A stretch of 64,000 nucleotides of DNA from assembly GCA_044892525.1 (NCBI GenBank), contig CM097885.1:16556001-16620000 (forward strand), read 5' to 3'. Both the position numbers and the translations under genes were made by a program. Within the stretch, counting starts at the first letter, position 1, and each line of letters starts with the position of its first letter. Below are positions 1-64,000 of this stretch, piece after piece. The stretch is from Schmidtea polychroa (lineage: Eukaryota). The notes under the pieces were generated by a model. It was not told where the DNA came from. It made no database searches and was given only the letters and a program-made list of their open reading frames with translations.

Positions 1-889
1 ACTGTATTGGGGAACTATTATCAAACCACAAAAGATTTCAGGTGAGTGTGATATACAAATTAATTAAGTACATACAAAGTACATACGAATAATTAAGTGC
101 ATTTTATGTAAATATCGGAAACGAAACATTTTCCAAATAGCACCAGATCCATAATGTCGCTCAATAATATTAGAATAATGATAAAACCCACTATATATAT
201 ATACAATTAAATATTATTATTTCCTATATTCCTCCGTTTCACGGGCTTTACTCAAAGTTAATTTTTAATACTCAATGACTATCATATTTAGAAATGTACT
301 TAGAAAACTAACAAATGCAAATAATTGACAATTATTCATAAAATGATTTATATTTTGTTCGCCTTTGATCTGTTTTTTTAATTTGATTTAGTTCAAGTTA
401 AAATGAATAAAGCAACTAGATCGAACCTTACGATTATCAATCAATTGGTTGTGTATTCCAAGTTTTATTGTAAACGTGCTATTCCTTCCGAATGGTTGCA
501 ATAAGCACTCAAGTCATTGTTGTAATATTGAATTATTGGTGTCGTTGTAAATTGTTAATCAATTGCATTAATAAATAAAAGTTTATACTGCCTAGAGTTC
601 GTTATTGTTATTAAACAATGCACACTTTGAAGTCAGATCAATAATTATCAATTTCATATTTCACCGACAGCTCCAACATTAAGTTAGAATTAAATAATAT
701 GATAGCTGTCGCATTTTCAAATGGAACATCTGTAAAAGCTCTAATATTTCTCATAGGTCCTCCTAGGAGGCGTACGTCCAAGGGTCGGAAACACTGATCT
801 AATTATTTATAGAATGTATGTGATGATTTTAAAACTATTAGTTGCATTATATAAATGGTAAAAATGAAATTGTAACAGAATTTACTCAC

Positions 890-3800
890 ATAATTCGGTG
901 AAATTAGATATTTTAAATAAAGGAACAATTGAATCCGGCCTCCGAATTTCCTTTGAAATTGGGTAGCGAGATTTTCTAACTCAATGAAATCTTTTTCGGT
1001 TCTCAGCGGCTTCATTGATCGTAAATACTATTTTTAATTTGTTTTCATAGGCAATTTTTATTATTTATATCTTTATCTTACCCTTTTAATGGTATCATTC
1101 ATATTTGGTAATGGGAGCGAAGGCAACACCGTTTGGTAACTGTAGAGCTTAGGTTCACCACCACTTCGAAAAAATTTCACGAGCATCTAAAATTACATGA
1201 TATTGGATCTTATTTCAAGAAACTTTAAGGAATTGACTAATTATTAAAACGATTTATGTAAGTGAGAAGTTCTCAAGGAAAGTAAGAGAGTAGGTGAAGA
1301 CGACTCCATTGCTAAAATAGCAATATTTTTTATCCGTGTCAGTTTATTATTTTAAAGTATATTGTTATACAATGTGGACCGAGTGTTAATTGTATCCATT
1401 AAATTAGCAATTGGAGACATCTAATTTCTGTCATCTAAGCTTTTGATCTAAATTTCTCCCAGTATTGGATTCATATTTCTTTTTGTAAATCTGAGCTAAT
1501 CTGAGGTGCTTTTCAATTAGTTTTTCAATTTTCATTTTACAGTTCACTTTCGCCAATTTTGATTCTCGTGTTTGGTATTTATTAGCTTTCAAATTTTCTT
1601 ATTCTTGGTAGGTTTTCTGAGCAAATATCCAAGGCTCTATTAAAATAAAATCCTAAATTTCAAATTTTCTTTTCTTCTATGCAATCCATTTTCAAATGTT
1701 GTTTTAATATTCTTTAAATGATCTTCGAATCCTTTCGATCCATTCTTCTCAGAATTTGCGAGGTTTGTAATTTTTTCGAACAATATAATTTTTGTCAAAC
1801 ATCTTGCACTTTGACAAATAAATCGAAACCCAAAAATTGTTTTATTTTTTAAAATGCTAATAATAAATACGCCAGATAATTTCAACATTAATACATCATA
1901 TTAACAAACTGTTCTTACAAAATTAACAATATCAATATGTCAAGGTTAGCCAATCCTTGACATCGTATATTATATAAAAATAACAATAAAAGTTTAATTA
2001 AAAAATATAATACCGTAGATACTCGAGTATAACGCGTAGGACAAAATCCATTTCGGTACATAAAGCTTACAATTTTATATAACGCGACCCACAAGTTTTT
2101 ATCCAATTTTGTGTCACAAAAACCACGCGGTATACTCGAGTATCTACGGTAAGTATAATAACTAATATTATAAAAACTTTTTTTCAATTTTCACCACTGA
2201 TTTCTCTTCAATTGACATTGTATTTATTGAAAAGCTTGACTATGAATCAGTAAATATATCGATGTTTATATCTTTACTGATTCATAGTCAAATTTTTTAA
2301 TAAATACAATATAAATAAATAAAAACTAAAATAAATAATTAAATAAACATTAAGTTAAAGCAAATTATACAATTAATTTATATTTTATTGCCGTGATTTA
2401 CTTTTAATAAGATTGTGATGACTTCGAAAAGTGATATAGGTTGAACTACACTGGAGTCCTTATGACTTACTACATACGACAACATTAACATTTTCTCATT
2501 AAAAAACTCGAAGAAAATGGAATGATTCTAGTAAAAAGAATTCATTCTCAAAATCTGTCTAAAACTTCTCATTTAATATTTTTTGCTACTTTCTAGCATG
2601 TGATGAATAGCATGCACGCTAAAAATTCTTATCGAAATTTATATAAATCTTATATGATTTTGTGGCATAAAATCAGTTAATTGCCAAAATATATAATAAA
2701 ACTCTTTATATTTCACTCTCTTAATTTCACTCAAAACTAAAAATTTAACATATTCTAGATATAATTACGTTATCTCTTTAATCCGAAGTTAATGAATAGA
2801 TAAGAATTTTTATTGAAATAAGAAAATAACACTAGATTTGACATATCAATATTTTTTAGATTAACCCACTTTCCGTGATCGAATCGATCTGAAATTTTGA
2901 TATCATGCAGTGTTCTCGACAAAGAATCTACTTGCCAAATTCCTGCTCAATTCCTACAAAATTTGTGTGGCACATACAAACATACAAACTCAGCGAAGTT
3001 AATATAGAGAGAGTAAAAATATAATAATATTAGGTGGATGCATTCATTTTCGACTTTCGACAAATATAAATATTATTATTCAATGAATTAATCACCGTTT
3101 GAATTCACCACTGTTTTCCAGCTTTCAGGCAGCATACTCATTCCTTTTCTTTGTAGAACTCTTAATCTTACGATTGAAAGAATTTAACTATACACTTTTT
3201 CACTTTTCAAGTTTGGTGAAGTGTGTGCCAGAAAGTGTGTTGGAGACCTCAAGATGTGGTAATCTGATGGAGCCAAGTCCGGTGAATATGACGGGTAAGG
3301 AAGAACTTCCTACCCAAAAAGATAAGTAATCAGCTGAGTAAATCGAATTATAGAATTGTGTCGAAATCGTGCAAAGTACGTAATATTTTTGTTAATAAAT
3401 TTCAAATGCCGGTTGGATTATGTACGGATCTCACACACATACATTGGAGAGACTTACCGTCATCTTTGTACTCGAGTTCAAGAACACTGTAAACTGAAAG
3501 GAGTGTCCAATATTAAGGATCATAATAAAGTCTGTATGAGAGAATTAGGAATGTCGGATTTTAAAATCTTATCAAAAAATTTTGATAATTGTTTTGAGCG
3601 TGTGATATGTGAAGCATTGTTGATCAATGTGCAGAATGCAGTGAATACGTGTGTGTTGAATGTTTTTAATTAAGTTTTTGTATGTTGATGTATATTGAAT
3701 AATAGTTATGTTAAATAATTAAAAAAAATTAAAATAATATTTTTAAAGAATTTTAAAAATGTAAAATTATTGAAAATTATTTTTGAAAATAATTATTTAA

Positions 3801-6800
3801 AATTGTTATTTATAATTTAAAAATTTATAGATTTAATAATTTGTTTATAAATTATCAATATTGTATAGTTATTTATTCCTCGTGAATGTAGGTAACCTGA
3901 TGATGATAGTGATGCTATCGAAATATATAGCGAAAAAGATGTACGAATGGCGATTTTTATTAATGAAGTCTACCGTGTTTATTTAAGTATAATAATAATT
4001 GTTTAGGATATTAAAAATTGTAGTTTAAATGTGACTTTTCACTTATGAATTACTTATAATTTCAAATTAATAGCTCTGATATATAAATATATAATCTATT
4101 AAATTTTAAGATGTTTGAAATTGATAAAAAAAAATTACACCATTTTCAAATTGAATCTACTATAAGTAGTAATGTTTGCGATTAGAAATGGATGTATTAT
4201 TCCAGCGAATCTGACTGCATGCCATTAACGATAGAATGCTCTAGCATCAGGCAGTGTACAAGTTTTATTGCTTATAAGAGATATGATTTAGAAATGGTAT
4301 AAAGAAGAAATGTTTGGTTAAATTTTTTAAATAATGTATAATTGGAAGAAGAAAAATCGATTTTCATATAAATTTAAAATAAAATGTTATCGAGTAAAGG
4401 TTGAGTTGTGTAAATTATGTGCTACATGTTAGACTTATATGTATATATGAAAAGATATTAAATCTTACAAACCAAATACTAGTTTTCCAACTAGTACGTC
4501 CTACTCCATCGTACATCCATCCTTGATAGGCAAACAAACTTTTAAGGCATTTCTTTCTTGTTATACTCAATATAACCCAAATACCGATAGAAAATGTAAA
4601 GGTCGCTATTAAATGATCTCTTGGTGATGGAAGATTAAAGTACCTAAACATAAACTTTATAAATACAAAATCTTTCGCATACAATGAAAATCATTGCAGA
4701 TAAAATGTTAACAGTAAGTTTGAAAATTCTTGATTAACCCCTTAAGTTGTATGGTCGAGTTATAATTTACCACACAAAGGCTTACATATCGGCACCATGA
4801 GGTACTTTTAAATATTATTCTGTATACAACTATGAATTATATATAGAAATAAATAGATAATAGAAATTTTATTACTTAAATCCATTAATAGCGCCAGTAC
4901 TTTACTTTATTCTAGATGGGAGATGTAGTAGATTAAAACAAGTAAGTTAAAAGTTAATTGGCGGTTAATTGCATTTTCGTACTTTCGTAACTGTTTGGAA
5001 AAGAAAAGTATTCGGCCGAATTTTTCATACATTTATTGCTAGTAAACGTGGCTGTAATGAGGTTATGAATATTCCTATAGTTATTTATATTTTACCTCTT
5101 CATCTTTGGTCTGTTTGCATTTAGAATTTCATTGACCTTCGTTATGATACCGCGCAGACGTACCAGGCAAACCATTAAACCTGTTACTGTCCTTCGTGTA
5201 AAAGTAATCGACTACAGCTTGCGCACGGATATACCGTAACTATAAACATCTGATGGAGGAATATGATAAGATATGTAATTAATCAACGATCTGAATAGGT
5301 ATTACATACAAACTACAAATTTGATCCGAAATTGAATGATCAGCAGAAAAATGTCAATAAATAAATAATCAATTTAGAAAATTTGCAGCAATATATGATA
5401 AAGTACTCCTTCAAAAGCGAATACCTACCTGTCAATCTTGTACAGAAAACATTAGGTTTAAAACAAAATTTACACAAACGGGATAATATATAGAAAAATC
5501 TACGATGTTTTTAAAATTGTAAAAATTATGTATTAATCCGCGCAGGACGGGTGCAGGTTAGGTAAAACGCGTGCGGTATTGTCATGAAAATAGAAAATTA
5601 TGAATAACGAAAAACAAAGTCAACTGAAATAAATCAAATTTGAATAGGTAAATATCAACAAAAATTTAAATGACAAAAATTATGTCAGAATGTCATTTTT
5701 TAAGATAAATTTTTTAATCTTGGATCTAAATATTCGTCCAATATGAATTAAATAAATTTTAAATAAACTGATTGTTAATATTACATTTTTAAGTTATAAT
5801 TTTAAAAAATATATTTTTTAATTTGATTATAATATAATTAATTATATAATTAATTTAAATTAAATTTTAGGCAGTGATTTTTCAGATGGAAAATTTCATT
5901 ATAATTTTAGGTTACAATTCATAACTTTAAAGTTTTATGCATGGATTTTTAAAATCATAATTTTAATATTTGTCCAATGAAATTAATTAATTAAATTTTT
6001 CAAAGTAATAATAATTATTAGAGGCTTTATCATTTAATTCTTCAATCATAATTCCAAAATTTTTTCAGTACAAAGTTGTCGTAAAGTAATATTAATCTTT
6101 TAATTATAGTAGATGGATTGGGCACCGCTGGCACAGGGAACCGCTAGCACACCTACCACCCCACCCCCCCCCCGGTTTAACATTTTTTCAAGGTCAAGTT
6201 TTAAACAAAGACATATGACTCATAAAGGTCATTTAAACAAAGACAATGGCTCATCCTATGACTCATCAGGGTCATTTCAAGGTCATGTGGCTCATCCTAG
6301 GTCATTCTCAAGGTCGTGTGGCTCATCCGATGACTCATCTAGTCATATTATTATTTTTCAAAAATATTATTAAGTGTGCTAGCGGTGACCTACTATTTGG
6401 CATGCCAAGGTCATCTGACTATTTTATTACTATTTTTCAAAATATTATTTTTTTTCAAGGTCATATTTTTAAATTTTTAATTTACAGAGTTCCCGCAAAC
6501 GAAGATTATTGAACGATGGCTCATTTTAAAGCCCAATGCAAGACCTTTCGAAAGAGCCATGTATCTTATTATTTTCATTATTATTTCTAAAGATTATTAT
6601 TATTATTTTATTTTAATATATATTTTATCCGACAAGATATTTTGTCCCTCTATGGGTACTGCTCAAATCTCACAAGGGTATTAATAATATTATTATTATT
6701 ATTATTATTACTATTATTATTTTATTCTTTCAAGGTCATATTATTATTTTTCAAAATATTATTTTTTTTTCAAGGTCTAATTAAAAATGCTCTAATTAAA

Positions 6801-7433
6801 TAAGTAAATTAAGTTTAAATTTTAAACTTAATAGTTACATTTTAAATTAATAGTTAAATAAAGTAAAATAAGGCTAAATTTTAAAATTAAGTACAAGATT
6901 TTAAATAAGTAATATTTTTAAATTAAAGCAAGTGTAATTATTTTTAAATAAGTAAATTAAATTTTTAATTTAATTAATCCTAAAGATTAATATTATTTTA
7001 ATCATTGTGGAGATAATGCGGTATTGGATAATTAATTAATTATATACACCTTTTGTTATAATAAATCATATAATACATATACTTATACATATACATATCT
7101 TTGTTTTATCTCTTACTTTTGTAGAAGGTTTTCAATCTGAATTATAATTCCGAAGCTGAGATCATATCCAAACATTGAGGTGGCGAAAACTGTCCCGATC
7201 ACGTACAGGCTGTTGCCAGGCTTACTGGGATAAAGACCACTGTGGAATCTATTCTGAATAAATTAGATTAGAGAAAACAAAACCCTTTATCTATTTACTC
7301 GAATTATATAAATTTTCTTATCCCAACGACTTGAAATCGTGTTAAATATAACTTTTAATGTGTCAAATCCTCGTTTGGATTTTTGAAGATCTGATGGTAC
7401 CAAAACAAGAGTTGCTCTTCTAGCTTCTGCCAT
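890..7433 (-). CDS. cpt1: Carnitine O-palmitoyltransferase 1-like gene, 5' part. Exons 7433-7299, 7253-7117, 4643-4469, 1186-1082, 1027-890; continues beyond the left edge
   Basis: All introns are GT-AG with matching phases. Spliced translation MAEARRATLV...KKIYIIR/NRFHSGLYPSKP...DLSFGII.../...KSLFAYQGWMY...TSIWF/MLVKFF...PKLYSYQTVLPSLPLPNMNDTIKR/YLRSMKPL...IQLFLYLKYLISPNY is colinear with the CPT1 N-terminus (MAEAH, GVYPASP, LLSYHGWM, LYSFQTSLPRLPVP, YLQSVRPL, LQWYLKLK..NY). Confidence 0.92.
2013..2149. mobile_element. pogo/Tigger-like (Tc1/mariner superfamily) MITE
   Basis: TIR CCGTAGATACTCGAGTATA ... TATACTCGAGTATCTACGG, flanked by TA on both sides. Confidence 0.8.
2165..2310. repeat. Repeat family A copy (Penelope pseudo-LTR-like), truncated before the ribozyme, with internal fold-back 2217-2310
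   Basis: Shares tttcaccactgattt...gactatgaatcagtaaatatatcgatg with copies near 20.5, 22.5, 29.4, 52.3 and 57.2 kb. Confidence 0.75.
2701..3014. mobile_element. Non-autonomous dispersed repeat with short inverted termini and a CATACAAA mini-repeat (Helentron-associated or MITE-like); second copy at about 23710-24282
   Basis: Near-identical to 23710-23988 by eye; termini actct.tat / atatagagagagt. Confidence 0.65.
3356..3990 (+). mobile_element. 3' remnant of a Penelope-like retroelement: GIY-YIG endonuclease C-terminal part plus 3' region with hammerhead motif
   Basis: ORF 3356-3673 has YIGETYRHLCTRVQEH...DFKIL...R.I.EALLI, typical of PLE GIY-YIG domains; no RT part remains. Confidence 0.85.
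3896..3930 (+). ncRNA. Minimal type I hammerhead ribozyme motif (PLE-associated)
   Basis: CTGATGA-T-GATAG(TGATG)CTATC-GAA-ATATAT-A: canonical core, 5-bp stem II, palindromic stem III; stem I largely eroded. Confidence 0.7.
6108..6780. repeat. GC-richer insert with an array of AAGGTCA / TGACTCATC motifs; probably the terminus of a large DNA element
   Basis: Repeated tcaaggtca and ggctcatcc units, a poly-C tract and an AGTAG start. Confidence 0.4.
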
Positions 7434-8101
7434 TGGAATATGCTAATGAGATTTCTAATATTGATACTGTTAAATTGAATTTTGCAATTAATCGAATTTA
7501 AACAAAAAGCTCAATTTTAATTTGTACTAAGCTTTAATTTGAGTTTTTATTTTATTAAATAATGTTAATAATGTTAAATTCTATTGCAAAAGGTTTTATT
7601 TTAAATTCCTTGTGTTAATTTTTTCTTTTTTAATTATTATTATTTAATATTTAATATAAAATTTTATTCAATCTTTATTCAATATCAAATAATTGTGATT
7701 TCGAGCTTATTTGGCTTTAAAATGTCTCATTTAGGAAACTCTACCATGATTTGTATAAAAAATTCCACAGACCAAAGTAACCCCTTGACAATATTTTGTG
7801 AAAAAATATATTGTAGTTTTCTGGCGCAGTGGCCTTTTCAGCGAGGGTCGGATTTTGTGTACAAAAATTTAAAGACCTAGAAAATCACTACAGTGTGAAT
7901 TTGAAAAAGTAAAATGTAGCCCCCAGCAGCAATGGAAATTAGCCTGTAGCCTCGTCAGGAAATAAAGAAAAATTTATAGGGGGGTTACACTGGATGGTCG
8001 TGCTGTCGGGGACTACTAATTACCTACTCACAGGGAAGTAAAATTTTATCTGAGTCTAATTCTCCTGATTGGATCAATCCGACACTGCTAATAGTCTAGC
8101 A

Positions 8102-8376
8102 CAGTGATTCTAAACTTTTTTTTGTTGCGGCACACTTTTAACGATTTTAAAATTTTGGGACACACAAAGAAAAAGATAAGTTTAAAAATGATTTACTTAC
8201 CTATAACACACTGCGAAAATAGTTTATGATAAAAATTTTAAATGTTCGAAATAAAATAATATATACTAAAATAATAACAAAACGTTTATTAAGGATTAAT
8301 TACAAGTTAATAATAAGAATACTTTTAATAATATATTATATATCTAAAATTTCGCGACAGTGGTTGAGAATCACTG
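8102..8376. mobile_element. hAT (Charlie-like) MITE
   Basis: TIR CAGTGATTCT / AGAATCACTG; 8-bp TSD GTCTAGCA/GTCTAGAA. Confidence 0.85.
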
Positions 8377-9406
8377 GTCTAGAACGAACTCAGTGTAAAT
8401 CAGCGTGTGTCAGGGGAAGAAAACACAATCTGTGACAATCAGAAATACCAGTGTCCCCAAGCAGCAGCATAGACAGGCACACCAATGTAGTCACTCAAGA
8501 AAGTAGGTATGTAGTTACACCACATGCCTATATGGGTATAAATGCCAAAACAAATAGAATTATTACAGTTATAAAATTCAAGAAGAAATACCGAGCACAT
8601 AACCTAACCAATGCCAGGAGCCGGAACGTAGAAGAGATTTCAAACGCCGTAAGGAAAATTTTATTATAATTTATTTCTTTTGTACGGAGAAGTGGTGTTG
8701 AAATACTGGCATGTTTTGCAAGTTACAGCTAAGATAATATGCCGGTGGCTGCAAACCCACAATAATCCTATCAAATTAATTATGTCCTTGTAGACCAAAT
8801 GATTGATAATAAACATAATTTGGAACTGATCTTTTATTTAATATTGTAGTTCTATAATAAAAAGATTTGACCAACTGGCGAAATAATTCGGTTTTGTGGT
8901 GTTATTAGATTAAAAGGACAAACATACAATAACTCTATTGATCAATTCATCTCCAGCTATAATAATATGTAGTAATGCTCTTAAAATTTTGTTGCTAATT
9001 GAAAAAATGACAGGAGCCCAAATTTTGGACTAACATTTTTCAAAATACACACTTAAGAAGGCACGCTAATGGACCAGTCCAATCAGCAATGTTAAAGACA
9101 GGCTAGTTAGTGTGTCGTTTTTTTCATGCAGGCCTTTTGATAATTTATTTTATTTATATTTTGTTATTTTTTGGTAACATTAAAAAAATGTTACATTACA
9201 ATTTTGCGCCCCTTTCAGATGTGCGCCCTGTGTGGCCGTAACGCTCGTACCACCCTTGTTACGGCCCTGATATCAGGCAGTGAGTGTCAAAAACTAAATA
9301 GTATAATACCAGCAGGTAGCCTTAAATCTATAAGAGATTAAAATGTATGAGAATATTAATAATTAACTCTACAAATGCTGAAATAATAATTTTATAGTCT
9401 ATCCTA

Positions 9407-9649
9407 CAGTGGCGGCTCGTACTCTAAAATTTTGTGAAAGCAATAAAAAAATTCAAAAATAAGATTTCATTTATATAAAAACTCAATTCTTCTTGTCTTT
9501 CTAGAAAATTCTTTTATTACTAAATCATAAAAATTGTCTTTAGTAGCCAAAAGTTCTTTTTAAAAGATATTAAAAATTTAAAATATAGAATTTCTCAAAA
9601 TTGAAGTGAAAGCTTTGCTTGCATTGCTTATATGGACTAGCCGCCACTG
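9407..9649. mobile_element. hAT MITE
   Basis: TIR CAGTGGCGGCT / AGCCGCCACTG; imperfect 8-bp TSD CTATCCTA/CTACTCTA. Confidence 0.8.
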
Positions 9650-12600
9650 CTACTCTAGAAAACATTAGTGTGCGATTGACAATTTTACAGTTATGGGGAG
9701 ATGGGAAACATAGCAAGCATACTTATAAATAGGATTTACAAAACTATAAAAAGTGAAAGCCACTAATAATATAAGGATCTATAATTACCTAAATTACTTC
9801 CAGGTTGGTCTGATTAAGTAAAGAGTAAGAATTGAATACAGCCCTTATCGTTGTTTGGGTCCACTGGAAATAAAGTTTAAATGATATGAATGTATGAATC
9901 AGGAACCCTCTGCATGTGTAAATTTTGACGAATGTTAGAATGTGTACTGTTATTTAACATTAAAATCGTTTTCTGTTTAATTGTGAATGCCGTGTGAGAC
10001 TCGTGCGCTAACTAATCATTTTGGAATTATTCAGGAAGGATGTATGATGTAAAATGAGTGTCGAAACTTGGAGTCGGAGCTATCGTCAAGAAGCCAGAAC
10101 CCATAAATTCAGTCCCAAAGCAACAACGAGCTCTACTCACGAGGAAAGTGTCCTTGTGGATGTGATCAAACTAGAACCAAGCCTCAATCACGCAAGATCT
10201 GCAAGAGGATCTAATCGGTTGCCTCAGCCAAGATCTGTACTATTTCACTTATAATCAGTGGGGCCAGAGCAGGATCTCGTATAATGGACCACTAAGCTAA
10301 GGTTTGAAGCGTTCGGATCACTGTTAAGAGCCAGCGATATCAGTGTGGTAAATCAACTGGATAGTGTTGGAAAATTAAATCAATTTTATAAAAATTAAGA
10401 ATATTTTTAACGTGTATTTTTTTGTATATGAGATTGAAAGAGTACATGTGAGCAGTGAATGACTGAACAATAGGGTCATAAGTACCCATCAATTCGATAC
10501 AGTTCCAACGTTGACTACTCAACGGGTATCGAATGGTAAAGCACGAAAAGGCAAAGTATGGATTACCTGTAACCCACCATTAGTTAAGCTTCAAAGCAGG
10601 GCATCGAATATAGTTAGTATATTATCAATACCAAAAATTAAAATATGTTTTCCAGTTACTGGATATTTAAATGGGAGTAATAAATAAAGATTCACATATA
10701 TCTTAATTTCGTTAAATTTCTATTATTAGATTAAAGATAAATTTAGAAATATTGAAATATTATTCAGGTGATTATTTTTTCACTGTAAAAGGTCTCAACG
10801 GTTTAAATAAACATGAGGAGACAGAGAAATTGACTGTTATTTATATACTTATTGTTGTAGTTGTCCAGATTAGATTAGATAAGGTAAATCCATTGAAACT
10901 GTATTGACAGAATTTCAGAGTTTGTAAAGTGTACGATCAATTAAAGTTACTTATGTTGATTAATTTCTTTGACTAAAAGCACGTCGAGTTAGATTATCGA
11001 ATATCCTACAGAACTATATCAATATTAATTAACTCAATATTATTTATTAATCAAAGCTCCAAAATACCAAAAAATACAATAACTTTCTCTATCTTATGTG
11101 ATCTGATTTCAATTTTCTGGCAGATTAAAACAGTTCTCAAAGTTGAGGTATCTTGGAATTTTCTATGCTCTTTTGTCTTGTTAGAATTCAACTTAATTTT
11201 GACATCAACATTCCATTCTGTCACTTACGTAGATGGTACCATGAACCATTATTAATGATCATGGCTCTCATTTGTCTGATGGACTCTACTACGACAATGT
11301 TATTAGGAATCAATTTTGTAAAGGTTTTCTCGTTTATATTTTATATTTATAATATTTACATTTTTTAAGTTCAAAAGACAAATTTCTTCACAATATTAAA
11401 ATTTTTCATATTTTTAAAACTTACATTTCATGAAACATTTCTTAAAATTTTATTCACACTTTCTATTTTTCTTATTTACTTTGTTGATTGTTTTGATTTG
11501 CTCTGTTTATTTTCAAATCAACTTTCCCAATCTTTCAACTAAGATTCATCTTTATTAGTATTGTTATTTATTATATCATTTTATTCGTATAATTTTAATG
11601 CATCTTTATAATGATCAAACTCGCTATTATTATCTGCGACGATACAATTGTCATTGCGCAATTAAAATTTCTTATTAGTATCTATTTAGTGGGTCAGATG
11701 GAAAAATTTAGATGAGATGTAGCCCGGTACACCACGGAAGCCACCCGACAAACAGAGTATTGACAGGGTTCTGACGTAGTTGGAGCAAGAACTATTTCCC
11801 GCTCCGGCACCTTTAATCATGAGACTTCCAATACCACCTCATACACCCAAGAAACTGCTCAAGCTACGCCCGGGCAAATACGAAATGACAAAGGCTGTGA
11901 AAAACATTAAAACTACAGGATTCGTTTTGTTGAGATATTTAAATGTTTGTCGATGGGACTAAATCTTGATCCGACTCCTCGTGCTCAGTAATCAATGAAA
12001 TAGAACTCAAATCCTAACAAAATATTTATTTTCGAATTGCATTCGTTTTTGTAATACAATTACTTGGTAAATGCCCAATGGGAATCACCTGAAAAAGTAA
12101 GTCAAAACACAATTTGGTTTATCACTCTTTTTTGAATCGCTCTCGTTCACATTCTTTAAATAATTCTGATTAGTTTAATTGTTTTCGCTTTATTTAATTC
12201 TTTTAAGTTATTATAATTTTTCGCTTTTCGACTAACTTGCGCTTTCTGTTTTTTGTTCTCTGATTATGTAGTATTTCACTGGTCATTAATCTTTATCTTA
12301 TCCAACTGAAGAATTCTCTTCCGATTATCCTAATTCCACGTAACCCATTCATCTTTGATTGATAGCTTCCGTTGAAACCTAATTAATTTTTTTGGGTCCT
12401 TGGCCGTTCTATGGATCTATGATCAATTTAAAATTATTTTATTCATCTTCAGAATTTTATTTGTCACCGGTTGATTGAATTTTACTTTTTCCAAATTTTT
12501 AATTAATTTGAATTGATTTCGATAATTTGTGAAATTTTACATTTTTATTTCGTATCTGTTGTATAACTCCAACATATCTCCTCACTTTAATTAGAATTCG

Positions 12601-13777
12601 TCCTCGAATTCTGATTTTGTTAAAAATTGGTTCATTGTCGTTGTGGTTTGGAAAATAAATTTATATTTATCATCAAGTTCATTAAAGAACCACACACATC
12701 CACCTTTGTTCTAAATTTTAATGCTTCTTTGAATAACGAATTTTTAATAAAATTTTAGATCTTTAGATAAAGTCGAGGTTTTAAACTTAATATTCCAAAG
12801 GATAAATGAGTAGCATAAAATAAAACTAAATTATAATCACAAACAAACCATAAGGTGTTCTTTTTCAAATCATAACATCCCTCCCTTTTATTATTTGAAT
12901 TCTATTTACCTTTTGGTGTCAGATAGAAAACCTGTTTGCAAATGAAGTGCGCTTTTTTAATCCATGCCATTTCATCCAAATTAAAAACAATAATAATAAA
13001 AATTAACAATTTTAAATTAAGATTCTACTAAATTTAGCTTAAGTTTCAGATCAAAAGATCACAAAACAATTTATTTAAATTTATAGCTTAACTATTATAG
13101 TTTTTGATTGATATATTGCCGCCAAACAACATTTTAATAGAACTCAAAAAAATAGAAAAAAAATCCCGAGAGACAATTCCCATCATAATTATTAAGATAC
13201 TTAGATTATAATTTATTAATGCATTAATCTTTTTGTTTTAATATATTTTTCTCAGATCTGACATTTATTCGTCGAATCATTTCAATCGTATGATTGGATT
13301 TTTCGATGATTTATTTTTTACTTTTATGGGAATTGAGGCTACTGTGACGACCATTTATATAGTTTTGTTATGCATGCCTTCGACCAATCAGGATTTATCA
13401 TGTGTGTTTATCGTATTTTATTTTCATTTTTTGATCTTAAATTCCGATCATTTTGATTGGTGTATTTCTTTATTTTGTTTTAATTTTAATTATTTCTTTT
13501 CTTTTTATTCCTGGTTGATCGGATGTACACACCAGTCTTATATTATGGATAAACTAGTATTTTTGCTAATTTTTATCTTTATTCGGTGATTTATGTTATT
13601 TTTATGCCTTTAAAATGTGTTCCAAGTGCAGCTGCTTGCATTTTATATTTTTATTATTTTTTTTTATTTGCAGAGTAAGAATTTTAACTTTACAAATATT
13701 ATAACCAACCAGATAACCCAACATAATTAAAACAACAAAAGAATTAAAGAAGGAAGATCGTTTCAATGTTATGACTT

Positions 13778-14630
13778 TGTTGGGGTTCAATAAAAGAGAT
13801 ACAAAATTGAGGTGAAAATCAATGAAAACACCAAATTCATAATAATAAATGTAAAATACAAAGATATTAATTAAAATAATCCAAAAAACAAAAATTGAAT
13901 AATTTCGGGGGAAACTGGTATGGGCGGATGCCAAATTATGAGACGAGTTCAAATATAATAAAATAAAATCAATGGGGGGTCCCTAGAAAGAATAAATTAC
14001 AAAAAACAAAAATTAATTAAAAATTAATTAACTAATGGGAAGCCCGAGCTAATGGAGAACCCGAGCTAATGGGAAGCCCGAGATAATGAAAAACCCGAGA
14101 TAATGGGAAGCCCGAGATAATGGAAAGCCCTAGCGTCATGTGAGAGCCTAAATGGTAGATCAAAGGGGAAATTAGATCGGTCGACGAAAATTAAATTAGG
14201 ACAATGAGAGAAAGAGATAGGAGGAAGCCCGGGAAACTGGATACGAAGGGCTTGACGAATTAAAATCAATTGACGGGTCAAGTATAAAAGGAACCAGCAA
14301 AGAAACATAATTGCCAGTTGGTCGAAGAAAATTTAGTAGAATTAAACGAGTGAGTAAAAGGATTTAGCAGTTGTGATAATTAGATATTTAGAAATCGAAC
14401 GTACCAGAAAGGGACATCTCCCGTTGGAAGATTATCCCTACGTGAGATTTATTGTATTATTGAAAAGTGCAGATCAGAGTTATTAAAGATTGTAATTGTT
14501 CAATAATGAGTGTAATCAACAAGTGTACTTGTATTAGTCTTGAATAAAATTATTGTGTTGGGTTATTTTGATTTTGATAAAGAACACAAAGGAGTCAGAC
14601 CGTGATACCGACTTGCACATAAACCCAACA
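13778..14630 (+). mobile_element. Solo LTR (853 bp)
   Basis: Termini TGTTGGG...CCCAACA, 4-bp TSD ACTT (13774-13777 and 14631-14634), TATA-like TATAAAAG near 14283, internal 17-bp tandem repeat. Orientation inferred from the TATA-like motif. Confidence 0.85.
14033..14130 (+). repeat. About 6 copies of a 17-bp tandem unit (TAATGGGAAGCCCGAG[C/A]) inside the solo LTR
   Basis: Directly visible. Confidence 0.9.
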
Positions 14631-15194
14631 ACTTGATTTTTCGGTGATTTGTTTTTTCTTTTATGGGAATCGTTAATTACAGAAATATTTTCATTTTGAT
14701 TTATGGACAGTGAGGCGTCTTTTAAAAGGACTCTCACCGCTAATAAAATCATTTTTTTATTTTTCAGAGATAACAAACGAAATCAATTTGTATCTCAGTT
14801 TTCTAGATTGAATTCAACAAGTTATAATGCTGATGAAATCAGTGAATGTCTTAGTATTTGTAGCCAAGCTCAAGCAAATTCTCAAGGGTGTGGAAAGTGT
14901 TGTAAATGTTACTACATGAATCACATCTCTCAAATGTAACCTATTCTGATCTATTTGATGACAGCCTACTTAATTAATAAGATTCTTTTACTTCTACATC
15001 CTCAAAGTTCTTTAGTAGTAATCAAAATAGTGATCACCATAGATGTATTCAATCACATCAGAACGGGAATAATTGTCATTGGTATCCATGTGCATAGATT
15101 AAAGGAATGCAACCCAGTTTACGATATTCAATACTCATGCAATCAAATGGCAACTAGCAATAAACAAACCTGATATAGATTATATTTAGCGTCA

Positions 15195-15744
15195 TCAATT
15201 TTTAAATTTATCGGATACGCCTCCGAACAATGAGACATATGCTACTGACGAAGCCGTATGAGTAAACACCCCACACAAAATAATGAACATAAACATTATC
15301 CATGGAAATATCATTGTCTTTCTCATTTTATTATTGATTCCCATATTCAACCTCATCTGCTGAGTACTATGCGTTTCGACATTATCTATTTCTCTTTCTC
15401 CATTATCTTTGATCCAGTTTCCAAAATTCTTATACAAAATTTGAGCTGCTTTATTAATTAAATATTCCGATTTGTATCCCACTATCCCACTTCCAAAACA
15501 ATATGTCATATTATTTAATACCGATTCCTTGTTTATTCCATTTTTTATCAAATTTTCAATTACTTTCACATCACAAAACTCATCTCATGCTCCATATTAT
15601 TGCACTATTTCTAAAAGTCGATCTCACAGCTTCACTAATATTTTTACTTCTATTTACTTCTACTTTGAATTCAGGCTTCGGATAGAATATTTTCATTAAC
15701 CCTTTCAAATTTATTTTTGTAATATTCATTTCATTTTCTTTCAT
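15195..15744 (-). pseudogene. Frameshifted, intronless BCL-2-like reading frame with a C-terminal hydrophobic segment
   Basis: FCDVKVIENLIKNGINKESV resembles BH1 (F..V..ELF.DGVNWGRI); FGNWIKDNG resembles BH2 (WIQDNGGW); IFPWIMFMFIILCGVF is TM-like. The upstream part (MKENEMNITKINL...) is in another frame. Confidence 0.5.
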
Positions 15745-16087
15745 AGCCAATTTTACCCAATTTAATTTTCATTTCATATTGATTTTTACATTTTTCATAT
15801 TTTTAATTAATTTTTAATCTATTAATTTATTAATTTTCTTAATTTTATCAATTTATTAATATTAATTTTTAATCTATTTCAGCATTCCTTTGCACTAATC
15901 CAATAAAAATAAATATTATTACGAGTTATTACGAAAATTGATATTTAACAAAAATTATCAAAACAAACTGAATAAATATTTCCTATTTCTAATAATTTTA
16001 TCCCCGTGAAACCAATACTTAATGTAGCCCTGGACTCCTGTGTGAGATTGTATAATCATCTTGTTACGGTTTAAAGTTTTTTGTTAG

Positions 16088-16112
16088 GGAGGGGGGGGGG
16101 GGGGGGGGGGGG
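16088..16112 (+). repeat. Poly-G tract
   Basis: GGGA followed by 22 G. Confidence 0.9.
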
Positions 16113-16511
16113 TAACCAAGTTCAAAATATTATGTCCACATGTTTTGTTTTTTGAGATTTTCATTTACAATTTTACCTTTTTGATCGATGATTTTATGGT
16201 GATGTTTTTGGTGGATTTTTATGATGGTCTTAGTTCATGTATTTTGTCTGTAGGATATAAGTTAACAAGTGAATCGTAAATAATACTCAGGGCTCCGCTG
16301 GGCAAAACGGTAAAATTTTTTGTTATTAGTTGTTTTTTTATTTCAATCTGGCAACCCCAGTTCATTTTCTTTATACCTCTATTTGTATATTTGGCTACTT
16401 TCAATTGTAAATATAATTATATATAAATTTTTAATTGATAAAATTCAAATAATTAATATTTCAATAAATTAATTTATAAATTAAATAAAATTTTTAACTT
16501 TTTATAGTTAA

Positions 16512-17761
16512 ATGTTAATTTATTTTATTATCGGAAATATTTACTTTTTCGGTATGACATTTGGATTTGTTGATCTCGATTTTTTTAAAGAAGATTTTAG
16601 TAAAAATTGTTGCAAATATCAAGTAAAAATTGTCATTATTGAATTGTAGATATCTCTATGCCACCATACATCAGTCCCTTTTTACCAGTAATTACATGCT
16701 ATACAGAAGACGGTTTTACAACTGACTGGGATTGTCACTTTTGTGGGGTTAGTGTGTGTACTTGAATTTTAATGAGAAATAATTCAGTTAAATTAAAACT
16801 TTTATTCCCATTTTCTCAGATAGATTTTGTACAAAGTAGAGACAGATGGGGAAATTACCCTCTGGAATTGTTAAGGAAGAGTAAAATTTAGAAAATCGGT
16901 AATAAATTGAAAAATTCCACGAGTAGGTAGATATGAGCTTTTTAACATACCGCTCTCTCAAATCCCTTACGATAACCCATTGTCTTAGTTGTGAATACGT
17001 TTAAGACATCGCGCATTTAAAAAAAATTGGATTATAGAGCTTATTGAGATCGTCTATCAAGATTGGTTAACCATGGCTTTCGCAATTCTCTTTAGGAAGT
17101 GATTAAATCTAGGATAAAGCAAATGTGAATAGGGATTCTAGTGGACTTTCTAATTCACAATTAGTTATTGAAAATTTCTTTTCGCCAAAACATAGACCTC
17201 ATTGAGTAGACATTTCAATCTAGTATACTCCATCTCAACTCTTAGTAAACTAATAAATAAAGTTCATGTTAGAGGTGGAAGTACAGAAAAGTGGATTAAC
17301 AAAGCAGATTCTTATTAACAATTAATTTCCATTAATAATCTTCCTATCTTTGATTGATTGTAAAATTGGGTAGTTATTTAATGAGAACACTTTTAACTTG
17401 TATAACATTTTATTTTAAATTATCAAATTATTTTAGACATATTATTCTTTAGTCCTACTTCGAATATTCATTTCGATTTGGCGCTGAACTTAATTGGATT
17501 CATTTTTGCATCAAAGACATACAAATGCGACATACAAAATATATATTTCGTAATGAAAAAGTGCTCATAGTTTATTTTCGTTGTGATACTCACCTGTGCA
17601 ACACTAAAGAAAATTATCCATTTCGTAGATTGGATGATCGATGCGAATTCACATTAATTGATGAATATTCCAATATGTTTGCAAGCGCAACGTCATTCAA
17701 ATTATTTCCAATAATAAATTTAATAACTTTGACAGCGCTTTTATTTATCAAACATTTCTAA
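16512..17761 (+). CDS. Ly6/uPAR (three-finger)-like small GPI-anchored protein, about 148 aa. Exons 16512-16551, 16650-16747, 17453-17761
   Basis: GT-AG introns in matching phases (1, then 0). Hydrophobic N-terminus, then ITCY...DCHFC...HFC...RCDTHLCN motif, small residues ASA and a hydrophobic C-terminal tail. Confidence 0.75.
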
Positions 17762-18450
17762 ATGTCTTTATTGAAAAATTCCCATTATTTTTATATTTGT
17801 ATAATATTAAAAATATAATTAATTTTCGCAAGAATTATTTGAGTCTTTTATAATATATTATGAGAACATTTTCATGGATATCGCAAAAAATCATGACAGA
17901 AAATACTTTTTATGGGAATAAAATGAAATACCTTTATACATTCTTAAATTTTCTTTTCAGCATGTTAGGAAATGTTGAATCATTCTAAAGAACAAACATA
18001 TTTGACATAAAATATATAATTATATCTAAATGAAGACTATTTTTAATTAATTGACAAAATTTTTATATATTATATAACAATATTCTGTTAATTATTAAAA
18101 AGAATATTATATTTCATTAACCTATTATTTCAAATTATGCGGTTTCTCTACAAAGCGAATAATAATAAAACAAATATATTTGATATACAATGTATAAAAT
18201 GAAATTTCTATATAGATAGGATTTTTTTGACATGTTAATAAAGGTATGTTTACAGTCATTTGAATATTTTTTATATTTATATTATAGTTTAAAGATTTCT
18301 AATATTATAAGATATAAAAAATTCTAGAAAACAATTAAGTATAAATCAAACTTTCACTTCAATTTATTCATTCAAAACGACAAACGTATGAAAACAAAGA
18401 TAATTCAAATAGCACAAAGAAACATCAATAAGAACGAGCAAAGACAAGAC

Positions 18451-18832
18451 CAGGGACGACTCTTACATAATTAGGCGAATTAGGCGGCCGCATATGGCGC
18501 AAAAATATTTTTCTAAATTATTTCTCGAATATATAAAAAAAATTATTTATTATGATAACTTTAATTTTTCTCTTTCACAATTTTCTCTGTCACTCCTATA
18601 TTATTTTGTACTATTATTTATATATTTTGAAACTGCATATATTATTATATTTTGAAATGGACAAATTTTTTATTTCACTCAATAAAAAATTTATTATGAA
18701 ATACCTACTCGTTGAATTAAGAAATTTAAATTATTAAAACATAATGTTTCAGTTGGCATTCTTTAAGGTAGGTGCTTCATAAAAATTCGCCTAGGGCGCT
18801 AGGCTTGGACAAAATATTTTGAGCCGCCCCCG
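18451..18832. mobile_element. hAT MITE, same family as 58474-58844
   Basis: Imperfect TIR CAGGGACGACTC / GAGCCGCCCCCG; perfect 8-bp TSD GACAAGAC. Confidence 0.9.
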
Positions 18833-19068
18833 GACAAGACAATTATAATGAAAGAAAACAAGGATTAAATAATTAACAAAAAATTAAAAATAAAAGAACT
18901 TTAGCACGTAATTAACAAAATAGAATTTACAAAATTTTAAAAAAATTTATTTAAATTAAAAATTTTAATATTTCATGATGTTTAAGACAAAAACTAGGTA
19001 AAACTAGGTATGGTGGTATGCATTTCTTTGCTTGAAATTAAATTTTCGTTGCTCCAATTTGCCTAAAT

Positions 19069-19775
<707 letters not shown>

Positions 19776-20478
19776 GCCTACATAATTTATTAATATGCTG
19801 TAATTCGATTAAATAAATTAATATTTTGGTGCATTTTGAATAATAATTTAATATTTTGATGTAATTTGATTAAATGATTTATGAAGTTGTTGCGATTTGA
19901 TACAGTTTACTGAAATATGTGAAAAATACTGTAATGGAAGGGTTAATGTGTTAATAAATTTTTGAATTTGTAATAAAAGATTCGGTTCCTTGCTTGTGTA
20001 AAATCTTTTGGAAAAATTTTCTCCACGCGTTTTTGGCTATTTTAAACAAAAAATATGATTTAATTTAATTCCATTATATATAATTTAATACATATTTTTA
20101 TAAATGTGTTGAGTTTTCAAATAAATACATATTAAAGTCGGTGATTTTGACTCCACGTATTCTGTAAAAGTCATTAAACAAACAATAATCAACGTATATT
20201 TGTATTCAAATTCGTATAATCTACACTTTGCAAACTTCGAATATCGCAATAAAATTCCTATTCTGACTATTTGATAAGTCTCGCTGTAACCGCTTTGGTT
20301 TTGCACGTTCTACAATAATAATAACCTCTTTTCTTAAATCTTTTGATTTGATCCTTTTTCTTTTATCTATGTTCTAATTTAAACAAGTTTTCTTTTAACT
20401 ATTCTTTTTTTATTCGTCCGTACCTGAGGCAAAATGACGATTGTTTCTCAATTTGAGTTCTTTTATATAGTTGTATAT

Positions 20479-20613
20479 TTGGAAAAGGCAATACCGAAAA
20501 TTCGTGAGTATCAATAACATCGATATATTATTGATTTATAGTCTTCAAGCTCTCTTTTTAATAAATCCAATACAAAAAAGAATCAGTGGTGAAATTGGAA
20601 AAAAGTTCTTATA
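20479..20613 (+). repeat. Repeat family A copy with a degenerate hammerhead motif
   Basis: GAAAAGGCAATACCGAAAATTCGTGAG followed by the family tail ending GTTCTTATAA. Confidence 0.75.
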
Positions 20614-22224
20614 ATGTATAGTGTACACATTAAATTTACATTCTCTTCTGGACTTCATTTTTATTGGGGATAACAGATATATTGTACATGTTCCATAGCC
20701 TTCAGAGCAACATTTCCCTTAAACATTTTCAGTTTGGTATTTCTCCAGCTTTTAGAGGAATTGTTTCTGTTTCAATTCCAAGTAATATTTTATGTTGACA
20801 GACGAATCTATATCATTTTGATAAGGTAGATTCCCCATGAAATCCCATCGTCTTTTCCGTTGAATAAATAAAAATCCTCTAATCTATTACTGATATAAAA
20901 TTCAACTACTCATTATAATCAGTAAAAAACTTCCAAAATTAAAAGATAAAAACAACCTCTCCGTTCCATTATTTATCATCTCGTTTTCGTTGATAAATGC
21001 ACGATGCAAAACGTATTTAAAACAAACAAATATTTATTAACTGATCAAAAAACAACAACAAATATATCAACCGAGACATTGTTGAAATCCCCCCATAAAC
21101 TGGGCAATATAAACAATTAAAGCGTTCATATGACTGGCAAAAATCTCCCATATTAATGCCATGAGCCTGTTTCAGAATCGCATATTTATTACCAGCATTA
21201 AGAAGAACAATGAGTCCAAAAAAATTAACTACTCACTATACTAATAATATTTTCTACAACAAAAATTGATAAACAATATATAATAAATGAACAAATCCGT
21301 ATTTATTGCCACAACAAATTACAACCGGCGACTGCTACTCTCCAAACATCCTAAACTAGTGAGTATTGCTCGCACTTTATTGGCAGATTGTTCCCATTAA
21401 TAGAACGGGACCCCTCTCTATGTATACTGTGATATTTATCCATCAAACGATTCCGATAATTGACTATAACTTCTCGTACTAGCCTTCTAACAGCATCATC
21501 ACTGTCATTTATTGTTCCAATTTGTTTTTCTAATAAACCTTCACACAACGGAACTGCGACATCATTTGAGTAAGCCATTAGGGATTTCTTTAGATATTTA
21601 TTCTCCCTTACATTATCTTTCAGCGGTTGTTGATAGTCAATTAATATTTATCAATAATGATCAACAATACAAACAGCGAAAATGAAGTTGTCAATAAAAA
21701 TCTAAAACAAATATCAAATGTTTAAATATTTTTTTTTCATAAATAAATTTCCATGTGGAGATTTTTATCTTCCATAGACAAATTGAGGAGAAATTTTTTT
21801 TTTTTTTTTGTTAATTTTTTTTCTTACTGTTCAGTGAGTAAATTATGTTTCTGATTTTGATTTATTGATTTGGGGATCTTTTTTTGATTTGTAGAGATCT
21901 TTCTGAAATGGTTGAGAGAAAAATTATGATAAAAAAAGGATATGATAAATATGAAAATAATACTTCGGATTTCTTTTTGTTTCTGTTTTTATGGTTCATT
22001 GACAATAATGTTGGATAGAACAGGATATTAAAAGTCTGATTGTTACAACGGCCATTAATTAATATATTTGGTTTTAATTAATTAAAAGTTTATTAGATTT
22101 TGTTTAAATGATGGGAAAATATTTTGAAGATATTTTATTAATTAATCAGTTATTTTAATTTATTTATTCCAACTCAAAATACGGAAATTTATTTTTTGTG
22201 CTATTTATTTAATTAATTTTTGTC

Positions 22225-22720
<496 letters not shown>

Positions 22721-23988
22721 TTAATCGATTTAATAAGCACTATTAATTTACAGTCAAACAACTGTTAATTAATTCCCGAGACTGGAATTTCATGGTAAAT
22801 ATTTTGTTTGTTTGTTTTTTTATATTTCAACAGAACAAATCATTAAAATTAAACGATAAATTTATTATGAGCGGCGAGCTCGCCCAAATATTTATTGACG
22901 AGTGTGCTTGCTATTGATCTAGTTCCCATGAAGCGAGTGATGTTTAAAATCATGTTTTAAAATGAAATTGTGACGGCGGAAGTTGATTATTGTTCGGTAT
23001 TGTTGAACGAATCACTGTTGTAAAATCGAGGAAACTCCTTAATTAAGTAAGATAAAAGCGAAAAATTAATTACTCGATAATTCTTTTCGTAGACCAGTGC
23101 AGCTTCGGCCTGTGAGGATTTGCTGATTGAGACCAAATCTGTTCTCTGTTAGGTTGGCTTTTCTGTAAATGTTTTTAGTCTGGATTTTTCATTAGTTAGC
23201 TGCGACGATTTGGGATATTTCTGTCGCAATGTGCTCTAAATTTCTATCAGGAACGAATCGGAATTTTTCCCCTTTTATAATTGACTTTTTTCTCAATTAT
23301 CGATTTTTGATGATTTAAACAAATTTTATTTTTTGTTATTTTTTAATTTAGAAAATTAATAAAAATATATATTTCAATAATTTAATGTATTTTAATAAGA
23401 AATTAAAAATTATTTTGTTTTACTAAGCATTAAATCAATCATTTAATTATTTGTAAATTTTTTTTAAATCTGAAAAATCCAGTTTTGATCCAATTCATTT
23501 TAATGACGACGTGGACTAGCCTCACTGTTGGACGCACCGAATGAGTCTGTGACTTGTTCTAGCATTAATGTTACTTTAGTTCTACATTAATTGTACAATA
23601 ATTATATCAAGGAAATAGAGAATTTTATTGTTGAGAAAGTTTTCCAGTCAAGATAAATGAAAAAATATTCACATAATAAAAAATCAACCATAAAATATGG
23701 TTTTTGAAACTCTATCTATATATTTCATTCTCTTAATTTCAACATATTTTAGATATAATTGCGTTATCTCTTTAATCCAAAGTTAATGAATAGATAAGAA
23801 TTTATATTGAAATAAGGAAATAACACTGGATTTGAAATATCAATATTTTTTAGATTAACCCACTTTCCGTGATCGGATCGATCTGATATTTTGATAGCGT
23901 GCAGTGTTCTCAAGCTCGAATCTACTTGGCCTCACAGAATTTGGGTGTCACATACAAACATACAAACATGAGCGAAGTTAATATAGAG

Positions 23989-24265
23989 CAGTGCTTCTCA
24001 TCTGGATCAATTTCGAAATTAATGGATTCTTAAAATTTGATAAATCATAATTTTTCTCAAGTATATACATCGTATTTTATGTATATTATGATAGAAACAA
24101 TTTCCTAACACTGAATATATAGTTCTAACCAAGATCTATAAGCAAAATTGAAATTTTTAAGTAAGAGCTTGTAAAATAATTTGTTAATTAATTCAAGAAC
24201 TGGGGAAATTTGACTTTTAAACTCTATTGTTGGGGGCATAGAGCATAACATGATGAGAAGCACTG
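23989..24265. mobile_element. hAT (Charlie-like) MITE nested in the terminus of the 23710-24282 repeat
   Basis: TIR CAGTGCTTCTCATC / GATGAGAAGCACTG; TSD ATATAGAG/ATATAGAC. Confidence 0.88.
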
Positions 24266-25904
24266 ATATAGACAGAGTAAAAAAGAATCATATTTGTTTC
24301 TTCCTCGAGATAAATCATTTGTTTATTGCTTTTGGAGTGCAGCGAAAGAATAACTTATTCCACAGGTGTAGAACTCATACAGTCACGTTCACTGAAGGAT
24401 TGGATTAGGAACCTGATTTTTTATTTTTGAGTATATTGGAAAAAACATTGAAAAGAAAATTACAATACACCTATGGCGTTTTATAATGGATATAATCAGT
24501 GATGAGCTGAAAGCAGCTCGCACGAGCCGGTTGTTAATTATATTATAAGTTTGCGAGCCCGTTGTTAAACTTTATTCAAATACAAAAACTTAAGATACTT
24601 TCAACTCCCAAAAGATTATTATATTATTTTAGTATTCTCTCTACAAGCTTCTTTATGATCTTTCTGTCTAATTTAGAGGGAAGGGTTGGAGAAAACTGTT
24701 TTTATATCCTTTGTCCAAAGTAAACCATCATCAAACATAAAAAGTTCCAAGACCGGGTTTCAATTTTTGAGAACGCCAAAATTGTCAGATAGAGTCGAAC
24801 ATTCTCGACATCGCTAAAGTCCCGTTACGATGGGTATCTTACAATTCTTCCACAAATTAATACAATAACTGTACACGATCGGCACCAACAGTAAATTTCG
24901 GTAAAGTGTCTTGCCGCATTGATGAACCGCATATCCCTTGTGTCAATTAAGATTTATTTTGCAACTACAATCTTTCTATTCTTTATGATGGGGGCCCTAT
25001 GTAATTATCAATGAATTTATGATTTGCATAATTTAAAATTAATAAGTATTAAATTGTGTTTTTAAATGGTATCAAAAGTGAAACCCATAAGAAGAGAAAG
25101 AATTTACTGTTCATTTTCCCATTTCTCAAGAATATATTATAACAAATATTCGAACTACATCAGAGCTGATCAGTGCCGATCCTGGATACTTGGCCGCCCA
25201 TGTGCAATCCCACTTTACGCCGCTTTTGGTTTTTGTTAAAATTAAATTTGTGGCTTTAGTCATGAGTCCTACGTGATTCTGTCTTCAGTGCGATTTTCGA
25301 AACCAGACCTTCGGAGTGTTCTCATCGTAGGTACTAAAATGTATCTGTAATTAATTAATTTTGTCAATCTGAAGAAATTATAAGAGTTCAAAACCCAAAA
25401 TAAGGGAGGGAAGTTGAAACTTAGGTAGAGATTTAAACAACAACACAAATAAAATTTTTTAGTAGTGATCGTCTGGGATGTCACAAATTTGAATTCCGGA
25501 AAAAAAATTAGTAAAAAGTTTAAACGCAATAATTCTAATTAATTAATTAATTAATTAATTAATTAACAAATTGTTTACCTTATCAATCATCGTGACACAA
25601 AACATCAAATTCATCTCTATACGGGCAAGATGAACTATTGTCAAGTAATAAATTAATAGGGATTATATTATGAAACTGGTCAAAATGAAACTAGTTCAAA
25701 ACATAAAGTACCAAAGAATTATTATAAATACAAACTCCTTTAGGAAAATTTATTTCAGTGTGACACTGATAAAGGTAATTGTTGATGGGAACTCAATCTT
25801 TGTGTGATTGTAGGATTTTTATTCTATATTTTTATCTCAATAATTAAATATTAAACCTATGAAGCCAGAGGAAATATTTTCCATACGGAAACATTAATAA
25901 ATTT

Positions 25905-27134
<1,230 letters not shown>

Positions 27135-28108
27135 GTCAGTAAATATTGTTTGTTCATATCAATCTTAAAACAATTTTTTAAAAATAAGAATTATAAATTA
27201 TAAATTTATCAGAGTCAGCTTGCTGGAAACCCTATTCAAAATTTTTAAGTATGTAGATGTGAGCATTTTTACTTTCTTACCAGTTATCGAACTGCCCCAA
27301 CCTACAGCTCAGGACCTAGAAGACTCACTTGAAGGTCAATGTTAGGCAAAATAAATGACTCTTATATATTCAAAAAATTTAAAAACTTTGTTTTTATTGA
27401 TCAAAATTTTATTAATCAGAAACAAAAAAGAAATCTGATTCAAAATATCCAAAAACAAAAACTAAATTTAATAAATAAACATGTGAAATGCGCTTTTCCA
27501 GCCCTTCAAAAGAACTTATTAATTTCAAAGAGTTTAAATTTCTTACAATATCCCAATTAGTGTAAGGGTCGGTTAAACTTCTCTCTGTCAAAATTTTTCG
27601 TGTAAAAAATATGTTTCAGAGAGAACCACCGTTGGAATGTTATACGAAAAAGTTTTTTTCGGAAAAATGTACATTTCGAAAATTCATAATTTTCAAATGA
27701 AAAATTTCAAAACTTTCAAAGACTCCTACTATGAATCTTTTACTCACAACATTCATTTTTGCTATTCTTCACCAATAAAATAACGTAAAAGGAGAAATTA
27801 AAGGTCACGAAAAATTCCATATTTTGGAAAAATTTTTTCAAAAATCTCAAAGAATATTCATGGAAAAATTTTCCCCTGAAAAATATTCAAAATTCTCAAC
27901 AAATGAATTAAAAAACATTTTACATGTACAAAATGTTATAAGAATTTTTTTAACTCATTTGTGCAATTGTTTAATCACGGGATTAATGAATTCATTGCTT
28001 GTTACCAATATGAAACAAACAAACTCAAAACTAGCCTGCCATTAGAAATTGCATCAAATATCGCAAAGCATTTAACCAATTGTCATCAATATAAAGAAAA
28101 TTATATAT

Positions 28109-28316
28109 ACGCGTATATACTCACGTATAAGTCAAGGTAATTATGATGAAATAATCCATTTTCAATTATTAGTATATAATTTAATACAAATAAATGTGAT
28201 TAAAAAAGACATGGAAAATTAATTTAATTTTTTATTGACCCGCGTATAAGTCGAAGTGGCTATTTTGACTTGAAAATTTGACGTAAATTTCTCGACTTAT
28301 ACGCGAGTATATACGG
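28109..28316. mobile_element. pogo/Tigger-like MITE flanked by a direct duplication of about 188 bp
   Basis: TIR CGTATATACTCACGTATAAGTC / GACTTATACGCGAGTATATACGG. Confidence 0.8.
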
Positions 28317-30229
28317 TAAAATACATTTTACATGTACAAAATGTTATAAGAATTTTTTTAACTCACTTGTGAAATTGTTAGATCATGGGATTAATGAATT
28401 CATTGATTGTTACCAATATGAAACAAACAAACTCAAAACTAGCCTGCCATTAGAAATTGCATCAAATATCGCAAAGCATTTAACCAATTGTCATCAATAT
28501 AAAGAAAATTTCATCTTCAATTAATAGTGAAAAATTAAAATTTTTATTATTACAATTTAAATGAATTTCACATTCATTGGGAAGCCCAATTATCCAAAGC
28601 CGTTTTGATATTCTTTGCTAGCCAACGAAAATGGATTTCAATTAATTTAAATTATAATTACTGATTGAAACAACAAACAAACCCACGAAAAAAAGCTTCT
28701 GAAAACCTCCAGCCAATTGATTTGTTTACTGGGAAACATTTCAATTGGGAAAATTTTACGATCCCGCTTTTCATCACGCCTCTTTTTCATTCCAGTTTAG
28801 TTTTCTGCAACTCGCGAATTAACCCAAAATTTCAATTAATTTACAACAATAATTTTTGTTCCCTTTTATTGTCGTTTGGATATTTATGTTTGCCCTGTCA
28901 TTGAGATTTAATTGTTTTTTAATATTGATATCGAATGAGTTAATTGCGATCATTTCAATGACAATTAGCTGATTGATTGCGCTGGCACCTTTTTGGCACG
29001 GTGAGGATCAGAGCCCATCGAATTCCTATCCCAATTAATAATGTGTAATGTACATTGCTATTTTCCCATCCTGAAGACAGTTGTGACATAAATCTTCGTT
29101 TTATTGTCATTGTTAATTATTTTATTGTTGTGTTTATTAATAATAATCATTATTGCAATAATAGTTTCATAATGAAACAAATTATATTATACAATTATGT
29201 TGATAATATTTTCAAGGTCATTGGCAATATCAGACCGGGTTTGGGGAGAGTCTCAATTTTGCCATTATAGGAAACAAATTGAGGAGTTTAAATACACCGT
29301 TTTACATTTTGGAGGATGAAAAATAATTGGTTTTTATCAGTAAAGGTTTTTTAATTTTTGTTCACCTTTTGACCTGTTTCTGTAGTCTTTTAACATTCCA
29401 TTTTATGTTATTACTATAAGAACTTTTTTCAGTTTTCACCACTGATTTCTTTTCAATTGACATTGTATTTATTACGACTATAATTTAATGAGAAAATTAT
29501 ATATAAATATAAAACATGTCCTTTAATTAGTAAATTATTGCAGTTAGTTTCTTAAACTTTATATACGTATTTTAATGAAAGTGTAAATTGTATTTGAAGA
29601 TGATAATGTTGATGTTCCAAGCACTTGAACCCTTTCCGTATTGTCCCTTTTGTAAAGAACCCCTTTCTCTTCTTATAGGACATTTCTAATGGATGACTTT
29701 TTCGCTAAAACAAAATTTGGAAACTTTCCTCAAATTTATAATAAAACCTTTAAATTAGAACTGAAGCTTGTTCTTTGGAACTGTGACCACAATTTGAAAA
29801 TATTTTGCTCCGAAAGTTGGAGTCCAAGCAGAAACTACTCTGTAAAATAGTCCCTTATCCATAATTTAAATCTAAATTTATCCGTAACATTTATTGGTCT
29901 AGTACTGATTATATAATTGAGATATAACTCTATTTATATTAGGTATAAAGTGATAATTACATGGTAGCAGCATTAATTAAATTTAAAACAATTAAATATA
30001 TTATTCGCTGCAAAAGGCTTAAATTATCATTTAATTGTTCTATTTATATTAAAATACATTTATTATTCATAAATATATTTACTAACATTATTTTACATTA
30101 TTATATTTCAATTGATATAAAATTCTTTATAATTTCAAAATATATTCTTGTGTGAATATACAAAAATGCAGAATAAAGAAAAATGCCTGGAGAAATGATG
30201 ACTATCAAATCAGAATTTTAATCCAACAA

Positions 30230-31247
30230 TTTACGAGTTGGTCCACAATTTTCAGTTAGAAGATTTTATTGCGGATTGTGGGGAAGCCAACTCAGCAAAT
30301 CAGAAGTGTAGCTCGGCGGGACCAGGAGGGCAATTTGTCCCGGTAGTCGACATGAAGGGGCGCCTTCCTTCGAATCAGGAAAAAGAGGAGGATGCCTGTA
30401 GAATCGGCACGAGATGTCGGGCTTTCGGAAGAAGAGGAGATTGTGCGAGTAATGAAGTGTTTTGGATAGATTTATTCGCTTCTAGATTTATTCGCTTCAG
30501 TGACTTGAACTCAAAATTTGGATTTTTACAGAAATTTCACAATCTTCTTAAAAGCGAAGATTTGAATACGCTTCACAAAAATTGCTTCGATTTAGCAAAT
30601 TTTTATGGCATTGATGTAGATGGCAAAGAACTATTTAATGAAATTCAGGACTGTAAAATGTTACTTACTACGAGAGATGATGCATTAACTTCAAAACCTT
30701 TGGAACTTATTTCTTTCATTATGTCGTATGGTAATAATATCTTTACCAATTTGCGCATTGCTCTGCAAATTCTTTTAACAATTGCAGTATCAATAGCCAG
30801 TTGCGAAGGTTCCGTCAGTAAGCTTAAGCTCATTTTCTCATATCTAAGGGTGTCGTTGGGACAAGATTGTCTCTGTGATCTTGCACTTTTCAGTGTACAA
30901 TATATAAAAATAGACTTTGATGGTATTATTGACAAATTTGCGGACATGAAGGTAAGAAAAATCAATTTAGTATGATGAATTTTTGGAATGGGTGCATTGG
31001 GTGGCAGTTGACATAAACTAATTGTTGGTAAAGGTTTGTCGTTGTAGCAGTTAAAATTTATTTTTCTTCAAATTGTCTTTCTTTGGTGTCTTTTTTAGGT
31101 GATAGTGTTATTATGTCATATTGAGTATTGATTACTGTGCTCTTATTTTTCAATGGCACCGAATACTGTGCTCCAATGTTTCAGTGACATGGGGGTGCAA
31201 AATTTATATCTTGTATCCGGGCGCCGAATGCTGTCGCTACGCCTCTG
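30230..31247 (+). mobile_element. 3' half of a degenerate hAT (ZMYM1-like) transposon with the C-terminal dimerisation domain
   Basis: NLRIALQILLTIAVSIASCEGSVSKLKLI..YLR.SLGQ motif; terminus GCTACGCCTCTG. Confidence 0.88.
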
Positions 31248-32852
31248 CACCAAATGAGTGCCGAATGGTTTAAGGATATTTGCTTATTGGAGTCCTCGAA
31301 TCAACCGGAAATTATAATCTTAACATGGAATCCAGAAACATTTACATTTGCTCATTCGTAACGAGGATGTACTGAATAAATGGTTTAAAGAGCATTCTAT
31401 TACCCAGCCAAGTTTAATAAAATATACGTTAATTTAGAAAAGGCGAACTTTTTTTGTTTTGAGTGCCAAGATTTTGTTTTTTAAGACTTTGATTGTTTTA
31501 GTTGCCAAAACTATTTTGGGAGTTAAAAGGATAGATTTAAAATTTGATTATATACTTTTGCTTGTTATTTACATTAATAGGCTCAAAACAGTTAAAGTTA
31601 TTACCAATACAACTAAGACTCTCATATTCCACCATTTCTAGGATACCGAACAATAATAATTAACCTGGCAAATAACGTAACATCGTACTTCCTCCAAGGC
31701 AAATTGAGAATGAATGACATAAGTTTATGCCCTTTTTACTTGATCTTCTATATAAATGTTTAAATTAGTGATTCTCTATTAAACAGTATTTCGGCTGATT
31801 GACATGTGTAGGAATTTAGGAGTTATGTTGTTTAAATTTTCTAGGGTTGCTTATAGATTTGTCATCGACTCTTCCCTATACACCTTCATGCTTATTTTAC
31901 CATGTTAGTGAACATCGATTTTTTGTGTTATTATTCCTTCTTGTTCATTTAGTTATGGTCTTCATTATTCAATGTTACTTTCAAAGATTTGAGCAGGGAT
32001 CTGACCTTATTTCATATTTCGATAATCTTATTCCTAGATGTTCTACAATGACTGTCAGTGGCTTTATATAGTCCTTGATGTGAGCATAAAATTGTATAAC
32101 TATTTTCATTAACCATTGGCAGTGGCTTGTATCATTTCGGTCAATATGAAATTCTGAAGTCCAACTCTTTGTTACAGGATGTTTTGCTAATTTTATATAG
32201 TATATCGCGGGATTTTGATCACACTTAGACTCTCATCAAAGCTACGATCACCTCTGTGACTCGATCACTCAGATGGATCTTGTGATGAATGACTTTAATG
32301 GGTGACACAATGCAAGTCAGCCCCTCACTGGGTCATTCCTCGGGCAACTGGATGACTTTCCAAGTAGGTAAAGGTCACTCTTGTACAGCTACAAGTTCAT
32401 CATCCACATATACATTCAAGCCAGGACTCTTTAATATATCCGCCGTCACTCAAAAGTTCACCATCCTCAGCCATTATTTTAAAAACTTCAAAACATACCT
32501 CAATTTTAATTCACATTTGGAAAATCTGGCTAAAGTTATTAATTGCATATTTCTATTTTAACCATTAATGCATTTTATATTACTATATTCGTGTTTGTCT
32601 CATTATTTTCCTTCGGCTCATATCCGTGTCACTCGAAAAATATCAAATTTCAATTTTTAATTAATTTTTCCACTTCAATTATTAATTTTTGAATTCCGTT
32701 AAATTGTGCTTTATCTATTTTGCACATAGATTTCTGCGCCTTTGTATTAAATTTTACACTAATCAAGACAACCCCAAAATAAGACATATATATTTCCTGT
32801 AACAAAATAAAGTTGTAAACTTATTTATCAGTATAAATTGATGACACTTGGT

Positions 32853-32924
32853 CAGTGGCGTAACGAGCGCAACTGGCATCTGGGGGCATGAGATACCCTC
32901 TTGTCTCTCCTCGCTACGCCAATG
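32853..32924. mobile_element. 72-bp miniature hAT element
   Basis: TIR CAGTGGCGTAACGAG / CTCGCTACGCCAATG; TSD CACTTGGT/CACTTGGC. Confidence 0.8.
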
Positions 32925-33361
32925 CACTTGGCCATGGCTGTTGTATTTTATCAAGGAAGGAAATCTATTTTTTAAATTATATGTACTGTTTGCTCCAAAC
33001 ACGTTTAGTAGCTATCAGGGAGTTTTATATTCATAGGAACTCTGGAAATCCTGAAAACAAGTAATGCATCAATGAATGCTTTTTGTATATAAGACTACAG
33101 GAAATGAAGCTCAATATGTAAGACAAAAAATAAGTATTATATATTTATTATGATCACAGTACAGATAAACTAAAAGAAACAGATAAAATAGGAATAGTGT
33201 TTTACACCAAAGGTGGCCAAACTGCGGCTCTTCAACATGTTTCATGCGACTCCTTAGAGCCGCAGAAAATTCATAGGTTTTAAAAATTTAATTTTTTTCT
33301 AAAATTAGAAACAACTTCGTTTATGAATAACAAAAAACTTTTTTATTATATTTTTAACATA

Positions 33362-33788
33362 CCGTATTTTTGGACCCTAAGGCGCACTTAAAATTCTTTA
33401 TTAAATCCTTTCATTTTCTCAAAAATCGTCAGTGCGCCTTATAATGCAGTGCGCCTAATTTATGGTTGTGCTTTCTGGCTTTCTGACCTAGAAACGGATT
33501 TTACACGGAAATATAAAAGTTTCTATAATCTTAAAAAAATGAAGAATTTGATGGATATTTGGTGGAGGAATAGAATAAACCAAAAAAGTCAGTGTTTTGT
33601 TTTGTATTTTATGTGTGTAATACTGAAAAATGTTGAGAAGTACTGTGAAAGAGTTGAATGGAGTTGAATAAAGTTTGACTTATCGGAATTTTGTGTTATT
33701 CAATGTGTGCGCCTAATAACCCGGTGCGCATTATGTATGGAAATAAAACCGTTAGCAGTCGATCAATGATATTGTCCGAAAAATACGG
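33362..33788. mobile_element. pogo/Tigger-like MITE
   Basis: TA-CCGTATTTTTGGAC ... GTCCGAAAAATACGG-TA. Confidence 0.8.
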
Positions 33789-33895
33789 TAAATTGCCGTT
33801 TCATGTCAATTTTAATTTTTCAAAAATAAGTTATGTAAACCACTAATAAAACTTTTAATTTGAATAATTATAATCAAAATTGAATAAAATACTAT

Positions 33896-34276
33896 CAGGG
33901 GTGTCCAACCCGTTAGACCCTTTGGGCCAAATAAAATTTTGTCGAAATAATTGGGTCAGATAAACACGAATATTTTTTTGGCAATCTTTATTACCATTAT
34001 TTTGTAATTGTGAATACAACCGATAAAATCTGGATAATAAAAAACAGCATAATAATTAATAATTGCAATATTTATTGTCAAAAAAAATAAAAAATTGCGT
34101 ATTTATATGAAATTTTTTATTAAAAAAATATTAATTCATTTTTAATGGGAACTTTGACAGACTTTTTTGAAATCAATAAATCAATTTTCGAGATTTTTAT
34201 GTGAAAAATATTACTTTTTTAATTTTACTTTGGGCCAAAGAGGAAAGTATTTTGGGTCGCGTGTTGGACACCCCTG
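33896..34276. mobile_element. hAT MITE
   Basis: TIR CAGGGGTGTCCAAC / GTTGGACACCCCTG. Confidence 0.8.
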
Positions 34277-34554
34277 ATTTACATACTGCTATACCGTAAA
34301 ATTGTTGTGGAAGATTCACGTGGAAGATTCTGAAAATTGTAAGAGTACATAAAAGTGATGACCGAACAAGTATAAGAAACATTTCTTTTAAAGCTCTAAG
34401 ATTTTTTCAACCGTTACAAAATCTATTTTTCTTAAACTGAAACAACTCATATTTATTGTTATTTATATATTTTCAGCATTCTTATGACCAATCTGTATTT
34501 TTATGGAACATATGAATGTAAGCATCGCTGGTTACTTTATTAGTAAATATATTT

Positions 34555-34882
<328 letters not shown>

Positions 34883-35012
34883 AAAATTGTAATATAATTT
34901 CAGAAGTTTCAATTCGTTTAATTAAATTAAATAGAAATAATATTATAATAAATGTACAGTGAAATCCAGTATAATCTTATATAAAGCCTTTTGAAAAGAA
35001 ATGTTCAGTCAT

Positions 35013-36618
<1,606 letters not shown>

Positions 36619-37680
36619 TGGAAATATATTTTGAATTTTCTCTACTTGTCAAATTTTTATACACAATGTTCAAAACTGGCATTTTCATTGGGCTTTAATT
36701 TGATTGGCTAGTCAATTAGCGAATTGATTTTAATTGGACCATTTATAATGTAAATTTATAGTTAATTTTCAGGTTGAAAATAGAACCTGATTATGATTTT
36801 AAAAGTGAACTAGATTTATTAATTATTTATTAATTTCTTTTGTATTAGTTTTTTGATTAAATAAATGTATTTTAAATATATCTATAAATATAAAAAAAGT
36901 TCTTGAAAAATGTAGATGGACAACTGTTGAAAGAGTACTTATGATTAAACAGCTCTTATTTGAGACTTGAAATACAATTCCTGATTTGTTCTTTTGGGAG
37001 TTTGAAAATGATTAAATCAAATTTCTTTATTGTCCGTATCTCATTGGTATTTATTGAATTTGATTTGTTTAAATAAACTGATTATTGAATTATTATAAAT
37101 ATTGATCATTATCTATAAGAACACTTGAAATTTATTGCAATATTATTGATTTTCTTTTCGCCTTGAGTTTTTATTGATTAAATAAATAAATAATCAATTA
37201 ACACAATTTCTAATTATCGATTAGAGGTGCTTATTCAAAATAGAATCAAAATAATATAGTTATTAATTCAATTCTAGGAAGTTTTAAGAATTTGAAGACT
37301 TACAATCCATTAAGAGAATATTTTAATAAATTCAACTGTATTATAAAATTACTTCAGCCTTTACCTGATACTGACGTCATGAGCGGATTTTCATAGAAGC
37401 AAAATAAGCACTTGGTTAGGGGCCCGGAAAATATCCCCTTACTTTCCACGAAAAAATTTTAATTGGCAAAATTACAAGTAGAAGTAATTACATTAGTTTA
37501 CATGTCATTGACCAGTGGCTACGTGGAAAAGTTTTTTAGCGTTGTTATTGAAATTTAAAAAAACTTTATGTATGTAAAAGACACATCATATATATCATCT
37601 TTGATACCAGGACATCATTTCTTTAGCTTTTCGAACATTGAAGCTATTTTTCGTTTGTATTTAAGATTGATGATATCAAT

Positions 37681-38116
37681 CAGGGCCGTCTGAAGGTCTT
37701 TTGGCACCCAGGGAAGGGTTAAATTTGTTGCCTCCCAAGACCCCACCAAAATAGCAACAACATAATGCCTGACTTTCTATTGGTTGTATTAAGTTTATTT
37801 TTAGAAGTCAGCGTTTGACCTACGTTGTCTCTTAGGAATTTATCTTCTTAACTGTGGTGGTCGCTAATATACAAATCAATGTCAAACGATAGAAAATTCA
37901 AAATAAACTTGAGTCACATATCGAATAAGTTGAAATCACGACGAAATAGTACAAATATTTATGCGTAGGTGTTTCTAATTTTAATTTAAGCATATACAAC
38001 TATTTGATGAGCGACTTTTCTTAAAATTATGGCATCGTTTTGGCGTCGCTTTTCCTTTATCTACGCCTCTGCATCCAGGGTTATCGCATATTCGCCAGCC
38101 CCTGTAAACGGCCCTC
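37681..38116. mobile_element. hAT MITE
   Basis: Termini CAGGGCCGTCT / AACGGCCCTC. Confidence 0.55.
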
Positions 38117-40359
38117 ATTTCGACTGCGCTGGAGAATAATAGTTAAGTAAAATGAAAAGGATAGAAAACAATACATAAAAATTAGTTGACGTAACTCATC
38201 ATTATAATATATTATAAGCATGGAACATAATAAATTGCAAATTCTCTACTTCCGCAATTTAATAGACCCTAACTACAGTAGCGGATTTAGCTATAGGCGT
38301 GGGGGGGGCGAGTCGCCCCTCCACGCCCCTGTTGAATCCTAATTGGCGCCCCCCAAAGATAATTTTATGAATTTTTTCTCTTATTAGAGTTTTGTCTGTG
38401 TACAAAGTTCAACTGGATTTAAGCAACTCCAGCTGTTATACTGCATCATATTAATAATATTACATAGCTCCAGTGAAGAGCGACTGTTTGAAGTTTTTAA
38501 GCTTGTATAGGGTTTGTACATAAATCTAACCATAATAATTATTGTCAATTTGGACTTTTTTGACAAACAAATTATTGCGTTACTATTGAAATATCAAAAT
38601 AATATTCAATATTGAATTAAAATAAAATTTAAATTATAGCCAGAACGTCGTTTATATTGAAAGTTTTTTTTACAAATAACATGATTTGAAATCATTGATT
38701 TCCAGATATAATTAATAACATTAAAAAATACAGGAAGCCTCTTGAAATTAAATTGTTTTATTAATTTTTTTTTGTCTTGGGTTTTTCCAACATTGTTTGA
38801 GCGCATCTATTAAAATGTGTTTAAATTAATCGAAAAATAGAATGGTTTGGAAATTCAGGGGGGACGTGGCTCCACTTGCGAACGCCCATGACTCAGTACA
38901 TTGCTTGGGCTTTCTTTTTTTGCCCAAAAAAGCAGATACTGCTGAAATTTCCACAGCTAGTTCTACCCCATTTATGCCAACAGAATCACCATCCGTTAAA
39001 TACATTCTAAATTCTTACTATGTTTTAGCAGCATTTTTTTGTACATGGTATTTAAATCGTATATGTTGTATAAGAATTGAAAATAGTTACTATGATTACT
39101 AAGATGTTCAAACCTAGCTTCTAGTGCATTTTTTGCCTGATCAATTGTAAAATAAAAAAAATATATTTTATATTTTTCTTTTGGATCTTTAATAGGTTCC
39201 TCTCGTGCTTCGTATGAGAAGTTCCTCTTTATTCTTCTAACGCGGCGCAGTGTTATTGTTGATCCAAAATTCGCCTCCACATCAATTTAGGTAGTAAGTT
39301 CTTTTCATTGAAGGACGAAGCCGATCGAAGATTCTTAAAAAGGCATTTTGCAGTTTTGTAAAAGATCAAGTACAGAGGGTAGATCAAAATCTTTTCTTTG
39401 CAACAACTTACTTATTGGATTTATACAATTTAGTATTTTATGCCAAATAACTATTGAACACAAAAACTTAAATTGTTTAATAAAATTTAATAAACCCGAG
39501 GCCTCGTATCTTATTAAATTATAAATTTCTTGTTTTTCGAAAATGCTTAGCAAGGCGTCGTATACATCTCCCAATTGGAATCTCAGAGGCTTCAAGGCCT
39601 CTATCCTACTTTTCCATCTAGTGTCACTCAATAGTTTCAAAGTTAAACCTTGAATATGTTTTAAAAGTATTGCCCATCGAAAAGTAGATGCTGAAAAAAA
39701 TTAATATATTTTTTGGACCATGTTGAAGAAATTAGCGGCTTCCAAGGATGCTTTTGCTATACTACACGGAATATAGAATTACGTTGTTTAATTCTAGATT
39801 GCACTCCTGCTTTATCACCCCTCATATTGGACCCGTTGTCGTATCCTTGCCCTCTGATATCCTGCAAATTTAAATCTAAGTTATTAAGTTCTGCGATTAT
39901 AATATCAGACATTTGTTTTCCTGTGGATCTTTCGACTGGTAAGAAGCCTAAAAATTTTTCATTAATTTCAATTTCAACATCAGCATCAAATTTACATATC
40001 TGATTACAAGGGTCATCTGCTCTAGGTTGCTAATGTCAGTAGTACAGTCTAAAATTAAGGAAAAGTATTTTATTTCTTCAATAATATAAGACTTGACAGT
40101 TTGATGCAGCAGATCTATTAGGAGGTTCATCCTGTAAAACATTAAAATCAGTTTTTGTTTCCATAAATTTTATTTCAATAAATATCAAAATCAAATTATA
40201 TCTTCCTTAATCTTTCTTATTTAAACAAATTTTCTACGAAGATATTTTTAATTAAAATATCTTCTTATTTTGTTTTTTTAAAAATTAATCTAAACTTTAA
40301 TTTTTAAAATTTTTAATTTAAAAATTTCTTCATCATAAAACTTCCTCATATCCCCCTTC

Positions 40360-42144
40360 TTAAGAAATTTTTAAGTTTTTCCACATTTCTTTCGATCCTT
40401 TTTCCATCTTCATTTCTTCAGATGTATCGCCTGTCATGCACTTTCTCTATCACTTTGTACGGACCTTCATACCTGTCCTGGCCTTTGTGGCGTGTTTCTA
40501 CTTTTACTAATACTTCTTCTCCTACATTGAATTTTCTCCTTGTTTGTTCTTCTATTTCTTCCTTTATCGGTATTTCTTTGGACCCGTACCATTTTTCCCT
40601 GCTAATCTTTTTTCCAAAAACTATCTCTGCCGGGCTTTTCCTTGTCGTTTTTGTTTGGTTGCATTTAAAGTGAATTCGACTTCTGGTAATATCTCTGCCC
40701 AATCCGTCTTCTTTCTATCCTGTAAAGTAGCATTTATCAAATTCCGTATTGTCCTGAATTGTCTTTCTATCTGACCGTTTGTTTGGTGATGGTATGGACT
40801 CGAAAAACATAATTAAATATCTAGCATCTTTGTGAATTCTCTCATCATTCCTGATTCAAACGCCTTTCCACAATCAACTCTTATCTCCTTTGGGCATCCA
40901 AATCTTAAAATCCACTTTTCTAAAATCGTTTTCTTTATTGTTTCTTCGTCTTGTTTTGTTATCGCTGTCAAGACTTGATACTTACTATACTGATCTATTA
41001 TGCCCAATATATACTTCTTAGGTCCTTTTGTTTCTGCCAACGGTCCACATATATCCACGAATATAATTTCGAACATTTCCTTCGAATCTTGTCTTTTTAC
41101 TGGTTCTTTCGTTGTTATTGTTAAAGCCTTGGTTTTTTGACAAATCTCACAACTTCGAACAATCTTCTGAATCTTACTCCACAGGTGTTTTCCAACATAT
41201 CTATCTTTCATATAATCGGCTATCTTCTCGACTCCAGCATGACACAATAGTCTATGTATTTCCTTTATTGTTTCTTGTAACTCATTTTCAGGTATCATCT
41301 TTTTCATTCGTACTTCTTCTACAATTCCATGTTGGATGTTGCTTCTTCCCTCTTCTCTGATCGAGTCTAGTAATCTTGTTTTTATCTTTCCTTTCTTAGC
41401 TTCTTCGTGGGCCATTTGACATTGAACACACGTGTCACATTTAGTTCTCGACACCATGTCTGCATTTTGGTGATTAATACCCTTTCTGTATTCTACTCTT
41501 ATATCTAAACTGCTCAAATAATTGATCCATGTTTGGAATTGTGAAGTAATCGGCTTCTTGGTTGTCATCATAAATGTGATTGCCTTGTGGTCTGTCCTAA
41601 GCGTGAATCTTCTTCCGTAGAGATAGTGCTTAAAATGAATGCAAAAATAATATACCGCCAATAGTTCCTTTCTTGTAATACAATATCCTTTCTCGTGGCT
41701 CGTCATCGAGTGTGATCCATACGCAATTACTCTTTCCTTTCCATCTTTATCTCTTTGTGAAAGTACTGCTCCAATGGTATTGAAACTAGCGTCGGTATCT
41801 AAAATGAACTCCTTTTTCAGATCCGGAAAACATAAGATTGGCGCCGTCGTGAGTGCTAATTTCAATCCCTCAAACACGCTATTCGTTCCTTCACTCCATT
41901 CTAATTTTTTGTTACTTGGTCTGCTACATAATTGTTCTAACATCCTTGCCTTCTTTGCATAATCACTGATGAATCTTCTATAATAATTACAAATACCTAA
42001 AAAGCTTCGGAGTTTCTTTACGCAATTAGGCTTCCCAAAGTTCTGTATGGCCTGAATTTTAGATGGATCTGTCTGTACTCCTTCCTTGCTGATTATGTGT
42101 CCTAAGAATCTGATTTCTTCCTTTATTATTTGGCATTTTAACAC
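40360..42144 (-). pseudogene. pol: Pol remnant: RT C-terminus, RNase H and integrase; in-frame stop at 40813 and downstream frameshifts
   Basis: KC...EIRFLGH, FILDTDAS..IGAVLSQ, ELLAV, RTDHKA, HHCC finger, DICGP, RVDCG, SPYHHQTNGQIER, RYEGPYKV. Confidence 0.92.
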
Positions 42145-43043
42145 TCCTTGGATCTATGACCATTTCTGCTACATCTTTCACAACGTATTTCCTGACACAA
42201 TCTTCTTATATGACCTTCTTTCCCACACCCAAAACATCTTAGAGCTTTTTTATCTGGACAGTTTCTACTTATATGTCCGCTTCTATGACATGTCCAGCAT
42301 TTTATTTTACCTTTTATTGGACAATCAATTTTCGTGTGTCCTATTTTGTGGCATAACCAGCCTTCTGGCATTTCTCTTCGGATACTTTCTTCTCTCTGTT
42401 CTTTCTTCTTGTATTGTACTCTTCCCTGTGGTTCCTGATAGACCACTCTGGCGTAACTTTTCATACTGTTTATCTGCTCTCTTTGCTTGTCTACTTTGTC
42501 CATCAGAGTTAGTGTTTCCTTTATTTCTTCTGTGCTTTTTATCTTCCGTAGTATCACTTCTTTCTCAACTTCTTTATTCTCCGCACATACTATTAACATC
42601 CTTGCTGTTAATTTCTCTTTGGTAAATTCTTTATTTTCGAACAACCTATCAACAAGGTCCTCCACCTTTTTAAAATACGTTTCTATTTCTTCACCCTTCC
42701 GCTTGTAATTCAACAAGTTTTGTAGATCCTTTAAAACATCTCTTTCACGATCGAATGCCAATCGCAACCTAGCCTGGAATCCTTCGGCTTTTTTCAGTGT
42801 TTTGGCGTACACTTCCAGGAGATCCTCATCAATCATGCAAGATGTTAATCTTTCCTGGTCTTTCTTCTGCGTGATTCCCTTGGCGTCGAAATAAATTTTG
42901 CATCTTTTAATGAACTTTTCCAAATCGTCCCCTTGGTAGAATACCTTTGGTAGCAATCTTTCGGTGATTGCGTCCGTGTTTACCGCTGCCACCATATTAG
43001 GATGTTCATCCTGTAAAACATTAAAATCAGTTTTTGTTTCCAT
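42138..43043 (-). CDS. gag: Gag with multiple CCHC zinc knuckles, truncated at the deletion junction
   Basis: CWTCHRSGHISRNC, CFGCGKEGHIRRLC, CERCSRNGHRSKEC. Confidence 0.9.
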   Translation of the reverse strand: METKTDFNVLQDEHPNMVAAVNTDAITERLLPKVFYQGDDLEKFIKRCKIYFDAKGITQKKDQERLTSCMIDEDLLEVYAKTLKKAEGFQARLRLAFDRERDVLKDLQNLLNYKRKGEEIETYFKKVEDLVDRLFENKEFTKEKLTARMLIVCAENKEVEKEVILRKIKSTEEIKETLTLMDKVDKQREQINSMKSYARVVYQEPQGRVQYKKKEQREESIRREMPEGWLCHKIGHTKIDCPIKGKIKCWTCHRSGHISRNCPDKKALRCFGCGKEGHIRRLCQEIRCERCSRNGHRSKEC

Positions 43044-44458
43044 AAATTTTATTTCAATAAATATCAAAATCAAATTATATCTTCCTTAATCTTTCTTATT
43101 TAAACAAATTTTCTACGAAGATATTTTTAATTAAAATATCTTCTTATTTTGTTTTTTTAAAAATTAATCTAAACTTTAATTTTTAAAATTTTTAATTTAA
43201 AAATTTCTTCATCATAAAACTTCCTCATAAGATCTATAATCTCGTTTTGTATATTCTTCCCGAGGTAATGAACTTTAGTCTCTCCTCTTTAAGCACTCTA
43301 CGGACGTGCTCTTCCATAATGGGATCGAATTCAGATAGCAACTCAACTATTTTTAAGAAATTGCCGTTATTATGCTCAAATAACTTGTCGCTTGTACCTT
43401 GAACCTAAACTACTTTTACCAAGCATTTTTGTAATTGCTACGATTCTTAGAAATACCTCGTTCCAATGATTTGTTTCGGCATTAATAATTCTTTGAGCGG
43501 TCGCATCTATAGTTTTACAATATTTTAATCTTTGGTTCATTTCTAGCCATAATCTTTGGAAATTTCATGCTCTTTTAAAGTTTCTCAGAGATGCTTCCAA
43601 TTTTAAAACCATCCTTTGGAAGAGAACTAACTAAATAGCCGAAAATATTGCAGCAGAAGCAATAAACGCAGTTTTGTGAAAGACAGTTCACTAGCCAGTC
43701 TCGTAAAGCTTGCTCTCCATTGCTTAAAACTTGTGCATAATAATTGGCGCTAAAATGCCGACCAGCGTCATTGGAAGGAAATTTGCAATTATGCAACAGT
43801 TTAGGTGGCCCTTGTCTTACTAAAAAACTTTTTTCGGCGTCTCCTAAAATTCTTAGCCATAATGCTGGATCTGAACTCAAGGTTTGTAAAACATTTTCTG
43901 CAGGTTTCAAATTGGTGTCAATTTTTTCAATTCTTTCATGTGATCTTCGTCCATTTGTTTGTCATCATCATCCTCTGACGACTGTGTATTTTCATTTATA
44001 AACCGAACTTGACGCTGGATTCTCACAGCTGTCGTTTCTTTTGGTACAATCAGATCCAATCTTGGCTCTGGTACAACTCTGTATATAAATTTGCAAATTT
44101 AAAAATTTTAATTGTTTAATTTTGTATTTGTTTGTTTAACGGTTTGTTGATTTTACGTTGATTTTAGGTGGCAGGTTCATCTTAAGAAATTCGGCGCCCG
44201 TGAACTACTAAAAATAATGCGCCCCTCTTCGTAAGAAAATTAGATAAAGAACGTTTAGATAAATAAATACACTTGGGCGGCGAGTATACATAGGTGGTCA
44301 GCTCACATTTAAGTCCTCTATCGAAGTTTATGGGATAATAAATCATTCCAGCGCATTTGATTATAAAAATCAGTTAAATATTTTAAGAAATTGTATTAAT
44401 TTAAAAATACATGAAAACTAATAAAATGAAAAATGAATTTTTATAAAATTAATAACTA

Positions 44459-45842
44459 TCAGCGGGGGGGGGGCAAGAGAGGGGTGCTTGCCCCCTGGAT
44501 TTCCCAAACCATTCTATTTTTCGATTAATTTAAACACATTTTAATAGACGCGCTCAGACAATGTTGAAAAACCTAAGACAAAAAAAAATTAATAAAAAAA
44601 TTTAATTTAAAGAGGCTTCCTGTTTGTTTTTAATGTAAAACACTGTTTTTTATTAATTTTACTCAAATTTTGATTTATAAATAAATTGATTAATAATGAA
44701 AAAAATTAAAGGAAATTATCAACAAATTGTAAAGCTTAATAATTATCAATAAATCCTTTACTGATTGATTATTTTTAAATTCAAATTATGTATCTTCATT
44801 TTCGACTATAGATCAATATTTTTTTCCCATTTTTTGAAGTGTTTGTTGAACAATATTATTTTACTTGAGAAAATCAATATGAAAGGTTTATGAATTTTGA
44901 TAAAAGAGAATGGAGCTAAATGCAGCACAGACAAAATTCCAAAGAGTTTTTTAAGAACATTATTTCTCAAAGTGAGAAATTGGCAGAACAATTAAACATC
45001 CAGTTGACAATTCCAAGACAATGTAAGATGCAAACACACCATTCAAATAATGGTGGTTCAACTGTGGAAGAATATCTGTCTTTATACCATACTTGGATTT
45101 AATCAGCTCATCGTTGGAGAACAGATTTAATGACAATAACAAAATCAATTTTAGCCTATTTTCACTTCATTCATTGGAAATGTTGAAACTTTCAAAAGAT
45201 GAATTCAAAACTCACAGAGAAAACATCATAATGAAGCATCAAATTGAAAACTTTGATGCTGAGGCAAGCACTTGGTTTGAGATGTGGTCAAATAAAAAGT
45301 CGGATTTTGAAATCAAAAGTCGCGATGGAATGATAGATTTATTATAAATCACAGATCTTTTTCCAACTATTAAGAAAGCAGTTCTTATTGCTTTACCATT
45401 GCCAGCGTCAGCTTGCACTGTTGAAAGATCATTTAGCACACTGAGAAGAGTCAAAACGTGGCTAAGGTCAACAATGTGTGAAAATGGACTTTCTAGACTT
45501 TGCATGATGAGTGTTCATCGTGACAGAATCAATGACAGTAAAAAAAGCATAAAGTAATGGACAAAGGGATCAATAAATTTGGTCAAGATCACAGACGTTT
45601 GCAGTCTCTTTTCGAAAAGTAATATTTATGAATAAGTCTGTAATTTTGTTTTATTGCATAAATATTTATGGAAAATATACAACAAAGAACTTTTTTTACG
45701 TTTTTTGATTCTGTTTATTTCTAAAATCACATTAATGTTTCAACAAAAAATTGTCTTTAATTGAAGTCATCAATATACTATTATTAATCTCTACTTTGTT
45801 TTTTTGCCCCCCCCCCTCGAAAAATTACTGCGGGCGCCCATG
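44459..45842 (+). mobile_element. Internally deleted hAT element with degenerate transposase C-terminus; its 5' end is also present inverted at about 38715-38890
   Basis: FFPTIKKAVLIALPLPASACTVERSFSTLRRVKTWLRSTM; terminus GCGGGCGCCCATG. Confidence 0.85.
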
Positions 45843-46106
45843 GTACTCGCCAACCTACTGGTCACTAACTTGTAAGTACCTTAATAATTAAGTTAGCGTA
45901 CAATTTTTCATATTTTAAAATTTCCATTCTCAGGTTTATTGATATTTAGAGGTTTAGATGTGTTTGGGAATACGAGATGATGACCTTATTTAAAAATTCG
46001 TGATTTTTTCGTTTAGGATTTTGCCGCACAACCTATGTGTATTTTAATAATACCGACAAAATCTGACCGTAACAATTCTTAATGTAAAAACAAACTTTTA
46101 TATATA

Positions 46107-46322
46107 CCGTATTTTAGCGCATATAACGCGCACGGTATCTGATTACAATAAACAATAAAACCGATGGTAGGGTTACTGTCACATCATAAAAATATTTCCA
46201 CTGGCAATGCCGCCACGTGTAAAATATAAATCATAAAGCGCGCACCCACAGATACCGCGCATGGGGGGTGCACGGTTTGTAAAAATGCGTATAACGTGCG
46301 CGTTATATGCGCTAAAATACGG
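46107..46322. mobile_element. pogo/Tigger-like MITE
   Basis: Perfect TIR CCGTATTTTAGCGCATATAACGCGCAC; TA flanks. Confidence 0.88.
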
Positions 46323-48829
46323 TACAACAACATTCAATTAACTCAAATCGTGGGCTATTTTGACATTATGACGGGTATGTATAGAATCAAATGTATTTCA
46401 CATTTGTTTTGTGGTCCTGACTGCACACTACTAATAATTATGTGTGTATGTATTGAACAATTAAAATGCTTCCCTGCTTATAGGAGATGAAATTTGGATA
46501 TGATATATCACAACATATTACTGGTTTATGAGTAACATCTAGTAAGCAATCATATATAATAGAGAAATTGTTGAATTGTCTTATCAAGCTTTGCATGTAC
46601 TTTTAATTTCCATGTCTATAATATTAATATGTTGATTGCAGACGTCCTTTTTTGAGCGGTAATGTCCCAAGTTCAACATACGAATTCTTAGTATTGCCTA
46701 TGAAAATATTCACTTAACAAAATTATTTAATATTACTTGCGATATTGATCATCTATATCAGTGTTTCCCAAGTGGGTCACACTTCCCACTGTAAAGTGAT
46801 TTGATAGTTGAAGGGGGGTATTTAAAAAAATGAGGAGTATAGAATAAAGATTTTCCATCAATTTCAGTTCTCTATTATGTTACGAAAATTTAGCTTTTCT
46901 TAAAATATCTTAATGATTTCTTCCTTAAACCTAAGTCCTGTTTCCTGAAAAAGTTGTCATACAGGATTCAATCAGTGAATAATTTAATTTTTGAATATAA
47001 AAATTTATGTATGTTACATAACAAAGGAGAAAAAGTATTAGATAAGAAATGGATAATATTTTTTACATATCATTACGCTTGCCATCCCCGTACTCTCAAT
47101 TCAACATTCAAATGCGATTTTGGAGAGAATATATAATCTGAGTGCAGGCTGGAGAAAGAAGAGAAACATATTTCTTTATTAATTCTTTAACTCCTTTTTT
47201 TATCGTTCGAAATAGTGAATGTCCCAATCTGAGATTTTGGAAATTTGACATCCCTGACAGGAATGATGTTTTGCTCTATGGACAAAATCATAAATTTTCC
47301 ACAATTAAAAATTTTTAGTCTACTATATATTAATTATTACAAAATTCAAATTACTGATTGTTTTACACAATATTAAAACAATTGAAGCATTAGAACTTTT
47401 ATATTAATATAACTGTTGATAATAAATGCTTTTAATTAATTTTTATTTATAAAGTTTATATAAATAGCCATTTTAATTTAATTATCACAATTTACAATCA
47501 TAAAACAGACAAACCTTAAAATGCATAACAAAACGATAAATTTAAGGTAAAATTAAATTAAGTTGAAAAAAAATGAAAAATAATGGAAAAAGTAAACAGA
47601 TCAAAGGTGACCAAAAAAGTAAAGTATTTTACTGATATGAAATTTATTTTATTGCTGATGTGATTGATAATATTTAACATTCATCCAAAAATGACCCCAA
47701 ATCAAATTAGGGATTTTCAAATATCTGATTACAATAAACAAAGAAAATTTTCATATAATTTAGTTATCATTTTTTGTTTTTAAAAAAATAAATTCGATTT
47801 GTGGCTGAAATTATAAATGTAAAATTAGAATTTTAAGGAATGAGGTCAAAAGTGACTCCAAACTCATTTTAGGTGAAAAGTAAAACTCAGTATGAAAGTT
47901 AACAGATAAAGTTCTGCATCATTTCTCACCTACAGCCAACAAATTAGTGATCATGATAGTTGTAAACGATAGCGAGAATCTTAATCATTGATCAATATCA
48001 TTCTTTCTCCGAGGTTGTGATGGATAACCTGAAAAAAACTTTGACGAACGGAACATATTCAATACTTGTCTAACCTTCAAGTTGTAAGATAGAAACTCCT
48101 GACACTCTATTTATAAGTGTCAATTATTCACTGTCCAGTCAGACAAGTTTTCTGAAAGCAATGGAAAAATGCATTCCAGAAATAGAACATATATAAAAAA
48201 GATTTGGAAATAAAAGACATTTATGTTATTCGAGATCATTTTAGAAAACGAGTTGGAAATCTATTCAGTCGTACCGGTTCATGACTGATCGCTTCGACAA
48301 TTCTTGATTAATCGACATTGTTCAGACCTAGGAGAACTGTGATACCATCTATGCTATTATTTGAGTGAACAGAATAACTAAATAAGCACTATCACTCTTG
48401 GCACGCTTCACTGCCCTCCATTGATCATATCAATCTATTATCATGCCGAAATTGTCATTAAAAAATTCGAGATCTGTTTAATTTTCTATTATTTCATTTT
48501 TCATAAATTTGTTTAAATCAAACTTTTTTGTTAGAAAAAAATAAATTTTCACCTTAGTTTGAACTGACCGTTTTTTGCGTAGGGAAATTATTTGATAGCG
48601 GACTAAAATAAAGGCTACAGAAAATAATGAAATATAATTTTTCCCCAATTTTTATTTATAAAGTAAAAATTAAAAAATCACAAAATAAACTTTTAAATTA
48701 ATTTACAAAAAAATTAAAAATCAAAATATATATAATAATAATGTAATTTTAATAATTTTCATTTTGAAACTTTTCAGAATTTTAATATTGAAAGTTCAAA
48801 AATTGAAAATTTCTATGTACAAGAAGACT

Positions 48830-49546
48830 GAGAGCGGGAAAGTTAATGAGACTTTTTTTACAAAAAATTATCTTAAAATGTGACTAGTTCCGCCGGAATG
48901 ACAATTTTTATGAAACTGCCATTGCCTGCCTATGCACCAGATGACATCAAATTTCGTACTGAACGAAAATATCCTGTTCATCTGATAGTCTGGATATGTA
49001 TTAGTGAACAAATGATGAGTGATCTTATTTTATACCTTGTCTAAACAGCGTAAACGTTGTTTTCTGGCAAGAGAACTGCATTCCTGCCAAATTACTGCCA
49101 TTCATTAACCATTTCCACAGTGCAGACAATATCGTGTTTTGACCTGATTTGCGTAAAAGCAACGCAGATCCTGCTTCATGAACTTCATATTTCATTTGTC
49201 CCAAAGAAATCACACTCTCCAAATCTTCCCCAGTGTCGCCCTGTTGAAAATTATTGGTTACTCCACAAAGCTGAGGTTTACAAGGACTGCTGAGAGGCAG
49301 ATTCCATCCAACAATTACAACGCCTTATCCAGCGATGCATCCAAATAATGCAGAGTGACTCTAAAACTATCCAAAAACGCCTACAGCCAATTTGCACAAG
49401 TGACCTCCGGTCAATTGTTTGACATTTAAAATTGTTGCATATACTTTGTTACAGATGTTAATTCATGGATAAATGTCATACTCATCTTTTCCAGGGGATT
49501 CGTTAATGTCTTTAAATTTGACCGGATTTTGATATGACATCCGTTA
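48830..49546 (+). mobile_element. Degenerate Tc1/mariner-superfamily transposase, 3' half
   Basis: IVWICISE, LLPFINHFH...VF*PDL and SPNLPQCRPVENYW motifs. Confidence 0.75.
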
Positions 49547-50219
49547 TGGCAAATTTTTTTGAAATGTTTGTTTTGAATATGTTTTTTCTGAATTTGTATA
49601 CATTAATTTAAATCACGGCGTTTGACGTTATTAGAATTAAAGTCTCAGAAAATTTGCTTTAACACTTAAAATTGACGAAATAAGTTGTTTTTTTATTGGA
49701 ATAAATCTTTTAAAATATTTAATTGTTATGACTGCAGAATTTAATTTCAGATTACTGACTAAATTCAAAAATTTAAATTAATACTTGAAATAATCAATAC
49801 AGAAAATTTTTGTGAAATAGAAAAAAACGCGGATTTAAAGTCAAAAATTAAATAAAAGATAAATGATATTTTTAATAATTATTAAACACATGCGTTAGAA
49901 TGCCGTGCAATGCACACTGACTGCTATCTGTACCAAATGTCGATATAATATGCATAACATGGTGCATCGTGTAATCTATGCTAAATTGATAATTTTATAG
50001 TACCAAATCAGAATAATCTACCAACTCGATGCGAATTGCTTATGAAGGGTTTTCCATGCGCCCATATTGATATATTACCAGTGAAAGTGATTATTTAATT
50101 TTATTGTTGAATTAAATTGTGTTATGAATGCCATGAAAAATGCCATGACCTTTATTGAAAAGAGAAATTTACACCATACCTATAATTTATTTAAAGATTT
50201 TAATTTAATTTCAGATTAA

Positions 50220-51880
50220 TATCAGACATCACAAAACAGTAGAAAATGTGAAGTTAGAAAATGGACAGTATTCAGAATAAGGGATTATCTGCAAACGTAA
50301 GACGAAAGGTCAGTCTACCCCAGTTTAGAAAACTTGATTTACAAAGTTTTTCAAATGATCAGAAATTTAAGGGAGTACTTTAATGTTCGAAGACCTAATG
50401 AACTCGATGATTCAAAAGTCTGAATTTACCAATTATTTTCGGAGTCTTAACCGATCTTAACCATAAAGCATAATGTATATTAGATATGTACAGGAAACTT
50501 TGTCATTGTGGAATAAGAAAAGTTACAGAATATATAAAAGCTAAGTATGATATGCAAAACTCAGTAAAAGATGAGATTCGAAAATGTGAAATACGTCATA
50601 AAAGAAAGACACTGACAAAAAGAGCTTGGGAAGAAATCAAGGTATCATATGAAGTATAACCATTTGAAAGAATATCAATTAATCTTTATAAATCCTGGTG
50701 AACTGATCTACTTGGCAATAAGTACTGGGTGTCTCAAAAAGGTTTCAAAAAAAATATTTATATATAGTTCATATTTTGTCTAATAACTATTTCACGGTGC
50801 ATCCCAAGTTCTTCAAGTTCTTTTGTTAATTTTTCTCTGGGTCAACTGGGCTATGAACTTTTGAAGACGCTGTTCAATATTTTATATATTTTCAAAACAC
50901 TGTCTTCTATCAAAGAATTCGAAGTCCTGAAGATACATCGGTCTTCCAAATTCGCACCAGGAGAATAAATTTGTTTACGCAATATCGCATTCTTTTTATG
51001 GTTTTAAAATTCTCTAGTGGCCATAGTTTGCACGCGGATTAACTTTACCAAGCATCCAAAAATTTAGTGTTTTCGCACAGCATCAATATTCAGTACCGTC
51101 AGCGCATTTTCAATAAAACCGATGTAGCATGGCGAGTTTACAGTGCTACCATTATGGAAAAGCTTAAACCAACATTCATCAACAAAGTTCGACACCAAAA
51201 TCATATGAGTACTCTAGAGCCGTGACAAAAATGGTTCATCGTTATTCCCGGAATCATCAAAAGTAAGTCATTCTCTTGTCTAGAGTGAAAGAGAAATTGA
51301 ACAGTTATAAATACACTTGTCATCAGATGCGAATATATATTTCTTGGCATTCCGACATTGAGAGGATTCCAAAAGTGTACAACATTGACCAATTCTTGCT
51401 AACTTTTGCTCGTAAGTCAGGGAACCCATTTGGCAGATACAGACTTAAGTTTCAATTCATTTATCCAAATTCTCTTAATATTGCTCTTTGAAAGTCCAAT
51501 TATAGATTTCAAAATTTTCACACTGGGCTGCTTATTCTCTGGAATTATAGCCATGGTCATTGAAATGTTGTCACTTACTTATACTGACGGTTGTCTGCCA
51601 AACCCTTCTTTTCTTGTCACCAAATTCTGTTCAATTATTTGTGAGTAACTACTGCTGATAAGTCGTTCCTTGCCATGACCATAATGAAAAAATTAAGGTT
51701 TCCAACAGACATCGAAATATAAATGGTTATTATGTATGATCATAAATATATATTTGTTTGAACACCCTGTACATTCTAGGAATTTTGATCATAGTAATAG
51801 ATATATTTCCTTAGCAGTCTTAAAATTTCAAGGTGAAAATTTAACTGTGAAATCACTAATAAAATATTGGATATTATAAA
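50220..51880 (+). mobile_element. Highly degenerate Gypsy integrase region interrupted by an old Tc1/mariner-like element (about 50724-51768)
   Basis: RKLCHCGIRKVTEYIK...RKCE...PFERISI and ...GNK|YILGI resume across an insert bounded by TACTGGGTGT / ACACCCTGTA. Confidence 0.6.
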
Positions 51881-52326
51881 ATATTGGCGTAACTTCAAAT
51901 TCTGGGCCCCCTTTTAAGATTTTCAAAATGGGCCCCCATACAGCTAATGACAATCTGATAGACAATAATTTTATGTTTTTAATTATCGAATCACTTTTGA
52001 CAAATTCATTTTAATGATTATAATTTATGATATTTTATTTTATTATTAATTTGTAATCTCATGCCACAACTAAAAATTGTTTTCGATTTGCATTAAAATT
52101 GATTAAATGTTATAAATGAAAATGTTACTGAATATTGTTTTATTCAATGTTATAAAATCATAAATCAACAACAATTTTGTATTTAGTACAGAACTGTCAG
52201 TACAGATGAGTATTCTAAGACAAGTCCTTGTGACGATTCTTTATCTCTGCAAATCGGTCAATGAGCTGATCAACATCCAAACTTTTGCTAGGAAGGCTTC
52301 GCAAATGACCTTATATTATAATTATT

Positions 52327-52563
52327 ATTGAATTTATTAAAAAGAGAGCTTGAAGACTATAAATCAGTAATATATCGATGTTTTTGATACTCACAAATTT
52401 TCGGCACTGCCTTTTCAAGAGAAAATTCACTTGACAAAGGCAGCGCCGAAAATTTGTGAGTATCAAAAACATCGATATATCAAAAATATCTTCAAGCTCT
52501 CTTTTTAATAAATTCAATGGAAAAAATAATCAGTGGTGAAATTGGAAAAAAAAGTTCTTATAA
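52327..52563. repeat. Family A fold-back element with two divergent hammerhead motifs (minus 52390-52421, plus 52426-52460)
   Basis: Inverted arms of about 95 bp meet at the ribozyme motifs; ATT/AAT repeats on both flanks. Confidence 0.8.
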
Positions 52564-53641
52564 TATTATAATTATTATTATTATAATTATTATAATTGTT
52601 ATTATTATTATTATTATTATAATTATTATTATAATAATAATTTTTATTATTGTACAAAAATTTGCAAAACATCATTCGCATATATTAGTCATTATGGAAT
52701 TGTCTATTAGTAAGTCTGTAAATATTTCCCGGTTTCTATTAAATGAATTGATCAATTTATTATTTTAATACCAATTGAAACGTAGCGAGTAATTAATTAA
52801 GTGAGAAAGTTAGCGTAAATGAATTCTAAACAACTCTAATTGGATTGGAATATCATTTTACTCATCCGACAATTCATCCCTGAAACATTACCATAAACCC
52901 TTGAAGCAGTTCTGAAGAAAAAAACGATAACAAATTAAACATTGAACTGTTGTAGAATTTGCTAGCGGTTATTAAATTACAAACGCAATTATCGCCCCCC
53001 GTGCCATTGGAATAATTGACTGCATCGTCCAACAACAAAACAAGCGGTTTTTTGTAATTCTCAAGTCGACTTGAACATCTGTTGGAATGTTAAAGAGCTT
53101 GAAGCTGTAGAATTTATCCACGAATTGTTGAGAATCGGGCTTTTGTTTCCCCATATTTGTTTGTCATGGAAATCAATTAAATTCATTCGGCTCCCATTGC
53201 AGAAATTAGCACCAAATTGGAAACCGGGGATTTTAATTACAAAATAATGCGCATTTCTCTTGTACTCATTTTATTTAAATTAAAACTCAAACTAAAATTC
53301 TACATATTTAAAACACAACCATAGAATGACACAAATCCCTTCGTTAATGGAACTGAAATGAAAATTCAGAAAGATTTAATTGACGGAGCCATATAGAGAA
53401 GGAAATAAGGTATTATGGAATTTGGAGCCCCTATCCTTAAAAATGTCTTCAGATTTTTCAGATTTTCTGCTGGTGCCCTTGTGGTAAGCACAGTTAGTGC
53501 AATGGATAAAATGGCTCTCACAGTAGGGTTGATAAATTCGTGGTCCATTTATAAGGCAGAAAATTTAATATTATATTTAATATTATTTAATATTTAATAT
53601 TATTTTATTCAAAACTTTTATATAAAAAAATCAATAACTAA

Positions 53642-53890
53642 TAATTAATTATAAAACAATTAAATGATAATTTAGGCCTTTTGCTGCGAATTATATATTT
53701 AATACAAATGAAAACAATTTCGACTACAAGATAGCCCTTTTCAATTTCATTTTCAATTGAAAAGGGCTATCTTATAGTTAAAAGAATTTTCATTTGTATT
53801 AAATATATTATTCGCAGCAAAGGTCTAAATTATCATTTAATTGTTTTAAAATTTAATTAATGCTGCTACCAAGTAATCATCACTTTATAG
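53642..53890. repeat. Family B fold-back element with degenerate hammerhead-like motifs at its centre; related pieces at about 29944-30040 and 56121-56170
   Basis: Inverted arms of about 100 bp; TTGAAAA-G-GGCTAT(CTT)GTAGTC-GAAA on the minus strand at 53708-53750. Confidence 0.65.
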
Positions 53891-56174
53891 TATAAAGTTT
53901 ATACTAATAATCAATTAGTATTCATTTTAGACAATTAAAAACGATACGTCCATACATTGTTACATAGAAAAGTATGTATTTCAATAAAAAATCTTTAAAT
54001 GATTACGTATTTTGTAAAATTGTATTACTGTAATAATTACTGTTATTGTTAATATTTAAATGACATTATAAAAGATTTCTTGATTAATTATATTTTACAT
54101 TGAAATTTCTACGCACTTTTTCTTTTATTTGAAAAATAAAAAAATACTCCAATTTCACATTTATTTTCTTAAATATAAATTAAATATAAATATATTTTCT
54201 TAAAAAAAAACATTTAATTTTTAAAAGCAAAAAATTTATAATTTTCTCGAATTTATTTTTTATTGATATATTTGCAAGGAGGAAATAATAAAAGCCGACA
54301 AAACAAATTATTTTTAAAAAATTTTTTAAATATAATAACCGGAAAAAAATGCTGAAAAAACATTTATCAACATTTATCAATTCAAAAAAAATATCAGTAA
54401 TTTTTTTTAACAAAAAATTTATTATTTTCTCAAATTTATTTTTTATTATGATATATTTGCGAGAAAAAAATAATAAAAAAAATTATTTAAAAAAAATCCC
54501 AAAATTATGCAAAATACATTGCTGAAGTTGAGACAGAAAGATAATATATAGCTCATTGTTATGGGGAATATATATTCATTAATAGAGTCTATAAGCGCAT
54601 GCTGCTAAAGGCAGATTAAATTATGCCCGAATAATGCAGCAATCAACATTCAATTATTGCAAGACAAAGATTACTTGAAGGTCATTTTATGAATTGGGAA
54701 AATCGGCAAAAATCATATTAGATGATCCTATGGAATTGCAAACAACAAAAATGCAATCAGCCGCTTGATTGTTGACATTGAAACATCCCAACAATAGTAT
54801 TAGTTATTTGTCTATTGAATATTCCATAGTTATTTCTATGAATTCTGTAAATTCTATGATTCCTTTGTGTTCCGCCTTTCAATTGCTGCTTTCGATTTTG
54901 TTTCCCTTTTATATTCGAGTTTTCTATTTGAAGTTTTAATTTAAATTAAATTTTATTTTTAATTATTTAAATCATTTGAAACTTTTAGTAATTTAGACTT
55001 GAAAATTGTTGGGAGAAAGCGGAACAGGATAATGATGATTTCCTGCTTCCATGTCTACATAAAAAATAGACGCCTTAAGCATCGGATGAATGCCTACGGT
55101 AATTAAATGTTACATTTTGATTAGTAGTTACTACGTTATGTTTAAGAACATCCAGAACAGTATACAAGAAAAAGGTCATTAGAAATTTTATGACATTGAT
55201 TATAGTTCTTTGAATGCTCCAGGATCTTTGAAAGGTATGTTTCCCCTTAATCTATTAACCTCTTTACCGGTTATCCTAACTATAGTTAGCTTGACCCAAA
55301 AAAATCATAAAAAACTAAAATGACCTCAAACTCGCTAATAAATAATAAAGTTATTTTATATTAGAAATAAGATACATATAGAGGTCATAGAGGTCATAAA
55401 TCTATAGTTTCTTTTAATATATTAATATTTATTTTTACTCATTCGGCGATGTAAAAGGAAATTTTTGATACCGAGGAATTTAGGAGCTTAATCCAGTTTT
55501 TACCTTTAAAGAACTGTGGAGTCAAGCTGGGATTTGGATAAATTAAAGTTATAATAGTAATGATTTAGTGGAACTTGGACGGCAACACAACACGAATGAC
55601 ATAATATTAAATCGAGTTAGACTCAAAAACAGCAAATAAAAACACCAAGTAAACGGGTAAATATGGAGGAAACAGACACAAAAATATCATTAACATAAAA
55701 ATAATATTAAAATAATAACTCGTGCAAGACGTTCAACAAGAAAATAATACAAATTTAACAAAAAAAAGAAATAACAAGATCAAAATTAATACAAAAAGAA
55801 GGCGATTATAGGGAATAAAAGATAAAAAGAAAACATAAAGTAGAATAGGAAATAGGTAAAAGTACATTTGTAATTAGCTAAATTATCAAAAAAGGTACGA
55901 GAATGGATGGAAAGTCGTCAAATCCAATATGGAGTCTCGAATGAGGTAATTAAATTAAAAATTGATAAGGATTATTTTTATAATCGTAAATTGTATTTTG
56001 ATATATAAATTATTTATTTCGTTCAATTTAAAGACAGAAAATGAAAATAAAAAGGAATATCAAAAAGCATTTGGAAATTGAAACAGATAATTATTGTTAT
56101 AATCGAAACTTATTTCATTTTATTAAATATATACTTCGCAACAAAAGGCTTATATTATAATTTAGTTGTTTGAT

Positions 56175-56402
<228 letters not shown>

Positions 56403-56994
56403 ATCCATTGCAGCAGCAACAACAACAACAGCAACAAAAAACAACATAGTTTACAACTATCAATCGTGGATTCTTATTCATTAGCGATAATAATCCGAAA
56501 AGTGTATAAAATTTGTCCTGGTAATTATTTTATGTGAATTCGATACAGGCTGAATTGAAAAAGAGACTGGAGGATGATAATTGCAAACCCAAGAATGCAT
56601 GGGTTACCGTAAATGTGCAGACAATTAATGGCACAACACCTGTTTGATAAACCTTTGATCCGCTATTAATCAAATGTATCGTTTCGAGTATATAAACAAT
56701 ACGATTGCCTCCTTTTATTTCACCGAATTTCCTCTATCATTTCGCATTGTCGAATGCCTCCAGAACTCGGCACTGGAAACTTGTAATACTTATTATTTTC
56801 TAATTAACTGTTTACGAGCATTTCAATTCAATAAATATATCAAACGTTGCTAATGAAACATTTTCTTGTTTTAATTAATATTGTAATTAATTTCGTTTCG
56901 AAAAAGTTTGGGAAATAAATTTTTATTTTATTTGACATTGCGAAATAAAGTTGGATAAAAATAGGAGGAAAATATTTTAAATATATAATAATAG

Positions 56995-57333
<339 letters not shown>

Positions 57334-58473
57334 TAATAAAGATATTTTTATGTGATCCCATTTATTTGTATGAAATAATCATAGTTATAGTCATATATTT
57401 ATTATTTTTTAAAGAATTTTTTATTTGTTTGTTTTTTGAGCGGTTTTCCAATGATGCATTTCCAATAGGCGCGTGTCAACTTCTTCATAGCTACTTTCAA
57501 AAAGAATGACTACAAAGCAGTTGACATTCACCAGTTGTTGGTGACAGTTTGGAGCTATGAGAGCATGATTAATCTTCGCCAAATTCAGAAGAAGGAACGT
57601 GAGTTCTAATAAGGTTCGATTTCTGTCACGGGAAATGGACAAGGTAAACCTAACTAGTCAAGAACGCACACAAACATTTAGTTAATAAAATTATCAGAGG
57701 TTAACTTACTATATAATATCAGTAAAATTCTAATTCAGTATCTCTCAAACATTTTTGGACTACCATCCTTGGATGAAAATTTTAGCAGTAATACTTGCCT
57801 GTTCTAGATATTTAGGGGCTTCGCCAACAAAATAGAAGATCTTTTAAGAGTTCTCCAATACAAAGTGAAACCATATAACTATTATTAATGTTTGCTTCCT
57901 AAAGTGTAGCTGTGACCCCACACGCATGTAAGTATTTATTACACTTTAATGGCTCTTTGCAAACAATTACATCGATATAATTAAAGTGATGCAGTAAGCA
58001 TAAAATAATTTTCAATTTAGATTAATTTAAGAATTTTTCAAAGATTTATACAACAAATATTGCATTTTCGCATTTATATAGGAGTGTGTGTGTGTGTGCA
58101 TATGTAATATATTTATATATGTATTTGTTACGGATACCTAATTAATAAATTCAAAAATATTATTGAATTCTAAAAGTCATTGTTTAATATTTTCATTGGG
58201 TTTTTTATTCTTATTAAACTAATCAATATATAATCGTAAGTAACTTATTCCCACCTCAGAGTTTGCTTCTCAATTATTCAGTCATGATTGAAAAATATCT
58301 GTTCAGAACGCCAAGCCCATACATCGCATTGATATTCAACCTTACAGAAAGACTAATACGCTTTTATTTTTATGCTTTCTGTTATTTCACATTCTAACTT
58401 TTTCAAAAAGAATTTAAATAAATGTTTTTGGTACCGCTTTAAATTGGGAAAAAATGAATTACTTAGATGTGTC

Positions 58474-58844
58474 CAGGGACGGCTTTACCATATAGGCGAA
58501 TTAGGCCGCCTAGGGCGCAAAAATATTTTTCTAAATTATTTCTCGAATATATAAAAAAAATTATTTATTGTGATATATTTAATTTTTCCCTTTCACAATT
58601 GTCACTCCTATATTATTTTGTACTATTATTTATGTATTTTGAAACTGCATATATTATTATATTTTGAAATGGACAAATTTTTTATTTTACTCAATAAAAA
58701 ATTTATTATGAAATGCCTACTCGTTGAATTGAGAAATTTAAATTATTAAAACATAATGTTTCAGTTGGCATTCTTTAAGGTAGGCGCTTCATAAAAATTC
58801 ATTTAGGGCGCTAGGCTTATACAAAATTTCTTGAGCCGCCCCAG
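58474..58844. mobile_element. hAT MITE, same family as 18451-18832
   Basis: TIR CAGGGACGGCT / AGCCGCCCCAG; perfect 8-bp TSD GATGTGTC. Confidence 0.9.
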
Positions 58845-59619
58845 GATGTGTCAATGACACAGTGTCATGGCTTGAAAAAGTTTGCCCACTACTGAAATAC
58901 GACAAGGTCATTCATTCAAACAAGTAAAAATCAAAGACAGAATTCACAATTAAAATATTTATCTGTTTAATGGAATATTATAGAAGTCGTAAAGTCTATC
59001 AATATATATGGTGTTTCCTAATTTAATTTTGGAAATCAATCAAATTGTAATTCAAGCCAGATTATCCAAATACTTCCACTCCTACAGTTACTATTTCCAA
59101 ATTGCCTACATTATCTAACAATATGAACCTAGTTATTTCACTATACGGAAGATAACTGCGACATGTAACTTTTGCTATTCTTTGTCGGTGTTATTTATCT
59201 GTTTGCTTGTTTATGTAAACGGTGTTGAAACTTACGACCATATATGACTCTGTAGTTGTATTTTATGTAGTTGTGTTTTAATATGTTTCAACTTCTTAAT
59301 CTAAATACCTTTCTTATATACTCAGTTTACCCTTTCATATTACTTTTTCTTCATACTACCAGATTTTAAATCATGTTGTCTAATCATACTCCTACCACTC
59401 CTTCATATTCCATCCCTAACCTTTATTCCTCATTATTATTCGTCTCCTCATACTACTCAATTTACTCCCTCATTGGTCTACATTGCCCTATAGTTGCCCT
59501 ATATAAGCTAATCAACAAGTTAACCTGATGCAACAGACATCAGATGAAAATCAAAATTCATGTTTAACGTTTGAGCTATACGCTAATTCGCTCAAAGTTT
59601 AACTAGTCACAGTTTTAGT

Positions 59620-60642
59620 GAATGAAGGGTGACGCAGGGAGTCTGTTACTTTGTGTCATGACCTATCCTTTTTTCTTGTTCTTGCATTTCTGGAGTCCAA
59701 TACTAGCCGAAGTTAATGATGCAAGGGAGAATTGCACTCGGTCAATCTGTGCAAAAATTGAAAGCATCGGCTCAATTTTGCCAGGAACAACGAGGTTTTT
59801 AGTATCAGAGACAACGGAGAGAGCACTGCAGATATCCCAAACTTACGAAATTTCGACAGAGAGAAGAGTTAGAAGGCGTAAAAAGAGTTCTGGCGAGCTT
59901 AGCTGTGATACCGGTTTGACCTTAGTACAAGCAATTTTCAGAAAACAACTAGAACCAATTGGTTGACTTTACATTGAAATTACAAAACGGACACCACAGA
60001 TGAATACACTTTACGAACGATTTTTGGATATTGATAAAGAAGACTATCTTTGAAAAAATTAAGCACACTTGTACTAAGTACATAGAGTTAAATGAGCAAC
60101 TATGACCGCTGAATTTAAACGCTTTCGGCGCCATATTATCTTATATAAGCTAAGCAACGCAGAGGAATAGATTGCTCACTGGACAGCTTTAGATTTGCTT
60201 CGGTGGATTTACGTGTGGAAGTTGCAAGAGAATTTGGCTAATTTGGCTGTGACGTTAAGAATTTTTTAATTATTACTGTATCAACTGCCAGTTGTGAAAG
60301 AAGCTTCTCAATGCTTAAATTAATAAAAATATTTCACAGGTCCACAATGAACCAGGAAATATTGAATAACCTAGCAATACTTTCAAAGAGAGATTTCACT
60401 GTAGATTTCAATATTGTTAGAGAAAATTTGCACAGATTAAAGCCAGGCGATTTTAAATAAATTTAAATGCCTACAGTTTTTAATGCATTGTATTTTACTT
60501 TAATATCTGAACAACTTAAATAACTATAAAAATTTAATAAATAACCTAGTAATTTCTGTAAATAGGAATGGCTAGTAACCAGTTGTAAGGGCGAATAATT
60601 CTTGCGTTGCCCCGGAGGCTGGTAACCCACGCTACACCACTG
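59620..60642 (+). mobile_element. 3' half of a degenerate hAT transposon
   Basis: RRVRRRKKSSGE and VSTASCERSFSMLKLIK motifs; terminus GCTACACCACTG. Confidence 0.8.
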
Positions 60643-60999
60643 TATATATACAATGTATTTTTCATTTTCACAAAACTTTTAAATGCGGTTGACTTTTTTA
60701 TTCGGCCCGCCTGTCTTCAAAAAATTTACCATGCCACCAAGATACTGCAAAAGGTTAAATACCCACGATTTAGTATAACATCACTGTACAAAATACCGAA
60801 TTGAACCATTGAACCACAAAAGTTCTGTACAAAAATCTGACACTAGTGCGACATAAAAAGCCCCTCGCTAGTGTGGTTACTTCACATTGACTTATTCAGT
60901 TTTAAAGAACATTAAAACCCTCCAATTTTTGATAATAACTCTCACCATTAAAGGCATGGCAAAAATAGCGCAGATAAATCGACATATAGTGATTCAATA

Positions 61000-61226
61000 G
61001 GTACTTCCGTGTTATCTTACCCCCAAAAATTAAATTAAAAAAAAACACATAATTATTATATTTATTTTCTAAATCACAGTTACAAACTCAGCAAATGTTT
61101 GTAAAGAGTTTGTAAATGGTCATCCAGGTGGCTAGAAAACCACAATGTCGTTGAGAATAGTGTCGAACACATCGGCACTGTTACTTAGAACACGTATTTT
61201 TGGGGGTAAGATAACACGGAAGTACC
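61000..61226. mobile_element. MITE with a 31-bp perfect TIR, Merlin-like
   Basis: GGTACTTCCGTGTTATCTTACCCCCAAAAAT and its reverse complement; imperfect 8-bp TSD ATTCAATA/ACTAAATA. Confidence 0.75.
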
Positions 61227-62523
61227 ACTAAATATATATACATATATATACAAACTTTCGTTCTAAAAATTTCATTTATATAATATGAATATCAAAGAAA
61301 TAAGTCTAAAACAAAATAATAAAATAACTCTTGCAAAACTGAAAAAGCTTATTAAATTAAACCTGTCATTTATTCTTATCATTTTCTAAAAATTGTAATC
61401 TTCTCGGTTTCTCTGCAAACTTTATTATGGAAGCGTTCACAAATTTTTCTTTGCCATTAATTCTCTTTCTATGTAAGTTCATCATGTATAAAACTTAAAA
61501 GTTTTAAAGTGTATGTTGAATTTTATACAGTAAAATACTACTGCAGGTCAGTACACTGCAGCCTATATTCGAAAATTTCCACCAAAATAGTCAATTAGTT
61601 ATTATTTGGGCTTCATAGAGCTCCGATTTTCTCAGAAATATGTTGAGGGACTAAAAAGATTTGACAAAGTTCCCTCAAAGACCTTCTTTTATTCTGCACC
61701 ACCTTTCAAAAAATCCTGCCGGCGCCCTTATATATATATATATATAGCTGAAACATATTTCCATTCATTGTTCACGCCTTTATTGTGGTTAACGCTCTAA
61801 ATAAACTTTAATTTTTAATACTCCTTAACCCAGTGTATCCCACGGTGGAGCACCGCACTTGAGAGGTGGGAGACGGAGCAAATATATTTTAATATAATAT
61901 GCTCATTTACGACTAAATATGACAACGTGCTCACAGCAATTTCATCTAGCGTTATTTTTGCATACTGGCAATACTGATTGTCGAAGTTTGACGGTTACTT
62001 CAAAGGGGCCGGTGGAGCATGGTATAAAGGAGGTCGGGAAACACTTGACAGGCTGTTGTAATTCTTGATTGTGTTTTACAAAAAAAAGATTTATGTAGTT
62101 AACAAAATAAAAATTAATTTGTTTTAAACTGTTGCATCTGTTTTTTTGTTACCTGGTCAATTTGAATTATTTTTTACACTTTCATTTGGTTTCTCCTTCC
62201 ACCCGCCCTCTTAATTTTTCCCATCTTTTATTTTTCATTTCAAGTCAACTGGATAATTCAAATGTCACCAGGGACGCCATAACACGCCCTATAGGAAATC
62301 TGTCAGGAACTCCTTCACACAGCCGTTTGGAAACCTATAATATTAGATCCCGTATTGAACGAGAACCAATCGGAAACCAATCCAATACCAGATTGCATTC
62401 AGCGCATGTAACCAAGCAATCATCCACAACCGAAGAACTAATCAATAAAATCAATCTCTTAATCAACCAATCACAGCCAGTCAAGAAAATAATTCAAATT
62501 ATTTATTTACAAAACCAATGAAA

Positions 62524-63960
62524 TCATTTATCGGGAATATTTGATTCCAATTGGTCTTCCGAGGGAACAATTCCTTTGTTTTTCAAATAAACTTTAAATT
62601 TGATTCCAGGATACTGTTTTGATTTAATATAGTATATCGATGGCAACTCGGTCCGCTTTTTTATCACGAGGCCGTCTGCAGCAACTGTCTCATAAGGCGG
62701 GAACATTTGCGCTTTCTCTTGCTCAGAAGGCTCATCAACTCTCTACAAATACGTAACGCACATAAATCACCAGATGTTAATTGCATCTCTGTTACACGTG
62801 TTGAAATCAATAAAAACTGATAAGGGATTTTGATCAAATCAAATAAAATTGTCTGAATTTTTATAATATTTGTTGTTTATAGTCAATTATAACTCAATGA
62901 ACCAGTAATTGCGGGAAACTCAATAGGCAATTGTCTGCCTTGATACTATTCCAATTTACGATAACATAAAAATATGGAAGAATTTCACAATTATCCACAC
63001 TAATTTGATGACATCCGATGGAATTAGAAAACTCTAACCGACATCCTACAGTGGATTAATTGATATAGAATAAGTCCATTATTAATCATGACGTAATCAT
63101 TACATAATTTGTGATTTCTTGGTACTTTAGGATTTTATAAATTTTCTCTAACGTTTTATAATATCCAATATTGTAGAATTGTAGTTTGTTATTGCTTCTT
63201 AAAATGAGCACGCATTTTACGTCTTCAGCAATAATATGCTCTATTCTGATAACACTGTGGAGTTTGAATTGTTTATAAGCAGCCACTTTTATTGACATAT
63301 CAGTGATTAACAAAACAGAAATATCGTATAATACCTAATTCTTATTCACCAGTTTAACAATAACATCAGTATTACAAAATTTAAAATAATATTAACGATT
63401 TTTAATATAATATCAATATCTTATTACGTCAGATTTTTACTCAGGTTTATATAATTAATAAAATAAATTTAGATTAAAATGAAATTTTTTTCAAAAATTT
63501 AAGAAATAAATAACCTTGAAATCCATATACTTTTCATGGGGTTTCAGTAACATTTTGGGGTTAGATTGGTTATGAAAATAATGATCTCTGATATACATTC
63601 CTAGAGTTGGTGGATAATCGCAAATATTATCTATTTTAACAATTTCAGCTTTATCAAATTTAGCATTCAGATATAAGTGTTCATCCGACTTATTAACTAG
63701 AACCCATACAGGAAGATAAGTAGTTTGAATATTTACGATTCCAACGTTCTTTCCACGTAATATTCGTTCTGCTGTAATTCTACTTCTATTATGAAACTTG
63801 TTAATTTTATTATTTTACAACTGATGAAAAATAATTTTACTTCACATGCCATGTGAACATCAGTGTTTTTCAGTATATAATAGCATGGCTCTTTGTACAA
63901 AGTAACTTCTGCTGCATTATAAACTATTCTACCAACACCAAAATTCTTTAAATTTTTACA
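62524..63960 (-). other. Coding-like segments of unknown identity (degenerate gene or multi-exon fragment)
   Basis: Several consecutive 60-100 codon open stretches on the same strand (about 63790-63490, 63340-63086, 63050-62895, 62706-62524). Confidence 0.35.
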
Positions 63961-64000
63961 AATTTCACCTAAAAACTTATAATTATTGACACATTTCTTA

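Follow-up and report, generated by a model that had tools for sequence, protein, structure and literature searches.

The fold-back at positions 52330-52564 of the window (the whole stretch of 64,000 nucleotides of Schmidtea polychroa DNA that was analysed, contig CM097885.1) is a head-to-head pair of pseudo-LTR (pLTR) copies of an endonuclease-bearing (EN+) Penelope-like element (PLE) whose parent is present in the same genome. We regard its nature as a PLE pseudo-LTR insertion as almost certain, and it is probably not a self-copying ribozyme element. The U3-A8 hammerhead core, hammerhead pairs on opposite strands, the inverted pLTR and the one-sided tail are already published features of such elements. 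Judging from the genomic copies, what is added here is the rule that a long arm is joined to a short one, the usual sharing of one template by both arms, the fact that either arm may reach further 5', and a stop that falls mostly before helix I.

Structure of the insertion

The insertion covers approximately positions 52330-52564 (~235 bp) in an A+T-rich genome of 781 Mb with four large contigs. Inverted arms at about 52330-52520 form a near-perfect fold-back, complementary to 98% in a segment of 45 nt and to 88% in one of 42 nt, and the predicted folding energy of the region is -120.2 kcal/mol (z = -20.4), a stability equalled by none of 200 shuffled sequences. An identical 17-mer is present on both flanks, at 52313-52329 and 52563-52579 of the plus strand, and corresponds to a target-site duplication (TSD), the left copy consisting of A and T only and the right one continuing into an ATT microsatellite; its length of 17 nt is possibly inflated by the ATT-rich surroundings and by overlap with the element ends.

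The short arm (52330-52423, minus strand) is a tailless inverted pLTR copy that ends just past AATAAA and covers unit positions ~6-101, and in blastn comparison with the parent copy L101 it aligned at 52327-52423, minus strand, with positions 6-104 of the unit (93% identity). The long arm (52423-52564, plus strand) is a full pLTR unit with its tail, covering unit positions 3-153, and aligned with the same copy over 52423-52564, plus strand, at unit positions 3-153 (88%). The head-to-head junction (52419-52428) lies at the usual 5' stop of the family, just before helix I. The arms are asymmetric, as a tail of ~50 nt (52513-52564) present in the plus arm is absent from the minus arm; it corresponds to the interval between the two 3' ends of the family (unit positions ~94-100 and 153). 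A stretch at 52481-52488 of the plus strand is specific to this copy, being 6 nt shorter than the family in an alignment of 30 copies, and its resemblance to the bases immediately upstream suggests a slip copy of them. The initial annotation had described two divergently oriented hammerhead motifs within a fold-back, each followed by AATAAA, and all of these were found as written: the motifs at 52425-52461 (plus) and 52424-52389 (minus), and AATAAA at 52507-52512 (plus) and 52338-52333 (minus).

This arrangement resembles that of EN+ PLE insertions as presented in the available text of PMC3846280 and PMC8557442, with which it shares the head-to-head inverted pLTR, the palindromic junction, a tail at one end only, the variable TSD, A+T-rich or microsatellite targets and a parent in partial tandem. 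It differs from them in that only two pLTRs are present here, adding up to ~235 bp, and in the tail, which has ~50 nt instead of 30-40 and ends before the ATG and not inside the ORF. In addition, most copies here stop at one 5' point, unlike those insertions. Five further pieces of the same family were observed in the window, at 2163-2267, 20479-20615, 22458-22602, 29409-29460 and 57202-57338.

The parent element

The unit that forms each arm is ~150 nt long and consists of the hammerhead, a spacer, AATAAA and the tail. Five of 30 loci anchored on the hammerhead extended upstream into shared sequence, one of them with reverse transcriptase (RT) and endonuclease frames, and a search with this locus retrieved long copies (the best 40 of 2324 candidates were scored). 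These copies contain a C-terminal GIY-YIG domain that passes the Pfam cut-off and an RVT_1 match that is weak (E 2e-5 to 6e-4) and falls short of it, and relatives have 641-964 amino acids, with RVT_1 in 8 of 10 among the matches listed. One copy (L102) shows the direct order unit-ATG-ORF-unit, with the ATG 7 nt after the tail, and L101 agrees with it, which identifies the unit as the pLTR and 5' leader of an EN+ PLE. The unit was found in direct order on both sides of the ORF in L094/L102, L084 and L101 (with a partial 5' unit), and inverted ends are also present on the long copies L084, L089, L092, L097 and L100. None of the 20 best long copies, nor any of 6 extensions, contained an uninterrupted parent ORF. 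The PLE origin and the inverted, truncated pLTR put forward in the initial annotation are thereby borne out, since a parent with RT and GIY-YIG exists in this genome and the unit is its leader.

Two of the parent copies (L096, L086) carry the DKT motif and the CxCX5C linker described for the Hydra clade. Unlike Hydra, a CxxC inside the GIY-YIG core and the later histidines are kept, and the parent possibly represents an intermediate lineage.

Abundance and forms of the family

A search with the stretch under study gave 2526 candidates, of which the best 40 were scored. In exact word matches over the genome, a 35-nt hammerhead word was found 734 times, a 14-nt word 4240 times (1 in the control) and a 21-nt tail word 2014 times, and 202 head-to-head pairs had both 14-mers exact. 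The 4 insertions present in 40 evenly spaced 10-kb stretches, together with the 6 in the window, where the density is above that of the genome sample, point to some thousands of copies genome-wide. Short copies are in the thousands and long ones are far fewer.

Copies occur as single arms or as head-to-head pairs. Of 30 loci selected solely on the tail, an inverted partner was present in 17 and absent from 13, and every partner was tailless. Single-armed and ORF-bearing copies terminate at either of the two 3' sites. Contigs from four public runs, whose run type is unrecorded, cover the unit, although start, strand and level are unreadable from them; their summed depth, which is not a copy number, is far higher on the unit than upstream.

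Among the loci L247, L248 and L251/L252, the insertion and its microsatellite flank were found in local tandem duplications (periods of ~266 and 334 bp), and 7 kb of sequence were found duplicated at 99.9% identity, ~0.54 Mb apart.

Anatomy of the head-to-head pairs

After collapsing identical flanks, 103 head-to-head pairs were available, and a near-identical duplicate (L008) was dropped from later counts. A long arm was joined to a short one in 89 of the 103, no pair had two long arms, one had two short arms, and in the remaining 13 an arm was broken or intermediate. Over the 206 arms, the 3' ends form two clusters, at unit positions 94-100 and at 151-153, and 5' starts pile up at positions 3-6, a peak that is inflated because part of the sample was picked for hammerhead words. 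Target duplications are variable and lie in A+T-rich DNA: repeats of at least 12 nt across the ends were present in 77% of 81 insertions versus 11% of 400 controls, and the best flanking repeat had a median of 13 nt in the family and 9 nt in mismatched controls.

Junctions differ between copies and display micro-homology, small deletions and templated insertions, with some types recurring. Among the 66 pairs outside the 30 top matches, the short arm reached further 5' in 26 and the long arm in 14, with 26 ties; in the 30 top matches, which are biased toward the copy under study, the figures were 1, 7 and 22, respectively. The commonest 5-nt centre occurs in both orientations (6 and 4).

The 5' stop is sharp. 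There were 1618 matches to unit positions 3-20 versus 517 across the upstream join, and in a hand count of the first 100 matches to positions 3-20 only 17 continued exactly into the bases upstream in the parent. Loose ends in the public contigs accumulate at unit position 3 as well. This position is the A of what we take to be an initiator-like word (YYANWYY), with a chance of occurrence of a few percent in this base composition. The stop and the word together suggest that transcription would start at unit position 3.

The hammerhead motifs

The plus-strand motif (52425-52461) is a minimal type I hammerhead that matches the descriptor, with a helix I of 6 bp, a U3-A8 core with one extra base, a helix II of 3 bp, a palindromic AATT helix III and U at position 17. 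The minimal hammerheads with palindromic helix III named in the initial annotation are thus present in the plus arm and in the family, including G10.1-C11.1 and the extra base after position 9. The minus-strand motif (52389-52424), of the same type and core, is damaged: the second pair of helix I is a U-U mismatch, the extra base between positions 9 and 10.1 is gone, and this motif too carries U17. It was rejected by the strict minimal-hammerhead descriptor and also missed in a looser scan. In the window together with 400 kb of genome sampled at even intervals, the strict descriptor found 3 sites, with 0 in the reversed control; over all the collected loci, which are deliberately enriched for these families, there were 142 matches and 0 in the control. 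In Rfam, no hammerhead family appeared among the 14 matches up to E 10 for positions 50000-55000. A microRNA hairpin was discarded as the identity of the fold-back, as all hairpin-type microRNA matches in Rfam fell below the gathering score.

The U3-A8 pair, the extra base at 9/10.1, G10.1-C11.1 and the palindromic helix III are shared with the metazoan PLE hammerheads described in the available part of PMC4209133, where family 4 of Schistosoma mansoni has the same core letters as here. Helix II has 3 bp here versus 7-8 bp typically in S. mansoni and 4 bp in its family 3. The same source already reports hammerhead pairs on opposite strands, 100-700 bp apart; in contrast to these, the two motifs here abut at the axis. 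The minimal motifs of which PMC4209133 and PMC11167929 give an account cleave weakly or require the PLE protein, and U17 is also found among published PLE motifs (PMC4209133). With respect to this base, the initial annotation was right that both arms carry U17, but this is a change of the present copy and not a trait of the family, which mostly has C17 (92 of 99 descriptor matches with the commonest helix II, and 146 of 158 aligned family arms).

Three families with different helices retain the hammerhead core. The maintenance of the core despite different helices in unrelated pLTRs argues for selection on the hammerhead in the parent lineages. Purifying selection on the cores of the stubs was rejected, as in 30 tail-anchored arms 11 of 212 positions were changed in the core, 16 of 267 in the helices and 47 of 1412 in the rest. 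Conservation of the core holds between families and not within the family, where the core is kept no better than the rest of the arm. On these counts, the hammerhead in the stubs is a passenger that appears to decay neutrally like the remaining sequence of the arm.

Folding predictions bear on whether a transcript of the palindrome could be an active ribozyme. The parent motif alone is predicted to fold with probabilities of 0.9-1.0, and in an RNA starting at the centre the plus motif is the minimum-energy fold, with pair probabilities of about 0.3. For RNA of the whole element, helices I and II are predicted to pair with a probability of 0.00, whichever strand is transcribed, and an RNA running through the entire palindrome is thus predicted to bury the hammerhead. 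Each strand comprises one sense hammerhead and its antisense, and with helices I and II unpaired in the model the two motifs would be unable to dimerize in one transcript. These predictions speak against the ribozyme-containing hairpin RNA that had been proposed from either strand. The helix II stem-loop of the family (9 nt; 52439-52447 in the window) is self-complementary, with a predicted intermolecular duplex of -14.2 kcal/mol, and a dimer could by this prediction pair through helix II besides helix III.

Templates of the two arms

Subfamily alleles were compared between the arms of 88 long-plus-short pairs and were common to both arms in 58 of 67 cases at one site and 72 of 84 at another (odds ratios of 44 and 35). 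Rare substitutions shared by the arms numbered 21, versus 4.7 +/- 2.1 expected from 2000 permutations. This sharing of subfamily alleles, along with the excess of shared rare substitutions, indicates that both arms usually come from one template, although the same sharing of alleles could also arise by later gene conversion or if subfamilies were active at different times.

Discordant pairs (9 of 67 and 12 of 84, around one in seven) exceed what would be expected from a mean divergence of 2.6%, and some pairs may therefore stem from two templates. If two separate RNAs, one for each protein subunit, supplied the arms in most insertions, these discordant pairs would be accounted for, and the strict pairing of long with short arms and the mixed polarity would fit two priming events. 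The strong concordance of alleles and the surplus of common rare substitutions oppose this, and such a scheme survives only if subfamilies were active one after another. Two independent RNA templates were rejected as the main route on the allele sharing, and we consider this the least probable of the explanations weighed here.

The variants specific to one arm are informative about copying of the palindrome as a whole. Like arms shared 183 of them and unlike arms 201, and the lack of any excess among like arms suggests that palindromes are not copied whole. The initial annotation had seen in the stretch a non-coding, retrozyme-like element of 240 bp, a proposal that belongs to a broader one, that of an independent, non-autonomous palindromic element (retrozyme-, SINE- or MITE-like) which is transcribed and copied as a unit. 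The numerical dominance of short copies over long ones and the recurrence of certain junction types would be in agreement with it. Moreover, an internal promoter is known for Drosophila virilis Penelope (PMC2377424), and by analogy single stubs, or the palindromes themselves, might be transcribed if they contained one. Against this, head-to-tail repeats gave 0 matches at the spacings for either unit length, versus the 202 head-to-head pairs, in counts limited to exact 14-mers, and the two same-strand neighbours examined were duplications of the insertion and its flank. Besides the variants just mentioned, the heterogeneous junctions, the variable target duplications and asymmetric ends, and the predicted burial of the hammerhead in the whole RNA also disagree with an independent element, as does the presence of the same subfamily alleles in ORF-bearing copies. 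Taking all this together, copying of the palindrome as an element of its own seems very improbable, if marginally less so than the use of two RNAs; single long arms may serve as templates.

The comparison with non-LTR retrozymes (PMC7229834; bioRxiv 10.64898/2026.07.22.740005) leads to the same distinction. According to the available text, these are likewise short, non-coding, PLE-related and provided with type I hammerheads, which are canonical in PMC7229834, and they differ in consisting of head-to-tail repeats expressed as circles, no such repeats having been found here by the above search. A retrozyme was rejected on this defining feature, the tandem repeat in head-to-tail order with a hammerhead in each unit. 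A MITE or fold-back DNA transposon was also rejected, given the asymmetric ends, the variable TSD, the existence of single arms and the retroelement parent. The stretch at 52330-52564 should be annotated as ordinary PLE debris, and not as a MITE, a microRNA hairpin or a retrozyme.

Formation of the pairs

We lean towards the view that the pair arose in a single insertion event by double priming, the protein of the element having copied the 5' leader of one RNA twice, each time from a different start site. The GIY-YIG domain would make a staggered cut of ~10-15 nt in A+T-rich DNA, and the freed 3' ends would each prime reverse transcription at an internal position of the RNA, in one case the short site, after AATAAA, and in the other the end of the tail. 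Both cDNAs would extend to the 5' end of the RNA, which would coincide with the transcription start immediately 5' of helix I, or halt earlier, and their 3' ends would then be joined by micro-homology, often through the AATT at the start of the unit, with small deletions or templated insertions. Fill-in would complete both the palindrome and the target duplication. In the parent lineage the hammerhead would be under selection, with the RNA being copied uncut.

The long-plus-short rule, the single template and the mixed polarity favour double priming, as do the results obtained in vitro with Poseidon from Anolis carolinensis (PAc). The available account of the latter (PMC11167929) reports that the PLE protein, a predicted dimer, can cut as well as extend both strands, that two internal RT start sites bound the tail and that uncut RNA is used as template. 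The insertions analyzed here have in common with that system these two start sites and the cutting and extension of both strands, as well as an A+T-rich target and insertion with no need for hammerhead cleavage. They differ in that the PAc start sites are inside the ORF; in addition, the available text of PMC11167929 does not derive head-to-head stubs, and the model proposed here comes from genomic copies only. Points against double priming are the many single-armed copies, the discordant pairs, the interrupted ORFs of the 20 best long copies and, for the second family, a stop that lacks an initiator-like match. Taking the scheme one step further, the stubs would record PLE insertion itself, with a dimer priming both nicked strands at two fixed internal sites of one RNA, run-off at the transcription start ahead of the hammerhead, giving a 'strong-stop'-like product, and end-joining, a proposal for which we consider the balance to be even. 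If true, it would account in a single step for the inverted pLTR, the tail at one end and the palindrome at the junction.

These three features have been ascribed to antisense self-priming and endonuclease resolution in PMC3846280 and PMC8557442, and the formation of tandem and inverted PLE structures is named as an open question in the available text of PMC8557442 and PMC11167929. Our literature search, in which subscription journals and supplements were thinly covered, found no derivation of head-to-head stubs from double priming.

The published route has to be weighed in the light of the data above. In it, one strand would fold back and prime itself to make the mirror arm, resolution by the endonuclease would set the asymmetry of the tail, and the centre would be remodelled later. 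It is in good agreement with the origin of both arms mostly from one template, and small palindromes at the 5' end of the unit could self-prime, several junctions fitting them; Arkhipova et al. (2013) propose an antisense template (PMC3846280), and the tail has been attributed to EN-mediated resolution (PMC8557442). The polarity of the pairs is harder to reconcile with it: a one-way route fixes which arm reaches further 5', and each of the two polarities occurs often (26 versus 14). The centre of a long palindrome can undergo remodelling after insertion, and mixed polarity could arise in this way from one-way fold-back. A fold-back begun on the short arm, by our reasoning, could not supply the tail from sense RNA. 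Furthermore, single-armed and ORF-bearing copies end at either 3' site, as expected of two priming sites (PMC11167929). On balance, we judge fold-back self-priming unlikely, though clearly ahead of both the two-RNA scheme and the independent element, and double priming on one RNA is the reading we prefer. The thousands of short copies belonging to two unrelated families provide sharp and testable rules: a long arm paired with a short one, a single template, polarity in either direction and a fixed 5' stop.

A second family and other elements in the window

Another fold-back, at 53642-53870 and 1.1 kb away, belongs to a second PLE family, unrelated to the first, which has a tail and a U3-A8 hammerhead of its own with a helix II of 6 bp. 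Its ORF is ~27% identical to that of the first family, and the units share only a 9-mer of the hammerhead core. The pairs of this family follow the same pattern, with a long and a short arm in 28 of 30 and two long arms in none, and its 5' stop lies at the 5' edge of helix I. There was no initiator-like match at this stop, which is preceded by CAG, a sequence that could be a splice acceptor. Further pieces of the second family are found in the window at 29944-30043 and 56097-56184, and elsewhere there are young, near-identical copies in AAT microsatellites with long open ORF stretches (L219, L240). A generic U3-A8 pattern gave 4335 matches versus 47 in the control, mostly of the second family among the 100 matches listed.

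The strict descriptor is also matched by a third family, whose core is C3-G8. A family with a C3-G8 core, a 5-bp helix II and ATTAAT as helix III is represented by L092 and L225, both of which end in TTATAAT, which resembles the end of the tail in the first family. A U3-A8-like pattern in L221, L233, L238, L239 and L246 was rejected as a hammerhead, since proper helices are lacking and the sequence looks like the coding end of a different PLE endonuclease.

With respect to the remainder of the window, positions 3338-3960 correspond to the 3' end of another PLE, consisting of a GIY-YIG fragment (3338-3673) and an A+T-rich spacer, and near 3897-3935, in this 3' end, there is a C3-G8 hammerhead-like motif with a poor helix I. 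On the minus strand, frames at 40813-43085 resemble gag (zinc knuckles) and pol (RT, RNase H and integrase) of what is presumably a Ty3/gypsy-type retrotransposon, and a frame at 36085-36648 contains an HMG box that we take to be typical of SoxB proteins. Fragments at 30202-30975, 39335-39700, 43575-43961 and 59622-59966 presumably derive from hAT-type transposases, which they resemble.
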